The notes beneath the pieces were generated by a model. That model worked only from the letters and a program-made list of their open reading frames with translations. It ran no database searches and had not been told where the DNA came from. Position numbers and translations under genes: made by a program. Shown here piece after piece: positions 1 through 64,000 of a stretch of DNA of 64,000 nucleotides. This DNA comes from an uncultured Prevotellaceae bacterium (lineage in GTDB: Bacteria; Bacteroidota; Bacteroidia; Bacteroidales; Bacteroidaceae): NCBI GenBank assembly GCA_900557555.1, contig USTH01000001.1:1887-65886 (forward strand), read 5' to 3'. Positions within the stretch are counted from its first letter, which is position 1. Every line of letters starts with the position of its first letter.

Positions 1-143
1 TCCCAGTGGATGTATATGTGCCAGGCTGCCCACCACGCCCAGAGTCATTCCTCTATGGCATGATGCAACTGCAGCGCAAAGTGAAGGTGGAGCAGTTCTT
101 CGGCACCACCAACCGCAAGCAAAAACAACCAAAAGAAGACTAA
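1..143 (+). CDS. nuoB: NADH-quinone oxidoreductase subunit B, 3' partial
   Basis: Frame 3 reads ...[26 protein letters not shown]... and ends with TAA at 141-143. This is the typical NuoB C-terminus, and the gene sits directly upstream of nuoCD. Confidence 0.85.
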
Positions 144-162
144 GCCCCAAACTAACGACATT

Positions 163-1731
163 ATGACCTTAGATAACATCAAAACACTGGAGCCGGCAAC
201 GCTGCGCACAGAAATGAAAGCCCTCAAACAGGCTGGCTACGACTATCTGGCGAATCTCGTAGGCATGGACTGGGGCGAAGAGGGAGGCCTTGGTGTGGTT
301 TATGAACTCGAGAACACCGTCACCCACGCCACCACATGGCTCAAAACCTCTACGACCGACAGGGAGAATCCCATTCTGCCTACCGTTAGTGACATGTGGG
401 ACATAGCAAACATATACGAACGCGAAGTCTATGACTTCTACGGAATCAAGTTTGCAGGACACCCCGACATGCGTCGCATCTTCCTTAGGGAAGACTGGGT
501 GGGTTTCCCGATGAGAAAGGACGACAATCCTGAAGAGGAAAACCCTTTCAACATGACCAACGAGCCACTGGCCGACACCACCACGCAATATGACCTCCAG
601 CCTGACGGCACAATAACAACGAAGAAAAACACCATATTCAACGAAGACGACTATGTGGTCAACATCGGCCCACAGCACCCAAGCACCCACGGAGTTCTCC
701 ACTTCAGAGTCGCCCTCGACGGTGAGACCATCAAGAAAATTGATCCGATATTGGGTTACATACACCGCGGAGTGGAGAAGCTCAACGAATCATACACCTA
801 TCCACAAACACTTGCGCTGACCGACCGTCTCGACTATCTGGGGGCCATGCAGAGCCGACATGCACTGTGCATGTGTATAGAGAAAGCCATGGGCATTGAA
901 GTGAGCGACCGTGTGCAAGTGGTACGAACCATACTCGATGAGCTTCAGCGTATCGACTCACACATTCTCTTCTTCAGCTGTCTATGCCAAGATATGGGGG
1001 CCACCACGGCATTCCTGTACGGATTCCGTGACCGCGAGAAGATTCTCGACATCTTCGAGGAGACTTGTGGCGGACGACTCATCATAAACTACAATACCAT
1101 AGGTGGCTTGATGGCTGACATCCACCCTAATTTCCAGAAGCGGGTCAAGGAATTCATTCCATATATGCGCAAAAACATCAAGGAATATCACAAGATTTTC
1201 ACAGGCAACGTGATATTCCAAAACCGTTCAAAAGGAGTCGGCATACTGACCAAGGACCAATGCATCAGCTTTGGCTGTACCGGAGGCACTGGCCGTGCCT
1301 CGGGCTGGGCAAACGATGTGCGCAAGAACCATCCCTACGCTGCCTATGACAAAGTGGAGTTCAACCAAGTGCTCCGTACCGAAGGCGACAGTTTCGCACG
1401 CTATATGATAAGACTCGACGAAATTCTTGAGAGCCTCAACATCATAGAGCAACTCGTTGATAACATTCCCGAAGGCAACTACAAGGAGAAGACCAAGCCC
1501 ATCATCAAGGTTCCCGAAGGGACATACTACCAAGCAGTTGAGTCAAGCCGCGGAGAATTCGGTGTGTTCCTTGAGAGCAAAGGTGACAAGACTCCCTACC
1601 GTCTGCACTACCGTTCAACCGGTCTGCCACTCGTGGCCGCCATGGACACTGTGTGCCGCAACTTCAAGATTGCCGACCTTGTAACCATTGGCGGAACGCT
1701 TGACTACATCGTACCCGATATTGACCGGTAA
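163..1731 (+). CDS. nuoCD: NADH-quinone oxidoreductase, fused subunits C/D
   Basis: 522-aa ORF. The N-terminal ~150 aa are NuoC-like (ERE.YDF.GI.F.GHPD.RR). The rest is NuoD-like (NIGPQHPSTHGVLH, C-terminal PDIDR). Confidence 0.9.
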   Translation: MTLDNIKTLEPATLRTEMKALKQAGYDYLANLVGMDWGEEGGLGVVYELENTVTHATTWLKTSTTDRENPILPTVSDMWDIANIYEREVYDFYGIKFAGHPDMRRIFLREDWVGFPMRKDDNPEEENPFNMTNEPLADTTTQYDLQPDGTITTKKNTIFNEDDYVVNIGPQHPSTHGVLHFRVALDGETIKKIDPILGYIHRGVEKLNESYTYPQTLALTDRLDYLGAMQSRHALCMCIEKAMGIEVSDRVQVVRTILDELQRIDSHILFFSCLCQDMGATTAFLYGFRDREKILDIFEETCGGRLIINYNTIGGLMADIHPNFQKRVKEFIPYMRKNIKEYHKIFTGNVIFQNRSKGVGILTKDQCISFGCTGGTGRASGWANDVRKNHPYAAYDKVEFNQVLRTEGDSFARYMIRLDEILESLNIIEQLVDNIPEGNYKEKTKPIIKVPEGTYYQAVESSRGEFGVFLESKGDKTPYRLHYRSTGLPLVAAMDTVCRNFKIADLVTIGGTLDYIVPDIDR

Positions 1732-1778
1732 CAAACCATTCTTATATCCTTAAAGATAATTAAAACACCACTAAAGAA

Positions 1779-2861
1779 ATGTTCTTTAATTTCAACACCG
1801 TAACACAATGGATTGACAACCTGCTCGGCTCTGTCATGCCTGGCTGGGCGGCCACACTGGTTGAGTGTGTGCTGGTGGCTCTTGCCGTCATAACGCTGTA
1901 TGCAGTGTTTGCCATTATCCTTATTTATATGGAGCGCAAGATCTGTGCGTTTTTCCAGTGCCGCCTCGGCCCTATGCGTGTAGGAAAATGGGGAAGCATA
2001 CAGGTCGTATCTGATGTGCTCAAGATGCTCACCAAAGAAATCATCGACCTCAAGAACGTAGACCGTCTGCTTCACAAGATGGCTCCATTTCTTGTGATTA
2101 TAGCTTCAATGCTCACATTCTCCTGCCTGCCCTGGAACAAGGAAGCCGGAATTATAGATTTCAATGTCGGAATTGTTTTCTTCCTCGCTTCTGGCAGTAT
2201 CGGAGTAGTCGGCATTCTGCTTGCCGGCTGGAGCAGTAACAACAAATACGCTCTGATTGGAGCCATGCGAAGCGGAGCACAGATTATCAGCTACGAAGTG
2301 TCCATCGGACTTACCATGCTCTCCATGATTGTGCTGACTGGCACGATGTCGTTCAGCGAGATATGCCAGCAGCAGTCAGACTTCGGATGGAACATCGTGC
2401 GCGGTCACATTCCTGCAGTCTTAGCTTTCATCGTCTATCTTATAGCAGGCAACGCTGAGTGCAACCGTGGCCCGTTTGACATGCCAGAAGCAGAAAGCGA
2501 GTTGACGGCTGGTTACCATGTAGAATATTCAGGCATGGACTTCGGCTTCTACTATCTCGCAGAATACCTTAACCTGTTTATCTGTGCCGGTATGGCCAGC
2601 ACCATTTTCCTTGGCGGCTGGGCGCCCCTCCACATCTACGGTCTCGAATCGTTTAACTACGCGATGGACTGCATTCCAGGATTTGTATGGATGATTGGCA
2701 AGACCTTCTTTGTGGTATTCCTGCTGATGTGGATACGCTGGACTTTCCCTCGTCTGAGAATAGACCAGTTGCTTTCGCTGGAGTGGAAATATCTGATGCC
2801 TGCCAGTCTTGTCATCCTCGTGATGATGGCTCTGTGCGTCTCATTCGGTTTAACCCTGTAA
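1779..2861 (+). CDS. nuoH: NADH-quinone oxidoreductase subunit H
   Basis: 360-aa polytopic membrane ORF with NuoH/ND1-like motifs (ERK..A..Q.R.GP, AE.E.EL.AGY.VEYSG). It occupies the expected operon position. Confidence 0.9.
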   Translation: MFFNFNTVTQWIDNLLGSVMPGWAATLVECVLVALAVITLYAVFAIILIYMERKICAFFQCRLGPMRVGKWGSIQVVSDVLKMLTKEIIDLKNVDRLLHKMAPFLVIIASMLTFSCLPWNKEAGIIDFNVGIVFFLASGSIGVVGILLAGWSSNNKYALIGAMRSGAQIISYEVSIGLTMLSMIVLTGTMSFSEICQQQSDFGWNIVRGHIPAVLAFIVYLIAGNAECNRGPFDMPEAESELTAGYHVEYSGMDFGFYYLAEYLNLFICAGMASTIFLGGWAPLHIYGLESFNYAMDCIPGFVWMIGKTFFVVFLLMWIRWTFPRLRIDQLLSLEWKYLMPASLVILVMMALCVSFGLTL

Positions 2862-2871
2862 AAACAAGACA

Positions 2872-3432
2872 ATGTCAACAAACAACTATTTCTCAGGCCT
2901 GATGTTCGGCATCAAGTCACTGGCAACTGGCCTGGGAGTGACTATGAAGGAATTTTTCACTCCCAAGATAACAGAGCAATATCCCGAAAACCGAAAAGAA
3001 CTGAAAATGTTTGACCGTTTCCGCGGTCGCCTCGTTATGCTCCACAACGAGAACAACGAGCACACCTGCGTTGGTTGCGGACTATGCCAGACTGCTTGCC
3101 CCAACGGAAGCATCACAGTCACAAGCGAAACATACGAGACAGAAGACGGCAAGAAGAAGCGCCGCCTCGTCAAGTACGAATACGACCTCGGCTGCTGCAT
3201 GTTTTGTGAACTCTGCGTCACGGTATGTCCGAGCAAGGCCATAGCATTTTCTACGGAGTTTGAGAACGCCGTGTTTGACCGTTCCAAGCTTATAACACAA
3301 CTAAACCATCCCGGCAGCAAAGCGGCAGAAAAGAAACCTGCGGTAAAACCTGCTCCTAAGGCCGCTGCCACTACCGAACCCACGGCTATTGCCGCCGACA
3401 ACACAACAAACGAAAAAACTGCAGCCGTATGA
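2872..3432 (+). CDS. nuoI: NADH-quinone oxidoreductase subunit I (2x[4Fe-4S])
   Basis: Two ferredoxin motifs, CVGCGLCQTACP and CMFCELCVTVCP. The gene carries a ~39-aa Ala/Pro/Lys/Thr-rich C-terminal tail and overlaps nuoJ by 4 nt. Confidence 0.9.
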   Translation: MSTNNYFSGLMFGIKSLATGLGVTMKEFFTPKITEQYPENRKELKMFDRFRGRLVMLHNENNEHTCVGCGLCQTACPNGSITVTSETYETEDGKKKRRLVKYEYDLGCCMFCELCVTVCPSKAIAFSTEFENAVFDRSKLITQLNHPGSKAAEKKPAVKPAPKAAATTEPTAIAADNTTNEKTAAV

Positions 3433-3950
3433 TTACAGAAACAATAGTATTTATTATTCTGGCAGCGATAATTGCGATATTCTCAATTCTCTCTGTCACA
3501 ACCAAACGCATTATCCGTGCGGCCACCTACCTGCTTTTCGTGCTCTTTGGCACGGCTGGCCTTTACTTTCTCCTTGGCTACACATTCCTTGGCGCCGTGC
3601 AGATAATGGTTTATGCAGGCGGTGTCGTTGTACTCTATGTCTTTGCGATTATGCTCACCGGCAAGACTGCCACCACCACCCAGAAACAGCTGTGCATTAG
3701 GAAACGCTGTGCGGCTCTCATCGCCACTCTTATTGGCACAGGACTGCTGATGTTTACCTTTGCTTCACGCCAGTTTAAGAGTATTGCACTCGACAACACC
3801 GTGACCAACGAGTCGGCCGCCCCCATAAAAGAGCTGGGTCAGAGGCTGCTTTCTTCTGGTCAAGACGGCTACCTCCTGCCGTTTGAAGCCGTCAGTGTGC
3901 TGCTTCTTGCATGTATCATCGGCGGTCTGATAATCGCCCGCAAACGTTAA
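3429..3950 (+). CDS. nuoJ: NADH-quinone oxidoreductase subunit J
   Basis: 173-aa hydrophobic ORF in the operon position between nuoI and nuoK. Confidence 0.85.
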   Translation: MITETIVFIILAAIIAIFSILSVTTKRIIRAATYLLFVLFGTAGLYFLLGYTFLGAVQIMVYAGGVVVLYVFAIMLTGKTATTTQKQLCIRKRCAALIATLIGTGLLMFTFASRQFKSIALDNTVTNESAAPIKELGQRLLSSGQDGYLLPFEAVSVLLLACIIGGLIIARKR

Positions 3951-3973
3951 TCACCCAAAGAAACTGAAACACT

Positions 3974-4285
3974 ATGAATATCACCATTGATTATTTCCTA
4001 ATTCTTTCCGCCATAATGCTTGGCGCAGGTATGTACGGTTTCTTTACCCGCCGCAACACCTTGGCTATTCTGATATCTATTGAACTTATACTCAATGCCG
4101 CCGACCTCAACTTTGCCGCCTTCAACCGTCTGTGTGATGCGGCTGGGGTAGAAGGCTATATCTTCACATTGTTTTCAATAGCTATCTCTGCGGCAGAGAC
4201 CGCTATCGCCATTGCGGTGATGATCAACGTCTACCGCATGCTCAAGAGCAACCTTGTTGACGAACTTGACAATCTGAAATGGTAA
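3974..4285 (+). CDS. nuoK: NADH-quinone oxidoreductase subunit K
   Basis: 103-aa protein with three predicted TM segments. Size and operon position are typical of NuoK. Confidence 0.85.
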   Translation: MNITIDYFLILSAIMLGAGMYGFFTRRNTLAILISIELILNAADLNFAAFNRLCDAAGVEGYIFTLFSIAISAAETAIAIAVMINVYRMLKSNLVDELDNLKW

Positions 4286-4307
4286 TAACACTTCAAAATC
4301 AGACACA

Positions 4308-6263
4308 ATGTTTTCATACACACTCCTAATTATACTGCTTCCGCTGCTGAGTTTCTTCATTCTCGGCATTGCGGGCAAGTGGCTCAGCCACAAGACGGCA
4401 GGTTGGATTGGCACTCTGTCACTGGCCGCAGTGACCGTGCTGTCATACTACACCGCCTACGATTATTTCCTTGTCATTGGGCGCGATGCTGTCACTCATG
4501 CATTTGAGCGTCAGATGCCGTTCAACTTCACATGGTTGCCATTCTTTGACCAGGATTTGCATTTCGACATGGGCATTCTGTTAGACCCCATCTCGGTCAT
4601 GATGCTCATCGTCATCTCAACCGTGAGTTTCATGGTTCACATCTACTCGTTTGGCTATATGAAAGGCGAGAAAGGCTTTCAACGCTACTATGCGTTTCTC
4701 TCGCTGTTCACCATGTCCATGCTCGGTCTGGTCGTTGCCACTAACATTTTCCAGATGTATCTCTTCTGGGAGCTTGTAGGTGTCAGCTCATATCTGCTCA
4801 TCGGCTTCTACTACACATCGCCAGCCGCCATTGCGGCAAGCAAAAAGGCGTTTATCGTCACACGCTTTGCAGACCTCTTCTTCCTTATCGGAATCTTGAT
4901 TTACGGCTACTACACCGGTTCGTTCAGCTTCGCATTCGACACGGAGTCTGGCCTACAGAGCTATGCGCAGGCAGGTTTCATTTTGCCTCTTGCTCTTACG
5001 CTGATGTTTATAGGCGGTGCAGGAAAGAGCGCCATGTTCCCACTCCACATCTGGTTGCCTGATGCCATGGAGGGTCCAACCCCTGTAAGTGCACTTATCC
5101 ATGCCGCCACCATGGTTGTGGCAGGTGTGTTTCAGGTAGCCCGCCTGTTTCCGTTGTGGGTCACCTATGCTCAAGACTGGATGCCTATCATCATCTGGGT
5201 TGGTGTCTTTACCGCTTTTTATGCAGCAGCGGTGGCGTGTGCCCAAAGCGACATCAAACGTGTGCTGGCCTTTTCCACCATTTCTCAGATTGCCTTTATG
5301 ATGGTTGCGCTCGGTGTGTGCACCGAACTGCAGACTGGCCACGAACATCCGGGAAGCGTGGGTTATATGGCCTCGATGTTCCACCTCTTCACCCATGCCA
5401 TGTTCAAGGCCTGCCTGTTCCTTGGAGCCGGTTGCATTATACACGCTGTCCACAGCAATGAGATGTCTGCCATGGGCGGTCTGCGCAAATACCTGCCACT
5501 GACCCATGTAACATTCCTCATATCCTGCCTTGCCATCAGCGGCATTCCGTTTTTCTCCGGCTTCAGCAGTAAGGACGAAATCATCACCGCTTGCATGGCA
5601 TACAACCCGTTGGTCGGCTGGATTATGACGGGCATCGCCGCAATGACAGCATTCTATATGTTCCGCTTGTACTACGGCATTTTCTGGGGCACAGAGAACA
5701 AGGAACTCCACACAGCCCACCACCCTCACGAAACAGCAATAATGACTACGCCTCTTGTAGTGCTCAGCGTCATAACCGTTGGAGTGGGCATTTACACCAC
5801 ACTTGCCGGTTTCGGACTGTTTGAAGGATACAGTTTCGGTTCGCTCATCAGCGCCGATGGTCAGGATTACCGCATTCACTTTGACCTCACCGTGGCAAGC
5901 TGCTCCACCATCATCGCTATCATATCCATCTGTCTGGCTACCTATATTTTCAAGGGCGAGACCCAACCGATAGCCGTAAAGATGAAGTCGGCTTTCCCAC
6001 GCCTGCACCGCTGGGCCTACAAACGTTTCTACATGGACGAAGTCTACCAGTTTGTTACCCACCGCATCATCTTCGCACATATCAGCAAACCTATCGCATG
6101 GTTTGACCGTCATGTGGTTGATGGGTTCTTTAATTTCCTGGCATGGGGTCTCCACGCCTCCTCTAACGGCATTAAGGGTCTTCAGAGCGGACGTGTGCAG
6201 CAATATGCCATGGTTTACCTCATCGGCACAATTCTGCTTATTGCATTATTACTAATCTTCTAA
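4308..6263 (+). CDS. nuoL: NADH-quinone oxidoreductase subunit L
   Basis: 651-aa antiporter-like subunit (WE.VG..SYLLIGF, GKSA.FPLH.WLPDAMEGPTPVSALIHAATMV). Confidence 0.9.
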   Translation: MFSYTLLIILLPLLSFFILGIAGKWLSHKTAGWIGTLSLAAVTVLSYYTAYDYFLVIGRDAVTHAFERQMPFNFTWLPFFDQDLHFDMGILLDPISVMMLIVISTVSFMVHIYSFGYMKGEKGFQRYYAFLSLFTMSMLGLVVATNIFQMYLFWELVGVSSYLLIGFYYTSPAAIAASKKAFIVTRFADLFFLIGILIYGYYTGSFSFAFDTESGLQSYAQAGFILPLALTLMFIGGAGKSAMFPLHIWLPDAMEGPTPVSALIHAATMVVAGVFQVARLFPLWVTYAQDWMPIIIWVGVFTAFYAAAVACAQSDIKRVLAFSTISQIAFMMVALGVCTELQTGHEHPGSVGYMASMFHLFTHAMFKACLFLGAGCIIHAVHSNEMSAMGGLRKYLPLTHVTFLISCLAISGIPFFSGFSSKDEIITACMAYNPLVGWIMTGIAAMTAFYMFRLYYGIFWGTENKELHTAHHPHETAIMTTPLVVLSVITVGVGIYTTLAGFGLFEGYSFGSLISADGQDYRIHFDLTVASCSTIIAIISICLATYIFKGETQPIAVKMKSAFPRLHRWAYKRFYMDEVYQFVTHRIIFAHISKPIAWFDRHVVDGFFNFLAWGLHASSNGIKGLQSGRVQQYAMVYLIGTILLIALLLIF

Positions 6264-6276
6264 AACTATCAACGAT

Positions 6277-7809
6277 ATGAATTTCCTATCATTATTTGTT
6301 CTTGTCCCAATGGTCATGCTTCTTGGCCTATGGCTGGCAAAAGGTGTGAAAGCCGTACGCGGCGTGATGGTCGTTGGTAGCGCGGCGTTGCTTGCCTTGG
6401 CTATTTATCTGACAATAGACTTTCTCGGACAGCGTGCCGCAGGCAACGATGCTGAAATGCTTTATCAGGCATCATTCACATGGTTTGAGCCTCTAAAAAT
6501 TTCTTACCGCACGGGTGTTGACGGCATCTCGGTGGCAATGCTCCTTTTGAGTGCCATTATTGTGTTTACCGGTACGTTTGCAAGTTGGCGTCTCAACCCC
6601 AACCTCAAAGACTATTTCTTGTGGTTCACCCTTCTGTCAATGGGTGTGTTCGGCTTCTTCATAAGCATTGACATGTTCATGATGTTCATGTTCTACGAGA
6701 TTGCCTTGATTCCTATGTATCTGCTCATCGGCGTGTGGGGTAGCGGCCAGAAGGAATATGCCGCCATGAAGTTGACTCTGATGCTGATGGGTGGCTCGGC
6801 CTTCCTGATGGTCGGCATCTTTGGCATCTTTTATGGTGCTGGCGGTGAAACCATGAACATTCTTGACATAGCTAATCACACCAACGGTGCCCACCCTATC
6901 GAGTTTGCGCAGCAATGCATTTGGTTCCCCCTGACATTCATCGGGTTCGGAGTGCTCGGAGCATTGTTTCCTTTCCACACATGGAGTCCCGACGGCCACG
7001 CCTCAGCGCCCACGGCAGTGTCAATGCTCCATGCTGGTGTGCTGATGAAGCTGGGAGGCTACGGATGCTTCCGTATCGCCATATTCCTCATGCCGGAGGC
7101 CGCCAACGAGCTAAACTGGATATTCCTTATCCTTACTGGTATATCTGTGGTATACGGTGCGATGAGCGCATGTGTACAGACCGACCTCAAGTATATCAAC
7201 GCCTACTCTTCAGTTAGCCACTGTGGTTTGGTATTGTTCGGCATATTGATGCTCACCACGACATCTACTGTCGGTGCTGTTCTGCAGATGCTCTCCCACG
7301 GTTTGATGACGGCTCTCTTCTTTGCCCTCATCGGCATGATTTACGGCCGCACCCATACGCGTAATGTCAACGAGATGAAAGGACTGATGCAAATCATGCC
7401 GTTCCTCAGCGTATGCTTTGTCATTGCCGGTCTTGCCAACCTCGGCCTGCCAGGCTTGAGTGGCTTTGTGGCAGAGATGACAATCTTTGTGGGGTCGTTC
7501 CAGAATGCCGACACCTTCCATCGTGTGTTGACCATCGTGGCAACCTGCTCTATTGTTGTGGCAGCAGTCTACATTCTCCGAATGGTGGGTCGTATGCTCT
7601 ATGGTGTTTGCACCGATGAGCACCACAAGCAACTCACCGATGCCACATGGGAGGAACGCCTCGCTGTGATTTGCCTCATATTTGCCATTGCAGGACTTGG
7701 TCTTGCACCGGCATGGATGAGCAACCTCATCGACAGCAGTGTGGCTCCAATCATAGAGACCGTCAAGAATGCCGGCCCGTTGGTATCGTCATGCAACCCT
7801 TTCATGTAA
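6277..7809 (+). CDS. nuoM: NADH-quinone oxidoreductase subunit M
   Basis: 510-aa antiporter-like subunit ([33 protein letters not shown]). Confidence 0.9.
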
Positions 7810-7837
7810 TTCACTAACACACCAAAATCATTCTAAA

Positions 7838-9301
7838 ATGGACTATTCACAATTTCTCAATATGGGTCAGGAGTTATCGCTACTTGCAGTGATAATAATA
7901 TTGTTTGTCGCTGACCTCTTTATGTGTACCGACCGTAAGGATGGCAAGGGTGTGCTCAATACACCACTGCCAGTCATCTTGATGGTTATCCACACAATCG
8001 TAGGTATCTTCCCTTTGCTCACGGTCTGCCCTGGTGACTGCGGATTCGAGACGTGCGCTTTTGGCGGCATGTACGTAGCAAATGCAATGACCACCATTGT
8101 CAAGACCATTATCAACATTGGAACCATCATAGTGTTCCTAACTGCCCACGAATGGCTTAAGTTGCCGGAGTTGGCCAACAAGCAAGGCGAATACTACCTG
8201 CTGACACTCTCTACCCTGCTGGGCATGTATTTCATGGTCAGCGCAGGTCATTTTCTTATGTTCTTCATCGGCCTTGAGCTGGCCTCCGTGCCAATGACAG
8301 CTCTCATAGCCTACTCCAAGAGGTCGCAGGAGAGCGCCGAGGCTTCTGGCAAGTATATTCTGACAGCACTGTTTTCATCAGGCCTGATGCTTTACGGCAT
8401 CTCGCTAATCTATGGCACTGCGGGTACGCTTTATTTCAATCAAGCCGCAGCAAGCATCTGCATGTCCGACCCTGTCCAGATTGCCGCCCTCGTTCTGTTC
8501 ATCGGAGGTATAGGCTTCAAGATTTCGCTCGTGCCTTTCCATCTATGGACAGCCGACGCATATCAGGGAGCCCCCACACCCGTTACATCCTATCTCAGTG
8601 TCATCTCAAAGGGTGCGGCAGCATTTGTACTCTTCACCGTACTCTACAAGGTGTTTGCCCCTGTCATTGACCATGCCAACCTTATCTTCTTCTGGATTAT
8701 CATTTTCTCCATAACCATCGCCAACATCTTCGCTATCCGTCAGAACAACCTCAAGCGCTTTATGGCATTCTCTGCCATCAGTCAGGCAGGTTATCTGGTA
8801 CTTGGTGTAATGGGAGCCACACCTCAGGGCATGACAGCCATCGTATACTACCTGCTGGTGTACATGGTGGCAAACCTTGGCGTGTTTCTCATCATCAGCA
8901 TCACCGAGCAACGTAGTGGCAAGATTAACATCTCCGATTACAACGGGTACTACAAGACCAACCCCAAATTGGCTTTCCTTATGACCCTTGCCCTGTTCAG
9001 CCTTGCAGGCATTCCACCGTTTGCGGGCTTCTTCAGCAAGTTCTTCATGTTCATGGCGGCCTTCAAGGCAGGTTTTGCGCTTCTCGTGTTCATCGCATTA
9101 GTCAACACGGTGATATCTCTCTACTACTACCTTCTCATTGTGAAGGCAATGTACATCAATCCCAACGAGAGCCCAATTGCCACTTTCAAGAGCGACGGAT
9201 ATACCAAGGCCGGACTCTTTATCTGCACCGCAGGTGTTGTGTTGATTGGTATCATCAGCTGGTTCTACACCTATATTGGCCAATTCTGCTACGGCATCTA
9301 A
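7838..9301 (+). CDS. nuoN: NADH-quinone oxidoreductase subunit N
   Basis: Antiporter-like subunit ([24 protein letters not shown]). The start is placed at MDYSQFLN (ATG 7838). The longer ORF from 7769 would overlap nuoM with a non-membrane-like peptide. Confidence 0.85.
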
Positions 9302-9330
9302 CTGCCCGATAGCATAATACATACTAAAAA

Positions 9331-9370
9331 ATGCGCTTTAAAGTCCGTGATGACTTTAAAGCGCATTTTA
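9331..9370 (+). terminator. Rho-independent terminator of the nuo operon
   Basis: Perfect 16-bp stem aatgcgctttaaagtc / gactttaaagcgcatt with a short loop, followed by a T-run, 30 nt after the nuoN stop. Confidence 0.7.
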
Positions 9371-9378
9371 ATTATCAG

Positions 9379-9410
9379 TCATTAGGTCACGAATGACCGT
9401 TTTGGGTTAA
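9379..9410. repeat. Collapsed copy of the MITE-like repeat family (TIR-only)
   Basis: gtcattaggtcacgaatgaccgttttgggtta contains both half-sites of the CCCAAA(T/A)CGGTCATTAGG terminal repeat seen elsewhere in the window. Confidence 0.55.
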
Positions 9411-9469
9411 ATATTGTTAACGCATTATTTTTATTGTTGTCAAACCACAAAATCAATTCAGAAATATTT

Positions 9470-9477
9470 TAATTTTG
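9470..9477 (+). promoter_or_regulatory. Bacteroidetes-type -7 promoter box (TAATTTTG)
   Basis: Matches the TAnnTTTG consensus, 45 nt upstream of ATG 9522. Confidence 0.35.
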
Positions 9478-9521
9478 TCAAGAGAATGTTTTTAGATATT
9501 ATCAACCAAAACATTAGTCTT

Positions 9522-10127
9522 ATGAAACGATTACTACCAATTATTTCGATTGTCACAGGCCTACTTTTTGTCTCGTGTTCCAAATCCCTTACAGACATAG
9601 GCTACAAGCCGGCATCCATAGGAACAATCAATGCCACTAAGGCTTCTGTTTTTTACACTGACCACTCTGGCTCATATTACACCACAAGCATGGCAGCAAC
9701 CTACACTGGTCCTACATACCAATACTATAACAACCCATATACGCAAAACACCAACATGGGAGACATCAACATGGACTTATTGGAAAAGACTGCAATGAAG
9801 GACTGTATTTCTTTTATTGATAAATTCTACAGCAGACTGTTGTCACAGAAATTCAACGCCAAGCAATTCTCAAAGAAATACAAGCCCTCGTGCATCAACC
9901 AAATTAATAACATCGTAGACTCTTTGGCCTTGAGCGGCGACAAAATGGGGGGATGGCAGGTGTTTACCAACAAAGGCTTTGAGCCAGGAATGAAATACAA
10001 CATTGCATACGACAAAGAAGCATGGTTCATAGTCAGCCGCAGAGACAACCCTGATATACACATCTCTGTGCAGATGATTGTGAGCGACCTCAACAAAAAG
10101 CCCCTCATCACAGGAATCAGATACTAA
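9522..10127 (+). CDS. Lipoprotein of unknown function, distant paralog of a domain in the 420-aa lipoprotein at 14328-15590
   Basis: Start is set at MKRLLPIISIVTGLLFVSCSK (signal peptide plus lipobox Cys). The C-terminal segment F.DKFYSRLL...GGWQVF...ISVQMIV...ITGIRY parallels ...GGWQILKP...VSIKVEY...IVGVRN in the 420-aa lipoprotein. Confidence 0.7.
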   Translation: MKRLLPIISIVTGLLFVSCSKSLTDIGYKPASIGTINATKASVFYTDHSGSYYTTSMAATYTGPTYQYYNNPYTQNTNMGDINMDLLEKTAMKDCISFIDKFYSRLLSQKFNAKQFSKKYKPSCINQINNIVDSLALSGDKMGGWQVFTNKGFEPGMKYNIAYDKEAWFIVSRRDNPDIHISVQMIVSDLNKKPLITGIRY

Positions 10128-10149
10128 ACAGTGGGAGGGCAAATATAAA

Positions 10150-10332
10150 CCCAAATCGGTCATTAGGTCGTATTTGATATGTTTTCATAACTTCTTGTTG
10201 CCTTTTGTTTTTTATAAGGCATCTGGCGCCTGTTTTTTGCTCGAAATAGCCCGCTATTACTCACAAAAACAGCAAGCGACATCTGCTCTCCTAAAAATTC
10301 AAAATACAATAAGTCCTAACGACCAAATTGGG
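10150..10332. mobile_element. MITE-like non-autonomous element, full-length copy (~183 bp)
   Basis: Left TIR cccaaatcggtcattaggtcg (10150-10170). Right TIR gtcctaacgaccaaattggg (10313-10332) is its imperfect reverse complement. The structured interior is homologous, in opposite orientation, to the copy at 58921-59100. No coding capacity. Confidence 0.7.
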
Positions 10333-10420
10333 ATAAACGACTAACACTATTTTGTCAGACTACTTAGATGGTCAATGTTGTTGAGGAAATGTGCAGTTTG
10401 GCACGAACCACCCACATGCA

Positions 10421-10890
10421 GTTTTATCATTCCTCTAAAAATCTTTGGGGACAATAGTCCACGTTGCGAATGGGATTTTTTATTCCCATTATAGCCGGAC
10501 ATACCCACGACCCATAGAGCACCACCTTGAGCTTGAGGCTCTTGCCACCTGACTTCGGGGCGGTCACCTGATACCAATCCTTTCCCAGATAGGTCACATC
10601 ATAGCCACCTTGGGCGAACTCACGGTAAGAACAGGGCAAAAACATGTCTGCCCTATTGTCTTTCTTGGCAATCTGGCTGTCTGCCATAGCCACCAAGCGT
10701 TGAGGCAAGGAGTAGAAATAGCTCTTGCGAAGCTTCTTGAGATTATTATCCGAAGACAGCAGATTATTATAGAACTGACGTACGAATGCCATCCTACGCT
10801 CGTTAACCTTGGTAGCGAAGCGGTCGAAGTCTGCCTCGGTCACTAGTAACCGTCTCCCGGTTTCTTTGTAAATTATCGGACAAAGATATT
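10421..10890. repeat. Direct repeat, copy A (~470 bp, ~97% identical to 14322-14791)
   Basis: Aligned by eye at a constant offset of 3901 bp with about 14 mismatches. Positions 10569-10807 show no mismatch. The repeat covers the 3' ~430 bp of the lipoprotein gene, the ATGA junction and the first 4 codons (MIKL) of the downstream gene. Confidence 0.9.
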
Positions 10891-11731
10891 CTAAAAACAT
10901 ATAATCTTTGTCATTTGTCGAGAACCCCCACATCTTGCTACCAACATTTGCTTTGTAGCTTGTGTCAATAACGTCTACGTTCATTTTTTGGTTTTTAACT
11001 CCCACAATAACAGGATTTAGGTATTTTCCGGTATACATTATTTTTACAGAAACAGTGTCGTTACCTTTTGGCAAGAAGATGTCATACCACCCATTGCCTT
11101 AGTATTCCACTTTATATAGTGTTGGATCCTTATCTATACCTTCGGTTGGCTTAAATATCTGCCAGCCAGCTAAATCAGAAAAGATGTTTTTGCATTTAAC
11201 AGCCTTTACTTTGTCTTGTATGACATGCGAGACCATTGGCAAGTATGCCTTGGAGAACACATCATACACAAAATCGCTCCTGCTCATCATTGCTACCATC
11301 TTGCATATATCTTTTCTTGTAACTTCCTGCATACTCTCTTTAAATTTTTCCATATCGCATTCCGAGACATAGCCTTCGGGACAAAATACTGCATAACTAT
11401 AGTCTCTCAACAAATAGTGCGTGTGTGTAGTAGCATGTTGAACAGGAAAACGAAGAGGGGTATTACCGTTATAACTACTTTGGGTTGCAGTACCTTCAAA
11501 ACTACCTTGGCTAAAAACAATCGTACCCTCAAAATTAGGAGGTCTGGTACCAAAAGCAACTTGATCCGGTGTTATGTCTGCTGTCGTTGCTTTATGTGCA
11601 TAGCTATAATCTATTTTGGGGTCATCAATTTGTATCGTATTAGTATACCCCAAATAACGAAGCTTCCAGTCAGAACACGAAGCAACAATAGACAAGCAAA
11701 TCAACATTACATATTTCAAGAAATATTGCAT
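10427..11731 (-). pseudogene. Tandem-domain lipoprotein paralog interrupted by an in-frame TAA
   Basis: ORFs 11099-11731 and 10427-11074 lie in the same frame and together align along the full 420-aa protein at 14328-15590. TAA at 11099-11101 replaces the Lys codon in KV(K/E)Y-K-NGGW. The signal peptide with lipobox (LSIVASCSD) is intact. Confidence 0.75.
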
Positions 11732-11792
11732 GACACAAGTCTTATTTCTGGTTTCTCATTATAACAACTAACAAAAAATGTCATCACTATAT

Positions 11793-12317
11793 TTATAACA
11801 ATATTCTCTTTCTTGATTGTTGAAATTTTTTTTCTCCCTCACTATCATATCGTGTTATGGTTACTTTGAGCTCTTGAGATAAAGAATCCATTGAGCAATC
11901 GAAATCCATCAGGCCGGAAGAGGATTCTAAAGTAAAATCCTTTGAACCACCAACTATGCCATAGAGACTAAATGGCTCATAATACGTTCCACTTCTTTTT
12001 GTTCCAGAAGGTATTCCTGCACAAGATAACTGAACTCTATCAACTCCTATTTCGGCTTTAGTAACAATAGTGACATCCATATCCTCCACCTTTTCATACG
12101 TAAGTTTAGCACTCCATATAAACGAGCAATCTACATCCCAACTACCCCCATAGGAAGATTGAATCGTGCCATGTCCGCCACCCGATTCACCATAACTTAC
12201 ATTACCTCCGCTCCCTGAGCCAGATCCTTTTTGTGGCATTCTGTTCACTTGTAGTTTGTTTTCTTTTGCATTCTGTTCATTTTCTGCAGAAAATTTAATA
12301 GGTTTAATTGTCTTCAT
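11793..12317 (-). CDS. Gly-rich small protein of unknown function (cassette copy 1)
   Basis: 174 aa with no signal peptide. Paralog of 15575-16168, sharing the core RMP..GSGS...GGGHG...SS(Y/F)GGSWDV.CSF.WS..LTYEKVEDM...YYEPF. Confidence 0.7.
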   Translation of the reverse strand: MKTIKPIKFSAENEQNAKENKLQVNRMPQKGSGSGSGGNVSYGESGGGHGTIQSSYGGSWDVDCSFIWSAKLTYEKVEDMDVTIVTKAEIGVDRVQLSCAGIPSGTKRSGTYYEPFSLYGIVGGSKDFTLESSSGLMDFDCSMDSLSQELKVTITRYDSEGEKKFQQSRKRILL

Positions 12318-12360
12318 AAATCCATATAATTTAATGGTTAATAATAATTTCTTTGCAATG

Positions 12361-12368
12361 CAAATATA
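12361..12368 (-). promoter_or_regulatory. Bacteroidetes-type -7 promoter box (TATATTTG on the minus strand)
   Basis: TAnnTTTG match 44 nt upstream of ATG 12317, with a TTTG further upstream. It lies in the 109-nt AT-rich gap after the GT gene stop. Confidence 0.4.
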
Positions 12369-12426
12369 GTATTATATTTAACGTAAAATAAACAAACAGG
12401 AAACTTTTTCATACATCAAAATATTT

Positions 12427-14331
12427 TTAGTTACAATTCATCATTCGCACAAGTTTTCCTGCGAGTCCATGACATAATGAAAGATCATTGTCAACAGAAT
12501 TCATGACAAACTTCGCTAACGAAATGGCAGGTTTCTCGTATTTCCCTATTCGCATATGCTCAAATACCACAGTTTGTCGCCTCAAACTATCTGAAATATT
12601 GATAGGCAGTTGGTTTATGGCTTCACGTATCTCAGCGAAAAAAGATTCTGCAAAAATACTTTTTCCTTTGTTATTGTACATATGGATGTTGACATACATC
12701 AAAAGTCCTTCCAGACCTTTTTCCAACGTCAAGTCTCTCATACGTAATACGGAGTAATGCATAACCCTCTTATCTATAGCCTCACACACCACAGAAGTAT
12801 CAATATCAACGAGTTCAAGGAAGCGCAAATAATCTAATGCAAAACCGATGCCCAACATGCCCGATTCAAAATCAAGGCTAACGTTGTCTGGAATATTCGT
12901 TATGGTTTTGTTAATGCTAAAGATGCAGAAATCACTAATTGGCGCCACCTTATATTTGTGTGCATACTCCATCAGTGCCACAACTACCCCTATTCTACCA
13001 GTGAGGAAACCTCGCGAAACCATATCATTGCACTTCAACATCAACCTATAGACATCATCTCTGTCAAGTACAGATAAACCATCTTTGTTAGAAACGACAT
13101 CTTTGCCTAATGTCATATCTTCAAACAATCTAAGATACGATTTTTTCATTTGGTTGATGGTATAATGAGCCATATATGTATTGTGGGCATTTACACGCAA
13201 TTGTTGTCGCTGGCTATCATCAAGATGGCACAAGCGTTCGGTTGCCATAATCAGGTTTTGGACATACCTGTTAGGCTTCTCATGATTCTCGATTGGAGCT
13301 ACAACAGCATTATACCCATCACGAAACATAGACCTCAACCCAATACCATCAGATGCGATAATTGGCACTCCGCAAGCAAGCATCTCCACCCCGACATAGC
13401 CAAGCTGCTCACAATAAGACGGGATAATGCCAATGTCTGCGATGTGATACCACATCATCAGTTCAGATTTAGCTACATGCCCCGCATAAATTATCTTGGT
13501 GCGGTTTTTCGGACATAGTCTCAATACAGTTTCTATATCATACACATTGCCCAGTATCACAAGTTTTAGTCTGTGGAAGCGCAATGCCAATTCCTCAAAA
13601 GCACTCAACATAGCCTCGAAGCCCTTGCACTTGGTTGTTCTCCCAACAAACAGCATTATTTGATCATCTTGATTCACACCCAGCAGAGCCTTTATTTTTT
13701 CTTTGTTTTCACTTTGCAGAGAGTGAATCTCTCTACCATGAGGAATGAAACTTATCTTCTGTTTGTCAACTTCATAGATTGTCTTTAACAGTTCCATCGT
13801 ATCACGATTCAAGACAATCACCCGACCCGCAAGTTGATACATCTCCTTTTCACGCACCGCCAAACGTTTCAGCATGAGATACCTACCTGTACCATCTCCC
13901 TGAGAATCTGATTCGTTCATGATAGTTTTGAATTTCTCTATATCACCAAGAAGTCTCTCAGTCCATATTTGGTCATGAATAATAAAGACAGTCTTTGACA
14001 ATGGAAAATATTCTTTCAGTCCTCTCAACAATGCGTCACAGAGGAAATAATTCAACAAGAATACATTCTCTTCGGCATCATTCACCTCCATTCTTATAAT
14101 AGAAAGACCTATCTCATAATTATCCAAAAATGCACCTCCACAGAAAAATGGAAATCGCATATAAGTCACACCATCTCTATCTTCCTTCTGAAAGGAGCTA
14201 ACACTATCATTAAACGATAATATCGTAATCTGTATCTCCTCTGACAGGCATTGACACAGATCAAAAACATATGTGCCAATTCCATTTTGGGAGGAATTGG
14301 CACATTCATCGAAAACATACAGTTTTATCAT
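12427..14331 (-). CDS. Glycosyltransferase (GT-B, GT4/GT1-like) fused to a C-terminal LanC-like repeat domain
   Basis: Start is set at MIKLYVFDE (ATG 14331), which overlaps the upstream TGA as ATGA. The N-terminal ~410 aa carry GT-B hallmarks (LFVGR...KG, EQLGYVGVEMLACGVPIIASD). The C-terminal ~225 aa carry repeated G..G helix motifs (GRIGVVVAL, GMLGIGFAL, GLEGLLMY) and a terminal LCHGLAG. The GT call is confident and the LanC-like call is tentative. Confidence 0.65.
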   Translation of the reverse strand: MIKLYVFDECANSSQNGIGTYVFDLCQCLSEEIQITILSFNDSVSSFQKEDRDGVTYMRFPFFCGGAFLDNYEIGLSIIRMEVNDAEENVFLLNYFLCDALLRGLKEYFPLSKTVFIIHDQIWTERLLGDIEKFKTIMNESDSQGDGTGRYLMLKRLAVREKEMYQLAGRVIVLNRDTMELLKTIYEVDKQKISFIPHGREIHSLQSENKEKIKALLGVNQDDQIMLFVGRTTKCKGFEAMLSAFEELALRFHRLKLVILGNVYDIETVLRLCPKNRTKIIYAGHVAKSELMMWYHIADIGIIPSYCEQLGYVGVEMLACGVPIIASDGIGLRSMFRDGYNAVVAPIENHEKPNRYVQNLIMATERLCHLDDSQRQQLRVNAHNTYMAHYTINQMKKSYLRLFEDMTLGKDVVSNKDGLSVLDRDDVYRLMLKCNDMVSRGFLTGRIGVVVALMEYAHKYKVAPISDFCIFSINKTITNIPDNVSLDFESGMLGIGFALDYLRFLELVDIDTSVVCEAIDKRVMHYSVLRMRDLTLEKGLEGLLMYVNIHMYNNKGKSIFAESFFAEIREAINQLPINISDSLRRQTVVFEHMRIGKYEKPAISLAKFVMNSVDNDLSLCHGLAGKLVRMMNCN

Positions 14332-14791
14332 TCCTCTGAAAATCTTTGAGGACAATAGTCCACGTTGCGAATGGGATTTTTTATTCCCATTATAGCCGGG
14401 CAGACCCACGGCCCATAGAGCACCACCTTGAGCTTGAGGCTATTGCCACTTGACTTCGGGGCGGTCACTTGATACCAATCCTTTCCCAGATAGGTCACAT
14501 CATAGCCACCTTGGGCGAACTCACGGTAAGAACAGGGCAAAAACATGTCTGCCCTATTGTCTTTCTTGGCAATCTGGCTGTCTGCCATAGCCACCAAGCG
14601 TTGAGGCAAGGAGTAGAAATAGCTCTTGCGAAGCTTCTTGAGATTATTATCCGAAGACAGCAGATTATTATAGAACTGACGTACGAATGCCATCCTACGC
14701 TCGTTAACTTTGGTAGCGAAGCGGTCGAAGTCTGCCTCGGTCACAAGTGACCGCCTCCCGGTTTCTTTGTAAATTATCGGACAAAGATATT
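14322..14791. repeat. Direct repeat, copy B (partner of 10421-10890)
   Basis: See copy A. It covers the 3' end of the intact lipoprotein gene and the true 5' end of the GT fusion gene. Confidence 0.9.
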
Positions 14792-15590
14792 CAAAAAACA
14801 TGTAATCATCATCGTACAGAGTATAACCCAACATCTTGTTTGTGTTTTTGGGTTTGTAACCAACATCGCAGATGTCTATATTCATTTTTCTATTTCTGAC
14901 ACCCACTATTACAGGGTTGAGATGCTTACCCGAATACTCCACTTTTATAGATACTGTATCTGTTTCTCCTTGGCAGAAAATATCAAACCACCCTCCGTTT
15001 TTGTATTTCACTTTATAAAATGTCGTTTCATTGTCTACTCCATTTGTAGGTTTAAGAATCTGCCAACCACCTAAGTCACGATATTGATTGTTGCTAACAA
15101 CGGATTCAATCTTCTTCTTAACACTGGCAGACAAATATGGCATATACATCTTGTTAAACCTGTCATAGACGAAAACATTCTTATCCATTGCCGCAAGCAT
15201 TCTCAAGAGACACCTTCTTGTGACCTTATGCATTAGGTCTTTCAGTTTCTCTATGTCATACTCCGACACATATCCTTCTGGGCAAAACACTGCATAGCGG
15301 TAGTCTCGTAGCAGATAGTGACCATGTGTATTACCACCAAGACCATAAAAGTGTCGATATCCCATTATACTGCTACCTTCATATTGTCCGTCCCGTCCAT
15401 AGTCCGTTTTATCTCCCAGCGAACGCATTAGGACAAACTCATTGGGAGCTCTGCCCCATTCTCCGTAATCTATTTTAGGGTCATAACCACCCCAATAAGT
15501 GTATCCCAAATACTGATACCTTCTTTCAGTACAAGAGAACAACAGGTGCAGCACGAAGCCAAGAATAATGACTTTTAAGAAAGTACGCAT
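14328..15590 (-). CDS. Tandem-domain lipoprotein of unknown function (cassette copy 2, intact)
   Basis: 420 aa with signal peptide and lipobox (LHLLFSCTE). Two internally similar halves each end in ...GG(W/Y)...strand-rich segment...(V/I)(V/M)G(V/I)(R/K)N. The C-terminal ~145 aa are nearly identical to the paralog at 10427-11074. Confidence 0.8.
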   Translation of the reverse strand: MRTFLKVIILGFVLHLLFSCTERRYQYLGYTYWGGYDPKIDYGEWGRAPNEFVLMRSLGDKTDYGRDGQYEGSSIMGYRHFYGLGGNTHGHYLLRDYRYAVFCPEGYVSEYDIEKLKDLMHKVTRRCLLRMLAAMDKNVFVYDRFNKMYMPYLSASVKKKIESVVSNNQYRDLGGWQILKPTNGVDNETTFYKVKYKNGGWFDIFCQGETDTVSIKVEYSGKHLNPVIVGVRNRKMNIDICDVGYKPKNTNKMLGYTLYDDDYMFFEYLCPIIYKETGRRSLVTEADFDRFATKVNERRMAFVRQFYNNLLSSDNNLKKLRKSYFYSLPQRLVAMADSQIAKKDNRADMFLPCSYREFAQGGYDVTYLGKDWYQVTAPKSSGNSLKLKVVLYGPWVCPAIMGIKNPIRNVDYCPQRFSEE

Positions 15591-16168
15591 GACATAAGTC
15601 TTATCTCAGGTTTATTACCGGAATCATTAATAAAAAAAATGAATTCCATACCTATTCGCTTCTTTTCTGTTTTTGTTGTTGAAGAAATTTCCTTGCCATT
15701 CTTATCATATTCTCTTACTACAACTTTAAATTCTTCCTCTGAAGTATTTGTAGACCAAGCAATGTCATGCAAGCCCATTGAAGACTCCTTCATACTTCCA
15801 TCCGAGCCAACGTTCATACCCTGGTTAAACGGCTCGTAATATTTGCCATCTACAGTTGTTCCGGCTGGCACACCACGACAAGATACAACAATATTACTAA
15901 GGGTTACAACTGCCTTAGTAACAACAATCGCATTCATGTCCTCAACTTTTTCGTATGTAAGTTCTGAAGACCACCGAAAAGAACAACTGACATCCCACGA
16001 GCCACCAAAGGACGAAGAAACAGAACCATGTCCTCCACCATAATCATTACCTTTAATGGTTTCTTCACTTCCAGAGCCACTTGGTGGCATTCTCTTTACA
16101 TGTACCTCGGTCTTGTTTGCGTCACACTCTCTCTGTACAGAAAAACTCGCTGATTTAATCTCTTTCAT
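15575..16168 (-). CDS. Gly-rich small protein of unknown function (cassette copy 2)
   Basis: 197 aa with no signal peptide. Paralog of 11793-12317. A ~24-aa C-terminal extension reads through sequence that is intergenic in copy 1 and overlaps the lipoprotein start by 16 nt. Confidence 0.7.
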   Translation of the reverse strand: MKEIKSASFSVQRECDANKTEVHVKRMPPSGSGSEETIKGNDYGGGHGSVSSSFGGSWDVSCSFRWSSELTYEKVEDMNAIVVTKAVVTLSNIVVSCRGVPAGTTVDGKYYEPFNQGMNVGSDGSMKESSMGLHDIAWSTNTSEEEFKVVVREYDKNGKEISSTTKTEKKRIGMEFIFFINDSGNKPEIRLMSCVLS

Positions 16169-16217
16169 TACACAATAATTTTTACAGGTTAAACAATAAG
16201 ATTTTATTTACACTCTG

Positions 16218-16225
16218 CAAATATA
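16218..16225 (-). promoter_or_regulatory. Bacteroidetes-type -7 promoter box (TATATTTG on the minus strand)
   Basis: TAnnTTTG match ~50 nt upstream of ATG 16168, in the 170-nt AT-rich gap downstream of the LRR gene. Confidence 0.4.
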
Positions 16226-16338
16226 ATTATTTATTTTTACAAACAGAGTTTTATTAACGAAAAACGATACAACGGAGACTGTAGGGCAAACTTTTCTGTC
16301 TGTCCATGTTTTCTTCCAAGAACCGATATTCCCTATCC

Positions 16339-18813
16339 TTACTTCACCACAATTTTCTTTGACACCACGCACTGTCCGTCAACTGCTGTGATGACATAGA
16401 CACCTGCTGACAGTGACGGCAGAGAAGTCCACCCTCTGGCATTGGCAGAACCGTGCCAAAGAGTCTGTCCGCTGAGCGAGGTCAGGCGACACACTGCATC
16501 AGGGGCAACACCTTTTACCATAAGCTGCGTGACATTGCCATAGGCACGAGTGAGAACACTCGGTGTGGCATTATCGTCTGTCGGGCCACCGATACCGACG
16601 GCGTCAGGTGAAGTAAAGCGAGATGTTGCACCGTAGGTGATGCCTTTTTCGGTAGTAGCGAAAGCACGGTAACAATATGTCGTGTTAGGACTAATATCAG
16701 TAAGGGCCACGTCCATGGCGTCATCTGCAACAAGGAGCACTTGAACAGCACTTGGGAACGAAGGGCTTTGGACACCGCCGTCCCTGACAGCCCAATACTC
16801 GAAACCCCGTCTGACAATCTTGTCGGAACCTGCAACAACGAAGCCCTTGAGCCATACGATGTCATCCTCTATGGTGTAGGTTGAAGTATATACATCCGGC
16901 TCAAAGTATACGTAGGCGTCGGCAGTTCCAAATGCCAGCCATTCACCAAAATAGTAAGTTCCGTCGCTGTCCTTGTAGTACGGGCGGTATTTGTAATAGG
17001 TGTTGACATTAAGGTTTTTCAACGAGCCCGACATCTTGCCGTTGATAATGGGGCAATCTGAATAGGTGGATGGCACAAGGTCGGGGGCATCATAGCGCCG
17101 CCACTCAAAGCCTCCGCCTTTTGAGGCTTCGCAGTTTGTGGTGGCACAGATGCGTGCCGTGTGGTCTGACACACATTCGGCAGGCAATGTGGTTATAGTG
17201 ACAGATTTGGTCGTGACAGATGAATATGCAGAGTAGCTCACTCTTCCGTTGCACTCCACACAAAAACGTGCTTTGTAGGTTGAGTTGGGTTTAAGCCCTT
17301 CTGCAGCAAACTTTGTGCTGTTGGTCCACTGCACCTTGCCGTTCCATTCCCAGCCCCAACGGTGGGCCACAGCGTCCAGCTTAGTCCAAGAGCCTTCAAA
17401 GGCTGCTGTTGTCACCCCCGAAGAGGTGGAGGTTACTACAGGCTCCAGGCCTTTCATGTTTCCCGAAGAGCTATAGCCTTCATATATTTTCCCATTATAA
17501 ACAGCATAGGTTCTTACTGAATAATATCCACCAGGGGGAAAGCCCGTAACCTTAACCACATCAGCAGCCTTTTTGCCTTGTGGCAAACGAGTTCCGTCAG
17601 ATAATATTACTCCCACCTCCGAGGGCTTTACGTACTTGTCTTCCAAAGCAGAGACACGCCCTGTCACGTATGTTTGTCCCACCGACGTTATTGCTATATT
17701 GCTATAAAAACCTCCGTTTTCGAAATGCTCCAGTGTATCTCGTTTTCCGCCAAGAGTATATATCACTTGTACTTCAAATCCATCAAGCCCTGCGTTTTCA
17801 AGCACATAATGGTTTGTAGAGTCCAATCTGCAGGGACGTCCGTTGCACGTTGTGCTCTCCACTTTTATCATATTCTTGTTGTAAGGATTTACTATAGAAT
17901 CAAGGGCAAACATACATTTATTGAAGCCACCACCATAAGTAGTGTTTATTGACAAACAGTATTTGCGAGTGAAAGAGAAGTTTCCCTTGAGCTTTTCAGC
18001 CATATTAGGATATGCATAAGTAAACGTGTATTTGCTGATACCGTTTTTGTTAATAAGGGAATATGCAAGGTTGTCTATATCTTCTGCATCAACATAGATG
18101 TTCCTTATGTTACTTCCGAAGCAGGCTTCGTCGCACACTCGACTCACCTTGTCAGTTATTATCAAATCTTTATTGGCAGGCGGAACAAGAACTAAAGGCT
18201 TTTTGTTGTTAGCCGAAGCCACCTGTTCGTAAACATACCCATCGACCCCTGTGGCATAAAACAATGATTTGACTATGACGTTTTTTAGATTATAGCAATT
18301 ACCAAATGGCTTTATGTTAAGTTTTTGGATATTTTCGCCGATATAGATTGTTTCGATATTACTGTTAAAGAATGCAGCGACTCCGATTTCCTTAACATTA
18401 CGATCTTTGGGGAAATATACCGTTTTTATGGCTTTGTTGTCATAAAAAGCCCTTGTAAGATCATTGCAGTAATAATGCACCTTGCCGTTTACTTTTTTAT
18501 TGCCGTTCGTTTCACTTGTATAATATAGATACACGCCAGAGCCTCCATAGTAACAATCTCCTCCGCTTGAAATTTTGGCATCTGACAAATCAAGAATCTC
18601 AAGGTTTGACAGTCTGTTAATTTCATTTATATCCGAACCATTTATCGGCCCACTGAGTTTTAACTCTGTAACCTCTCCGTTGTCGGTCCCCTGCAGACGT
18701 GTAGAAAGGGTTCCGGCAGTAGTCAAAGTGACACTCAGTTTTTCTGCCTTCATTGGTGCAATAAATACCAACAACACACAGAAAAGAATCTTAACGACAT
18801 TTGAGCTTCGCAT
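16339..18813 (-). CDS. BspA-type leucine-rich-repeat surface protein with FN3/Ig-like repeats and a T9SS C-terminal sorting domain
   Basis: 824 aa with a signal peptide. N-terminal LRR region (LSNLEILDLSDAKI; VKEIGVAAFFNSNIETIYIGENIQKL..FGNCYNLKNV). Repeated ..P(N)T.Y.YR..-type beta-sandwich modules follow. The C-terminus ...SAGVYVITAVDGQCVVSKKIVVK is typical of T9SS sorting domains. Confidence 0.8.
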   Translation of the reverse strand: MRSSNVVKILFCVLLVFIAPMKAEKLSVTLTTAGTLSTRLQGTDNGEVTELKLSGPINGSDINEINRLSNLEILDLSDAKISSGGDCYYGGSGVYLYYTSETNGNKKVNGKVHYYCNDLTRAFYDNKAIKTVYFPKDRNVKEIGVAAFFNSNIETIYIGENIQKLNIKPFGNCYNLKNVIVKSLFYATGVDGYVYEQVASANNKKPLVLVPPANKDLIITDKVSRVCDEACFGSNIRNIYVDAEDIDNLAYSLINKNGISKYTFTYAYPNMAEKLKGNFSFTRKYCLSINTTYGGGFNKCMFALDSIVNPYNKNMIKVESTTCNGRPCRLDSTNHYVLENAGLDGFEVQVIYTLGGKRDTLEHFENGGFYSNIAITSVGQTYVTGRVSALEDKYVKPSEVGVILSDGTRLPQGKKAADVVKVTGFPPGGYYSVRTYAVYNGKIYEGYSSSGNMKGLEPVVTSTSSGVTTAAFEGSWTKLDAVAHRWGWEWNGKVQWTNSTKFAAEGLKPNSTYKARFCVECNGRVSYSAYSSVTTKSVTITTLPAECVSDHTARICATTNCEASKGGGFEWRRYDAPDLVPSTYSDCPIINGKMSGSLKNLNVNTYYKYRPYYKDSDGTYYFGEWLAFGTADAYVYFEPDVYTSTYTIEDDIVWLKGFVVAGSDKIVRRGFEYWAVRDGGVQSPSFPSAVQVLLVADDAMDVALTDISPNTTYCYRAFATTEKGITYGATSRFTSPDAVGIGGPTDDNATPSVLTRAYGNVTQLMVKGVAPDAVCRLTSLSGQTLWHGSANARGWTSLPSLSAGVYVITAVDGQCVVSKKIVVK

Positions 18814-18922
18814 ATTTTAAATAATTTTAGTTTTTGCCTTATTTTAAGTTACAAAAGTATAAATTATTCTTGAGCCTTTCTGATTTCTGATATTATTAAT
18901 TTTATGTCTGTACGAATTTTAC

Positions 18923-18930
18923 TAAATTTG
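18923..18930 (+). promoter_or_regulatory. Bacteroidetes-type -7 promoter box (TAAATTTG)
   Basis: TAnnTTTG match 35 nt upstream of ATG 18965. Confidence 0.4.
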
Positions 18931-18964
18931 CACTATCAACATCCTCACAATCTAACATCTCGAA

Positions 18965-19984
18965 ATGGCAAACATTCTTGCAACTCGTTTTTCTGCTCTG
19001 GGCGACGTGGCGATGACTATCAGTGTACTGAAGTCGTTTGCCGATGCCTACCCCAATGATCATATAACACTGCTGAGTCGTCCTTTCGTAGCTCCGTTGC
19101 TTGAAGGATTGCCCGCCAACGTGCATTTCCGTCCCGTCAACCTCAACGACTATAAGGGGGTCAACGGACTGCGCCGTCTTAGTCGCCAGCTCATTGACGA
19201 GGGCTATGACGCACTGGCCGATATGCACGATGTGCTACGTACCAAAGTGGTGCGTTTCTTTTTCAGAAAAGCAAACCTGCCTGTGGCAACTATAGACAAG
19301 GGACGTAAAGACCGCAAGCAGATTACTCGCATCAAAAACAAGCAACTGCGCCAACTCACACCATCACCCCAACGCTATGCCAACGTGCTGGCCCAACTGG
19401 GCTTCCCCATAACACTCAATGCACACCACATTTACGGCGACCAGCCTGCCGACATTTCTGACCTTGCTGATATAACAGGTATCAAGGGTACCGACACTTG
19501 GATAGGCATAGCCCCTTTTGCCGCCCACGAAGGCAAGATATACCCCCTGCCGCTAATGGAGGAGGTCATCTGTCGCCTTGCCGGCATCCCTGAACTCAAA
19601 ATCTTTCTTTTTGGCAGCGGTGCTAAGGAGAAGCAGTGGTGCGACAGTGTCAGCCAGCCCAATGTGGTCTCCATGGTCGGCAAAACCAACCTCAGCAAAG
19701 AGTTGCGCCTGATGACCAACCTCAGCGTGATGGTGACTATGGACTCTGCCAATATGCACCTCAGTGCACTGGCAGGCACACCAACAGTGTCAATCTGGGG
19801 AGCCACCCACCCCATGGCTGGCTTTGCAGGAATGCAGGCTTCAGGAAGTCGCATCGTGCAACTCGACATGGACTGCCGCCCATGCTCCATCTTTGGCAAC
19901 AAAAAATGCATAAAAGGCAACTACCCATGCATGAACAACATTACGCCATGTCAGGTGACCGAAACGATAAAGCAATTCATCTAA
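18965..19984 (+). CDS. Glycosyltransferase family 9 (LPS heptosyltransferase-like)
   Basis: 339 aa. N-terminal ILATRFSALGDVAMT is the GT9 signature R..(A/S)(L/I)GD. The C-terminal D(S/T)...HL(A/S)AA.G.P motif (MDSANMHLSALAGTP) is present. Confidence 0.8.
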   Translation: MANILATRFSALGDVAMTISVLKSFADAYPNDHITLLSRPFVAPLLEGLPANVHFRPVNLNDYKGVNGLRRLSRQLIDEGYDALADMHDVLRTKVVRFFFRKANLPVATIDKGRKDRKQITRIKNKQLRQLTPSPQRYANVLAQLGFPITLNAHHIYGDQPADISDLADITGIKGTDTWIGIAPFAAHEGKIYPLPLMEEVICRLAGIPELKIFLFGSGAKEKQWCDSVSQPNVVSMVGKTNLSKELRLMTNLSVMVTMDSANMHLSALAGTPTVSIWGATHPMAGFAGMQASGSRIVQLDMDCRPCSIFGNKKCIKGNYPCMNNITPCQVTETIKQFI

Positions 19985-19994
19985 CACGCCACAC

Positions 19995-20876
19995 ATGATT
20001 TACAGACTATTCTACGGCATCATATACGCCTTGTCGCTGCTTCCCATGAGGGTACACTACATGATTTCAGACTTACTGTACCCTCTGGTGTACTACATAA
20101 TAAGATACCGTCGCAAAATAGTAAGACGAAACCTCACACGTAGTTTTCCAGAGAAGAGTCTGAGTCAAATCAAGAGTATAGAACGCCGGTTCTACAGATT
20201 TTTCTGCGATTACCTTGTAGAAAACATCAAGGCTCTTACCATAAAGAAAGACAACATGATGAGACGCATGGTATTTGAGGGCATTGAGACTGTAAGCGAA
20301 GCCTTCAAGACCAACCAGTTTGCCTTTCTCTACCTTGGCCACTTCTGCAACTGGGAATACATCGCCTCGGTGAAATGGTGGATGCCTAAAGGCACCATGG
20401 CCGCACAGCTCTACACCAGATTACACAACCACACGATAGACCGACTCTTCTATCACATACGCTCACGCTACGGTGGCGAAAACATCAACAAGAACGAGTC
20501 GCTGCGACGCATCGTTGCAATGCAGCAAAGCGGACAGAAAGCCCTAATAGGCTTCATATCAGACCAAGGACCCAAGATGCAGAACATACACCTGTGGATC
20601 AACTTCCTGCATCAGGATACTCCCGTGTTCACCGGCACAGAACGCATAGCAAAGAAAGTCAACGCAGCAGTGTTCTACGGCGAAGTAAGCCGAGAGAAGC
20701 GCGGATACTACAAATGTCGTTTCATACCTATCACTACCGACCCCAAGTCGTTCAAAGAACATGAACTGACCAAACTCTATATGCAAATGCTTGAGCAAGA
20801 CATCATAAAAGACCCCGCACGGTGGTTGTGGACACACAACAGATGGAAACGACAGCGACCACACGACAACGAATGA
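19995..20876 (+). CDS. Lipid A biosynthesis (LpxL/HtrB-family) acyltransferase
   Basis: 293 aa with an N-terminal membrane anchor and the HxxxxE/D-type motif region (GHFCNWEY). It is adjacent to the GT9 gene. Confidence 0.7.
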   Translation: MIYRLFYGIIYALSLLPMRVHYMISDLLYPLVYYIIRYRRKIVRRNLTRSFPEKSLSQIKSIERRFYRFFCDYLVENIKALTIKKDNMMRRMVFEGIETVSEAFKTNQFAFLYLGHFCNWEYIASVKWWMPKGTMAAQLYTRLHNHTIDRLFYHIRSRYGGENINKNESLRRIVAMQQSGQKALIGFISDQGPKMQNIHLWINFLHQDTPVFTGTERIAKKVNAAVFYGEVSREKRGYYKCRFIPITTDPKSFKEHELTKLYMQMLEQDIIKDPARWLWTHNRWKRQRPHDNE

Positions 20877-20920
20877 ACATTCCACAACAGCACAAATAAG
20901 AACATATATCAAAGATAAGC

Positions 20921-23900
20921 ATGAACAAGATAATTACAGTCATCTGCCTACTCGCAACAGCACTGACCACACACGCACAAGAACAGATAAAATGGCTTCG
21001 GGCCAATTCCATATCACCCGATGGCAAAACCATAGCATTTGAATATCAAGGCGACCTCTACACCGTCAGCGCCAACGGTGGTGAAGCCCGACAACTGACA
21101 TCACACCCCGCTTATGACGGCTACCCCAAATTTTCGCCCGACGGCAAGTGGATTGCTTTTACATCAGAGCGCTATGGCAGCATGGACGTGTTCATCATAT
21201 CACCCAACGGTGGCAGACCAAAGCGCCTCACAACCAATTCGGCAACCGAAACTCTGCAGGGCTGGCTTGACAACACCCATGTACTTTACACCTCTAACCT
21301 TCAGCCCTCTGTCAGCGACATCAGTTTTCCAGGAAGCTTCCAACAGGTCTACAGCGTAGACACTGAGACCAACAGACCAGTCATGTTCTCCACGCTGCCC
21401 ATGGAAGACATCTCCATCAACCGCAACGGACAGCTGCTCTACCACAACAACAAAGGGTATGAGGACTATTGGCGGAAACACCACACCTCGCCCATCTGCC
21501 GTGACATCTACCTCACACAGGTAAAGGGTAAACGCACCTATACGAAGCTCAACGCCGACACCTGCGAACACCGCACACCGATATGGACTCCCGATGGCAA
21601 CGGCTACTACTACACTTCAGAAAAAGACGGCACCATTAATATCTACAAGGCAGATTTGACAACAAAATCTACTACACAACTGACCAAATATAAGGGATAC
21701 CCTGTAAGATACCTTACATCGGCATCCGATGGCACACTGTGCTACTCGTGGGACGGAGAACTCTACACGCTGCGTGAGGGTGCAAACCCACACAAGGTTG
21801 TCGTTACCCTGACCGTTGACGACAACGAACGAATAAACCAACCACAAACGCTGACCTACGGAGCTTCACAACTGACCACCAACAAGAGCGAAAAAGAATT
21901 TGCCTTTATAGTAAAAGGCGAAGTCTACGTGACCAACATGGATTATACCACCACTCGGCGCATTACAAATACTATAGAGGAAGAAGCCGACCCCTCATTT
22001 AGTCCTGACGGCAAAACTCTTGTCTACGCCTCCAGACGCAACAACACTTGGGGCATATACGCCACAACACTTGTCAACGCCAAAGACAAAGGCTTCACCT
22101 ACGCCACCGACCTCAAGGAAAAACCGCTCATAGTGGGCAAAGACCCCTGCACAGCACCTGTCTTTTCGCCCGACGGAAAGAAGATTGCCTACCTCGCTAA
22201 CAAAACGGAGATACGCATCTATGATATAAAAACAGGAACAAGCACCGTGGTGATGCCGGCCAAAGACATGTTTTCATATACCGATGCAAGCCATTCTTTT
22301 GAATGGAGTCCCGACAGCAAATGGATTCTCACCGAATACCTCGGTACAGACAACTGGAACAGCACTGACATTGCCGTAATCAGTGCCGATGGCAAACACC
22401 TGCACAACATCACCCGCAGCGGATACTCTGACGGCTCACCACATTGGGCGCTCAACGGCAAGGCCGTAACATTTACCAGCGACCGTGCCGGCTACCGCAG
22501 CCACGGCAGTTGGGGATCCGAACGCGATGGATATATCATATATCTGGACCGCGAAGCCTACGCTCTCTCCAATATGAGCAAGGAAGACCGCAAGCTCTAT
22601 GAAGACCACAAGAAAGAGCTTGAAAACGAGACTGCCAAAGGAGACAAGAAGAACAACGACAGCAAGAAAGACAGCTGCAAGACCGACACGACAAAGACCC
22701 TCATACTTGACTTTGAGGACTGTGACAAGCGAATCAAACGCCTTACGGTCAACTCCTCACCACTCAGAGACGGCTACCTCACGCCCGATGGCAAAAAATA
22801 TTTCTATCTCACCAGCTTTGAAGGTGGCGTAGACCTGTGGCTGCACGACCTTGAGGAAAACACCACACGCATCTTTAAAAAAGGATTTGGCGGCGGACAA
22901 ATCTTGCCTGACAGCACAGGGAACAGCCTGTTTGTATGCAACAGCAGCATAAGCAAATTGGATCTCAATAACGGGCAGAGCAAAAGCATTGCGTTCAGTG
23001 CGGAATATTCAGACAACAACAAAGCCAAGATGGCATACGTATATCAGCATATCAAGACGCAGCTCACAGAACGCTTTGTAGACACCAACTTCCATGGGGC
23101 CGACTTCAAAACTCTCGCCAAACATTACGAAACGTTTCTTCCTTACATCAACAACTACCGCGACTTCAGCGAGTTGGGAAGCGAACTGGCAGGTGAGCTA
23201 AATTGCTCACACACCGGAGTGAAATACCGTCCATCGGTATCGGCACCCGCCACTGCCGTTCTCGGAGCCTTCTACGACAACGACTACAAGGGTGACGGTC
23301 TGAAAATCACAGAAATAATACAGGGTTCGCCCCTTGATGTCATTGACCGTCAGGTCAAGGCTGGTCACACGATAAAGCAAATCGACCATAGGCCGATACA
23401 GGCTGGCAAGGACTACTATCCGTTGCTCACAGGCAAAGTCGGCAAGAGGGTGTTGCTCACCATTGCCGACAACAATGGCGAAGACTATGAGATAACCGTA
23501 AAACCTATCTCCTACGGCCGTCAGAATGCCCTTCTATACACACGCTGGGTTGACCAACGTGCCAAAATTGTAGAGACCGAAACCAATGGGCAGGTGGGCT
23601 ACATACACATTGAAGGAATGAATAGCGAAAGTTTCCGCAAAACGTATGCAGACCTGCTCGGCAAATACCGCAACTGCAAAGCCGTCATCATTGACGAACG
23701 GCACAATGGGGGCGGATGGCTGCACAACGACCTCGCCATTCTACTGAGCGGACGTAAATACATGTCGTTCGAGTCAAGAGGACAGAAACTGGGCATCGAA
23801 CCATTCACTCAATGGACAAAGCCATCGTGTCTGCTCATAACCGAAAACTGCTACTCAAACGCCAACGGCTTTCCATTTGCATACAAGACACTTGGCATAG

Positions 23901-24130
23901 GCAAACTGATAGGAGCGCCCATGGCCGGCACTATGACTGCAGTCTGGTGGGAGTCTGTTGCAGACGGCAGACTGACATTGGGAATTCCAGAAATATACTG
24001 CCGCGACAACAATGGCAGAACACTCGAAAATCAGACGCTTTACCCTGACATAGAGAGCCACAACACACCCGAAGACCTTGCTGGCGGATATGACCGCCAA
24101 CTTATGCGTGCCATCAAAGAAATGAAATAA
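20921..24130 (+). CDS. Tricorn-type protease homolog (S41 peptidase with TolB-like beta-propellers and PDZ)
   Basis: 1069 aa with a signal peptide. Repeated PD40 motifs are present (SPDGKTIAF, SPDGKWIAFTSER, SPDGKTLVYASRR, SPDGKKIAYLAN). The C-terminal S41-like region contains NGGG and a Ser-containing block. Confidence 0.8.
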   Translation: MNKIITVICLLATALTTHAQEQIKWLRANSISPDGKTIAFEYQGDLYTVSANGGEARQLTSHPAYDGYPKFSPDGKWIAFTSERYGSMDVFIISPNGGRPKRLTTNSATETLQGWLDNTHVLYTSNLQPSVSDISFPGSFQQVYSVDTETNRPVMFSTLPMEDISINRNGQLLYHNNKGYEDYWRKHHTSPICRDIYLTQVKGKRTYTKLNADTCEHRTPIWTPDGNGYYYTSEKDGTINIYKADLTTKSTTQLTKYKGYPVRYLTSASDGTLCYSWDGELYTLREGANPHKVVVTLTVDDNERINQPQTLTYGASQLTTNKSEKEFAFIVKGEVYVTNMDYTTTRRITNTIEEEADPSFSPDGKTLVYASRRNNTWGIYATTLVNAKDKGFTYATDLKEKPLIVGKDPCTAPVFSPDGKKIAYLANKTEIRIYDIKTGTSTVVMPAKDMFSYTDASHSFEWSPDSKWILTEYLGTDNWNSTDIAVISADGKHLHNITRSGYSDGSPHWALNGKAVTFTSDRAGYRSHGSWGSERDGYIIYLDREAYALSNMSKEDRKLYEDHKKELENETAKGDKKNNDSKKDSCKTDTTKTLILDFEDCDKRIKRLTVNSSPLRDGYLTPDGKKYFYLTSFEGGVDLWLHDLEENTTRIFKKGFGGGQILPDSTGNSLFVCNSSISKLDLNNGQSKSIAFSAEYSDNNKAKMAYVYQHIKTQLTERFVDTNFHGADFKTLAKHYETFLPYINNYRDFSELGSELAGELNCSHTGVKYRPSVSAPATAVLGAFYDNDYKGDGLKITEIIQGSPLDVIDRQVKAGHTIKQIDHRPIQAGKDYYPLLTGKVGKRVLLTIADNNGEDYEITVKPISYGRQNALLYTRWVDQRAKIVETETNGQVGYIHIEGMNSESFRKTYADLLGKYRNCKAVIIDERHNGGGWLHNDLAILLSGRKYMSFESRGQKLGIEPFTQWTKPSCLLITENCYSNANGFPFAYKTLGIGKLIGAPMAGTMTAVWWESVADGRLTLGIPEIYCRDNNGRTLENQTLYPDIESHNTPEDLAGGYDRQLMRAIKEMK

Positions 24131-24139
24131 ACCTAACCC

Positions 24140-25006
24140 ATGAAAACACACCTGACCACATTACTGACATTTATGCTCGCACTAACGGCACAGGTGACAA
24201 CTGCTCAACGCCAGAAGCCTGTAAAAGTGCGTGTAATGACTTTCAACATCCGTCAAGAAAACAAAGATGACGGAATAAACAACTGGGAACTGCGCTATCA
24301 ACAGACAGGCAAATTCCTAAGTAAAAGCAAAGCCGACATCATAGGTCTGCAAGAAGTGAAGCAGATTCAGCTTGACGACATTAAAAATGCACTGCCAACC
24401 TACAGAAATGTGGGAGCGGCACAAGACGACGGAAAGCAGGCAGGAGAATACTGCCCCATCTTCTACAACACGGAGAAGTTTAACCTCGTGCGCGGCGGCA
24501 CATTATGGCTGTCTGAAACACCCGAAACCCCATCAAAGAGCTGGGGCGCCACATGCAACCGCATTGCCACATGGGCCATCTTGCAGGACAAGAAAACCTT
24601 CAAAAGCATTGTTGCCGTCAACACACAGTTAGACAACGCAAGCGACCTCGCACGACAGAACAGTGCCGTTCTTATCAAGGAGCAAATAGGCAGACGAATA
24701 AACGACCTGCCCGTTGTCCTGACAGGCGACCTCAACGTCTGCGATGACGACCCGACCTACACCAAGATAGCTACACGCATCTTCCCACTTAAAGACGCAT
24801 GGAAGTCCGTGTCATCACCCAAAGGCCCAGCTTTCACATACAACGGTTTCGGCAAAACCGAGAAAAATGATGCCCTCAACAAGATTGACTACATTTTTGT
24901 GTCACCCAAGATACAGGTCAGAAAAAGTTCTGTCATTGACACCTCTCTTGGCGGAGGACGTTTTCTGTCTGACCACAACGCACACACTGCCGACATTGTG
25001 TTCTAA
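24140..25006 (+). CDS. Endonuclease/exonuclease/phosphatase (EEP) family protein
   Basis: 288 aa with a signal peptide. EEP hallmarks: VMTFNIR near the N-terminus, GLQEV, TGDLN, and SDHN near the C-terminus. Confidence 0.8.
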   Translation: MKTHLTTLLTFMLALTAQVTTAQRQKPVKVRVMTFNIRQENKDDGINNWELRYQQTGKFLSKSKADIIGLQEVKQIQLDDIKNALPTYRNVGAAQDDGKQAGEYCPIFYNTEKFNLVRGGTLWLSETPETPSKSWGATCNRIATWAILQDKKTFKSIVAVNTQLDNASDLARQNSAVLIKEQIGRRINDLPVVLTGDLNVCDDDPTYTKIATRIFPLKDAWKSVSSPKGPAFTYNGFGKTEKNDALNKIDYIFVSPKIQVRKSSVIDTSLGGGRFLSDHNAHTADIVF

Positions 25007-25136
25007 TCCCCAAAAGAGCACTCGCCGGCAACTAACAGCCCCGACATGAGGCATACCGTGAACTTGCAAAAGAATGAATTTACATTCAGTACTTCTGACT
25101 GACACTGCGTTGTCGCACCACAAGGCTTTTTTAGGA

Positions 25137-25216
25137 CCCAATTCGGTCGTTACGACTTTTTGTATTTTACAAGGCAATATGAAAGATGTCTTTTACGACC
25201 TAATGACCGATTTGGG
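25137..25216. mobile_element. MITE-like element, internally deleted copy (~80 bp)
   Basis: Left TIR cccaattcggtcgttacgac and right TIR cgacctaatgaccgatttggg. The short interior, ttttgtattttacaaggcaa, resembles ttttgttttttataaggca of the full copies. Confidence 0.6.
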
Positions 25217-25401
25217 TAAAACTTCCAGACTGGGTTTCCACCTCACACGGAGTATTCTGCATGTTGACAGTCAACACAATCCACTACCGTCTAAAACAAT
25301 CAACGAACACTTCTATGGCTCTAAAACTGCCCATCAATCTCGAATACATGAACCAATGAAAAAAAAGTGCATAACAAACTGCCGTTTGTCGTAAAATCTA
25401 C

Positions 25402-25409
25402 TAACTTTG
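25402..25409 (+). promoter_or_regulatory. Bacteroidetes-type -7 promoter box (TAACTTTG)
   Basis: TAnnTTTG match 72 nt upstream of ATG 25481. Confidence 0.35.
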
Positions 25410-25480
25410 CACTATAATTTTTCAATAAAAAGAAAAGACACATATAAAACCATAAACGCAACTATAATATTCATACAGAC

Positions 25481-26437
25481 ATGAAAAAGATTCTTATTAT
25501 CGGTGCCACTGGCCAAATCGGTTCTGAACTGACCATGACACTCAGAAATGTTTACGGCGGACAGAACGTAGTGGCAGGCTATATTGTAGGAGCAGAGCCT
25601 AAAGGGGAATTACTTGAAAGCGGGCCTGCAGAAATCTGTGACGTTACCGACGGATCCGCCATCACCAACATCGTCAAGAAGCACGGCATCGACACCATCT
25701 ACAACCTTGCCGCACTTCTTTCGGTTGTAGCCGAAGGCAAGCCAAAACTTGCTTGGAAAATCGGAATAGACGGTCTATGGAACGTACTTGAAGTGGCCCG
25801 CGAAAACGGTTGCGCTGTGTTCACCCCAAGCTCTATCGGTTCGTTTGGCCCAAGCACACCTCATGTGATGACCCCACAAGACACCATTCAGCGCCCGCGC
25901 ACCATGTATGGCGTTACAAAGGTTACCACCGAACTACTCTCAGACTACTTCTTCCTCAAATACGGTGTTGACACGCGTGCAGTGCGTTTCCCCGGAGTTA
26001 TCTCTAACGTAACACCTCCGGGCGGTGGCACAACCGACTACGCTGTTGATATCTACTACTACGCCGTGCGTGGAGAGAAGTTCACATGCCCCATCAAGGA
26101 AGGCACACTGATGGATATGATTTATATGCCCGATGCACTCAAAGCAGCCATCGACATAATGGAGGCAGACCCCTCACGCCTCATCCACCGCAACGCATTC
26201 AATATTGCATCAATGAGCTTCGGTCCCGAAACAATCTACGCTTCAATCAAGAAGTACAAACCAGACTTTGAAATGGTTTATGATGTAGACCCGCTCAAAC
26301 AATCCATTGCAGACTCATGGCCTGACTGCATGGACGATTCTTGCGCTCGCAACGAGTGGGATTGGAAGCCAGTCTACGACCTCGACGGCATGACACGCGA
26401 CATGCTTGAGAAACTCCCTGCAAGAATCCTGAAATAA
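25481..26437 (+). CDS. NAD-dependent epimerase/dehydratase family protein, L-threonine 3-dehydrogenase-like
   Basis: 318 aa with a Rossmann motif IIGATGQIGSEL and a YG.TK catalytic motif. The overall pattern resembles the UDP-galactose-4-epimerase-like threonine dehydrogenases. No kbl gene is adjacent, so the specific function is tentative. Confidence 0.65.
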   Translation: MKKILIIGATGQIGSELTMTLRNVYGGQNVVAGYIVGAEPKGELLESGPAEICDVTDGSAITNIVKKHGIDTIYNLAALLSVVAEGKPKLAWKIGIDGLWNVLEVARENGCAVFTPSSIGSFGPSTPHVMTPQDTIQRPRTMYGVTKVTTELLSDYFFLKYGVDTRAVRFPGVISNVTPPGGGTTDYAVDIYYYAVRGEKFTCPIKEGTLMDMIYMPDALKAAIDIMEADPSRLIHRNAFNIASMSFGPETIYASIKKYKPDFEMVYDVDPLKQSIADSWPDCMDDSCARNEWDWKPVYDLDGMTRDMLEKLPARILK

Positions 26438-26536
26438 ACAACTATAACGTTTCGCTCTAAACGACCGAACCTACAACGCTTGGCGTTGCTGGCACAACAG
26501 TTTTGAGAGAAAAGATAAGTCATCCATATTTTTACG

Positions 26537-26572
26537 AAATACGCACACCATCAACAGTGTGCGTATTTTTTT
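26537..26572 (+). terminator. Rho-independent terminator
   Basis: 12-bp stem aaatacgcacac / gtgtgcgtattt with an 8-nt loop, followed by a T-run, ~100 nt after the stop at 26437. Confidence 0.7.
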
Positions 26573-26792
26573 GCATATCTGTTGTACCTCACCATTAAGA
26601 ACTATGACCCCGAAACAGAGCTACCCCCTCGGTTTGCCCAACAAAGAGGTCAAAACAGGACTTTACCGCAGCACTTCACCACACCTCCTCGCCACACGCA
26701 CCGCAAGGGACGCCACCATTTACCAAAACAATACCTAACAAAATCGCAAAGTGGCCTGCAAAAGTCAGCGCATCGGGCAGTGTAGATATGCA

Positions 26793-26848
26793 TTTCGGCG
26801 GAAGTTTATATGTTCACCGACTGGTACGCATATAAATTTCCGCCGAAA
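26793..26848. repeat. Long inverted repeat related to the TTTCGGCCGAAA palindrome family (split form)
   Basis: The arms tttcggcggaagtttatatg and catataaatttccgccgaaa form a ~20-bp stem with one mismatch and a 16-nt loop. The outer halves resemble half-sites of the palindrome arrays at 39.6 kb and 62.2 kb. Confidence 0.6.
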
Positions 26849-26870
26849 AAAAATTCTAAAATGGCTTTAA

Positions 26871-26908
26871 CCCAAATCGGTCATTAGGTCGTAAATAACC
26901 GATTTGGG
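26871..26908. repeat. MITE-like family, minimal TIR-TIR copy (38 bp)
   Basis: cccaaatcggtcattaggtcgtaaataaccgatttggg. The outer 11 bp are perfectly self-complementary. Confidence 0.65.
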
Positions 26909-26997
26909 TTTAACCAACTGTTTTTTCAGCAAAAAAATGCTGAATGAGGCTCTGTTGAGTGTAACACAACAGTGGCAAAGCTCTCATAGTGGTGCCA

Positions 26998-27519
26998 TTA
27001 TAAGTTGAACGTCAACCCGACACTAAAGCAAAACTTCTTGTAGTAGTAGCATTTACGGTCGTTTGATGACTTTGAGATATTGAGGAGGTTCTGACGTGCT
27101 TCAAGAAACACACCAAGTGTCTCAGAGAAGTTATAGCGTGCGCCGGCTTGCAGACCTGCCGTGCGCAAACCTACATGCAGACCACTGTAAACATCTACAG
27201 CCATGGGCAGTTTCAGTATCTCCTGCCAATGATAATTACCCGTTAACATCAAGTCGAGACGTGTGTTGACACCATCATTGTCAACATCGTGTTTGTCTTT
27301 TGCCAGATAACTGGCACCGAAACCTATCGAGAGCCAATCGTTCACGCCTTTGTCGTAGCCAACGACAGCTCCTGACAGTCCACCTGCATTGAGGTAGCCC
27401 ACATAGATTTTGTTGTCGTCGTCACCATCAAAAGCCTGTGCCACAGCCGGCTGATGCAAAGTGAGTAACGTCAAGGTCAGCACAAAAAATGTAACATAGT
27501 GTTTAACCGAGTGTTTCAT
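26998..27519 (-). CDS. Small outer-membrane beta-barrel protein (OmpW/OmpA-barrel-like)
   Basis: 173 aa with a signal peptide (..HQPAVAQA). It shows alternating-hydrophobic beta-strand patterning and a C-terminal ..GLTFNL with an aromatic at position -3. Confidence 0.6.
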   Translation of the reverse strand: MKHSVKHYVTFFVLTLTLLTLHQPAVAQAFDGDDDNKIYVGYLNAGGLSGAVVGYDKGVNDWLSIGFGASYLAKDKHDVDNDGVNTRLDLMLTGNYHWQEILKLPMAVDVYSGLHVGLRTAGLQAGARYNFSETLGVFLEARQNLLNISKSSNDRKCYYYKKFCFSVGLTFNL

Positions 27520-27648
27520 AAGCGAAAATTAAACGTGTCCAAATTTTATAATTTAGGATAACATTGAATTGCATCCCACCTTTTCTCGTCATGGCATAGC
27601 TCAAACAAGCTTGGCTCTGCTCATTTGACTTATCGAAAACGTTATAAT

Positions 27649-29100
27649 TTAATCTATTGTGTATTTTGTTATGCCAAACACCTTTCGGCGGTTGCCGCCT
27701 GTTTTATCCTTCACATACTGTTGGCCATAAACGATATAGTTGTTGTCGTACCAATAGGATGTTGTCGGCGCTTTCATTTTCTTGACATTCAGATTTTCAT
27801 CACCAGCCTCGATAATTTCAGCCTCTTTCTCTTGAATCACATTGCCATCGTTAAGAGCCACTATCTTGCTGACCAGCTTCATGCGATCGGCATATACCAA
27901 GCTTACATTGCCTTTGTCGAGCCCCATTGAAGCAAAGTGCACAACACTGTACGGACGATTCTTTGGGAACATCGGGAAGCAAGTGTCCCACAGCAGGTCT
28001 CCCTGTGCATTGAACTTAACCAACACTGCATGAGTGTATTGGTATCCATTGAAACTTGTGATGATGGCGTTGCCCTGACGGTATGTTATGTAAGTAGGGT
28101 AATAGGCTTCGCCAAGATAATAATAATCTTTGCCGTCAAACACTATGTCGTGGCTTGCCATGAGGTAGTTTAGTGCATACTCCTTGTCCTTTTTTTCGGC
28201 CTTTTCTTTCTTACGTTCTATCTTTTTCTGTTTCTTTTCAGACATGAACTCTGTGAAGTTTTTCAGATCAAGGAAATTGTAGGATTTATAGAATGCAAAC
28301 TCGCCATTGTCAAGAGCAGCGAAATAGATGCCCTGCGAGTTGCCTTTCTTTGACTTGGTATATGTTCCGGTTACAAATATACGTCCACCAGTGTCACTGA
28401 TGCTGGCAGAAGTGATGGCCTCACCGTCAGCAGGTGTGATCTCGGTCACCCCTACCATGTTTCCGTCCATGTCGGTGCGCACAAGCATTGTGTGGCCTTC
28501 CACATTAACAAAAGCGAGCACATTGTCCTTGACTATTGCAGTGGCAAAAATCAAGGTGTTGCGGTCTTTCACACCGGGAAAATGCAAGTTGAGAGCCTTT
28601 ATTTGCCCACTTGCCAGATTAAAGATATTTAATGTCTCTGTCTTTTTGTCGGTAGAGGCAAACACCATACAACCAGAGCCGAAACTGGGCCAACGTATGC
28701 TGAACTTACTCTTGAGCATTGCGTTGTAAACTGACGTTTTGTTTGTCTTGGTGTCAAACGCCAACACCTTGAGGTTGTCATCTCTGTCACGCCACACCGA
28801 ATAGTTGATCCCGTCAACATAATCGCTACATTCATCGGTCATTTTCTTTGGAATAGAGAAAGTTTCTGTTCCAAGGAGTTTCATGTCGGTAGAATATAGT
28901 TCTGATTTTACGGTGCGTTTGCCGTCATCGGCATCCTTTGAGCGTGTCTGCACAAGCAGGCCTTTGTTGCCAAGCGGATAAACGCTCTCGTCTTCAAAGT
29001 CATCGTTTGTAGGACACTCTATTCGCCCCACGGCTTGCGACATTACAGGCAATTCAAACAGGAATGTCGCCAATGTCAATAACAATAATTTCAATTTCAT
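27649..29100 (-). CDS. Secreted protein of unknown function
   Basis: 483-aa ORF with a signal peptide (MKLKLLLLTLATFLFELPVMSQA), mostly beta-type sequence and an internal Lys/Glu-rich tract (SEKKQKKIERKKEKAEKKDKE). I recognise no family. Confidence 0.6.
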   Translation of the reverse strand: MKLKLLLLTLATFLFELPVMSQAVGRIECPTNDDFEDESVYPLGNKGLLVQTRSKDADDGKRTVKSELYSTDMKLLGTETFSIPKKMTDECSDYVDGINYSVWRDRDDNLKVLAFDTKTNKTSVYNAMLKSKFSIRWPSFGSGCMVFASTDKKTETLNIFNLASGQIKALNLHFPGVKDRNTLIFATAIVKDNVLAFVNVEGHTMLVRTDMDGNMVGVTEITPADGEAITSASISDTGGRIFVTGTYTKSKKGNSQGIYFAALDNGEFAFYKSYNFLDLKNFTEFMSEKKQKKIERKKEKAEKKDKEYALNYLMASHDIVFDGKDYYYLGEAYYPTYITYRQGNAIITSFNGYQYTHAVLVKFNAQGDLLWDTCFPMFPKNRPYSVVHFASMGLDKGNVSLVYADRMKLVSKIVALNDGNVIQEKEAEIIEAGDENLNVKKMKAPTTSYWYDNNYIVYGQQYVKDKTGGNRRKVFGITKYTID

Positions 29101-29210
29101 TTTGATTGGTTTTAAGCGGTTTACAATGATTTTTCACTGCAAATGCAAAATTATTTCTTTTTTTTTATATATACACACTGTTTGGCAAACATATTCTCAG
29201 CATTTATCAT

Positions 29211-29218
29211 TATATTTG
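29211..29218 (+). promoter_or_regulatory. Bacteroidetes-type -7 promoter box (TATATTTG)
   Basis: TAnnTTTG match 33 nt upstream of ATG 29251. Confidence 0.4.
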
Positions 29219-29250
29219 CAACCAAACACAACAGAAACACAGAAACAAAT

Positions 29251-30534
29251 ATGGATAAAAAGAAAACTGGCACCATTTGCGTGCAAGGAGGCTGGAAACC
29301 CAAAAAAGGAGAACCGCGCATGGTGCCCATCTACCAAAGCACCACTTTCAAATATGACAACAGCGAGCAGATGGCACGCCTGTTTGACCTGAAAGACACA
29401 GGCTATTTTTACACTCGTCTGCAAAACCCCACCAACGACTATGTGGCAGCCAAGATAGCAGAGATGGAAGGTGGCGTGGCTGCCATGCTGACTTCGAGCG
29501 GACAAGCAGCCAACTTCTTCGCGGTGTTTAACATCTGCGAAGCTGGTGACCACTTCATATCAACCAACACCATTTACGGCGGCACCTACAACCTGTTTGG
29601 TGTCACGCTCAAGAAAATGGGCATTGAATGCACCTTTGTTGACGAAGATGCAACCAACGAAGAAGTCGAAGCCCTGTTCAGGCCCAACACCAAGTGCGTC
29701 TTTGGCGAAACAATATCCAACCCTGGTGGCAACATCTTCGACATTGAACGCTATGCCAAGATTGCCCACAAACACGGGGTGCCACTCATCGTTGACAACA
29801 CCTTTGCCACACCAGTCAATTGCAGACCTTTTGAGTGGGGAGCCGACATTGTGACCCACAGCACCACAAAATACATGGACGGCCACGCTACTGCAGTGGG
29901 CGGTTGCATTGTAGACAGTGGCAACTTCAACTGGATGGACCACGCCGACAAATTTCCGGGACTATGCACCCCCGATGAAAGCTACCACGGCCTCACCTAC
30001 GCCACTGCCTTCGGTAAAAATGCATACATCACCAAAGCCACCGCACAACTGATGCGCGACCTTGGCTCTATACAAAGTCCGCAAAACGCCTTCCTCCTAA
30101 ACATGGGGCTGGAATCTCTCCATGTGCGCATGCAACGTCATTGTGAAAACGCACAAAAGGTTGCCGAATTTCTCCAAGGTGACCCACGTGTCAACTGGGT
30201 ACACTTTGCAGGACTGCCAAACGACAAGTATCACGCATTGGCAGAAAAATACCTGCCCAATGGTGTGTGTGGCGTTATAGCCTTTGGACTGAAAGGCAGT
30301 CGCGATGAAGCCATAAAGTTTATGGACTCTTTGCAGATGATAAGCATTGTCACCCATGTGGCTGACGCCAAGACCTGTGTGCTGCATCCTGCCAGCCACA
30401 CCCACCGCCAGCTATCCGAGGAACAACTTCGTGAAGCAGGCATCGCCCCTGACCTTATTCGCCTCAGCGTTGGCCTGGAAGACATCGACGACATTCTTGC
30501 CGACATCAAGCAAGCTTTGGACAAAGCGTTGTAA
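29251..30534 (+). CDS. metY: O-acetylhomoserine/O-acetylserine sulfhydrylase (PLP-dependent, Cys/Met metabolism family)
   Basis: Start is set at MDKKKTGTICVQGGW. The sequence carries the PLP-lysine region HSTTKYMDGH and a typical C-terminal LIRLSVGLEDIDDILADI. Confidence 0.8.
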   Translation: MDKKKTGTICVQGGWKPKKGEPRMVPIYQSTTFKYDNSEQMARLFDLKDTGYFYTRLQNPTNDYVAAKIAEMEGGVAAMLTSSGQAANFFAVFNICEAGDHFISTNTIYGGTYNLFGVTLKKMGIECTFVDEDATNEEVEALFRPNTKCVFGETISNPGGNIFDIERYAKIAHKHGVPLIVDNTFATPVNCRPFEWGADIVTHSTTKYMDGHATAVGGCIVDSGNFNWMDHADKFPGLCTPDESYHGLTYATAFGKNAYITKATAQLMRDLGSIQSPQNAFLLNMGLESLHVRMQRHCENAQKVAEFLQGDPRVNWVHFAGLPNDKYHALAEKYLPNGVCGVIAFGLKGSRDEAIKFMDSLQMISIVTHVADAKTCVLHPASHTHRQLSEEQLREAGIAPDLIRLSVGLEDIDDILADIKQALDKAL

Positions 30535-30640
30535 CCATCACCACAACCTTTTCTCAGGAGCCAAACATTCCCCTTCTGACAGCCCTCCGATTTCACACAA
30601 AGACAGGCAGAGGCACGAGCAACAAAGACCACGCTAAAGA

Positions 30641-31681
30641 ATGAAAGCATACACATACATAGAGAGAGGCAAGTTCGCCTTGACAGACAAGCCCATACCT
30701 GTTATACAGGAACCAACTGATGCCATAGTCAGAGTGACCTTGGGAAGCATCTGCACAAGCGACCTGCACATCAAAAACGGAAGCGTACCTAAAGCCGTAC
30801 CAGGCATCACCGTTGGCCACGAGATGGTTGGCATTGTTGAGGAAACAGGAAGCTCCGTGAAGAATGTCAAGGCTGGCGACCGTGTGACCGTCAATGTGGA
30901 GACATTCTGCGGAGAGTGCTTCTTCTGCAAGCATGGCTTTGTAAACAACTGCACGTCTCCACATGGAGGTTGGGCTTTGGGATGCAGAATTGACGGTGGG
31001 CAAGCGGAATATGTGCGTGTGCCTCTGGCCACACAAGGTCTGAACCGCATACCAGACAGTGTTACCGACGAGCAAGCTCTGTTTGTCGGCGATTTGTTGG
31101 CTACCGGCTTCTGGGCAACTCGCATCAGCGAGATAACAAAAGACGACACTGTGCTTATCATCGGGGCAGGCCCCACGGGCATTTGCACCTTGCTCTGCAC
31201 AATGCTTAAACGCCCCAAGCGCATTATTGTGTGCGAGCAGTCAGAAGTGCATCGCAACTTTGTCAGAAAACACTACCCAGAGGTTCTGGTCACCTCTTCG
31301 GAGAATTGCAAGGATTTCGTTGTTAACAACAGTGACAACGGTGGGGCCGACCGTGTCATTGAGGCGGCAGGCGGCAAAGACACATTTCAGCTCGCATGGC
31401 AATGTGCAAGGCCAAATGCCATTGTCACCATAGTTGCCCTATACAACGATGCCCAAACATTACCACTGCCCGACATGTACGGCAAAAACCTTACGTTTAA
31501 AACTGGAGGTGTAGACGGGTGCGACTGCAAAGAAGTGCTTAGCCTTATAGAGCAAGGAGAGATTGACACCACACCACTCATCACACACCGTTTTCCTCTC
31601 CACAAGATTGAGGAAGCCTACAGAATCTTCGAAAACAAGAAAGACGAGGTGATGAAGATAGCCATCTGCACTTGCCCATAA
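30641..31681 (+). CDS. Zinc-dependent alcohol dehydrogenase family protein
   Basis: 346 aa with the catalytic Zn motif GHE.VG.V, a structural Zn Cys cluster (CGECFFCKHGFVNNC) and the Rossmann motif IIGAGPTG. Confidence 0.8.
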   Translation: MKAYTYIERGKFALTDKPIPVIQEPTDAIVRVTLGSICTSDLHIKNGSVPKAVPGITVGHEMVGIVEETGSSVKNVKAGDRVTVNVETFCGECFFCKHGFVNNCTSPHGGWALGCRIDGGQAEYVRVPLATQGLNRIPDSVTDEQALFVGDLLATGFWATRISEITKDDTVLIIGAGPTGICTLLCTMLKRPKRIIVCEQSEVHRNFVRKHYPEVLVTSSENCKDFVVNNSDNGGADRVIEAAGGKDTFQLAWQCARPNAIVTIVALYNDAQTLPLPDMYGKNLTFKTGGVDGCDCKEVLSLIEQGEIDTTPLITHRFPLHKIEEAYRIFENKKDEVMKIAICTCP

Positions 31682-31742
31682 GCTTAGAGACCTTTAGACC
31701 TTTACGACAATTTATTGAATCATAAACATCTGATTTTACCAC

Positions 31743-32039
31743 ATGTTTTTGGTAATAGCATTCATCTTCATTGGCATAGGATTAGGCTACACCATACGCA
31801 TCAGAACAGCTACGGCCTCACGCCAACGGATGGGCATAGTGACCTCAAAAGCCACTACAGGACTCATCTGGTTTCTGTTGTTTTTGCTTGGCATAGAGGT
31901 GGGGAGCAACGAGCGGATAACCTCCGCCCTGCCAACATTGGGAGCAGAAGCTCTGCTATTGTCAACATGCAGCGTATTGGGAAGCTGCATTCTGGCGTGG
32001 GCATTGTGGAGGTCTACAAAAGGAAAGAATTGCTTATGA
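31743..32039 (+). CDS. LysO-family (DUF340) membrane protein, small subunit
   Basis: 98-aa protein with three predicted TM segments. Its stop overlaps the next start as ATGA. This is the typical paired DUF340 arrangement. Confidence 0.6.
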   Translation: MFLVIAFIFIGIGLGYTIRIRTATASRQRMGIVTSKATTGLIWFLLFLLGIEVGSNERITSALPTLGAEALLLSTCSVLGSCILAWALWRSTKGKNCL

Positions 32040-32662
32040 AAGGAAGTCTGATAGCTGTGCTTTTCTTTACCATCGGCCTGACAGCAGGGCATTGTGACTA
32101 TCTGCCGACATGGACAACAGACAGCAGAATTAGTTTTGCCGCACTATGCGGACTGCTACTTTTTGTAGGCATAGGGATAGGACTCAATCCCAATATGAAA
32201 AACGACATTAAAAGCCTCAGTCCCCGTTTGACCCTTCTACCGATTGCCACCATCTTGGGATCATGGTTGGGAGCAATGGCGGCATATCTGGCAATAAGCA
32301 GCGGAGTATGCCCCCTTTTGGAGACCCGCAGCATAACAGACTGCATGGCCATAAACAGTGGTTTTGCCTACTACTCACTCTCAAGCATCTTCATCACCGA
32401 ATATCGTGGGGCAGAACTCGGCACCATAGCATTACTGGCAAATGTCATCCGTGAGCTGATAACCCTCCTGCTTACCCCTTTGATAGCAAAACGTTTCGGC
32501 CCCTTGGCTCCCATCTCGTCTGGCGGAGCCACGACTATGGATACCACCTTGCCGATAATCATTCAAACAGTAGGGCAACGCTACACGGCTCTAAGCATAT
32601 ACCATGGCTTTCTGACAGACTTTTCTGTTCCTTTTCTTGTTACCATGTGGTGCATGCTTTAG
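32036..32662 (+). CDS. LysO-family (DUF340) membrane protein, large subunit
   Basis: Start is set at MKGSLIAVLFF (ATG 32036). The ~208-aa polytopic protein is paired with the small DUF340 gene. The longer ORF from 31715 is in a different frame from the small gene and looks non-coding. Confidence 0.6.
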   Translation: MKGSLIAVLFFTIGLTAGHCDYLPTWTTDSRISFAALCGLLLFVGIGIGLNPNMKNDIKSLSPRLTLLPIATILGSWLGAMAAYLAISSGVCPLLETRSITDCMAINSGFAYYSLSSIFITEYRGAELGTIALLANVIRELITLLLTPLIAKRFGPLAPISSGGATTMDTTLPIIIQTVGQRYTALSIYHGFLTDFSVPFLVTMWCML

Positions 32663-32787
32663 CAAGACGCCTCCCCACGACTCTGTTGCCTGATTGTTGC
32701 TTCAAACCCCCGAATACTTTTCTTGCTTTTTTAAGCATTTTTACATAAAACAACAGTCAAAAAGCAAGTTATATGAAATAATGTAAG

Positions 32788-32795
32788 TATTTTTG
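32788..32795 (+). promoter_or_regulatory. Bacteroidetes-type -7 promoter box (TATTTTTG)
   Basis: TAnnTTTG match 22 nt upstream of ATG 32817. Confidence 0.35.
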
Positions 32796-32816
32796 CATTC
32801 TATTATGTAGCATGCC

Positions 32817-34208
32817 ATGACAGTCCTATCAAAAATATTTACGCTGACGGCCATTGCGTTCGCAACAGCGTCTCTAAGCTCTTGCCTTAATGACAGTTCG
32901 TCAACATCGGCGCCAAGCGATGGCAACTGCGCCATTACCCGCATGACGCTTGGAACCATTCCGCGCATCGTCCACACCAAGACAACCGCAGGCAACGACA
33001 CCACGTATGTCACCAACGTGGCAGGCTCGGCCTATGCCATGTATATTGACCAAATCAACCAGGAAATATACAACCACGATTCATTGCCTGCAAATACCAT
33101 CGCATCTAAAATTGTGTTCAGCAACATAACAAGCGATGGCACTGTAACCTACCAGAATGCAAATGGCAGAGACACCCTGTTTTCCACATCAGACACCATA
33201 GACTTTACCACACCGCGCTACTTCACATGTTTTTCGACCGACGGAACACAAAGCCGCAAATACAAGGTGTGTGTCAATATCCACAATTCAAATCCTGACG
33301 ACTACACTTGGACTGCTGTCGCAAAAATACCAGAAGCCCTAAACGGCATCTCAAGCCAAAAAATGTTCGTCATCAATAACGACATCACCATTTTGGCATT
33401 AAAGAACGGGACACCCACTCTTCTGAAAGCGCCCACACAAACGCCAGCATCGTTGAGTGCCACCACCATAACAGGTATTTCGTCTTTTGTGCCCACAGAA
33501 GTCTTTCTGTTCAACAATGTTTTATATTATGTTGACCACGGCACACTGAAAAATTCCACTGACGGCCTTGTGTGGCAGACTGTTGATACAAACATCTCGC
33601 TCGACAAGTTGTTTGCCGTTTCTGAGAACGAGATATTTGCCATTGTCGGCAACAAGATATTCTACTCGACAGACACAAAGCAATGGACAGAAGACAATGT
33701 GGCTGACGACATGACCCTGTTCCCAAAAAGCGAAATAGCGTCGACCTATGGCGAGATGACATTCAACAACAACTTCTACAGCGTCATGGTTTGTGGAAAA
33801 AACGCCTCTGGTGAGAGCGTGGTATGGAAAAAAATCGTTGATAGAAAAGGAGTCAATACAGAGCCTTGGACAATCTACCCGCAAGACCCCGACAACAAAA
33901 ATACATATCCCAACAAAAGTCAGGCAACCATCTTTAACTACGATTCAAAAATCATGCACCTTGGACTCACTGCCAACGGTGATGCGTCAGAAATAACAAT
34001 CAGCACCGATGGCGGACGGTGTTGGCTGCCACAAGCAAGTTCACAAAATCCAAACCTGCCAGGCGAGACCATATCTTTCAGTGCCTGCTGTGACACCGAC
34101 AACAACATTTGGATAACCACCGCCCCAGACGGAACCATTGTCAGAGGAAAGTTGAACCGCCTGTCATACGCCAAAGACCCCACGGTGTTTTCCAAAATAA
34201 CAAAATAA
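32817..34208 (+). CDS. Lipoprotein with BNR/Asp-box repeats (beta-propeller-like), unknown function
   Basis: 463 aa with signal peptide and lipobox (ATASLSSCLND). Asp-box-like motifs are present: NSTDGLVWQ, YSTDTKQWTE, ISTDGGRCW. Confidence 0.65.
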   Translation: MTVLSKIFTLTAIAFATASLSSCLNDSSSTSAPSDGNCAITRMTLGTIPRIVHTKTTAGNDTTYVTNVAGSAYAMYIDQINQEIYNHDSLPANTIASKIVFSNITSDGTVTYQNANGRDTLFSTSDTIDFTTPRYFTCFSTDGTQSRKYKVCVNIHNSNPDDYTWTAVAKIPEALNGISSQKMFVINNDITILALKNGTPTLLKAPTQTPASLSATTITGISSFVPTEVFLFNNVLYYVDHGTLKNSTDGLVWQTVDTNISLDKLFAVSENEIFAIVGNKIFYSTDTKQWTEDNVADDMTLFPKSEIASTYGEMTFNNNFYSVMVCGKNASGESVVWKKIVDRKGVNTEPWTIYPQDPDNKNTYPNKSQATIFNYDSKIMHLGLTANGDASEITISTDGGRCWLPQASSQNPNLPGETISFSACCDTDNNIWITTAPDGTIVRGKLNRLSYAKDPTVFSKITK

Positions 34209-34212
34209 ACAG

Positions 34213-34914
34213 ATGAAACTGGTGCGCCTTACAGTAATCACTTTAATCTCCTTGCTGTCGCCATTGTTTATACAGGCACAGGAAGATGCAGACTTCCGCA
34301 TGGAGATTGGAGGCGGCATTGGCGCAGGCTTTTACTTGGGCGACTTCAACAACCGCATATTCTCTAATCAAAAGCCTGCTGCAAGTGCATACTGGCGCTA
34401 TCTCTTTGACCACTACAATTCACTAAAGGTGTCACTGTCATACACAGGTATAAAAGGGTCTACCAATGACCACGACAGCTTCTATCCCCAGAATCCCGGT
34501 GACAACCAAACCAGTGCTACACCACTGAAATACGCATTTACCGGCAGCGTCATAGACCTAAGCTGCATGTACGAAATCAATTTCTTTCCATACGGTTTTT
34601 ATCAAGACTTCTTCGGCCACAAACGTCTGACCCCCTTTCTGCAACTGGGCGCTGGCATGGCATACGCCAGCAAGGGAAAAGGAGTGGCCTTTAACATCCC
34701 GATGGGCTGTGGCATAAAGTATCGGGTCTCACGCAGGGTCAACATGTCTCTCGACTGGGCCATGCACTTCAGTCTCTCTGACAAACTCGACGGTGTTGAA
34801 GACCCGTTGGGCATAAAATCGTCTGGATTTAAAAACAAAGACCACTTTGGCATCACCATGCTCACAGTCACCTATAGCTTTGCGCCAAGATGCCAGAATT
34901 GCAACAAAGACTAA
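34213..34914 (+). CDS. Outer-membrane beta-barrel protein (DUF6089-like)
   Basis: 233 aa with a signal peptide and beta-barrel patterning. It holds the conserved position immediately upstream of uppS-bamA in Bacteroidales. Confidence 0.6.
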
Positions 34915-34927
34915 CCGCCAACAAGCA

Positions 34928-35668
34928 ATGACGAACAACAACACCAATATAGATTGGCACAACATACCGCGGCATATTGCCATCATTATGGACGGCAATG
35001 GAAGATGGGCGCGCAAACAAGGGCTTGACCGGACAATAGGCCACCAGCAAGGAGTGGAGACAGTAAAGAAAATCACGGAACTCTGCGCACGTATCGGAGT
35101 GAAATACCTTACACTCTACACTTTCTCTACCGAAAACTGGAAACGACCATCACAAGAAGTGGCAGCCTTGATGGGGCTCGTACTCGACTCGTTGGAAGAA
35201 CAAATATTCATGGCCAACAACATTAGGTTTCGCATGATTGGCGACAGCCTTCGACTGCCCGAAAACGTACGCAATCGCATCAAGCAATGCGAACAACATA
35301 CTGCCGCCAACGACAAAATGACCATGGTTATTGCCATGAGCTACTCTTCACGATGGGAAATCACCCAAGCCACCAGAGCCATTGTACAACAAGTGGCAGA
35401 TGGGCAACTGAGTGCAGACGACATCACAGAAGACACCATTGCGCACAACCTGACGACATCATTCATGCCAGACCCAGACCTGCTCATACGTACCGGTGGC
35501 GAACTCAGGCTAAGCAACTATCTCCTTTGGCAGTGCGCCTACACCGAGTTGTACTTCTGCGACACTTTCTGGCCAGACTTTGGCGAACAGGACTTACTCA
35601 ACGCAATTACCGCCTACCAACAGAGGGAGAGGAGATTCGGCAAGACCAGCGAACAAGTCTCACAATAA
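34928..35668 (+). CDS. uppS: Isoprenyl transferase (undecaprenyl-diphosphate synthase)
   Basis: Start is set at [10 protein letters not shown]. Motifs [39 protein letters not shown] are present. Confidence 0.9.
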
Positions 35669-35741
35669 TAACCGCAAGCACAAAACCCAATACAAGATAA
35701 GCACCCCTCTATAAACCATATTATAGAAACAACTCTTTCAG

Positions 35742-38351
35742 ATGAAGCACGTTTTTCAATCCATATTGTTTTGCCTCGCACTGACCGCTGCCAACGCCCA
35801 AAACCAGGCAAACACAACAAAACCCGACATCGAATATTCCATCAACACACGCAACTACATCCTCGGAGGCGTAACAATTGACGGGGTCAACGACTATGAC
35901 TACGACCAGCTGCTCAGAATATCAGGACTCGTCATAGGGCAAACCATTACCTTTCCTAAAGCAGAAGGTGAAGTGACAACAGCCCTGCGCAACTTATGGG
36001 ACCAGCGAGTATTCTCGGATGTAAGCATAACAGCCGACAGCATTGTAGGACGTAACATCTATCTGCACATTCAACTTGCACCCCACCCTAAACTATCTTC
36101 TGTAACCTACAGCGGAATCAAAAAATCTGAACGAGAAGACCTTGAAGAGATCTTTCCGCTTAAAGAAGGCAGCGTAATCTCGGTAGACGTGATAAACCGT
36201 ATAAAGTTTGTCATCAACAAACACTTCGGGGAAAAAGGATTCAAAAATGTCACAACAGAAGTAATACAGCGCAATGACCCTAAAGACAAAAACAAGGTCA
36301 CACTCGAGATAGACATCGACAAACACGAGAAAGTCAAGGTGCACCGCATCTACATTACCGGAGCCGACCAAGACAAAATTAACAAGCTCAAGGCATCGAT
36401 GAAGAAAACACGCGAGTCGGGCAAGTTGCGCAACATTCTGAAGAGCAAGAAATTCATAGAAGAAAAATACAAGGAAGACAAAGCCCTCTTCATCAAACGC
36501 TATAACTCATGGGGCTATCGCGATGCCTATATCGTAAAAGACAGTATTGTTCCCTACGACGACAAGCACATCGACATATACCTCAATGTCAGCCAGGGCG
36601 AAAAATACTATGTGCGCAACATTTCGTGGATAGGCAACTCCATATACTCAACCGACGCCCTCAACAACAGCCTCGCCCTTAACAAAGGCGATGTCTACAA
36701 TCAGGAACAGTTAGAAAAACGCCTTCACGAGGATGCCAACTCCATTGGCAACGAATACTATAACAACGGATACGTGTTCAGCAGCATAGAACCTGTTGAG
36801 ACACAAGTTGTAGGCGACTCCATTGATCTGGAAATACGCATCCGCGAAGGTAAGCAAGCCACACTCAACAAAGTGGCCATTCTCGGCAACGAATACGTTT
36901 TTGAGGATGTGATACGCCGTGAGCTGCGCACCAAACCCGGTGACCTTTTCAGCAAAGATGCCATCATGCGCTCACTCACCGACCTTGGTCAGATGGGCCA
37001 CTTCGACCCCGAAAAACTTGAGCCAGACATCAAGCCCAACGAGTCAGACGGAACCGTGGACATCACCTACAAACTGTCGCCTAAATCAAGCGACCAAGTT
37101 GAATTCTCCATGGGCTATGGTACCACTGGCATCACAGGGCGTATAGCTGTGAAGTTCACAAACTTCGCCATACAGGAACTTTTCAAGAAACACGCAACAA
37201 GCCGCAAACTTCTGCCACAAGGCGAAGGACAGACCGTAGAACTGGCAGCCCAAACAAACGGCACATATTACCAGCAATACAGTCTCTCGTTTCTGGATCC
37301 GTGGTTCGGCCGCAAGCGTCCCAACCAATTCTCTGCAAGCCTGTTCTATAGCAAGCAGACCGATGTAAACAGCAATTACTACAACTCGGCCTACTACAAC
37401 AACTACTACAACAGCATCTACGGATATGGCACATCGTCGGGCAACTACAACTACGCCGACTTCTATGACCCTGACAAGTATGTACAGATTTTGGGTGGAA
37501 CTGTAGGTTGGGGCAAACGTCTGCGCTGGCCCGATGACTTCTTCACATTCTCTGTGATGGCAACATTCCAACGCTACATTCTGAAACAGTGGCAGTATTT
37601 CATAATGACCGATGGCAACTGCAATAACTTCAACCTCACATTCAGCCTCAACCGCAACTCATCAGACCAGCCGTTCTTCCCGAGAAAAGGTTCAGACTTC
37701 TCATTGAGCGTTTCAGCCACTCCGCCATACTCGCTGTGGGACAACAAAAAATATTCTGCTCTTGCCAACAACAGAAACTCCGCTACTTACCAACGAGAGA
37801 TGAAGGAGAAATACCGCTGGGTGGAATACCACAAATGGAAATTCCGCCTAAAGACATATACCGCACTTACCAACGCCAACAAGTGCCCCGTCCTCATGAC
37901 ACGCACAGAATTCGGCATTCTTGGCTACTACAATCGCCACAAACCGTCTCCGTTTGAAACATTCTATATGGGCGGTGATGGCATGTCAGGCTATTCCTAC
38001 GGCTACGCCACCGAAACAATCGGTTTGCGCGGTTATGACAACGGCTCGCTAACCCCGGCCGGCAATGAAGGCTACGCATACAGCCGCATGAGCCTTGAGA
38101 TACGCTATCCCCTCATGTTGGAGTCTACAAGCATCTACGCTCTAGGATTTCTTGAAGGCGGAAACGCATGGACACGAACCTCAAAGTTCAACCCCTTCGA
38201 CATGAAACGTTCTGCCGGAGTCGGCGTACGTCTCTTCTTGCCAATGATAGGCATGATGGGTATAGACTGGGCCTATGGCTTTGACAAGGTATTTGGCACA
38301 AGATCTTCGTCAGGTTCACAGTTCCACTTTATTATTGGACAGGAATTCTAA
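35742..38351 (+). CDS. bamA: Outer membrane protein assembly factor BamA
   Basis: 869 aa with a signal peptide, POTRA-like repeats and a C-terminal Omp85 barrel ending ...FHFIIGQEF. The gene shows uppS-bamA-ompH synteny. Confidence 0.9.
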   Translation: MKHVFQSILFCLALTAANAQNQANTTKPDIEYSINTRNYILGGVTIDGVNDYDYDQLLRISGLVIGQTITFPKAEGEVTTALRNLWDQRVFSDVSITADSIVGRNIYLHIQLAPHPKLSSVTYSGIKKSEREDLEEIFPLKEGSVISVDVINRIKFVINKHFGEKGFKNVTTEVIQRNDPKDKNKVTLEIDIDKHEKVKVHRIYITGADQDKINKLKASMKKTRESGKLRNILKSKKFIEEKYKEDKALFIKRYNSWGYRDAYIVKDSIVPYDDKHIDIYLNVSQGEKYYVRNISWIGNSIYSTDALNNSLALNKGDVYNQEQLEKRLHEDANSIGNEYYNNGYVFSSIEPVETQVVGDSIDLEIRIREGKQATLNKVAILGNEYVFEDVIRRELRTKPGDLFSKDAIMRSLTDLGQMGHFDPEKLEPDIKPNESDGTVDITYKLSPKSSDQVEFSMGYGTTGITGRIAVKFTNFAIQELFKKHATSRKLLPQGEGQTVELAAQTNGTYYQQYSLSFLDPWFGRKRPNQFSASLFYSKQTDVNSNYYNSAYYNNYYNSIYGYGTSSGNYNYADFYDPDKYVQILGGTVGWGKRLRWPDDFFTFSVMATFQRYILKQWQYFIMTDGNCNNFNLTFSLNRNSSDQPFFPRKGSDFSLSVSATPPYSLWDNKKYSALANNRNSATYQREMKEKYRWVEYHKWKFRLKTYTALTNANKCPVLMTRTEFGILGYYNRHKPSPFETFYMGGDGMSGYSYGYATETIGLRGYDNGSLTPAGNEGYAYSRMSLEIRYPLMLESTSIYALGFLEGGNAWTRTSKFNPFDMKRSAGVGVRLFLPMIGMMGIDWAYGFDKVFGTRSSSGSQFHFIIGQEF

Positions 38352-38374
38352 ATAACACAACATATTATTTTGTC

Positions 38375-38890
38375 ATGAAAAAGATTATCACGTTGCTGCT
38401 GCTTGCCTCCGCAGCCATCATGCCATCTATGGCACAGAAATTTGCCCTCGTAGACATGGAATACATACTCAAGAACATACCTGCATACGAGCGTGCAAAC
38501 GAACAGCTCAACCAGACATCAAAGAAATGGCAGGCCGAAGTCGAAGCCGTCAACCTGCAAGCCCAGACTCTCTACAAAAACTACCAGAACGAAGTGGTGT
38601 TCCTTTCTGCCGAGCAAAAGAAAACACGCGAAGAAGAAATACTGAAAAAAGAAAAAGAAGCGTCAGACCTCAAGAAAAAATATTTCGCACCAGAGGGAGA
38701 ACTTTTCAAGAAGCGTGAGAGCCTCGTTGGACCCATACAAGACGAAATCTACAATGCCGTCAAGGCCATAGCCGAACAAAAAGGCTACCAGCTTATCTTA
38801 GACCGCGCAAGCGACAATGGCATCGTCTTTGCCTCACCATCTGCCGACATTTCTAACGATGTGCTTGCCAAATTGGGATATTCCAAATAA
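38375..38890 (+). CDS. OmpH/Skp-family periplasmic chaperone
   Basis: 171 aa with a signal peptide and coiled-coil K/E/Q-rich sequence, downstream of bamA. Confidence 0.85.
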   Translation: MKKIITLLLLASAAIMPSMAQKFALVDMEYILKNIPAYERANEQLNQTSKKWQAEVEAVNLQAQTLYKNYQNEVVFLSAEQKKTREEEILKKEKEASDLKKKYFAPEGELFKKRESLVGPIQDEIYNAVKAIAEQKGYQLILDRASDNGIVFASPSADISNDVLAKLGYSK

Positions 38891-38942
38891 AAAAGCTATC
38901 TTTGCAAGTCTAAAACAATAATCTTAAAATAATTACTTCACA

Positions 38943-39440
38943 ATGAAAAAAATTATCCTCGCTGCGCTTTTGCTTGCGCCAATGACTATGTTCGCACAAA
39001 AGTTCGGTCATTTCAATTCACAAACCCTCATGCAGGAAATGCCGGAAGTAAAGGCCCTACAGACTGAGATGCAGAACATCGAGAAACAATACGACAAAGA
39101 ACTCGAAACAATGCAAACAGAACTCAAAAACAAATACACTGCCTATATGACCCAAAAGGACTCTTTGCCACAAGGAGTGCAGCTGCGCCGCGAGCAGGAA
39201 ATCACTGACCTGCAGCAACGCCTCCAGCAAACCTCGCAGACCTACAAAGAAGACTTTGAGAAGCAGTACACAGAGAAGATGCAGCCAATACAGCAGAAGA
39301 TAATGAACGCCATCAAAGAAATAGGCGAGGCAGGCGGCTATGTATACATCATGGACCTCACCAACGGCATCCCGTATGTATCAACAACACTCTCTACTGA
39401 TATAACTGCTGAACTAAAGGCAAAACTCGGAATGAAATAA
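38943..39440 (+). CDS. OmpH/Skp-family periplasmic chaperone (second copy)
   Basis: 165 aa with a signal peptide and coiled-coil Q/E/K-rich sequence. Confidence 0.85.
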   Translation: MKKIILAALLLAPMTMFAQKFGHFNSQTLMQEMPEVKALQTEMQNIEKQYDKELETMQTELKNKYTAYMTQKDSLPQGVQLRREQEITDLQQRLQQTSQTYKEDFEKQYTEKMQPIQQKIMNAIKEIGEAGGYVYIMDLTNGIPYVSTTLSTDITAELKAKLGMK

Positions 39441-39595
39441 AGGAGAGACCTCCTTTTCTATTTACACAAACACACGACAAATAAGGGTTCAAATCTCGCA
39501 CACAGGCGGATTTGAACCCTTATGTCGTATTATCTTGCCGGGAACAAATTTATTGTCTCAAAGAAACTGACTGCCAGCTTTCTGAAACGATTTAA

Positions 39596-39615
39596 ACCAA
39601 ATCGGTCGTTAAGAC
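39596..39615. repeat. Degenerate solo TIR of the MITE-like family
   Basis: accaaatcggtcgttaagac resembles cccaaatcggtcattaggtc. It lies 20 bp upstream of palindrome array A. Confidence 0.4.
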
Positions 39616-39636
39616 TTATTGAGTTAATCATTGGCA

Positions 39637-39724
39637 TTTCGGCCGAAATCGACATCCCTTTCGGCCGAAATGTGATTGCGTTTCCACCGAAATGCAACTG
39701 CGTTTCGGCCGAAACGAATGAGTC
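39637..39724. repeat. Palindrome array A: 4 x TTTCGGCCGAAA at an exact 22-bp period
   Basis: Cores start at 39637, 39659, 39681 (variant tttccaccgaaa) and 39703. The 10-bp spacers differ (tcgacatccc, tgtgattgcg, tgcaactgcg, cgaatgagtc). The array lies in the 430-bp gap between the convergent ompH and apt genes. Confidence 0.85.
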
Positions 39725-39765
39725 AGGTCTGATTTACCAAAGCTTGCATCAACGGCAGGCGGCAT

Positions 39766-39815
39766 AAAAATATATACCGTTCATTTCCCAAGGCTTAGCC
39801 TCGGGAAATGAACGG
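39766..39815 (-). terminator. Rho-independent terminator of apt
   Basis: 13-bp perfect stem ccgttcatttccc / gggaaatgaacgg. On the minus strand it is followed by tatatattttt, ~57 nt after the apt stop. Confidence 0.6.
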
Positions 39816-39871
39816 CCGTGCTTAGGCCCTCCCTTTATCCCACCTGCGACAAATATAAGGAACAAGTCAAG

Positions 39872-40411
39872 CTACTCGGTCACCACAGTATAGAGCGGCA
39901 GTTCCTTTGGAAATACATCGCGCCCATGCAGTCCCTCGTCGGTTATTTCAAGGAGAAATGAGGCGTACACCGCCTTTGGGTTGAACTGTTTAACCAATTT
40001 GTAGGCGGCCAATGCAGTGCCGCCAGTAGCAAGGAGATCATCATGAATCAATACAACATCGTCTGTACTGATGGCGTCTTCTGCCATCTCAATGGTATCT
40101 GTGCCATACTCCTTGGTATAGGTCTCACTTTTGGTCTTGACTGGCAGCTTGCCTGGCTTGCGGGCCATAACAATTCCCACGTGGAGCATTTTCGCCAAAA
40201 TAGCCCCTACAAGAAAGCCTCTTGACTCAAGGCACACCACCTTTGTTATACCCTTGTCGGCATATTGGCGATACAGGTCGTCAGCCATTATATTGATACT
40301 ATCGGGATCCATCAGCCACGATGAGATGTCGCGAAACAAGATTCCTTCCTTAGGGAAATCCTTTATTCTGCGCAATTTGTCACTAAGATATTGTTTTTCG
40401 TTTTCTTCCAT
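39872..40411 (-). CDS. apt: Adenine phosphoribosyltransferase
   Basis: 179 aa with FPKEGILFRDIS and the PRPP-binding motif VVLIHDDLLATGGTA. Confidence 0.9.
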   Translation of the reverse strand: MEENEKQYLSDKLRRIKDFPKEGILFRDISSWLMDPDSINIMADDLYRQYADKGITKVVCLESRGFLVGAILAKMLHVGIVMARKPGKLPVKTKSETYTKEYGTDTIEMAEDAISTDDVVLIHDDLLATGGTALAAYKLVKQFNPKAVYASFLLEITDEGLHGRDVFPKELPLYTVVTE

Positions 40412-40560
40412 TACGTTTTAATGAATAACTATAATGCAAATATAGCCACATTTGCTCAAATTACAGACAATAAAGCCGAAAAACAGTCGCCGAGAGTGAA
40501 CTTTCAACATATTTATATTATATTTGTGCCAATAATATCTAACTACTAACTGACAACATT

Positions 40561-43080
40561 ATGAAACTTCGCTTCCTCTCAATTTTTATGGTTGCCTTGG
40601 CCACCTGCCATAATGTCCATTCACAGTACAGTAATGTGGCCTACAAAGACGGCACGGTAAGATTTACTGTCATTACTGACGGGGCTGTCAGGCTTGAGTA
40701 CTCCCCCACCGGACAATTTACAGACAACGCCTCACAGGTGGCAGTGATACGTTCCTATCCGAAGAGCGACTACACCGTCAGGCAATACGGCTCTACTGTA
40801 ACCGTCAGCACACCCAAAATGGTTGTTAGGTACAAAAAGGGCAGTGGCAAGTTTACTTCCCAAAACATAAGCATCACCTCCGCCAAAGGGCAGCCACCAT
40901 TCAGGTGGACACCAGGAGTAAAGGATACTCTCAACCTTAAGGGCACTTACCGTACTCTTGACGGCTTTGACGGAGAATATTGTGGCAACTTCAAGATGCC
41001 GCTGTGTCAAGGTGTGTTGTCACGCTCGGGGTGGACACTGATTGACGACTCGAAATCATACCTCTTTGACAATGACAAGGAATGGCCTTGGGTAACAGAA
41101 CGTCCACAGACAACCGACAGTCAAGACATGTACTTCATGGCCTACGGCACCGACTACAAACAAGCCCTCAAAGACTTTACCGTCTTTGCCGGCAAGGTCC
41201 CCCTGCCGCCCCGCTATGCATTCGGTTACTGGTGGAGTAGATATTGGAGCTACTCCGACACAGAACTGCGCCAACATCTTGACCACTTTGACAACTGGAA
41301 CATTCCGCTTGATGTGCTCGTAATTGACATGGACTGGCACTACAGCGACGGAGTTAGAGGCGGTTGGACAGGCTACACGTGGAACAAGCAGCTGTTTCCC
41401 GACCCCTACAAGTTTCTTAATTACCTGCGTGATGAGCGCAAACTCAAGGTGACTCTCAATATACACCCTGCCGATGGCATACGCCCATTTGATACTCCAT
41501 TTAAGATGATGGCAGACTATATGGGTGCAGACACTTCCAAGACCAGCCAAATTCCCTATGAAGGCAGTAACAAGAAATTTATGAGCGGACTGCTCGACAA
41601 AGTGCTTCGCCCCATGAACGAGCAGGGGGTCAGTTTCTGGTGGCTCGACTGGCAACAGTTCATGAACGACCGCAAACTTACCAATCTCAGCAACACGTGG
41701 TGGATAAACTACGCATTCTTCTCCTACATGCAAAGAAAACAGTCTGCCCGTCCAATGCTCTACCACCGTTGGGGAGGGTTGGGCAACCACCGCTACCAGA
41801 TAGGATTCTCTGGCGACAGCCACATCACATGGAACAGTTTGAAATTCCAACCATACTTCAACTCTACCGCCTCAAATGTGTTGTACGGATATTGGAGCCA
41901 TGACATCGGTGGGCATCAGGGAAACGGTATCGATCCCGAACTATATGTCAGATGGATGCAGTTCGGAGCCCTAAGCCCCATTCTGCGCACCCACTCCACT
42001 AAACAGGCCAACCTCAACAAGGAGCCATGGACGTTTGACTATAAGACTTGTGACATTCTGCGCCAGATTGTTTTTGACCGCTACGCAATGGCACCGTACA
42101 TCTACACCATGGCGCGTAAAACCTATGACGATGCGGTATCGCTCTGCCGCCCCATGTACTACGATTATGCTACAGATCAGAAAGCATACGACTGCAAATA
42201 CCAATATATGTTTGGCGATCAGATGCTCGTCTGCCCTATCGGAGAGCCGATGAAAGACCGTCAGTCAACCGTCAGTGTATGGCTTCCGGAAGGCAACGAC
42301 TGGTATGAAGTGTCAACTGGCACACTGCTCAACGGGAACCAGGAAGCGAAACGTATCTTCCTGCTTGATGAATATCCGCTGTATGTAAAAGCCGGCAGCA
42401 TACTGCCTACCTATACCAACCACGTCAAAAACTTGCAAGGCAACGAGAACAGCCTTACACTGACGGTGTATCCCGGCGCAGACAATGGTGAGTTCACTCT
42501 CTACGAAGATGCTGGCGACAGCAAGGACTATGACACACAATATGCCACCACACGGTTCTCACAAAAACGGCAGAATAACACGCTGACTGTAGACATCGCT
42601 CCACGCAAGGGATTCTACACTGGCATGCCCACCACCCGTAAATGGCGTATCAAAGTGCTCTGCTCGCAGATGCCGCTGAAAGTCCAGCTCGGACAGACAG
42701 ACATCAAATACACCTATGACGCCAAAGATTTGGCCCTGCTGATAGACCTGCCAGAAGTTCAGGCCACCAACGCTCAGACTCTAATAATAACCTATCCGCA
42801 CTACGCCAATGCCACAGACCTTGCCGACGGCACTGTCGGGCAGATGAGACGCGCCGCCAACGCCCTCATAGATTACAGAAAAAAGAACTGCAGCCTTAAC
42901 CGTACTGACGAACTTGCATCTATGGAGACAGTGGCGGAGGCTATTAACTACAACCCTCAGGAACTGAACAGGATAGTCAGTGACTTCCGCCAGAGCCTCA
43001 AGCAGTTATCCAAAATCCTTAACGATAATAAAATCAACGGACAAGACTCCACAACAATTCTGAGAGCTATGGGCATGTAG
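40561..43080 (+). CDS. Glycoside hydrolase family 31 protein
   Basis: 839 aa with a signal peptide. GH31-type blocks are present (DVLVIDMDWH, VSFWWLDWQQ, GFSGDSHITW..L, WMQFGALSPILRTHS). Confidence 0.8.
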   Translation: MKLRFLSIFMVALATCHNVHSQYSNVAYKDGTVRFTVITDGAVRLEYSPTGQFTDNASQVAVIRSYPKSDYTVRQYGSTVTVSTPKMVVRYKKGSGKFTSQNISITSAKGQPPFRWTPGVKDTLNLKGTYRTLDGFDGEYCGNFKMPLCQGVLSRSGWTLIDDSKSYLFDNDKEWPWVTERPQTTDSQDMYFMAYGTDYKQALKDFTVFAGKVPLPPRYAFGYWWSRYWSYSDTELRQHLDHFDNWNIPLDVLVIDMDWHYSDGVRGGWTGYTWNKQLFPDPYKFLNYLRDERKLKVTLNIHPADGIRPFDTPFKMMADYMGADTSKTSQIPYEGSNKKFMSGLLDKVLRPMNEQGVSFWWLDWQQFMNDRKLTNLSNTWWINYAFFSYMQRKQSARPMLYHRWGGLGNHRYQIGFSGDSHITWNSLKFQPYFNSTASNVLYGYWSHDIGGHQGNGIDPELYVRWMQFGALSPILRTHSTKQANLNKEPWTFDYKTCDILRQIVFDRYAMAPYIYTMARKTYDDAVSLCRPMYYDYATDQKAYDCKYQYMFGDQMLVCPIGEPMKDRQSTVSVWLPEGNDWYEVSTGTLLNGNQEAKRIFLLDEYPLYVKAGSILPTYTNHVKNLQGNENSLTLTVYPGADNGEFTLYEDAGDSKDYDTQYATTRFSQKRQNNTLTVDIAPRKGFYTGMPTTRKWRIKVLCSQMPLKVQLGQTDIKYTYDAKDLALLIDLPEVQATNAQTLIITYPHYANATDLADGTVGQMRRAANALIDYRKKNCSLNRTDELASMETVAEAINYNPQELNRIVSDFRQSLKQLSKILNDNKINGQDSTTILRAMGM

Positions 43081-43113
43081 CCCCAAAAATGTTTACCTGT
43101 GTGTCTGACACGC

Positions 43114-43168
43114 CCACAAACAAAAAGTCCCTCAACCATCGTTTGGTTGAGGGACTTTTTGTTTGTGG
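43114..43168. terminator. Bidirectional terminator hairpin (24-bp perfect stem)
   Basis: ccacaaacaaaaagtccctcaacc / ggttgagggactttttgtttgtgg with a 7-nt loop, between the convergent genes ending at 43080 (+) and 43189 (-). Confidence 0.7.
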
Positions 43169-43188
43169 AAATCAGGCTGGCAGCAAAA

Positions 43189-43992
43189 CTACTTTACTAA
43201 GAAGCATCTGCCCTTGACGACATAGACACCCTTGCCAAGTGAGCGGATATTCCGCGAAGATACCTTTGAAGCCACCTTAACGCCCGAGATATTATAGACA
43301 TCCGTAAGTTCATCGGGCGCCAGTTCACCAGCAACATCCTCCACGCCTGTCATGCTGTAGTCGAGATGATTCGTTCTAAGCGTACTGCTTGTCTCGCCAC
43401 CATTAAGTTTTATGAAGCAGCGTGAAGCGAGAATGCCATTTGGCACTTCGCTAACATCAACAAAGGTTGCTGCAGAGTTATCTTTCACGAGAATGCCGTA
43501 GATGCCTTCAGAACTTCCAGCCTCGGTTGCGCCTCCAAATATCACTGTGGTACCAGTGTTATCCGAAAATTTAAGTTCTACCGGGCCTGTGGATACATGT
43601 GCATCGCTCTGACGTATTTCACGCACTCCGCTTTCAAGGGTAGAATAGAGTATATACGGTGTGTTCGCCTTAAGTCCGTCAGGTTTCACGTCCTTGAAGT
43701 TTAGTTTGGTGGCAACACCCGTGTTTTCCACTCCTACCAAAGTTTCCAGACGGCACTCCTCACCGAAGATGCTGTTGACCTCATCTGTCGTCAACGACAC
43801 CGGCAGGCAGATGGTGTTCCACCCTTTGTGGATAAAGCGGTAGATAGAAAGGTCTATCGTCTGACCGTTATAAGCGGTAAGGTCTTTGGGGCTCACCGTA
43901 TTGGTGACAACCCTCTGCTGTGCGCTAACCGTGTTGAAAGTCATGCATGCCACGGCCACAAGTACCAAGTTCTTCAATGTAATCTTTTTCAT
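43189..43992 (-). CDS. Secreted protein of unknown function with a T9SS C-terminal sorting domain
   Basis: 267 aa with a signal peptide (..NTVSAQQ). The C-terminus DVYNISGVKVA....LGKGVYVVKGRCFLVK is sorting-domain-like. Confidence 0.65.
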   Translation of the reverse strand: MKKITLKNLVLVAVACMTFNTVSAQQRVVTNTVSPKDLTAYNGQTIDLSIYRFIHKGWNTICLPVSLTTDEVNSIFGEECRLETLVGVENTGVATKLNFKDVKPDGLKANTPYILYSTLESGVREIRQSDAHVSTGPVELKFSDNTGTTVIFGGATEAGSSEGIYGILVKDNSAATFVDVSEVPNGILASRCFIKLNGGETSSTLRTNHLDYSMTGVEDVAGELAPDELTDVYNISGVKVASKVSSRNIRSLGKGVYVVKGRCFLVK

Positions 43993-44070
43993 AATGCCGT
44001 TATATTATAAGTGATTGTTCACAAATACTGTTTGCTGCGTATTCTATCATCTACCTCTGGCTCAAAGGCC

Positions 44071-45633
44071 TTACGGTCTCTTGATGCGGGCTGGAACACC
44101 CATAGCAACGCCATACGAAGGCACGTCATGCGTCACCACTGCACCCGCAGCCACCACAGCTCCCTTGCCTACAGTTACTCCCGACAATATCACCGCCTTC
44201 GGGCCGATTACCACATTGTCCTCAATAATCACTGAACCATGAGTGACAAGCTGACGATCCTGCGGAAGTATATGAAGCGACTCGACATCGGTCTTGCCGC
44301 ACTGATGGTCGGTTATCAGCACATCATGGCTTATCAGCACGTTGTTTCCGATACGCACATCACGTATGGAGCTGACACGTACGTTGCGCTCGAAAGTCAC
44401 ATTGTCGCCGATAGCAATCTTTGGAGTATAGTTGCCCGTAGAGATGCTTTGCAGATGCAGCCCAGGCTTTGAACAAAAACCAGTACCTATGGTTATATTC
44501 TTGCCCTCAACAACTACAGGAACCTCCACCTGGCACCCTTTTCCAGAACGTACTCTGTAGCGGAACCGATAAGTGGCGAGGCTGTTTCTGAACTGTTGCA
44601 GAGCCCGTGTTACCAGAGTGTTGCAGATGAGCATCGTAATGCCGGCCAGCACCACTGTAAGCGTCTTACGCACCACGGCAAACAAAAAACGTACCACACG
44701 CCCCCAAACCTTGCCAGACACGCACATCTTAAGTACAGACGCCACCGGACGCCAGCCAAGATATTGCTTGACAGTCTGCCTCCCAGCCTTGGCATCAAGT
44801 CCCTTTGCTCCCCTGCGCAGCACAAACAAGCGTACAATCAACGGCAACAGACAGTCGCTCACACTTGTCTTCATCTTCATTATAGTGGCCGGCGAAAGAC
44901 TGACCGTTCGACTTTCAGCCTCGTAACTGTCAAACACCGTAAGAAGGTTCTTTACATAGATTCGTATAGGGTCACGGGCCTCCTGCACGGGATTTACAGG
45001 AGCATCGTTGAGTAACCTCGGGTTATAGATGGCATTTTGCTTGCCCGACAAGGCAACATGCAGCAATAGCGGTACGGCAGGTATGCCCGTGCCTACACCA
45101 AACTCCCGAGGGTCATAGCCTCGTATGAAGTCTGTGCGTATGATATTACAGCTGGTATCAATAATACCCATACGCACTACCTGCAGAAAGTCATCGATGT
45201 CAACGTATTGTGTCAGGGTTTTGCGTGTCCTCGCATTGAGAGACAGGTAGACAAGCCCAAATTCATTTTTCTCCAACACTTGCAGCATGTCGCCAAAACG
45301 CTCTACCCTAACAACATTGCGCGCATCAAGCATCCAAATGTATTTGCTGCGCATAAGAATGGCCTGATTAATGGCAAACATAAAACTGTTGTCACGACTC
45401 AGATTGTCGGTGTTGCAGATATATTTAAAGGGCACACGACCCTCAAACTGCCTGACCATGGAAGAGGTACCGTCGGTAGAGTCATTGTCTACAATTATGA
45501 CCTCCATACGTTCCTGCACACTGGCATCAAGCAACGCCAATCGCAGGAGTTGCTGCTTGAGCGACAAGACATTGTTGCGTGTTCTTATGCACAAAGTCAG
45601 GATTTTGCCGTAATTAAAAGTCAGTTGGGGCAT
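44071..45633 (-). CDS. Fusion protein: GT2 glycosyltransferase + TM/Arg-rich linker + hexapeptide-repeat (LbH) acetyltransferase
   Basis: 520 aa. The N-terminus carries GT2 motifs ([12 protein letters not shown], ..MLDA). The middle is hydrophobic and Arg-rich. The C-terminus has left-handed beta-helix hexapeptide repeats (IGDNV.F..NV....[13 protein letters not shown]...[32 protein letters not shown]). Confidence 0.7.
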
Positions 45634-45697
45634 CTTCTACTTGTCAGGATATTTTAGTTTCTTTTGGTCTGTTCCTATTGTTGCGGAATGTGTGTCA

Positions 45698-48600
45698 TTA
45701 TTTTGTTTTGCCACCTGTTGTGGCGGGCTTATGGCTATACAACTGGCGGTCGACAAGAATAATGTCAGTTGGTTTGAGTTTCACTGCTCCGGCTGTTTTC
45801 GCCTTGAAATGCAACACAACCAGAACAGCATCACCATTAAGCGGCCGTTCATTGTCTACCCCTACGAAAGTTGGATAAAACGCCTTGGCGCCATCAGTGT
45901 GAAGGCGGTCACGGCTGAAATTTGTGAACAACTTGGCATCTTGCGGTTCGTTGCCGATATATTGTAATTGCTTTTCGGAATAAGGAACAGACAGACTGAA
46001 AGCGTTGACATTGCGCAGTCCCTGTCCCTTTATGGTCACAACAACATCCTCGCCAGTCTTGTAGGCCGACTTGTCGGTTTCAATGGTGATATTGCCGTCC
46101 ACTCTCTCGCCAGAGGGTGTCGTAAAACCACCTTCGCCAACCTCTACTGCTACGTTGGAGATGTCATAGGCATCAATGAGTCCGTTGCCGTTGATGTCTC
46201 CCTTTGACACATAACCCTCAAAGTCTGAATCGCCCTGACGGAGACCCGTATAGTTCATATATGATGTAAGGTCGTTGCTGTCAAGAATGCCATCATTGTT
46301 AATATCGCCTGGCACATAGTAAGCGGAACCCGGCACACGGAATATATATAGTTCGCAACCTGAGCCGAAGTCCCCGAAGGCTTTCGTAACGTCAAGCTTC
46401 ACATAGCGTGCCTTAGGATTGTCTTTAAAGGCGATTTCCTTCAACTGAGAATCACACGCCCAATTAACCTTGCCAACTTCCGTCCACACTTCCTTGTCCA
46501 TGCTTATTGACACGTTTGCCTCAAGAATAATGCCGTTCATACCCGAACGACGTGGCAGGTATTGTAGTTTATCGAGCGTGTTGACAGAATGCATATCAAC
46601 CAGCAGTTCGAACGGCACGGCTTTCTTGCCATACTCTGTATGCCAGCCTGTTTCAGCATCAAAGTCAAATAGTTTGGCTGGGGTTTCGCCACCCTGCGAT
46701 GGGAAACTGCAGGTGGCCGTCATGCCCTTCACGGCAAACTCAAACGGGTCGTCGCTGGTGGTTGCAACGAAATCTGTCCAGTCTGACACTTTGCCTGGAG
46801 CTGCTGAGCGCACCTTAAACGAATATTGCGTTTTAGGTTTGAGGTCTTCAAACAGAAATTCATTGCCGTGTATATCAAAATAGTTCATGCCATTGAACTC
46901 AATTTCATAAGCTTGAGCATCAGTCACATCCTCCCAATTAAGTCTGAGACTGTATGGTTTGCGGTCTGTCTCCCTAACATTAACATTGACAGGTTTAGCA
47001 AGGGTAACAGCAGGAATGCCAGCAATACGTGAAGACACCGTCTTTGTCTCGCCACACTGCACCATGATATCTACTGCCACAGGATTTTGGGTAACATCAG
47101 TCTCTGGCAGTTTTATGTTGATGCCGTTTGCTGCTGTCATGCGCAATGCATTATTGCCATCTTTAACCTCTGTGGAGAAGAACTTGCTGTAATCTACACC
47201 ATAGCCGAGACAATATGCCGGCTTAGAACTGCTCTCAAGCTCTTCAATAGTCTTGACAGCTCTCAGCTTCATTTTTTTTCTGCCAATAGTGGCCGTAATT
47301 TTGTCTACAGATTTGAAGTTGCCGACAACACGCAACAGCGTTGCCTTCATCGCTTCCATGCCAGAGAATGTCCCCTTGACAGGACTGACGCTGATATTAA
47401 CATGGTCATCACTTGCCTTGGCAGTAACAACGGTGCTTGAACTTTCACCGTTGAGATAGGCTTGGGTAGTGCCATCGTCATCATATTCACTGAAACTTAC
47501 TTCACCGCCCCACTTTGGATAGATTTCATAGATGCGGAGTTTCTTGTTGATTTCACTGACATTATTGTTGGCTGCGGTCATTGGGATGATTGAACCTGAT
47601 TTAACAAACACGGGCAGCTTCCAAAGCGGAGCATCGAAGCTGTTGAGTACGGCACCGCCTTGATAGACATTCCCGGTAAAATAGTCCACCCATTCACCTT
47701 CTGGCAGATAGATGTTGTTGCGGATATCATTACCAAGAGAGTCTGCCGCTGTGTTACGGTATATTGGTGCTACAAGAAGGCTTGGCCCATACAGATATTC
47801 ATATTCCGTAGCCTTGCCGAGAGTATACTTATTGGGGTCTTCAAGGAAGATGGCACGTATCATCGGTTTGCCGTCCACAGCCTCGTGAGCAATACTGTAA
47901 GCATAAGGCAGAAGCATTGACTTCATTTTAAGGTAGGCACGGTTAAGGCTTGTGGCTGGTTCACCGAGAGCATGCGGATATTTCTCGTTTGACCCCCATC
48001 CGTCCATATTGAGCTGCATCGGGGTAAAGGTCTTCCATTGGAAGTCCCTGATGTTTACTGCCAAATTCTTGCCGCCGAAGATACCGTCCATGTCAGATGT
48101 GATATTCGGCTGGCCAGCAAGACCCGAACCGATATATGTTGGAATATGGAAGCGGATGTACTCCCAATTGCCACCAGTCTGGTCACCGCTCCACACACCA
48201 CCATAGCGCTGTGTACCTGCCCAACCATCGAGTGTAATGATAAAGGGGCGCGCGTTGTCGCCATACTTGGGCATCGATTCTGCCACGTCAGCAATGCCGT
48301 TGAGTCCAAAGGAATAGCCTGCACCTACCCACGCCACATCGGTCTTAAGCACGCGCACACCAGCATCACGTATTTCTTTGACAATATCACGTTGTAGCAA
48401 GGCCGAGATAGTGTCTACAGGGTGCAGATTGCTTTGAGTCCAAAGGCCTATCTCTACTCCATTTTTGCGTGCGTAGTCACCAAATGCCTTAAGATTGGCA
48501 ATATTGCCGTCAAGTGTTGTTGTCTGACCATATCCTGCACCGTAGCCATCGTTGGGCAGAACCCATCCAAGAGGCATGTCGTGTTTTTTATAGCGGTCGA

Positions 48601-49645
48601 TGACTGCACGTGCAGAGAACTGGTAATTGCCGTCAAGTTCACCATTCAAGCTCTCACGAATGCCACCGTTGTCCTTCTGATCCTCCTTGTAGTATTTGCC
48701 GTCCTCAAATTTCACCACCATATATCCAGGCTTGTCAACCTCTTTCCAATAGTCGCGGTTGTAGGCGTTGAGATGCCCCTCATAGAAGCCGAACTTAGGA
48801 AGAAGCACAGGGTTGCCGGTCAACTGATAGTAATCGTTCAGTAGCTGCACCGGAGTTTCGTCTACCATGACAAAGCAGTCGAGGTAGTCGGCATCGTGGC
48901 TCAACCTTACGACACCATCATCCTTGCTACCGAAATCATAGCGTCCAGGCTTAAACGTGTAAGCCATAAAACCATAACCATTGGTTGACCAATAATACGG
49001 GGCCGGCGAGCATACGCCACCGTCTGTCCAACTGTTTTCGTTCACGATATTCACTACGTTGCCCTTATGACTGAAGCGGCCGTTCTGAATGCCAGCACCA
49101 TAAAAATATTCGTCAGGCTGGGCGTTCAGCGATAATGTCACCTTGTTCCCACTGATTGCGGCCGGAGACTTCTCTGCCATTACGGTGCGCCCATTTTTAA
49201 GATTCGTAACACTGATGGCTCCATCTTGCTTTCTTACAGTTATCGCAACATGTGGCGTCTTTATCACAAAGTCGCCATTCTCTTTGCTAAGTTTGACTCC
49301 CCCAACGGGCTTCATCGGATTAGCCACCAGTATCTGCGCCTCCGGCTTGGCCTCTGGACTGCGGAATACAACACCGTTTTGCGAATCCTGGAACAAGCGG
49401 AATATGTTTGGCCCATAGAATTTGATATATTTTCTACCTCCACTCTCAAACTGAAGAACAACAGTGTTTTCCTCAGAGCCGACAGTGCAAGAAATCACAG
49501 CATCAGCTCCATCGTCAGAAGCAGGTATTTTCGTCTTGGAATCAGACAAGCCTATCCCCCACTTGTAAGGCACAGCCTCTGCGGGCAATAGATTGACGCA
49601 TCCCAAAACCAATAGCGCCACACATACAGACAACAAGTTTTTCAT
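45698..49645 (-). CDS. Multidomain GH31 glycosidase: GH31 - FN3 - F5/8-type C (CBM32-like) - dockerin - cohesin-like
   Basis: 1315 aa with a signal peptide. The GH31 core contains VLKTDVAWVG and DGWAGTQRY.GVWSGDQ. An FN3 module follows (LRLNWEDVTDAQAYEIEF). A discoidin-like module follows (F..D..TGWHTEY...KARYVKLDV). A canonical two-repeat dockerin follows (GDINNDGILDSNDLTSYMNY...GDINGNGLIDAYDISNV). A ~125-aa cohesin-like beta-sandwich tail ends the protein. Confidence 0.8.
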   Translation of the reverse strand: MKNLLSVCVALLVLGCVNLLPAEAVPYKWGIGLSDSKTKIPASDDGADAVISCTVGSEENTVVLQFESGGRKYIKFYGPNIFRLFQDSQNGVVFRSPEAKPEAQILVANPMKPVGGVKLSKENGDFVIKTPHVAITVRKQDGAISVTNLKNGRTVMAEKSPAAISGNKVTLSLNAQPDEYFYGAGIQNGRFSHKGNVVNIVNENSWTDGGVCSPAPYYWSTNGYGFMAYTFKPGRYDFGSKDDGVVRLSHDADYLDCFVMVDETPVQLLNDYYQLTGNPVLLPKFGFYEGHLNAYNRDYWKEVDKPGYMVVKFEDGKYYKEDQKDNGGIRESLNGELDGNYQFSARAVIDRYKKHDMPLGWVLPNDGYGAGYGQTTTLDGNIANLKAFGDYARKNGVEIGLWTQSNLHPVDTISALLQRDIVKEIRDAGVRVLKTDVAWVGAGYSFGLNGIADVAESMPKYGDNARPFIITLDGWAGTQRYGGVWSGDQTGGNWEYIRFHIPTYIGSGLAGQPNITSDMDGIFGGKNLAVNIRDFQWKTFTPMQLNMDGWGSNEKYPHALGEPATSLNRAYLKMKSMLLPYAYSIAHEAVDGKPMIRAIFLEDPNKYTLGKATEYEYLYGPSLLVAPIYRNTAADSLGNDIRNNIYLPEGEWVDYFTGNVYQGGAVLNSFDAPLWKLPVFVKSGSIIPMTAANNNVSEINKKLRIYEIYPKWGGEVSFSEYDDDGTTQAYLNGESSSTVVTAKASDDHVNISVSPVKGTFSGMEAMKATLLRVVGNFKSVDKITATIGRKKMKLRAVKTIEELESSSKPAYCLGYGVDYSKFFSTEVKDGNNALRMTAANGINIKLPETDVTQNPVAVDIMVQCGETKTVSSRIAGIPAVTLAKPVNVNVRETDRKPYSLRLNWEDVTDAQAYEIEFNGMNYFDIHGNEFLFEDLKPKTQYSFKVRSAAPGKVSDWTDFVATTSDDPFEFAVKGMTATCSFPSQGGETPAKLFDFDAETGWHTEYGKKAVPFELLVDMHSVNTLDKLQYLPRRSGMNGIILEANVSISMDKEVWTEVGKVNWACDSQLKEIAFKDNPKARYVKLDVTKAFGDFGSGCELYIFRVPGSAYYVPGDINNDGILDSNDLTSYMNYTGLRQGDSDFEGYVSKGDINGNGLIDAYDISNVAVEVGEGGFTTPSGERVDGNITIETDKSAYKTGEDVVVTIKGQGLRNVNAFSLSVPYSEKQLQYIGNEPQDAKLFTNFSRDRLHTDGAKAFYPTFVGVDNERPLNGDAVLVVLHFKAKTAGAVKLKPTDIILVDRQLYSHKPATTGGKTK

Positions 49646-49672
49646 GATAAGATGTTTTTATACTTTTCTTTG

Positions 49673-49680
49673 CAAAGATA
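49673..49680 (-). promoter_or_regulatory. Bacteroidetes-type -7 promoter box (TATCTTTG on the minus strand)
   Basis: TAnnTTTG match 28 nt upstream of ATG 49645. Confidence 0.4.
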
Positions 49681-49870
49681 GTGCAATTCGAGAGCAGAGT
49701 ATCAAGCCTGCTTGAATGTCCTGCCAAGAAGCACCCTATAATATGCAAAGATAAAGAAATAATGCAATATTACTGCCACAAATCTTACGCTTTTTTACGC
49801 AAACATGTCTGTTCTGACCCAAAAGGTTTCTTTCAGCATACGTCCTTTCTTCCTTTTGGCTTTCATTAAA

Positions 49871-49946
49871 CCCAAATCGGTCATTAGGTCGTAAATGACA
49901 TCTTTTTATTACTTCTTATTGCCTTTTGTTTTTTATAAGGCAACTG
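49871..49946. mobile_element. MITE-like element, truncated copy (left TIR plus ~55 bp of interior)
   Basis: cccaaatcggtcattaggtcgtaaatgac...ttgccttttgttttttataaggcaactg aligns with the left half of the full copy at 10150. Homology stops 3 nt before the mazG stop codon. Confidence 0.65.
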
Positions 49947-49949
49947 CCG

Positions 49950-50744
49950 CTAACAAGTCTCGCCGTCCTGCATCTTTGCCTCGTCCCAGACGGCATCCAT
50001 TTCTGCAAGCGTCATATCCTTTAGGTTACGGCCTTGCTTGAGAGTCTTCTGCTCAAGGTAATTGAAGCGCGAGATAAACTTGCGGTTAGTCCTTTCAAGA
50101 GCTGTGTCGGGATTTATGTGATAGAGACGTGCAGCGTTTATAAGACTAAACATCACATCGCCAAACTCCGCTTCCATCTTGTCTGCATCCATATGTTCCA
50201 CCTCGTCTTGAAACTCTCGTATCTCCTCCTTTACCTTATCCCAAACCTGCGAGCGTTCCTCCCAGTCAAAGCCCACATGGCGAGCCTTGTCTTGAATGCG
50301 ATAAGCCTTTATAAGCGACGGCAAAGAAGCTGGCACGCCCGACAATACGGTCTTGTTGCCGTCTTTTTCCTTCTGCTTTATCTGTTCCCACGTGTCCTCC
50401 ACGGCATCAGCAGTCACGGCCTCCACATTGCCATAAATGTGTGGGTGACGAAAGATAAGTTTCTCACACAAACGGTTGCACACTTCTGCAAAATCAAATT
50501 CTCCTTTTTCTTCTGCAAACATAGCATAAAAGCACACGTGCATCAATACATCGCCCAACTCCTTGCACTCTTCTTTGCTATCTCCACGTATTATGGCATC
50601 GCTCAGTTCAAAAACCTCTTCAATTGTGTTGGGGCGCAAGGACTGGCTTGTCTGTTTGGAATCCCAAGGGCACTTTTGGCGAAGCTCTGCAAGAATATCA
50701 AGCAGACGGTTAAACGATTTCAGTTGTTCTTCTCGGGTTGACAT
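49950..50744 (-). CDS. mazG: Nucleoside triphosphate pyrophosphohydrolase MazG
   Basis: 264 aa with tandem MazG domains (CPWD..QT..SL.P...EE..E, ELGD.L). The C-terminal repeat contains EE..EF. Confidence 0.85.
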   Translation of the reverse strand: MSTREEQLKSFNRLLDILAELRQKCPWDSKQTSQSLRPNTIEEVFELSDAIIRGDSKEECKELGDVLMHVCFYAMFAEEKGEFDFAEVCNRLCEKLIFRHPHIYGNVEAVTADAVEDTWEQIKQKEKDGNKTVLSGVPASLPSLIKAYRIQDKARHVGFDWEERSQVWDKVKEEIREFQDEVEHMDADKMEAEFGDVMFSLINAARLYHINPDTALERTNRKFISRFNYLEQKTLKQGRNLKDMTLAEMDAVWDEAKMQDGETC

Positions 50745-50863
50745 AATATTTCCTTTATTTTACAACAAACCCAAGCCTGCCATTTTTCACAACAGGCTTG
50801 GGCCTCTGGGGTATGTTATTCCTCTTGACGGATTTTTATATTCTTATACGACAAATCGCTCCG

Positions 50864-53572
50864 TTACTGCTTTCTTAGCGAAGCAAGGGTTTCCTTGATA
50901 GCGGAAATCTTTGACTCTGTATCGGCAAGTTTTTTGCGTTCAAGTTCTACCACCTGAACCGGAGCATTGTTCACAAAGCGTTCGTTGCCAAGCTTCTTCT
51001 GTATGCCAATGAGGAAGCCCTCCAGATGCTTGAGTTCAGCTTCCTGCTTTTTAATCTCAGCTTCAAGGTCAATCAGGTTGCCCACCGGCACTGCATATTC
51101 ATCGGTACCGACCATGAACTTCACTGCATCACCCGAACTGTCATCACTCTCACGTATGCCACTGAGATTAGACATTTTTAAAAGCACAGGATTATATGCC
51201 TCCCAGTTGTTCTTGCCAATGGCGATGAGTTCCAACGGTTCTTTAGGAGCAATGTTTTTCTGGTTACGTACAGCGCGCACGCCAGCCACTATTTTCTTGA
51301 CGGTTTCAAACTCTACCACTACAGTCTTGCCCTCGGCATCAGACACACCTGCATCGAGCACGCTTACCATGATGCTCTCACCGTCCTTACGGTCGTATAT
51401 GTGTTGCCACAACTCCTCCGTAATAAACGGCATAAACGGATGAATTATCTTCATCAGCTTGTCGAAAAACCGAAGCGTAGCATCATAAGTATCTCGGTCA
51501 ATGGGTTGTTGGTAGGCAGGCTTTACCATCTCCAGATACCACCCAGAGAACTCATCGGTAAAGAGTTTGAATGCAGTCATGAGCGCCTCGTTGAGACGAT
51601 ACTTTGAATACAAGTCGTCCATTTCGGTCACAGTGGCTTTCAGTTTGGCATCAAACCACTTGATGGCCATGCGGCTGACTTCTGGTTGTGGCAACACGGC
51701 AACCTCCCACCCCTTGACAAGGCGGAAAGCATTCCATATCTTGTTACAGAAATTGCGCCCTTGTTCGCACAGACTCTCAGCAAACAAGATGTCGTTACCT
51801 GCCGGAGCTGCAAGCAGCATTCCCATACGCACCCCGTCTGCACCATACTTTTCTATCAGATCGATAGGGTCTGGTGAATTGCCAAGAGACTTAGACATCT
51901 TGCGGCCTATCTCATCGCGCACAATACCAGTGAAATATACATTGCGGAACGGCACGTCGTGCATATACTCCTCGCCTGCCATTATCATGCGGGCCACCCA
52001 GAAGAAGATAATGTCTGGCCCCGTAACAAGGTCTGTTGTAGGATAATAGTATTTTATCTCGTCGTTGCCGGGATTGTTGATACCATCAAACAATGATATC
52101 GGCCACAGCCATGAAGAGAACCAAGTGTCAAGGGCATCCTCGTCGTGGCGCAACTGGTCGGCGGTAATATTTTCATAGCCCTTAATCTTGCGAGCTTCTT
52201 CGAGTGCATCCTCTACCGTGAGCGCAACCACATACTTCTCTTCCTCACCCTCTGCTGTTGGCAAGAAATAGGCAGGAATGCGATGTCCCCACCACAGCTG
52301 GCGACTGATACACCAGTCCTGTATGTTCTCAAGCCAATTGCGATAGGTGGTAACATATTTGGTCGGGTAGAACTTGATTTTTCCATCGAGCACAGGAGGC
52401 AGTGCAATGTCAGCAAAATGTTTCATCGACAGAAACCACTGTTTGCATAAGCGCGGCTCCACCGCTGTGTCTTGATTACGTTCAGAGTAGCCCACCTTGT
52501 TTTCGTAGTCCTCTACCTTTTCGAGCAAGGCAGCATCGGCAAGGTCTTTAGCAATCTGCTTGCGCACATCCATGCGATCCATGCCCACATAAAGTCCCGC
52601 TACCTCACTGATGGTGCCATCGGGGTTGAATATGTCGATAGTCTCCAAATTGTGAGTCTTACCAAGAGCATAGTCATTGACATCATGGGCAGGAGTGACT
52701 TTCAGACATCCTGTTCCGAACTCTATGTCAACATAGCGGTCTTCTATCACCGGAATGACACGGCCTACGAGAGGCACCGACACCTTATGCCCGCGCAACC
52801 ACTGGTTTTTAGGGTCTTTCGGGTTGATACACATAGCGGTATCGCCCATTATTGTTTCCGGACGGGTGGTAGCTACCACGGCATAGTAGCCCTTTGCGTC
52901 CTTATGCAGCACTTCGCCATCCTGTCCCGTTGGGGTCACAGGATTTTCCTCGGCATCAGCCACATAATATTTAAGGTAATAGAGCTTGCTCTTCTCGTCA
53001 TGATAAACAACCTCCTCTGTAGACAGAACCGTCTGGGCCTTGGGGTCCCAATTGACCATGCGCAATCCACGATATATCAGTCCCTTGCGATAAAGGTCAA
53101 CAAAGACTTTCAGAACGCTCTCGCTGCGTTTTTCGTCCATAGTGAAAGCCGTGCGATCCCAGTCACAGCTGGCCCCCAATCGGCGCAACTGCTTGAGAAT
53201 AATGCCTCCGTGTTCGTCAGTCCAGTCCCAAGCATGCTTCAGAAACTGTTCGCGGGTAAGGTCACGTTTCTTTATACCCTGTTCAGCAAGGCGGTTCACC
53301 ACTTTTGCCTCGGTGGCTATGCTGGCATGATCCGTTCCCGGCACCCAGCAGGCGTTTTTTCCATCAAGACGTGCCTTGCGCACAAGAATATCCTGAATAG
53401 TATTGTTTAGCATGTGCCCCATGTGCAACACACCAGTTACATTTGGTGGCGGGATAACTATGGTATATGGTTCACGTCCGTCAGGTTTTGAACTGAAGAG
53501 CTTGTTGTCCATCCAGTATTTGTACCACTTTCCCTCCACTTCGGAGGGGTCATATTTGCTTGCGATTTCCAT
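50864..53572 (-). CDS. valS: Valine--tRNA ligase
   Basis: 902 aa with the class I motifs [11 protein letters not shown] and KMSKSLGN and a C-terminal coiled coil. Blocks typical of ValRS are present ([23 protein letters not shown]). Confidence 0.9.
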
Positions 53573-53848
53573 CTTTTTCGTGATTTCGTTATTTTAGTGC
53601 AAAAATAACATTTTTCTCGCAGTATTGTTGTGTTTTTTGTTGGTTTTATCCCAATTCGCTTCACATCCTATTATGTGTTGCCTGCAACCGCTCTTCAGAA
53701 AACACATGCACTTTATGGCCTCGCCCAGATTGTCTGTATAATCTGAACGAGGCCATGCATACTTATATTGACTCTTGCGAGCGAACCCCTACCCGATATC
53801 TTTACTTCATAAAAACGCTGGCAAAGAAAGGAAAGGGACAGTGTCAAT

Positions 53849-54943
53849 TCACTTCTCCATTTTCATTCCCGACAAACTATACGGCGGGGCCCAACTGGTT
53901 GAAACTTCTTCCTGCGTAAGGCTAAACGTGCCAGATCCGTCACTATAGGTGCCGCCCATAGGCGAGGTAAACACCAGAATTTGCGTGCGCACCCTATGTG
54001 TTGACGAATAGTCAAACGAATAAGTGAACATTGCCTTATTTTTTTCTATCTTCATATAGGACGCCCTAAAATTCTTTGCATCCGTGTAGGTCTTCATCTT
54101 ATAATTATGCACGGTATTATTGTCAGCGAACACCACCCACAACGTATAGAGTTTGGGAGTGCCGAGCATAAGCTTATTGTAGTAGAGCTCTTCTGGAGCA
54201 TAGTCTTCGTCAGGCAAAGCTTTACCCTCAATTCTGAACGTACCGTTTTCACCATTCCCAGTGTAGGTGCCCGTGTTTTCGTCGTTGAACTTCAGAATGT
54301 AGTTTCTCATGAGGTCCAGTTTGTGTCCGTCCGTATAACTTACCGTCATCCATACCAGATCAAGATCTTTACGTTCCCATCTCACCTGCTGGAGTTGCGG
54401 ATTGGTTTCACCGCCCAGCTTCAAGATTTCTGCCACCATTGAATGTGTGAGCTGCACTTCGTTGTTGCCCCACACCAGCTTGCGACCAATGATATCCTTA
54501 GGGGCATATTTCTGGTACTGCCGGTCGGTGCTGCGCACAAAATGTATGGTCATGTCCCCCAAATTCTTGTCTTTATAAGTCCATGTCATCATCTGTTTCT
54601 GCACATTCACCATTTTCATCTTGTATACTGTGATGCCGCTGTTGTCCTCACATGTCAGGGTGCCGTCGCCATTGTCACGCCAAGTGCCGTAGACGCTGCT
54701 TCCGTTCTTGTAGACAATAAACGTGTTGTCAGACTTGAAATCCATGTAGAAATCGCCAGACTCATACCACGCCGCCTGTTCCTTGTTGTTGGCATCTTTC
54801 CATGAAACCATATACACAGACCATTCGCCTACAATTTTGGAACCCGTAATATCATCAGACTTTCCGCCGTCACCGCTGCCAGAACACGACAGCATCACCG
54901 CAATGCCCAACAAGCACAAAAAATTAAATGTAGCTTTCATCAT
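53849..54943 (-). CDS. Lipoprotein with repeated lipocalin-like modules, unknown function
   Basis: 364 aa with signal peptide and lipobox (VMLSCSGSG). Repeated (I)VG.W / GTW / GTY beta-rich modules are present. Confidence 0.6.
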   Translation of the reverse strand: MMKATFNFLCLLGIAVMLSCSGSGDGGKSDDITGSKIVGEWSVYMVSWKDANNKEQAAWYESGDFYMDFKSDNTFIVYKNGSSVYGTWRDNGDGTLTCEDNSGITVYKMKMVNVQKQMMTWTYKDKNLGDMTIHFVRSTDRQYQKYAPKDIIGRKLVWGNNEVQLTHSMVAEILKLGGETNPQLQQVRWERKDLDLVWMTVSYTDGHKLDLMRNYILKFNDENTGTYTGNGENGTFRIEGKALPDEDYAPEELYYNKLMLGTPKLYTLWVVFADNNTVHNYKMKTYTDAKNFRASYMKIEKNKAMFTYSFDYSSTHRVRTQILVFTSPMGGTYSDGSGTFSLTQEEVSTSWAPPYSLSGMKMEK

Positions 54944-54965
54944 CTCATATTTTATAAAGGGGTTA

Positions 54966-55520
54966 TTATTTTTCCGGGCTTAGAGGCAGGATGTTTGTCT
55001 CCTTGCTGACACGCACAAGTTTTTCCAATACTCTCGTCCGCACGAGAGTCGTCCCCTTATCTTCTTCGAAGACAGCCTCTATCTGCATCTGGTCACCACC
55101 GACCTCCAACAATTTGAACGACTTAAAATCTCCGCCAAGTGGATAAAAATTGCCATTATACAAGCTGTAGACAAGAATCCCGTCTTCGTGCCACATACCT
55201 ATATCATCTGAATATTCCATAAAAGAAACCTTATTGTCGGCATAGACAACATAATAGTTGTTCTCTTCTTCCACGTTTCCTTTTTTCTCTTCCACAAGCA
55301 CATCGTTTTCCCAACGGCTATACTCTTCGTACATTATTTTCCACGTGCCCACAATGTCATCTTTCGTGAGTTCGGAAGCGCTGCCTGATTCAATATAATT
55401 ATACAGTGCCACAACATCGCTGGAATTAACTTTGCCGTCTTTGTTGAGATCATAACTTTGGGCGTACGACATAGACAAGCCACACGAAAGAACTAAAAAA
55501 AACATTAAGATTCTTTTCAT
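54966..55520 (-). CDS. Small secreted protein: single dockerin/EF-hand-like repeat + lipocalin-like domain
   Basis: Start is set at MKRILMFFLVLSCGLSMSYAQ. DLNKDGKVNSSDVVALYNYI matches one dockerin Ca-binding repeat. It is followed by IVGTWKIMYEEY... (lipocalin-like). Confidence 0.6.
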   Translation of the reverse strand: MKRILMFFLVLSCGLSMSYAQSYDLNKDGKVNSSDVVALYNYIESGSASELTKDDIVGTWKIMYEEYSRWENDVLVEEKKGNVEEENNYYVVYADNKVSFMEYSDDIGMWHEDGILVYSLYNGNFYPLGGDFKSFKLLEVGGDQMQIEAVFEEDKGTTLVRTRVLEKLVRVSKETNILPLSPEK

Positions 55521-55638
55521 AGAAGATATATTTTTAAGATTATTATTGTCGCAAAGATACAATAAATTTTCTAATACCAAAAGATTTCTTCAAATAATTT
55601 GACCATATGCGTCCATGCCGTGCCCGACACAAATCCAC

Positions 55639-55675
55639 AAAAAAAACCGAGAGCTTCGCAGCTGTCGGTTTTTTA
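55639..55675 (-). terminator. Terminator hairpin flanked by A- and T-runs (bidirectional form)
   Basis: aaaaaaaa-accgagagct tcgc agctgtcggt-tttttt. The 10-bp stem has one mismatch. It lies ~45 nt after the stop at 55720 on the minus strand. Confidence 0.6.
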
Positions 55676-55719
55676 ATTATCAACAATAAAATTAAAAATT
55701 ATGAAATAAAACTTCTATC

Positions 55720-56223
55720 TTATTTTTCAGGTCCCCTCGGTCGCGGCCCGTGAGCCATGTTGCTGAGCATTTTGCGCTCAAAGGCTTTTTCTGCCACTTT
55801 TATTTTGAGTAGCTTAGATGCACTGACCACCTTCAGGAATTTCTTCTGGTATTTTTCTTCCAGTTCGATGATGTCTTCCTCGTTTTCCATCACGGCCTTG
55901 AGTATGGCAAGGCTTTCCGCATTGCTTAGGTTTCCTTTCCACGCTTTGCGCATCATCTTTCCGTTTTTAAAGCTCAGTTTGCGTTGCCGGTCCTTCATCT
56001 GATGAAACAAGGGGAAGAACGCACTTGCCTCTGCCTGGGTGAGGTCTGCCTTTTTAGTGATAAAGGCCATCTCTCTCTGCCGGTATTCTTCAGGCGAGAA
56101 GCGGGGACGGAAGGCATTTTTATGCCCTTCACCGTCAGGACATGCCGTTGCCCCGGCTGCAAGCAAGATGCAGACAACCAGCAGCATAAGTTTTTTTACA
56201 ATATCTCTTACCATAGGTATCAA
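55720..56223 (-). CDS. Periplasmic protein, Spy/CpxP-like (LTxxQ-type) in the ECF operon
   Basis: 167 aa with an N-terminal signal/anchor and a helical K/E-rich sequence carrying an LTQAEA motif. It lies 6 nt downstream of the anti-sigma-like gene. Confidence 0.5.
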   Translation of the reverse strand: MIPMVRDIVKKLMLLVVCILLAAGATACPDGEGHKNAFRPRFSPEEYRQREMAFITKKADLTQAEASAFFPLFHQMKDRQRKLSFKNGKMMRKAWKGNLSNAESLAILKAVMENEEDIIELEEKYQKKFLKVVSASKLLKIKVAEKAFERKMLSNMAHGPRPRGPEK

Positions 56224-56229
56224 ACGGTT

Positions 56230-56640
56230 TTATTCAGATTCTGTCAGACACGCAATGATGTCGTGGCTGTTTGGCATCATATAGTCGCAAGCCTCGTCAA
56301 CGTAGGCATCTATCCACTCGTCAGAAGCGTTGTGCCGCTCTGCCGGAGCATCGCTGGCAAGGCGTTCGACTATTTCCTTTTCGCCAGCCAGCCTCTGCTG
56401 ATATTTATAAACCCACACACCGAAATATAGCCCTCCGAACATGGCCGCCATATATATGTACGGCTTGAGTTTTGCATATATCTCTGATTTCCAGAACGGC
56501 ACGGTATTCTTGCGCTCCACAGGGTCTACAGCCTCTGAAACACCCTGCATCATGCGTTGGGAGAGGTTCTCAAAATACCCGTCTGGTGTTTTGAACACCT
56601 GACGTCCGTCTGTCGGCTTATTTAAATCTGGTATCTTCAT
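56230..56640 (-). CDS. Putative anti-sigma factor (single-pass membrane protein)
   Basis: 136 aa with one central TM segment (PYIYMAAMFGGLYFGVWVY), immediately downstream of the ECF sigma gene. The call rests on position. Confidence 0.45.
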   Translation of the reverse strand: MKIPDLNKPTDGRQVFKTPDGYFENLSQRMMQGVSEAVDPVERKNTVPFWKSEIYAKLKPYIYMAAMFGGLYFGVWVYKYQQRLAGEKEIVERLASDAPAERHNASDEWIDAYVDEACDYMMPNSHDIIACLTESE

Positions 56641-56685
56641 ATCATTTCCTACTCATCATGTTAGACTCCAGCGTCACGCGATGGT

Positions 56686-57234
56686 TTAATCTGCTCCTTC
56701 AAAAAAATCCTCAATTTTTTTCACTGCAATATGGTAGGAAGCTTTCAATGCCCCCACTGACGTGTTGAGCACCTCTGACATATCTTCATACTTCATATTG
56801 TCATAATACCTCAAGGCAAAGACCTGCCGCTGCTTGGGGGGCAAGGTCTGAATGGCTCTTTGCAGATTCTTTTGTATTTCATCACCGTCAAAATACGCAT
56901 CACTCTCAAACATGTTCTCGAGGTTTGCGTCTACGCTATCCAGACTTACAGTCTCCGCACGATGGCGCAGAAAGGCGAGGCTTTCGTTGGCGGCAATACG
57001 GTAGAGCCATGTAGAGAGCATAGAGTCTCCCCTAAAGGTGTCAATTGCATTCCAAGCCTTGATAAATGTGTTTTGCAACACATCATCGGCATCATCATGA
57101 AATGTCACCACACAACGTATCTGCCAGTAGAGACGCGAACTGTATTTGCCAACCATCTGCTCAAATGCCTTGCTCTTCTCCGCAGGGTTTCCGAGCATTG
57201 CTATAAGCTGTCTGTCGCTTGGGTATTGCGCCAT
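56686..57234 (-). CDS. ECF-type RNA polymerase sigma-70 family factor
   Basis: Start is set at MAQYPSDRQL (182 aa). Region 2 (DADDVLQNTFIKAW...F.G.S.LSTWLYRIA.N) and region 4 (LPPKQRQVFALRYYD.MKYEDMSEVLNTSVGALKASYH.A) are present. Confidence 0.85.
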   Translation of the reverse strand: MAQYPSDRQLIAMLGNPAEKSKAFEQMVGKYSSRLYWQIRCVVTFHDDADDVLQNTFIKAWNAIDTFRGDSMLSTWLYRIAANESLAFLRHRAETVSLDSVDANLENMFESDAYFDGDEIQKNLQRAIQTLPPKQRQVFALRYYDNMKYEDMSEVLNTSVGALKASYHIAVKKIEDFFEGAD

Positions 57235-57399
57235 CTGTGACCTCCTGTTAATCTTATCATACGATTGTGAAGCTGTCCGTTTCAACCAAAACACATCGGG
57301 GTGACAGGCTTCCTCTATAAAAAACACAAAGCAACCAGCCCTAAGTTGCCTGATTGCTCCGTCTCCTGTCAGTGTCTGCACCAGTTGTCAATACGCTCG

Positions 57400-57720
57400 T
57401 CACGATATTGTAAGCTTGCGCACAAACTTACCGACCTTCACCACATAGACTCCCTTAGCAAGTCCTGTAGATATCAGTTGGTCGTCATTCTCTATGACAT
57501 GGGTTGCGGCCTGAGTGCCTGTGACATAGTAAATCTTCAGCGTCATTCTGGCAGCCCCCGTCACGCGCAGAGTACCGCCATTTGCAGAAACATTAATCTC
57601 CTGTGGCTCAGAAGCCGAGAGAGTCGTCTGCGTTGGCTCTGTCTGTGAAGCTATTGCCGAAACTGCCGGAAAAGCCATCAACATGCCTGCTGCCAATATG
57701 TACACTGCTATGCGGTTCAC
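57400..57720 (-). CDS. Minimal T9SS cargo: signal peptide + short linker + C-terminal sorting domain only
   Basis: 106 aa. A signal peptide (..AFPAVSAIA) is followed by ~25 linker residues and then sorting-domain-like sequence (LRVTG...LKIYYVTG.......GLAKGVYVVKVGKFVRKLTIS). Confidence 0.6.
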   Translation of the reverse strand: MNRIAVYILAAGMLMAFPAVSAIASQTEPTQTTLSASEPQEINVSANGGTLRVTGAARMTLKIYYVTGTQAATHVIENDDQLISTGLAKGVYVVKVGKFVRKLTIS

Positions 57721-57750
57721 TGTTTGTTAAAGTGTTTGTTGTTTCGTATG

Positions 57751-57758
57751 CAAAAATA
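57751..57758 (-). promoter_or_regulatory. Bacteroidetes-type -7 promoter box (TATTTTTG on the minus strand)
   Basis: TAnnTTTG match ~31 nt upstream of ATG 57720. Confidence 0.35.
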
Positions 57759-57888
57759 AGAACCTTTTTCTATAATACCAAATTTTGCGATTATTTTTTT
57801 TGTATTTTTATGGACGAAAAACCTTTTTTTGCTTTTCTTCACTTCAAAGCTCTCACTTTTTTTTCATAACAATCACGGGAGCAGAAGG

Positions 57889-58902
57889 CTAAGAACGGCC
57901 AGACTTCTTACCGCCATAACGCCTACCCACCTTCATCAACGCCAGGCCTACCACAATCCATATCAATTCACGGGCTCTCGTTATCAGCCCTACATAGACA
58001 CCGAATGCCCCACTCAGCGACAAAGCACTCACTGAAATGGCAAAACCACCCTCACGGGCACCCAGCTGCATGGGAGAGAAGAAAAACAGATTGCCAAACA
58101 GCGAGGTGAAAGCCATTATCAACACACAGTCAAAGAAGTTGATGTCGCTTGTCAATATGCGCAGAATGAAATATATCTCCAACGATGTAAGCACCCTTGC
58201 AACAAACTCAAGAAAGAAAGAAGCATAGAATGTTGCCTCATGCCGAGAGTGGAGTTCGGCTATCTGGCGGTCTACGTTCACAAGATAATCTTTCTTGCCG
58301 TCATGTAGTCTTTTGAAATATTTGCCTACAAAAGGGATGCCCGACAGCCATCGCAACACCCTGACAATCATGCCGTGCTTGTAGCCCTTCATAAAGAAAA
58401 ATATCGCCACCAGGCAAAACGCCGACACAGCACACAAGAAAAACCACACCGGCAAGCTCGGCATATACATTATAATATATAGCACCACCGATAACAACCA
58501 GAAACAGACATGACTGAAAATGTGCATCATCACATAGAGTATCACACTGCTTGTTGCCCGCTCGCTACCTACCAGAGGGCTGAGTTCCATTATACGATAA
58601 GGCTCACCGCCCATCAATCCGCACGGCGTGGCATAATTCAGAGCAAAACCCGAAATAGTCAGTTTGTAGACCTTGCCAAAACCCACGGGGGTACGTTTTC
58701 CTCCGCTGCGTATTATGAGATACCAGCTTGCGGCGTTCAACAGATAGATAAGTACCCACACACCCACCACGAGCGGGAACCACCCACCTGCCCTGCGGAT
58801 ATGCGCCCACAGCTCCATGTAGTCCATGTCAAACGTCAACAACATCACGACTACAGCCGCAACGCCAAGAAAGAAAAACACATTGTTCCAAAACCTGCTC
58901 AT
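57889..58902 (-). CDS. Flippase-like / lysylphosphatidylglycerol-synthase TM-region family (UPF0104) membrane protein
   Basis: Start is set at MSRFWNNVFFFLGV (337 aa). The protein is polytopic and carries the motif GGEPYRI. The 40-codon upstream extension of the ORF runs into a MITE-like element and is not credible. Confidence 0.55.
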   Translation of the reverse strand: MSRFWNNVFFFLGVAAVVVMLLTFDMDYMELWAHIRRAGGWFPLVVGVWVLIYLLNAASWYLIIRSGGKRTPVGFGKVYKLTISGFALNYATPCGLMGGEPYRIMELSPLVGSERATSSVILYVMMHIFSHVCFWLLSVVLYIIMYMPSLPVWFFLCAVSAFCLVAIFFFMKGYKHGMIVRVLRWLSGIPFVGKYFKRLHDGKKDYLVNVDRQIAELHSRHEATFYASFFLEFVARVLTSLEIYFILRILTSDINFFDCVLIMAFTSLFGNLFFFSPMQLGAREGGFAISVSALSLSGAFGVYVGLITRARELIWIVVGLALMKVGRRYGGKKSGRS

Positions 58903-58920
58903 AAGCACTATTCCTTTTAT

Positions 58921-59100
58921 CCCAAATCGGTCATTAGGGCTTGCTTGTATCTTGTTTTTCAGAAGAGTAGATTTTGTTTGGCTTTTAATGAGTAATAGCG
59001 AGCTATTGCGAATTAAAAACAAGCAAAAGGCACCTTATAAAACAAGAGACTGCAAGCTGTTCCAAAATATCACATTCAACGGCCTAATGACCGTTTTGGG
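58921..59100. mobile_element. MITE-like non-autonomous element, full-length copy (~180 bp), inverted relative to the 10150 copy
   Basis: TIRs are cccaaatcggtcattagggc (58921) and ggcctaatgaccgttttggg (59081-59100). The reverse complement of the interior aligns with the 10150-10332 interior (ttttataagg...aatagc.cgctattactca...). It fills nearly the whole rnz to UPF0104 gap. Confidence 0.7.
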
Positions 59101-59104
59101 TTTA

Positions 59105-60019
59105 TCAGACCTTGACAACCAGCCCCTCCTGGGCGGCGATGGTGTCAGGAAAAACCTTACGCGCCTGTTCTACCAACACCGCCACGTCGTCCACCGTGGC
59201 CGAATAGTGGCCTATCATCAACCTTTTCACACCTGCCAGTCTGGCAATCTCCGCAGCCTGACCCGCCGTAGAGTGACAGCGCAAACGTGCTTTTATCTCC
59301 GCACCGTCAGGATAGGTCGCTTCATGATAAAGGAGGTCCACCCCCTTGACCAACGATGCCAACGATGGCATAAACGAAGTGTCGGAACAATAGGCATAGG
59401 AACGGGGCGGAACTGCCGGCGTAACAAGCCGACCATTGGGGACTATTGTGCCGTCTTCGCAGACCCAGTCCTTACCCGCCTTTATTCCGGGCAGATAACA
59501 TACGGGAATATTGTAGAAGTCTGTCATCTCCCTGTTGATATGGGGCAACGAGGGTTTCTCCCTGAACAGGAAACCGCAACACGGCATGCTGTGTCTGAGA
59601 GGCAGAGTCCACACTTCCATGGTGCGATCTTCGTAGACCATGGCATTCACAGTGGTATCAATGGCATGAAACACCACTTCAAACTCAAGTTTATGGCAAA
59701 ACAGCTCCATCTGCGCATTGAGCACATTTTGCAAACCGGCAGGGGCATACACGTGGAAAGCCTTGGTGCGCCCGAGCAGTCCGAAGGTGGAGATGAGTCC
59801 CACCAGCCCAAGGCAATGGTCGCCGTGCAGATGAGAAACAAACACATTGCGCAGCGCCATGAACTTGATTTTTCTCAACCTCATCTGCAACTGCGTACCC
59901 TCACCGCAGTCCACGAGCGACAACTTGTCGCGCATGTTGACAACTTGGGCAGAGGGGTTGTGCCTCAATGTCGGAGTGGCGCTACCACAGCCCAATATTG
60001 TCACCTCAAACTTCTCCAT
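59105..60019 (-). CDS. rnz: Ribonuclease Z
   Basis: Start is set at MEKFEVTILGCGSATPT (304 aa). The metallo-beta-lactamase motif SHLHGDH is present, and the C-terminus reads ..LMIGHYS. Confidence 0.85.
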   Translation of the reverse strand: MEKFEVTILGCGSATPTLRHNPSAQVVNMRDKLSLVDCGEGTQLQMRLRKIKFMALRNVFVSHLHGDHCLGLVGLISTFGLLGRTKAFHVYAPAGLQNVLNAQMELFCHKLEFEVVFHAIDTTVNAMVYEDRTMEVWTLPLRHSMPCCGFLFREKPSLPHINREMTDFYNIPVCYLPGIKAGKDWVCEDGTIVPNGRLVTPAVPPRSYAYCSDTSFMPSLASLVKGVDLLYHEATYPDGAEIKARLRCHSTAGQAAEIARLAGVKRLMIGHYSATVDDVAVLVEQARKVFPDTIAAQEGLVVKV

Positions 60020-60122
60020 ACTTATATATATTACTTTTCTCTTGCGATCCGCCAAGGGAGCAGAAAGTGCCATTTACCCTTGCCCGCATTGCCGACCAAA
60101 ACTAAACCTTGACAAGCAAAGA

Positions 60123-60154
60123 GGTGGGGAGGGATTTCACGTTCCCTCCCCACC
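60123..60154 (-). terminator. Terminator hairpin downstream of rpsA
   Basis: 12-bp perfect GC-rich stem ggtggggaggga / tccctccccacc with an 8-nt loop, ~50 nt after the rpsA stop. On the minus strand it is followed by tctttgctt. Confidence 0.55.
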
Positions 60155-60204
60155 CGGAATTGGATTATATCAGAATCCCTGTCTGCCTGCGAGGCAGTCT
60201 GGAA

Positions 60205-61989
60205 TTACTCTGCGCTGCTTTGTTCAGCAAGTTTTGCCTTGAGTTCTGCAAGAGCGTCATTGTCGGCAAGCGAAGTGGCAGCTGCCTGATTCTGTATTTC
60301 AGGAGTGTCGTTGCCTGACTTGCGCGGAGCTGAAGCCTTGCGCTGTTCGGCGCGCTGCTCATCTTCAAACACACGGCTGTGTGAGAGGATGATTCTGCGG
60401 GTTACCTTGTTGAATTCAAGAACCTTGAATGGGAGCTTCTCGTTGAGCTGCGCCTTGGTTTTGTCTTCCTTGATGAGGTGCTTTGGAGTAGCGAAACCAT
60501 CAATGCCATATTCAAGCTGAATTACATCACCATTGTCGTGCTCTTCAATGATAGTACCCTCATGGATTGAGCCTACAGTAAACACTGTTTCAAATACATC
60601 CCAAGGATTTTCCTCACACTGCTTGTGACCGAGGCTGAGACGACGGCTTTCCTTGTCGATTTCAAGAACCACAACATCGATGTCGGCACCAATCTGGGTA
60701 ACCTCCGACGGATGCTTAACCTTCTTTGTCCAAGAGAGGTCTGAAATGTGGATAAGACCATCTACGCCCTCCTCAAGTTCTACAAATACGCCGAAGTTGG
60801 TGAAGTTGCGCACCTTGGCAACATGCTTGCTGCCAACAGGATAATTCTCCTCGATATTCTGCCATGGATCCGGCTTGAGCTGCTTGATGCCGAGCGACAT
60901 CTTGCGCTCTGTGCGGTCGAGTGTAAGTATTACGGCCTCAACCTCGTCGCCCACCTTCATGAAGTCTTGTGCAGAGCGGAGATGCAGACTCCAGCTCATC
61001 TCGCTCACGTGGATAAGACCCTCCACACTTGGAGCAACTTCTACAAATGCGCCGTAGTCGGTCATAACGACAACCTTACCCTTAATCTTGTCGCCAACCT
61101 TGAGGTTAGGATCAAGAGCATCCCATGGATGAGGAGTAAGTTGCTTCAAGCCAAGAGCAATTCTCTGCTTCTCCTGATCAAATTCAAGGATAACAACGTT
61201 AATCTTCTGGTCGAGCTGAACGATGTCCTTAGGATCGCTCACGCGGCCCCAAGAGAGGTCTGTGATGTGGATGAGTCCGTCAACACCACCGAGGTCAACA
61301 AACACACCGTAAGAGGTGATGTTCTTAACTGTACCCTCAAGCACCTGACCCTTTTCGAGCTTAGAGATAATCTCCTTCTTCTGTGCTTCAAGCTCAGCCT
61401 CAACAAGAGCCTTGTGGCTGACAACGACATTCTTGTATTCCTGATTGATTTTGATAACAAGGAATTCCATTGTCTTTTCAACGAATACATCGTAATCACG
61501 AATTGGCTTCACGTCAATCTGGCTGCCCGGGAGGAATGCCTCAATGCCGAATACATCGACAATCATGCCGCCCTTGGTACGAGCCTTAACAAAGCCCTTG
61601 ACGATTTCCTTGTTCTCAAAAGCCTGATTGACACGATCCCATCCTTGTTTTGCACGAGCCTTCTTGTGAGAAAGAATGAGCTGACCTTTCTTATCTTCTT
61701 CCTTTTCGATATAAACCTCTACCTTGTCGCCAGGCTTGAGGTCTGGATTGTAACGGAATTCATTTGCAGAAATGACACCGTCTGACTTGTAGCCTATATC
61801 AACGAGCACCTCGCGCTTGTTGACAGAGATTACGGTTCCTTCAACCACCTCGTGGTTGTTGACCTGGCTAAGGGTCTTGCCGTAGGCTTCTTCAATCTCT
61901 TGCTTTTCTGTGTCTGCCACTGAAGCACCTTCTTCATAAGAGTCCCAGTTAAAGTCCTCTATTGGCATTACATCTTTTAAATTGTTCAT
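60205..61989 (-). CDS. rpsA: 30S ribosomal protein S1
   Basis: 594 aa with six S1-domain repeats (G.V..I...G.FV.L..GV.GL.H.S..SW). Confidence 0.9.
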   Translation of the reverse strand: MNNLKDVMPIEDFNWDSYEEGASVADTEKQEIEEAYGKTLSQVNNHEVVEGTVISVNKREVLVDIGYKSDGVISANEFRYNPDLKPGDKVEVYIEKEEDKKGQLILSHKKARAKQGWDRVNQAFENKEIVKGFVKARTKGGMIVDVFGIEAFLPGSQIDVKPIRDYDVFVEKTMEFLVIKINQEYKNVVVSHKALVEAELEAQKKEIISKLEKGQVLEGTVKNITSYGVFVDLGGVDGLIHITDLSWGRVSDPKDIVQLDQKINVVILEFDQEKQRIALGLKQLTPHPWDALDPNLKVGDKIKGKVVVMTDYGAFVEVAPSVEGLIHVSEMSWSLHLRSAQDFMKVGDEVEAVILTLDRTERKMSLGIKQLKPDPWQNIEENYPVGSKHVAKVRNFTNFGVFVELEEGVDGLIHISDLSWTKKVKHPSEVTQIGADIDVVVLEIDKESRRLSLGHKQCEENPWDVFETVFTVGSIHEGTIIEEHDNGDVIQLEYGIDGFATPKHLIKEDKTKAQLNEKLPFKVLEFNKVTRRIILSHSRVFEDEQRAEQRKASAPRKSGNDTPEIQNQAAATSLADNDALAELKAKLAEQSSAE

Positions 61990-62253
61990 TAAAAAATAGT
62001 TAAAAAATAAATAAATTAGACTTTATGTTGATTATTGTGCAAAAATCGCTTGCAAAGTTAAGCAAATAATCTCACAATCCACGCTTTACGTAAAGTTTTT
62101 TGCTCATCAGCGATAAAAAACACTTATACAAACACTTCATTTACACCTTATTTTATAATAACAGATATGTTCACACCTCAAACCGAGCAGACACGCAACA
62201 CCTCCGCACTGCCCACAACACAAAGGGCGGCAAACACAAACACAACTGTCGCC

Positions 62254-62341
62254 TTTCGGCCGAAACGTTTCTGCATTTCGGCCGAAGTGGTGAAGCGTTT
62301 CGGCCGAAACGCCATCACGCACCGGCCGAAAGAGAACGTTT
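62254..62341. repeat. Palindrome array B: 4 x TTTCGGCCGAAA-type cores at an exact 22-bp period
   Basis: Cores start at 62254 (tttcggccgaaa), 62276 (tttcggccgaag), 62298 (tttcggccgaaa) and 62320 (caccggccgaaa). The 10-bp spacers are variable. The array lies in the 540-bp divergent rpsA/purT intergenic region. Confidence 0.85.
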
Positions 62342-62422
62342 TGCACGTTCTTTGCGGTGGGGTGATAGTGTTTTTGCTTTCAATAAAACCGAAAACATCT
62401 TTGTTATGATGATGGTTTTATC

Positions 62423-62430
62423 TACCTTTG
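62423..62430 (+). promoter_or_regulatory. Bacteroidetes-type -7 promoter box (TACCTTTG)
   Basis: TAnnTTTG match 99 nt upstream of the purT ATG. This would leave a GC-rich structured leader. Confidence 0.3.
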
Positions 62431-62528
62431 CAAAGGATAGGGCGCCCCGGGCAACCGGAAGTTGCTTTCTTCATGACTGCGCCTGCGCACCTGCCAGTCA
62501 TCCGTAAAAACAGACTAACACTAATAAA

Positions 62529-63692
62529 ATGAAAAAGATTCTTCTTTTAGGCTCAGGTGAGCTGGGCAAGGAATTTGTTATTGCCGCCCAGCGGTTAGGC
62601 CAACACGTTATTGCCTGCGACAGCTACGCCGGCGCACCGGCCATGCAGGTGGCCGATGAATGCGAGGTATTCTCCATGCTCGACGGTGAGGCGCTCGAAA
62701 CCGTCGTACGCAAGCATAAGCCCGACATCATCGTGCCCGAAATCGAAGCCATACGCACTGAAAAGCTCTACGACTTTGAGAAAGAAGGCATACAGGTGAC
62801 CCCCTCTGCACGTGCGGTCAACTTTACCATGAACCGCAAGGCCATACGCGACCTTGCCGCCAAAGACCTCGGACTTAAGACGGCCCACTACTACTACGCC
62901 AAGACCTTTGAGGAACTCAAGGCCGGAGCAGACAAAGTGGGATTTCCCTGCATCGTAAAACCGCTGATGTCATCGTCAGGCAAGGGCCAGAGCCTTGTCA
63001 GGGGCAACGATGACCTACAGCATGCGTGGGAATACGGCATGAGCGGCAGCCGCGGCGATGTCAAGGAGCTCATCATTGAGGAATTCATCGACTTTGACTA
63101 TGAAATAACACTCCTCACCGTGACACAGAAGAACGGCCCCACCCTCTTCTGCGCCCCAATCGGACACGTGCAGAAAGGCGGTGACTACCGCGAAAGCTTC
63201 CAACCCATAGCGATGAAAGAGGAACACCTCAAGGAGGCGCAACGCATGGCTGCCGCCGTGACGGAGGCTCTCACAGGTGCCGGCATCTGGGGTGTGGAAT
63301 TCTTCATCAGCAACAAAGGCGGTGTATACTTCAGCGAACTCTCTCCACGCCCTCACGACACCGGCATGGTGACGCTTGCCGGCACACAGAACTTCAACGA
63401 GTTTGAACTTCACTGCCGCGCCGTGCTCGGCCTGCCCATCCCATGCATCAAACAACTGCGCATAGGTGCCAGTGCGGTCATACTGTCTGGCATTGCCAGT
63501 CAGAACCAGCCAGAATATACCGGCCTGGAAAAGACCTGCGAGGAGGATGCCGACATACGCATCTTCGGCAAGCCCACCACACGCCTCAACAGGCGAATGG
63601 GCGTGGTGGTGTGCAACGGACCGCTCGACGGCAACCTCAACGCCCTGCGTGAAAAGGCCAAGAGACTGGCATCATACGTTGAAGTGAAATAA
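62529..63692 (+). CDS. purT: Formate-dependent phosphoribosylglycinamide formyltransferase
   Basis: 387-aa ATP-grasp protein. The N-terminus reads [19 protein letters not shown], and blocks such as E.F..FD.EIT.L.V and SPRPHDTGM are present. Confidence 0.85.
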
Positions 63693-63715
63693 TCCCTTAC
63701 TATTCTTTTATAAAA

Positions 63716-63735
63716 CCCAACTCGGCCATTAGGCT
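63716..63735. repeat. Degenerate solo TIR of the MITE-like family
   Basis: cccaactcggccattaggct compared with the consensus cccaaatcggtcattaggtc. It lies 24 nt after the purT stop. Confidence 0.4.
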
Positions 63736-63760
63736 ATCAAGCAATGACCATAAAGATGAC

Positions 63761-64000
63761 ATGACATTTGAAGAGGATATTGACAAATACGAAGCCTTGA
63801 GGCAGAAGTATCAGGCACAAATCATAGAGCACATGGACAATGGAGAATATATCCGCTACAATGAGATATTATTCTCAACACATTCATGTGCTATAGAAGG
63901 CAACTCCTTTTCAGTGGATGACACACGCGAATTAAAAGAAAAAGGACTGGGTATGATTCCTGCCGGGAAAACCCTTTTTGAGGCTTTTGAGATGCTCGAC
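63761..64000 (+). CDS. Fic/DOC-family protein, 5' partial (runs off the window)
   Basis: Hand-translated open frame from ATG 63761: MTFEEDIDKYEALRQKY...NEILFSTHSCAIEGNSFSVDDTRELKEKG... The S.AIEGN(T/S) block followed by an acidic/helical segment is typical of the N-terminal region of Fic-family proteins. The Fic motif itself would lie beyond the window. Confidence 0.5.
   Translation, partial: MTFEEDIDKYEALRQKYQAQIIEHMDNGEYIRYNEILFSTHSCAIEGNSFSVDDTRELKEKGLGMIPAGKTLFEAFEMLD

Follow-up and report, generated by a model that had tools for sequence, protein, structure and literature searches.

The 'GG-Bacteroidales' radical-SAM RiPP clusters (TIGR04149, TIGR04148, TIGR04150 and TIGR04157), which are experimentally uncharacterised but have been surveyed in PMC10352776 and PMC4573289, are the described systems that come closest to the locus presented here. 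One such TIGR04149 cluster is ordered precursor, lipoprotein and modification enzymes (PMC4573289). The LanC-like proteins of these clusters lack the zinc triad and are found beside CAZymes, and Bacteroidales LanC-like proteins of this sort have been described as non-canonical, with the suggestion that they are glycan-handling (endoglucanase-like) rather than peptide-binding (PMC10352776).

Three further groups of proteins invite comparison. Bacteriocin-immunity and polymorphic toxin-immunity cassettes include orphan and tandem forms, such as the CDI/Rhs orphans and the orphan-immunity islands of the Bacteroidales. Ser-rich and Ser-Asp repeat proteins are O-glycosylated in the cytoplasm by the GT4 enzymes SdgA/SdgB and GtfA/GtfB, and peptides are glycosylated by SunS-type enzymes in the glycocins, the transferases of which are GT2 enzymes. 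The third group is the LanC lanthionine cyclases (PF05147).

Organisation of the locus and its two cassettes

The locus lies in a stretch of DNA of 64,000 nucleotides which we refer to as the window, and encodes small proteins (S), lipoproteins (L) and a glycosyltransferase (GT) fused to a LanC-like domain (Table 1). All of the ORFs listed in a preliminary description of this DNA are present on the minus strand, with the coordinates and gene order given there, and the AT-richness it reported is seen in a GC content of 0.35-0.42 compared with ~0.50 in the flanks. The TATATTTG boxes it proposed as promoters are found upstream of both S start codons; this is evidence from position, and the motif is frequent across the window (63 matches compared with 43 expected). 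The MITE-like element is indeed a repeat, with other copies at 49867-49950 (89%) and 58916-59105 (74%) plus fragments.

Table 1. Features of the locus and its immediate surroundings (window coordinates).
Feature	Position	Strand	Basis or remark
One-domain lipoprotein (...FVSCSKSLTDIGY...), distant relative of L	9516-10127 (ORF 9414-10127)	+	hhalign, HMM match
MITE-like intergenic repeat, bounds locus	~10145-10337	.	Further copies within window
Near-identical recombination tract	10414-10890	-	Cassette alignment; partner 14315-14790
L1, L2 paralog, interrupted	10427-11731	-	Intact allele P0006
S1, S2 paralog, frameshifted (earlier P1)	11716-12317	-	Intact allele P0004
TATATTTG box, candidate promoter	12361-12368	-	Position; 44 nt upstream of S1 ATG
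GT::LanC-like fusion, 634 aa	12427-14331	-	TIGR04157, LANC_like, hhalign
LanC-like domain of fusion, half-size, without zinc triad	~12430-13059	-	LANC_like, homologs
GT4 domain of fusion	~13117-14331	-	Closest family TIGR04157
L2, intact lipoprotein, 420 aa	14328-15590	-	ORF, alignment, model
S2, intact small 'tagged' protein, 197 aa (earlier P2)	15575-16168	-	ORF, family alignment, AF2
TATATTTG box, Bacteroidetes -7-type, candidate promoter	16218-16225	-	Position; 50 nt upstream of S2 ATG
BspA-type LRR protein with T9SS C-terminal sorting domain	16339-18813	-	Profile matches

The LRR/T9SS protein was correctly identified (34.1 bits for LRR_5 and 28.9 bits for the T9SS sorting domain TIGR04183, cut-off 23), but it had also been placed within the module and there it does not belong: it is adjacent in this lineage only, its place is taken by the GT fusion in L006, and elsewhere the neighbours are unrelated. 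It is a lineage-specific neighbour outside the conserved module. The one-domain lipoprotein matches L by hhalign (92%, E 6.5e-7) as well as by HMM, and represents the 'SCSKSLTDLGY' branch, which forms tandem arrays in rumen MAGs.

The genes of the module are tightly packed. As first described, S2 overlaps L2 and L2 runs into GT through an ATGA, here placed at 14331-14328. The S2-L2 overlap measures 16 nt, with the L2 ATG sitting in the Ser-Cys codons of S2 (TCATGC). The TCATGC overlap can be read directly in both window cassettes, and the same arrangement is inferred in L004, where the ORFs overlap by 22 nt. Translation of L is therefore predicted to be coupled to that of S through an ATG within the terminal Ser-Cys codons of S.

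Cassette 1 has decayed through a frameshift and a nonsense codon. S1 and S2 are paralogous (45% identity, E 4e-46), and the S1 ORF exists as annotated, ending at 11793, but cannot be taken as intact since comparison with P0004 reveals a 1-nt frameshift at ~11823-11825 (an A8T3 tract) by which the last ~30 residues are lost; read intact, S1 would run to 11716 and overlap the L1 start. The in-frame stop noted earlier in L1, TAA at 11099-11101, stands in place of a Gln codon of the intact allele P0006. DNA identity between the two cassettes is about 55-65% over about 1.6 kb and then rises to 95-100% (57-60/60 per block) for about 475 nt (14790-14315 = 10890-10414). This tract spans the second lipoprotein domain and the first ~5 GT codons, and by running about 15 nt into GT it has left the GT-gene remnant of the preliminary description ('MIKL' at ~10414-10429). 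S-L cassettes are found singly or in tandem arrays, swap segments by recombination and undergo decay, as cassette 1 illustrates.

Co-occurrence and divergence of S, L and GT

S, L and GT recur together in many divergent Bacteroidales loci from gut and rumen, and in several orders: S-L-GT (the window, L001 and L018), GT-S-L (L006), S-GT (L019), L-GT (L017, where the GT is again fused to the LanC-like domain and L shares only about 25% identity with L2), S-L without GT in four genomic neighbourhoods (L004, L008/L023, L024 and L025), and S-L-S-L arrays (L009, L010 and L023), with L-only arrays in other genomes. Distant as they are, the L018 and L019 S proteins prove to be truly homologous (hhalign 96.4%, E 1e-9). 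At least nine independent loci, from several different genomic neighbourhoods, retain the S-to-L overlap, and GT adjoins S and/or L in seven loci, down to about 25% L identity. Because the three travel together in divergent loci and in several orders, their adjacency is not a matter of chance, and the neighbourhood search bears out the dedicated module of small protein, lipoprotein and GT fusion proposed earlier. A chance gathering of unrelated hypothetical genes in AT-rich junk DNA would fit the missing family assignments of S and L and the decay of one cassette, but it is contradicted by the co-occurrence data and by the invariant motifs maintained in the S and L families, and we regard it as extremely improbable.

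Between genomes S, L and GT are 36-51% identical, compared with 89% for the flanking nuoN and 78% for the flanking heptosyltransferase, and just 31 representatives of S were found among 1.84 billion (1.84e9) proteins. S, L and GT thus constitute a Bacteroidales module that is conserved, rare and quick to evolve. Elsewhere its neighbours include relA, tuf and lptD/recG, and at L023 it adjoins an island with Fic, HTH and transposase genes; the module was not found on phages or plasmids. GT is accessory and present in a subset of loci, and since none was found within 8-10 kb of the well-flanked S-L loci L004, L023 and L024, tailoring by this enzyme cannot be essential.

The GT::LanC-like fusion enzyme

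The GT domain matches TIGR04157 over its full length with 308 bits, under the family cut-off of 400 but far above the second-best family (84 bits), in an alignment which begins at residue 3 counted from the ATG in the ATGA overlap. The EX7E motif is conserved (E308/E316), and the GT4 domain is predicted to be cytoplasmic and catalytically intact. The LanC-like assignment made earlier is weak in the window protein itself (16.1 bits for LANC_like, below the gathering score of 23.2) and is supported through homologs, with 25.2 bits in L017 and 23.1 bits in a stand-alone 245-aa protein from Parabacteroides distasonis. As in the LanC cyclases there are repeated Gly-containing helix motifs, and Pfam LanC matches cover profile positions 2-138 and 243-276, but the domain is about 210 aa long compared with about 350 for the profile and there is no LanB or LanM dehydratase near the module. 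It had been called thiol-chemistry-like, a description we abandon because the Cys...Cys-His zinc-ligand triad is absent, with a C-H pair only in the window protein and none in the L017 homolog.

The LanC-like tail is homologous to the P. distasonis protein (hhalign 97%, E 1e-10), the gene for which directly precedes that of a genuine TIGR04157 GT in a plasmid cluster (NZ_OY725758) annotated with a TIGR04149 RiPP, rSAM maturase, TIGR04150 and PCAT. The enzyme is thus a fusion of two genes which are neighbours in annotated TIGR04149 radical-SAM RiPP clusters. The preliminary description could assign the locus to no described system, but its GT fusion can be connected with these clusters. The likeness extends to the order of the one cluster mentioned above and to the missing zinc triad. 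Unlike those clusters, GT and LanC-like protein are fused here, no radical-SAM maturase, pseudo-rSAM, beta-propeller, PCAT or other transporter was found in the 64-kb window, and the putative substrate S is a folded protein of ~200 aa rather than a ~50-aa peptide and has no double-glycine leader.

A cytoplasmic GT4 encoded beside a protein with an invariant Ser/Thr-Gly repeat also recalls SdgA/SdgB and GtfA/GtfB, and SdgA is a weak NCBIfam match (E 2e-4) reflecting generic GT4 similarity; however, the S repeat is short (2-8 SG units) and there is no accessory Sec system, and GT4 membership sets the enzyme apart from the GT2 transferases of glycocins. It is unlikely that the module serves glycolipid or LPS synthesis, with the fusion building or editing a lipid-linked glycan, L binding or shuttling lipid through NTF2/MlaC-like cups and S as an accessory. 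The adjoining heptosyltransferase and lipid A acyltransferase genes, glycolipid-making GT4 families among the lower NCBIfam matches, the weak L fold matches described below and the interpretation of LanC-like proteins near CAZymes as glycan-handling (PMC10352776) are consistent with this, but the neighbourhood varies between genomes, GT is far nearer TIGR04157 than any lipid GT (at most 84 bits), the L fold matches are non-significant, and the tag and payload architecture of S is given no role.

Architecture and possible roles of S and L

S proteins are ~200 aa long and consist of a conserved tag of ~13-17 aa (MKEIKSASFS... in S2), a linker in which Pro-Pro/SGSGS is invariant, and an all-beta domain that is hypervariable, with mean pairwise identities of 43% for the N-terminal 13 residues, 38% for the linker and 17-23% for the beta domain. 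The AF2 model of S2 is all-beta (pLDDT 68) with residues 1-32 disordered and long beta-hairpins. L2 has a lipobox (LFSC), an ~85-aa disordered region and two tandem alpha+beta domains homologous to each other (hhalign 97.9%), and mean identity inside the close L family is 44-68%. Both had been described as being without a recognised family and this stands: neither matched Pfam, NCBIfam, PADLOC, PHROGs, solved structures in the PDB or the BFVD structure library. The proposed fold searches gave no significant match with the moderately confident AF2 models of S and L, the top ones being pore-forming proteins for S (TM-scores 0.1-0.2) and cystatin/NTF2-like proteins and the MlaC/Ttg2D lipid binders for L.

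The possibility of an antagonism module raised in the preliminary description fits the conserved tag and variable payload, the tandem and decayed cassettes, and the fast divergence. Toxin-immunity cassettes share with the module a conserved N-terminal part followed by a variable C-terminal payload, an overlapping partner gene directly downstream, tandem, recombining and decaying cassettes with partner-only arrays elsewhere, and divergence far faster than that of flanking genes; they differ from it in that no toxin, delivery or pre-toxin domain is recognisable in S and no secretion genes were found with the module. S might be the cargo effector of a secretion system such as the Bacteroidales T6SS, with the tag as loading signal, L as periplasmic immunity lipoprotein, L-only arrays as orphan-immunity islands and GT as an unrelated or auxiliary passenger. 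A Sec signal on L and none on S, the repeated effector-then-immunity order with overlapping genes, the S-L and L-only arrays, the conserved tag with variable payload and the L023 island agree with such pairs, but we consider them unlikely: none of the flanks that were examined contained T6SS, VgrG, Hcp, PAAR or adaptor genes, no toxin domain is recognisable, and a passenger GT would not be expected to adjoin S or L time and again in loci that have diverged so far.

An intracellular conflict or anti-phage role, in which S is a latent and possibly membrane-active beta-sheet effector that its N-terminal segment or glycosylation keeps inactive, and GT is one of the 'GT4 in conflict systems' enzymes, seems very unlikely. 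It would accord with a PF20706 (GT4-conflict) score of 29 bits (cut-off 26), the beta-hairpins and pore-forming top matches of S and the fast evolution of the module. Against this, generic GT4 models score far higher, the S fold matches are poor, PADLOC returned only a weak HEC-06 match for GT (E 0.022), an exported lipoprotein partner is atypical of abortive-infection effectors, and the module was not seen on phages or plasmids.

A variable surface or envelope structure without killing is somewhat unlikely, though the most probable of these alternatives. Here a surface-exposed or outer-membrane L would bind or display the (glyco)protein S, with duplication, recombination and on/off frameshifts serving antigenic or phage-receptor variation. 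The adjoining T9SS adhesin and LPS-core genes, the AT-rich, hypervariable and duplicated cassettes, the long disordered tether behind the L lipobox, and the frameshifts of two S genes at or beside 8-nt homopolymer tracts (in L007 from T8 to T7, in S1 at the A8T3 junction) all point this way. However, we could find no Sec, Tat or T9SS signal in S and surface display would need a further route, no invertible promoter was found, the L alignment shows no acidic surface-export motif of the LES kind behind the lipobox Cys, and the RiPP-cluster ancestry of the GT fusion is left unexplained.

We tentatively favour a reading in which GT tailors S, a tagged payload, and L acts as the envelope partner or immunity protein of S. 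The handling of this 'tag + payload' protein would follow a RiPP-like logic: the GT::LanC-like enzyme would recognise S in the cytoplasm, probably by the tag or linker, and glycosylate it, with the invariant Ser/Thr-Gly linker the most likely candidate site; L would be the cognate envelope partner, most likely either providing immunity for the producer or receiving or anchoring S. Several observations count against this: S lacks an export signal, and its N-terminus matched no leader HMM and does not fit a double-glycine pattern; the window has no PCAT, rSAM or other transporter; L004, L023 and L024 lack GT; LanC-like proteins have been viewed as glycan-handling (PMC10352776); L is not obviously more variable than expected of a specific immunity protein; and the models are of moderate confidence without a significant fold match. 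Co-occurrence, coupling, the tag and payload pattern, GT and LanC-like ancestry, fast evolution, and decay and recombination count for it, and the layout has its precedent in the TIGR04149 cluster (PMC4573289). Cassette diversity would then reflect inter-bacterial antagonism or a similar conflict, and what the module most resembles is a novel type of cassette for inter-bacterial competition or surface variation.

Layout of the locus and the S and L proteins

The ORF map of the window agrees with the gene list of the preliminary description, which had placed an LRR protein, two cassettes each made of a small protein (S) and a two-domain lipoprotein (L), and a glycosyltransferase fused to a LanC-like domain (GT::LanC-like) on the minus strand. 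The locus is also AT-rich as claimed, with a GC content of 0.35–0.42 compared to about 0.50 in the nuo and LPS flanks, and the MITE-like element is one of several copies in the window of a dispersed ~190-nt intergenic repeat (MITE/REP-like), one copy of which bounds the locus. The two proposed promoter boxes were upheld in position only: TATATTTG does lie 50 nt and 44 nt upstream of the ATGs of S2 and S1 (the S genes of cassettes 2 and 1), but this 8-mer is common in the window (63 matches vs 43 expected), and so only the location of the boxes is suggestive. Scans for sigma-70 and terminator consensus sequences were at background level, no inverted repeats were found in the S2 promoter flanks, and no Rfam families or tRNAs were found in the window. 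An invertible S1 promoter was considered and not accepted, as only two short imperfect pairs (13–18 nt, 78–85% complementary) were seen around it.

Features of the locus and of other parts of the window (nucleotide positions within the window)
Feature	Position	Strand	Remarks
LRR protein, 824 aa	16339–18813	-	BspA-type LRR (PF13306, 34 bits); T9SS sorting domain (TIGR04183) at residues 770–824, passing with 28.9 bits vs a cut-off of 23
S2 (P2)	15575–16168	-	16-nt overlap with lipoprotein gene
L2, 420-aa lipoprotein gene	14328–15590	-	TGA and the ATG of GT share ATGA at 14331–14328
GT::LanC-like fusion, 634 aa	12427–14331	-	
L1, lipoprotein of cassette 1	10427–11731	-	TAA at 11099–11101; Gln there in the intact allele P0006
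T8 homopolymer of S2	15632–15639		8 nt
A8T3 tract of S1 (P1)	11823–11833		Includes an 8-nt homopolymer; one base missing at the A8T3 junction, about 11823–11825, vs the intact allele P0004
Near-identical tract, cassette 2	14790–14315		
Near-identical tract, cassette 1	10890–10414		
One-domain lipoprotein ORF beside the locus	9414–10127	+	Member of distant L branch
Dispersed repeat, copy bounding the locus	~10145–10337		
Dispersed repeat, further copies	49867–49950; 58916–59105		89%; 74%
Dispersed repeat, shorter fragments	near 25137–25217, 26869–26912, 39590–39621		
Sizeable ORFs	27649–29100; 43189–43992; 53849–54943	-	No Pfam match at E ≤ 1e-5
Sizeable ORF	58826–60112	+	No Pfam match at E ≤ 1e-5; overlaps a MITE copy and an antisense ORF and may not be a gene

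S belongs to a small family, with only four clusters returned by a word-indexed search of 5.8 billion proteins and 31 proteins, nearly all of 194–217 aa, by an exhaustive HMMER profile search of 1.84 billion representatives (P1 and P2 share 45% identity, E 4e-46). The family alignment has a conserved N-terminal segment (M-K-K-I-x-P-V-x-F-S-x-E) and a Pro-rich turn, followed by an invariant SGSGS-type linker, a GG-x-W...C-x-F-x-W motif and a variable, beta-rich body with the C-terminal motif P-x-I-x-x-x-S-C-x-I. Mean pairwise identity is 43% in the first 13 residues, 38% in the linker and 17–23% in the C-terminal (beta) domain. No hydrophobic signal sequence was found in S, and the AlphaFold2 model, built on a shallow alignment (pLDDT 68, pTM 0.60), predicts that residues 1–32 are disordered and followed by an all-beta domain.

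L falls into 26 clusters of proteins, all about 400–450 aa and without a Pfam domain. It carries an L-x-S-C lipobox with nearly invariant S19/C20 after a predicted helix (residues 2–19), and on inspection of the alignment and model is a predicted signal peptidase II substrate. Directly after the Cys comes a conserved Y-L-G-Y-T, then a variable disordered stretch, a strongly conserved H-x-H...F-C-P-E-G-Y-V-S-E segment, and two domains, each of which is predicted to consist of helices packed against a 4–5-stranded sheet (AlphaFold2, pLDDT 74) and which are homologous to each other (hhalign 97.9%, E 4e-13). A distant branch of the family (about 25% identity, starting '...SCSKSLTDLGY') is found in rumen MAGs as two to seven tandem paralogs. 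In two such loci from rumen Prevotellaceae/Bacteroidales MAGs there are seven (L016, 2295–10996) and two (L015, 9617–12244) of these two-domain lipoproteins with no S or GT nearby, and a one-domain member of the branch lies beside the window locus.

The earlier failure to recognise a family for S and L stands, as profile and fold searches matched no described family. S had no significant match in Pfam, NCBIfam, PADLOC, PHROGs, PDB sequences, PDB folds or BFVD folds, and scans of L and the one-domain lipoprotein against Pfam, NCBIfam, PADLOC and PHROGs returned nothing. Profile searches of S and L against PDB sequences gave low-complexity linker matches only, or none, and Foldseek searches with the AlphaFold2 models (S vs PDB and BFVD, L vs PDB) gave none at E ≤ 1e-3, with TM-scores of 0.1–0.3. 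The top non-significant fold matches of L were cystatin/NTF2-like proteins and MlaC-type lipid binders, and these, like the pore-former look-alikes, were left out of the evidence. A metagenome scan with an S sub-alignment found nothing; S did not occur in the plasmid and phage collections searched, nor did L or GT in IMG/VR.

We also rejected S as a TIGR04149-type precursor, as its N-termini fit no leader model: leader or precursor families were not found among ten S N-termini compared with NCBIfam at E ≤ 10, and whole S proteins had no Pfam match. S shares a conserved N-terminal and a variable C-terminal part with double-glycine RiPP precursors (TIGR04149, TIGR01847), but these are short peptides with a GG site and hydrophobic residues at -4, -7 and -12, whereas S is 194–217 aa long and the residues ahead of its Gly-Ser run are Pro/Ser-rich. 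We note that the core of an annotated TIGR04149 precursor on a Parabacteroides distasonis plasmid (L026, 4185–4337) ends in ...LSASYGGN, which resembles the nearly invariant (I/V)-x-S-S-(Y/F)-G-G-S-W motif just past the S linker, though this is a single example and the likeness may be due to chance.

A glycosyltransferase fused to a LanC-like domain

The N-terminal 405 residues of the fusion are a GT4 enzyme which retains the EX7E motif, with E308 and E316 invariant in the window protein and its homologs from L017 and L001. Its nearest relative is TIGR04157, which aligns colinearly and at full length (residues 3–402 with profile positions 1–405 of 406) and scores 308.4 bits, below the curated cut-off of 400, with the runner-up family at 84 bits. 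PF05147 (LANC_like) matches the last ~210 residues of the window protein weakly (16.1 bits, gathering score 23.2), while the full-length L017 homolog (39% identical) exceeds that score at 25.2 bits and a stand-alone P. distasonis homolog has 23.1 bits. No homologs of this domain were found in the 5.8-billion-protein set when it was queried alone. We note that the L001 gene, on a Hadza-gut contig, appears interrupted at both ends (8082–8506 and 10077–10263), with the N-terminal ~110 codons out of frame and a stop preceding the last LanC-like segment, and this could be assembly error or decay (contig coverage is low at 3.4x).

The thiol chemistry suggested earlier for the LanC-like domain is not borne out, and the domain fails the catalytic criteria for LanC (PF05147) as a lanthionine cyclase. 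The zinc triad (Cys ... Cys-His) is not present, the window protein having only a C-H pair at the extreme C-terminus, where L017 has S-T; a WCxG motif is likewise absent, the domain of about 210 aa is short of the full seven-hairpin length, and no LanB/LanM dehydratase was found among the window ORFs scanned. This is consistent with a 2023 survey in which LanB was absent from Bacteroidales genomes and the LanC-like genes, lacking catalytic residues and never accompanied by LanB, lay beside carbohydrate-active enzymes in rSAM RiPP regions (PMC10352776).

An annotated TIGR04157 gene lies in such a cluster on the P. distasonis plasmid, which begins with a TIGR04149 precursor, rSAM maturase, TIGR04150 pseudo-rSAM protein and beta-propeller, and continues with a 245-aa hypothetical protein, the TIGR04157 GT, a GT2, beta-propellers and a PCAT. 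The 245-aa protein, itself LanC-like (23.1 bits), and the C-terminal part of the window enzyme are homologs (BLASTP E 5e-7; hhalign 97%, E 1e-10), and the window enzyme is therefore a fusion of two neighbouring RiPP-system genes. The rSAM, precursor and PCAT neighbourhood that defines TIGR04157 is missing around it: the window has no rSAM, PCAT or other transporter, no TIGR04149 precursor, rSAM maturase, TIGR04150 pseudo-rSAM or PCAT was found in the window or in related-locus flanks, and no transporter genes occur in the flanks of the loci examined.

Linkage, divergence and decay of the cassettes

HMMs built for S, L, the GT domain and the LanC-like domain were run on all fetched loci and combined with the called genes. 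The linkage of S, L and GT proposed in the preliminary description is not chance adjacency, as they recur together in divergent loci and in several orders, and L018 and L019 encode distant S proteins whose homology is genuine (hhalign 96.4%). The LRR protein, by comparison, is a neighbour in the window's own lineage only (L001, L007) and not part of the module; the 569-aa first ORF of L006 was wrongly taken for an LRR protein and is a GT::LanC-like fusion in the HMM survey.

Gene content and order in the window and related loci
Locus	Setting	Genes	Remarks
Window		LRR, S, L, GT::LanC, S (frameshift), L (stop)	
L001		LRR, S, L, GT::LanC, S	
L006		GT::LanC, S, L, nuoN	
L018		S, L, GT	S and L from distant branches
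L019		S, GT	
L017		L, GT::LanC	
L014		L ... GT	
L004/L005	beside relA	S, L only	
L008/L023	beside tuf	S, L, S, L	
L024	between lptD and recG	S, L only	
L025, L013		S, L	
L009, L010		S-L arrays	

At the S-L junction, where conservation extends to the nucleotide sequence, the ATG of L lies within the Ser-Cys codons (TCATGC) near the C-terminus of S, as read directly in both window cassettes, and we infer the same for L004 from a 22-nt overlap of two ORFs. We dropped the idea of a CaaX-like motif (C-x-x-x) at the end of S because the tails of many members are longer; the conserved Ser-Cys also encodes this overlapping ATG. In L023 (1–7605) the array adjoins a mobile or defence-like island that encodes Fic-domain proteins, a transposase (DDE_Tnp_1_6), a Schlafen/AlbA_2 ATPase and an HTH protein. 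It should be noted that L009, L012 and other contigs carry Bacteroidales-type genes (the nuo operon, T9SS-style lipoproteins) in MAGs labelled Lactococcus garvieae and Anaerovoracaceae, and these labels are probably binning errors.

The cassette genes diverge faster than their flanks. Between the window and L006, nuoN is 89% identical and S, L and GT 36%, 51% and 44%, respectively, while the comparison with L001 gives 78% for the heptosyltransferase and 73% for the LRR protein, against 47% for S2, 46% for L and 49% for GT (the first S of L001 is nearer to window S1, at 71%). The S-L cassette is real, rare and rapidly diversifying, with a recurrent RiPP-derived GT::LanC-like partner.

In a global alignment the promoter regions, small genes and first lipoprotein domains of the two window cassettes are 55–65% identical in DNA, and identity then leaps to 95–100% (57–60/60 per block) over about 475 nt ending about 15 nt inside the GT gene. 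This tract is the product of recent recombination or gene conversion and accounts for the 4-codon 'remnant' of GT that follows cassette 1. Both genes of cassette 1 are defective in this genome: the lipoprotein has an in-frame stop, and P1, previously described as intact, is frameshifted, which costs it the final ~30 residues as well as its usual overlap with the start of the lipoprotein.

Breakage of S genes recurs, in window S1, the L007 ortholog of S2 and L004/L005. There is exactly one 8-nt homopolymer in the 3' part of each window S gene, and these are the only A/T runs of ≥7 within 10.4–16.2 kb; in the L007 ortholog (about 10380) T8 has become T7 in the gene's sole homopolymer and the C-terminus is frameshifted (this form is P0001, with 62 member sequences in its 90%-identity cluster). 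Such frameshifts could be slipped-strand on/off switching or simple decay. In two independent assemblies (L004, 9392–10022; L005, 3459–4089) the S gene, which encodes 208 aa when intact (P0045), is split between ORFs of 88 and 132 aa, and L stays intact in both. One L homolog (P0013) is annotated as beginning with an S-type tag (its first ~22 residues, MKKIINVGFASANEKETPQIIGV), joined in frame to the L signal peptide, and this looks like the deletion remnant of an S gene.

Possible function of the S-L(-GT) module

With a conserved tag and linker and a variable payload, S would be a natural candidate for modification by the cytoplasmic GT fusion encoded beside it, and L, exported and produced in fixed ratio with S, would be the envelope partner of S. 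We file the locus as a putative leader/tag-directed tailoring enzyme with partner/immunity cassettes. An antagonism module with optional glycosylation is the reading we favour, tentatively and with well short of even confidence, because rapid divergence, recombination tracts, cassettes in tandem and in decay, arrays of the partner alone and a tag/payload design are together reminiscent of bacteriocin-immunity or polymorphic toxin-immunity loci. The S-L pair shares with these a tight downstream partner, tandem and orphan cassettes, and faster divergence than the flanks, but S has no recognisable toxin domain and no dedicated export machinery was found in the flanks. In one rival reading S and L are the effector-immunity pair of a secretion system, and in another they form a variable surface structure.

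The main weaknesses of the antagonism reading are that S has no export route, toxin signature or leader-model match, and that some loci have no GT. A further weakness is the alternative view that LanC-like domains of this kind handle glycans and not peptides. A glycolipid/LPS module is a third rival. The locus might also be an intracellular defence module; among the PADLOC defence models there was no component match except a weak one between GT and HEC-06 (E 0.022).

A more specific form of the antagonism reading, which we consider unlikely as a whole, is that S-L(-GT) is an unrecognised class of Bacteroidales antagonism system applying RiPP logic to a whole folded protein, with a glycosylated toxin neutralised by L. 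The conserved N-terminal tag and SG linker would direct the fused GT/LanC-like enzyme onto S, where it would glycosylate the hypervariable ~150-aa beta-domain toxin; this would be released from the producer, in which the cognate two-domain lipoprotein would neutralise it, and the tandem and orphan cassettes would form an exchangeable toxin/immunity repertoire.

The core S-L pair may be something categorically new. Even without a function, the Ser-Cys/ATG overlap, tag-linker-payload architecture and cassette dynamics make it a tractable system of rapid co-diversification, and although we infer its function, the module is well defined, experimentally tractable and tied to uncharacterised Bacteroidales RiPP accessory enzymes. 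Should the model hold, gut and rumen Bacteroidales would have a further kind of weapon, diffusible or contact-dependent, or a further variable surface system, and two new protein families would be defined, with clear partner relationships that can be tested. The module, in which the gene beside the fused enzyme encodes an obvious candidate substrate, would then provide the first functional handle on the widespread, uncharacterised pairs of non-canonical LanC-like proteins and glycosyltransferases in Bacteroidales RiPP clusters.
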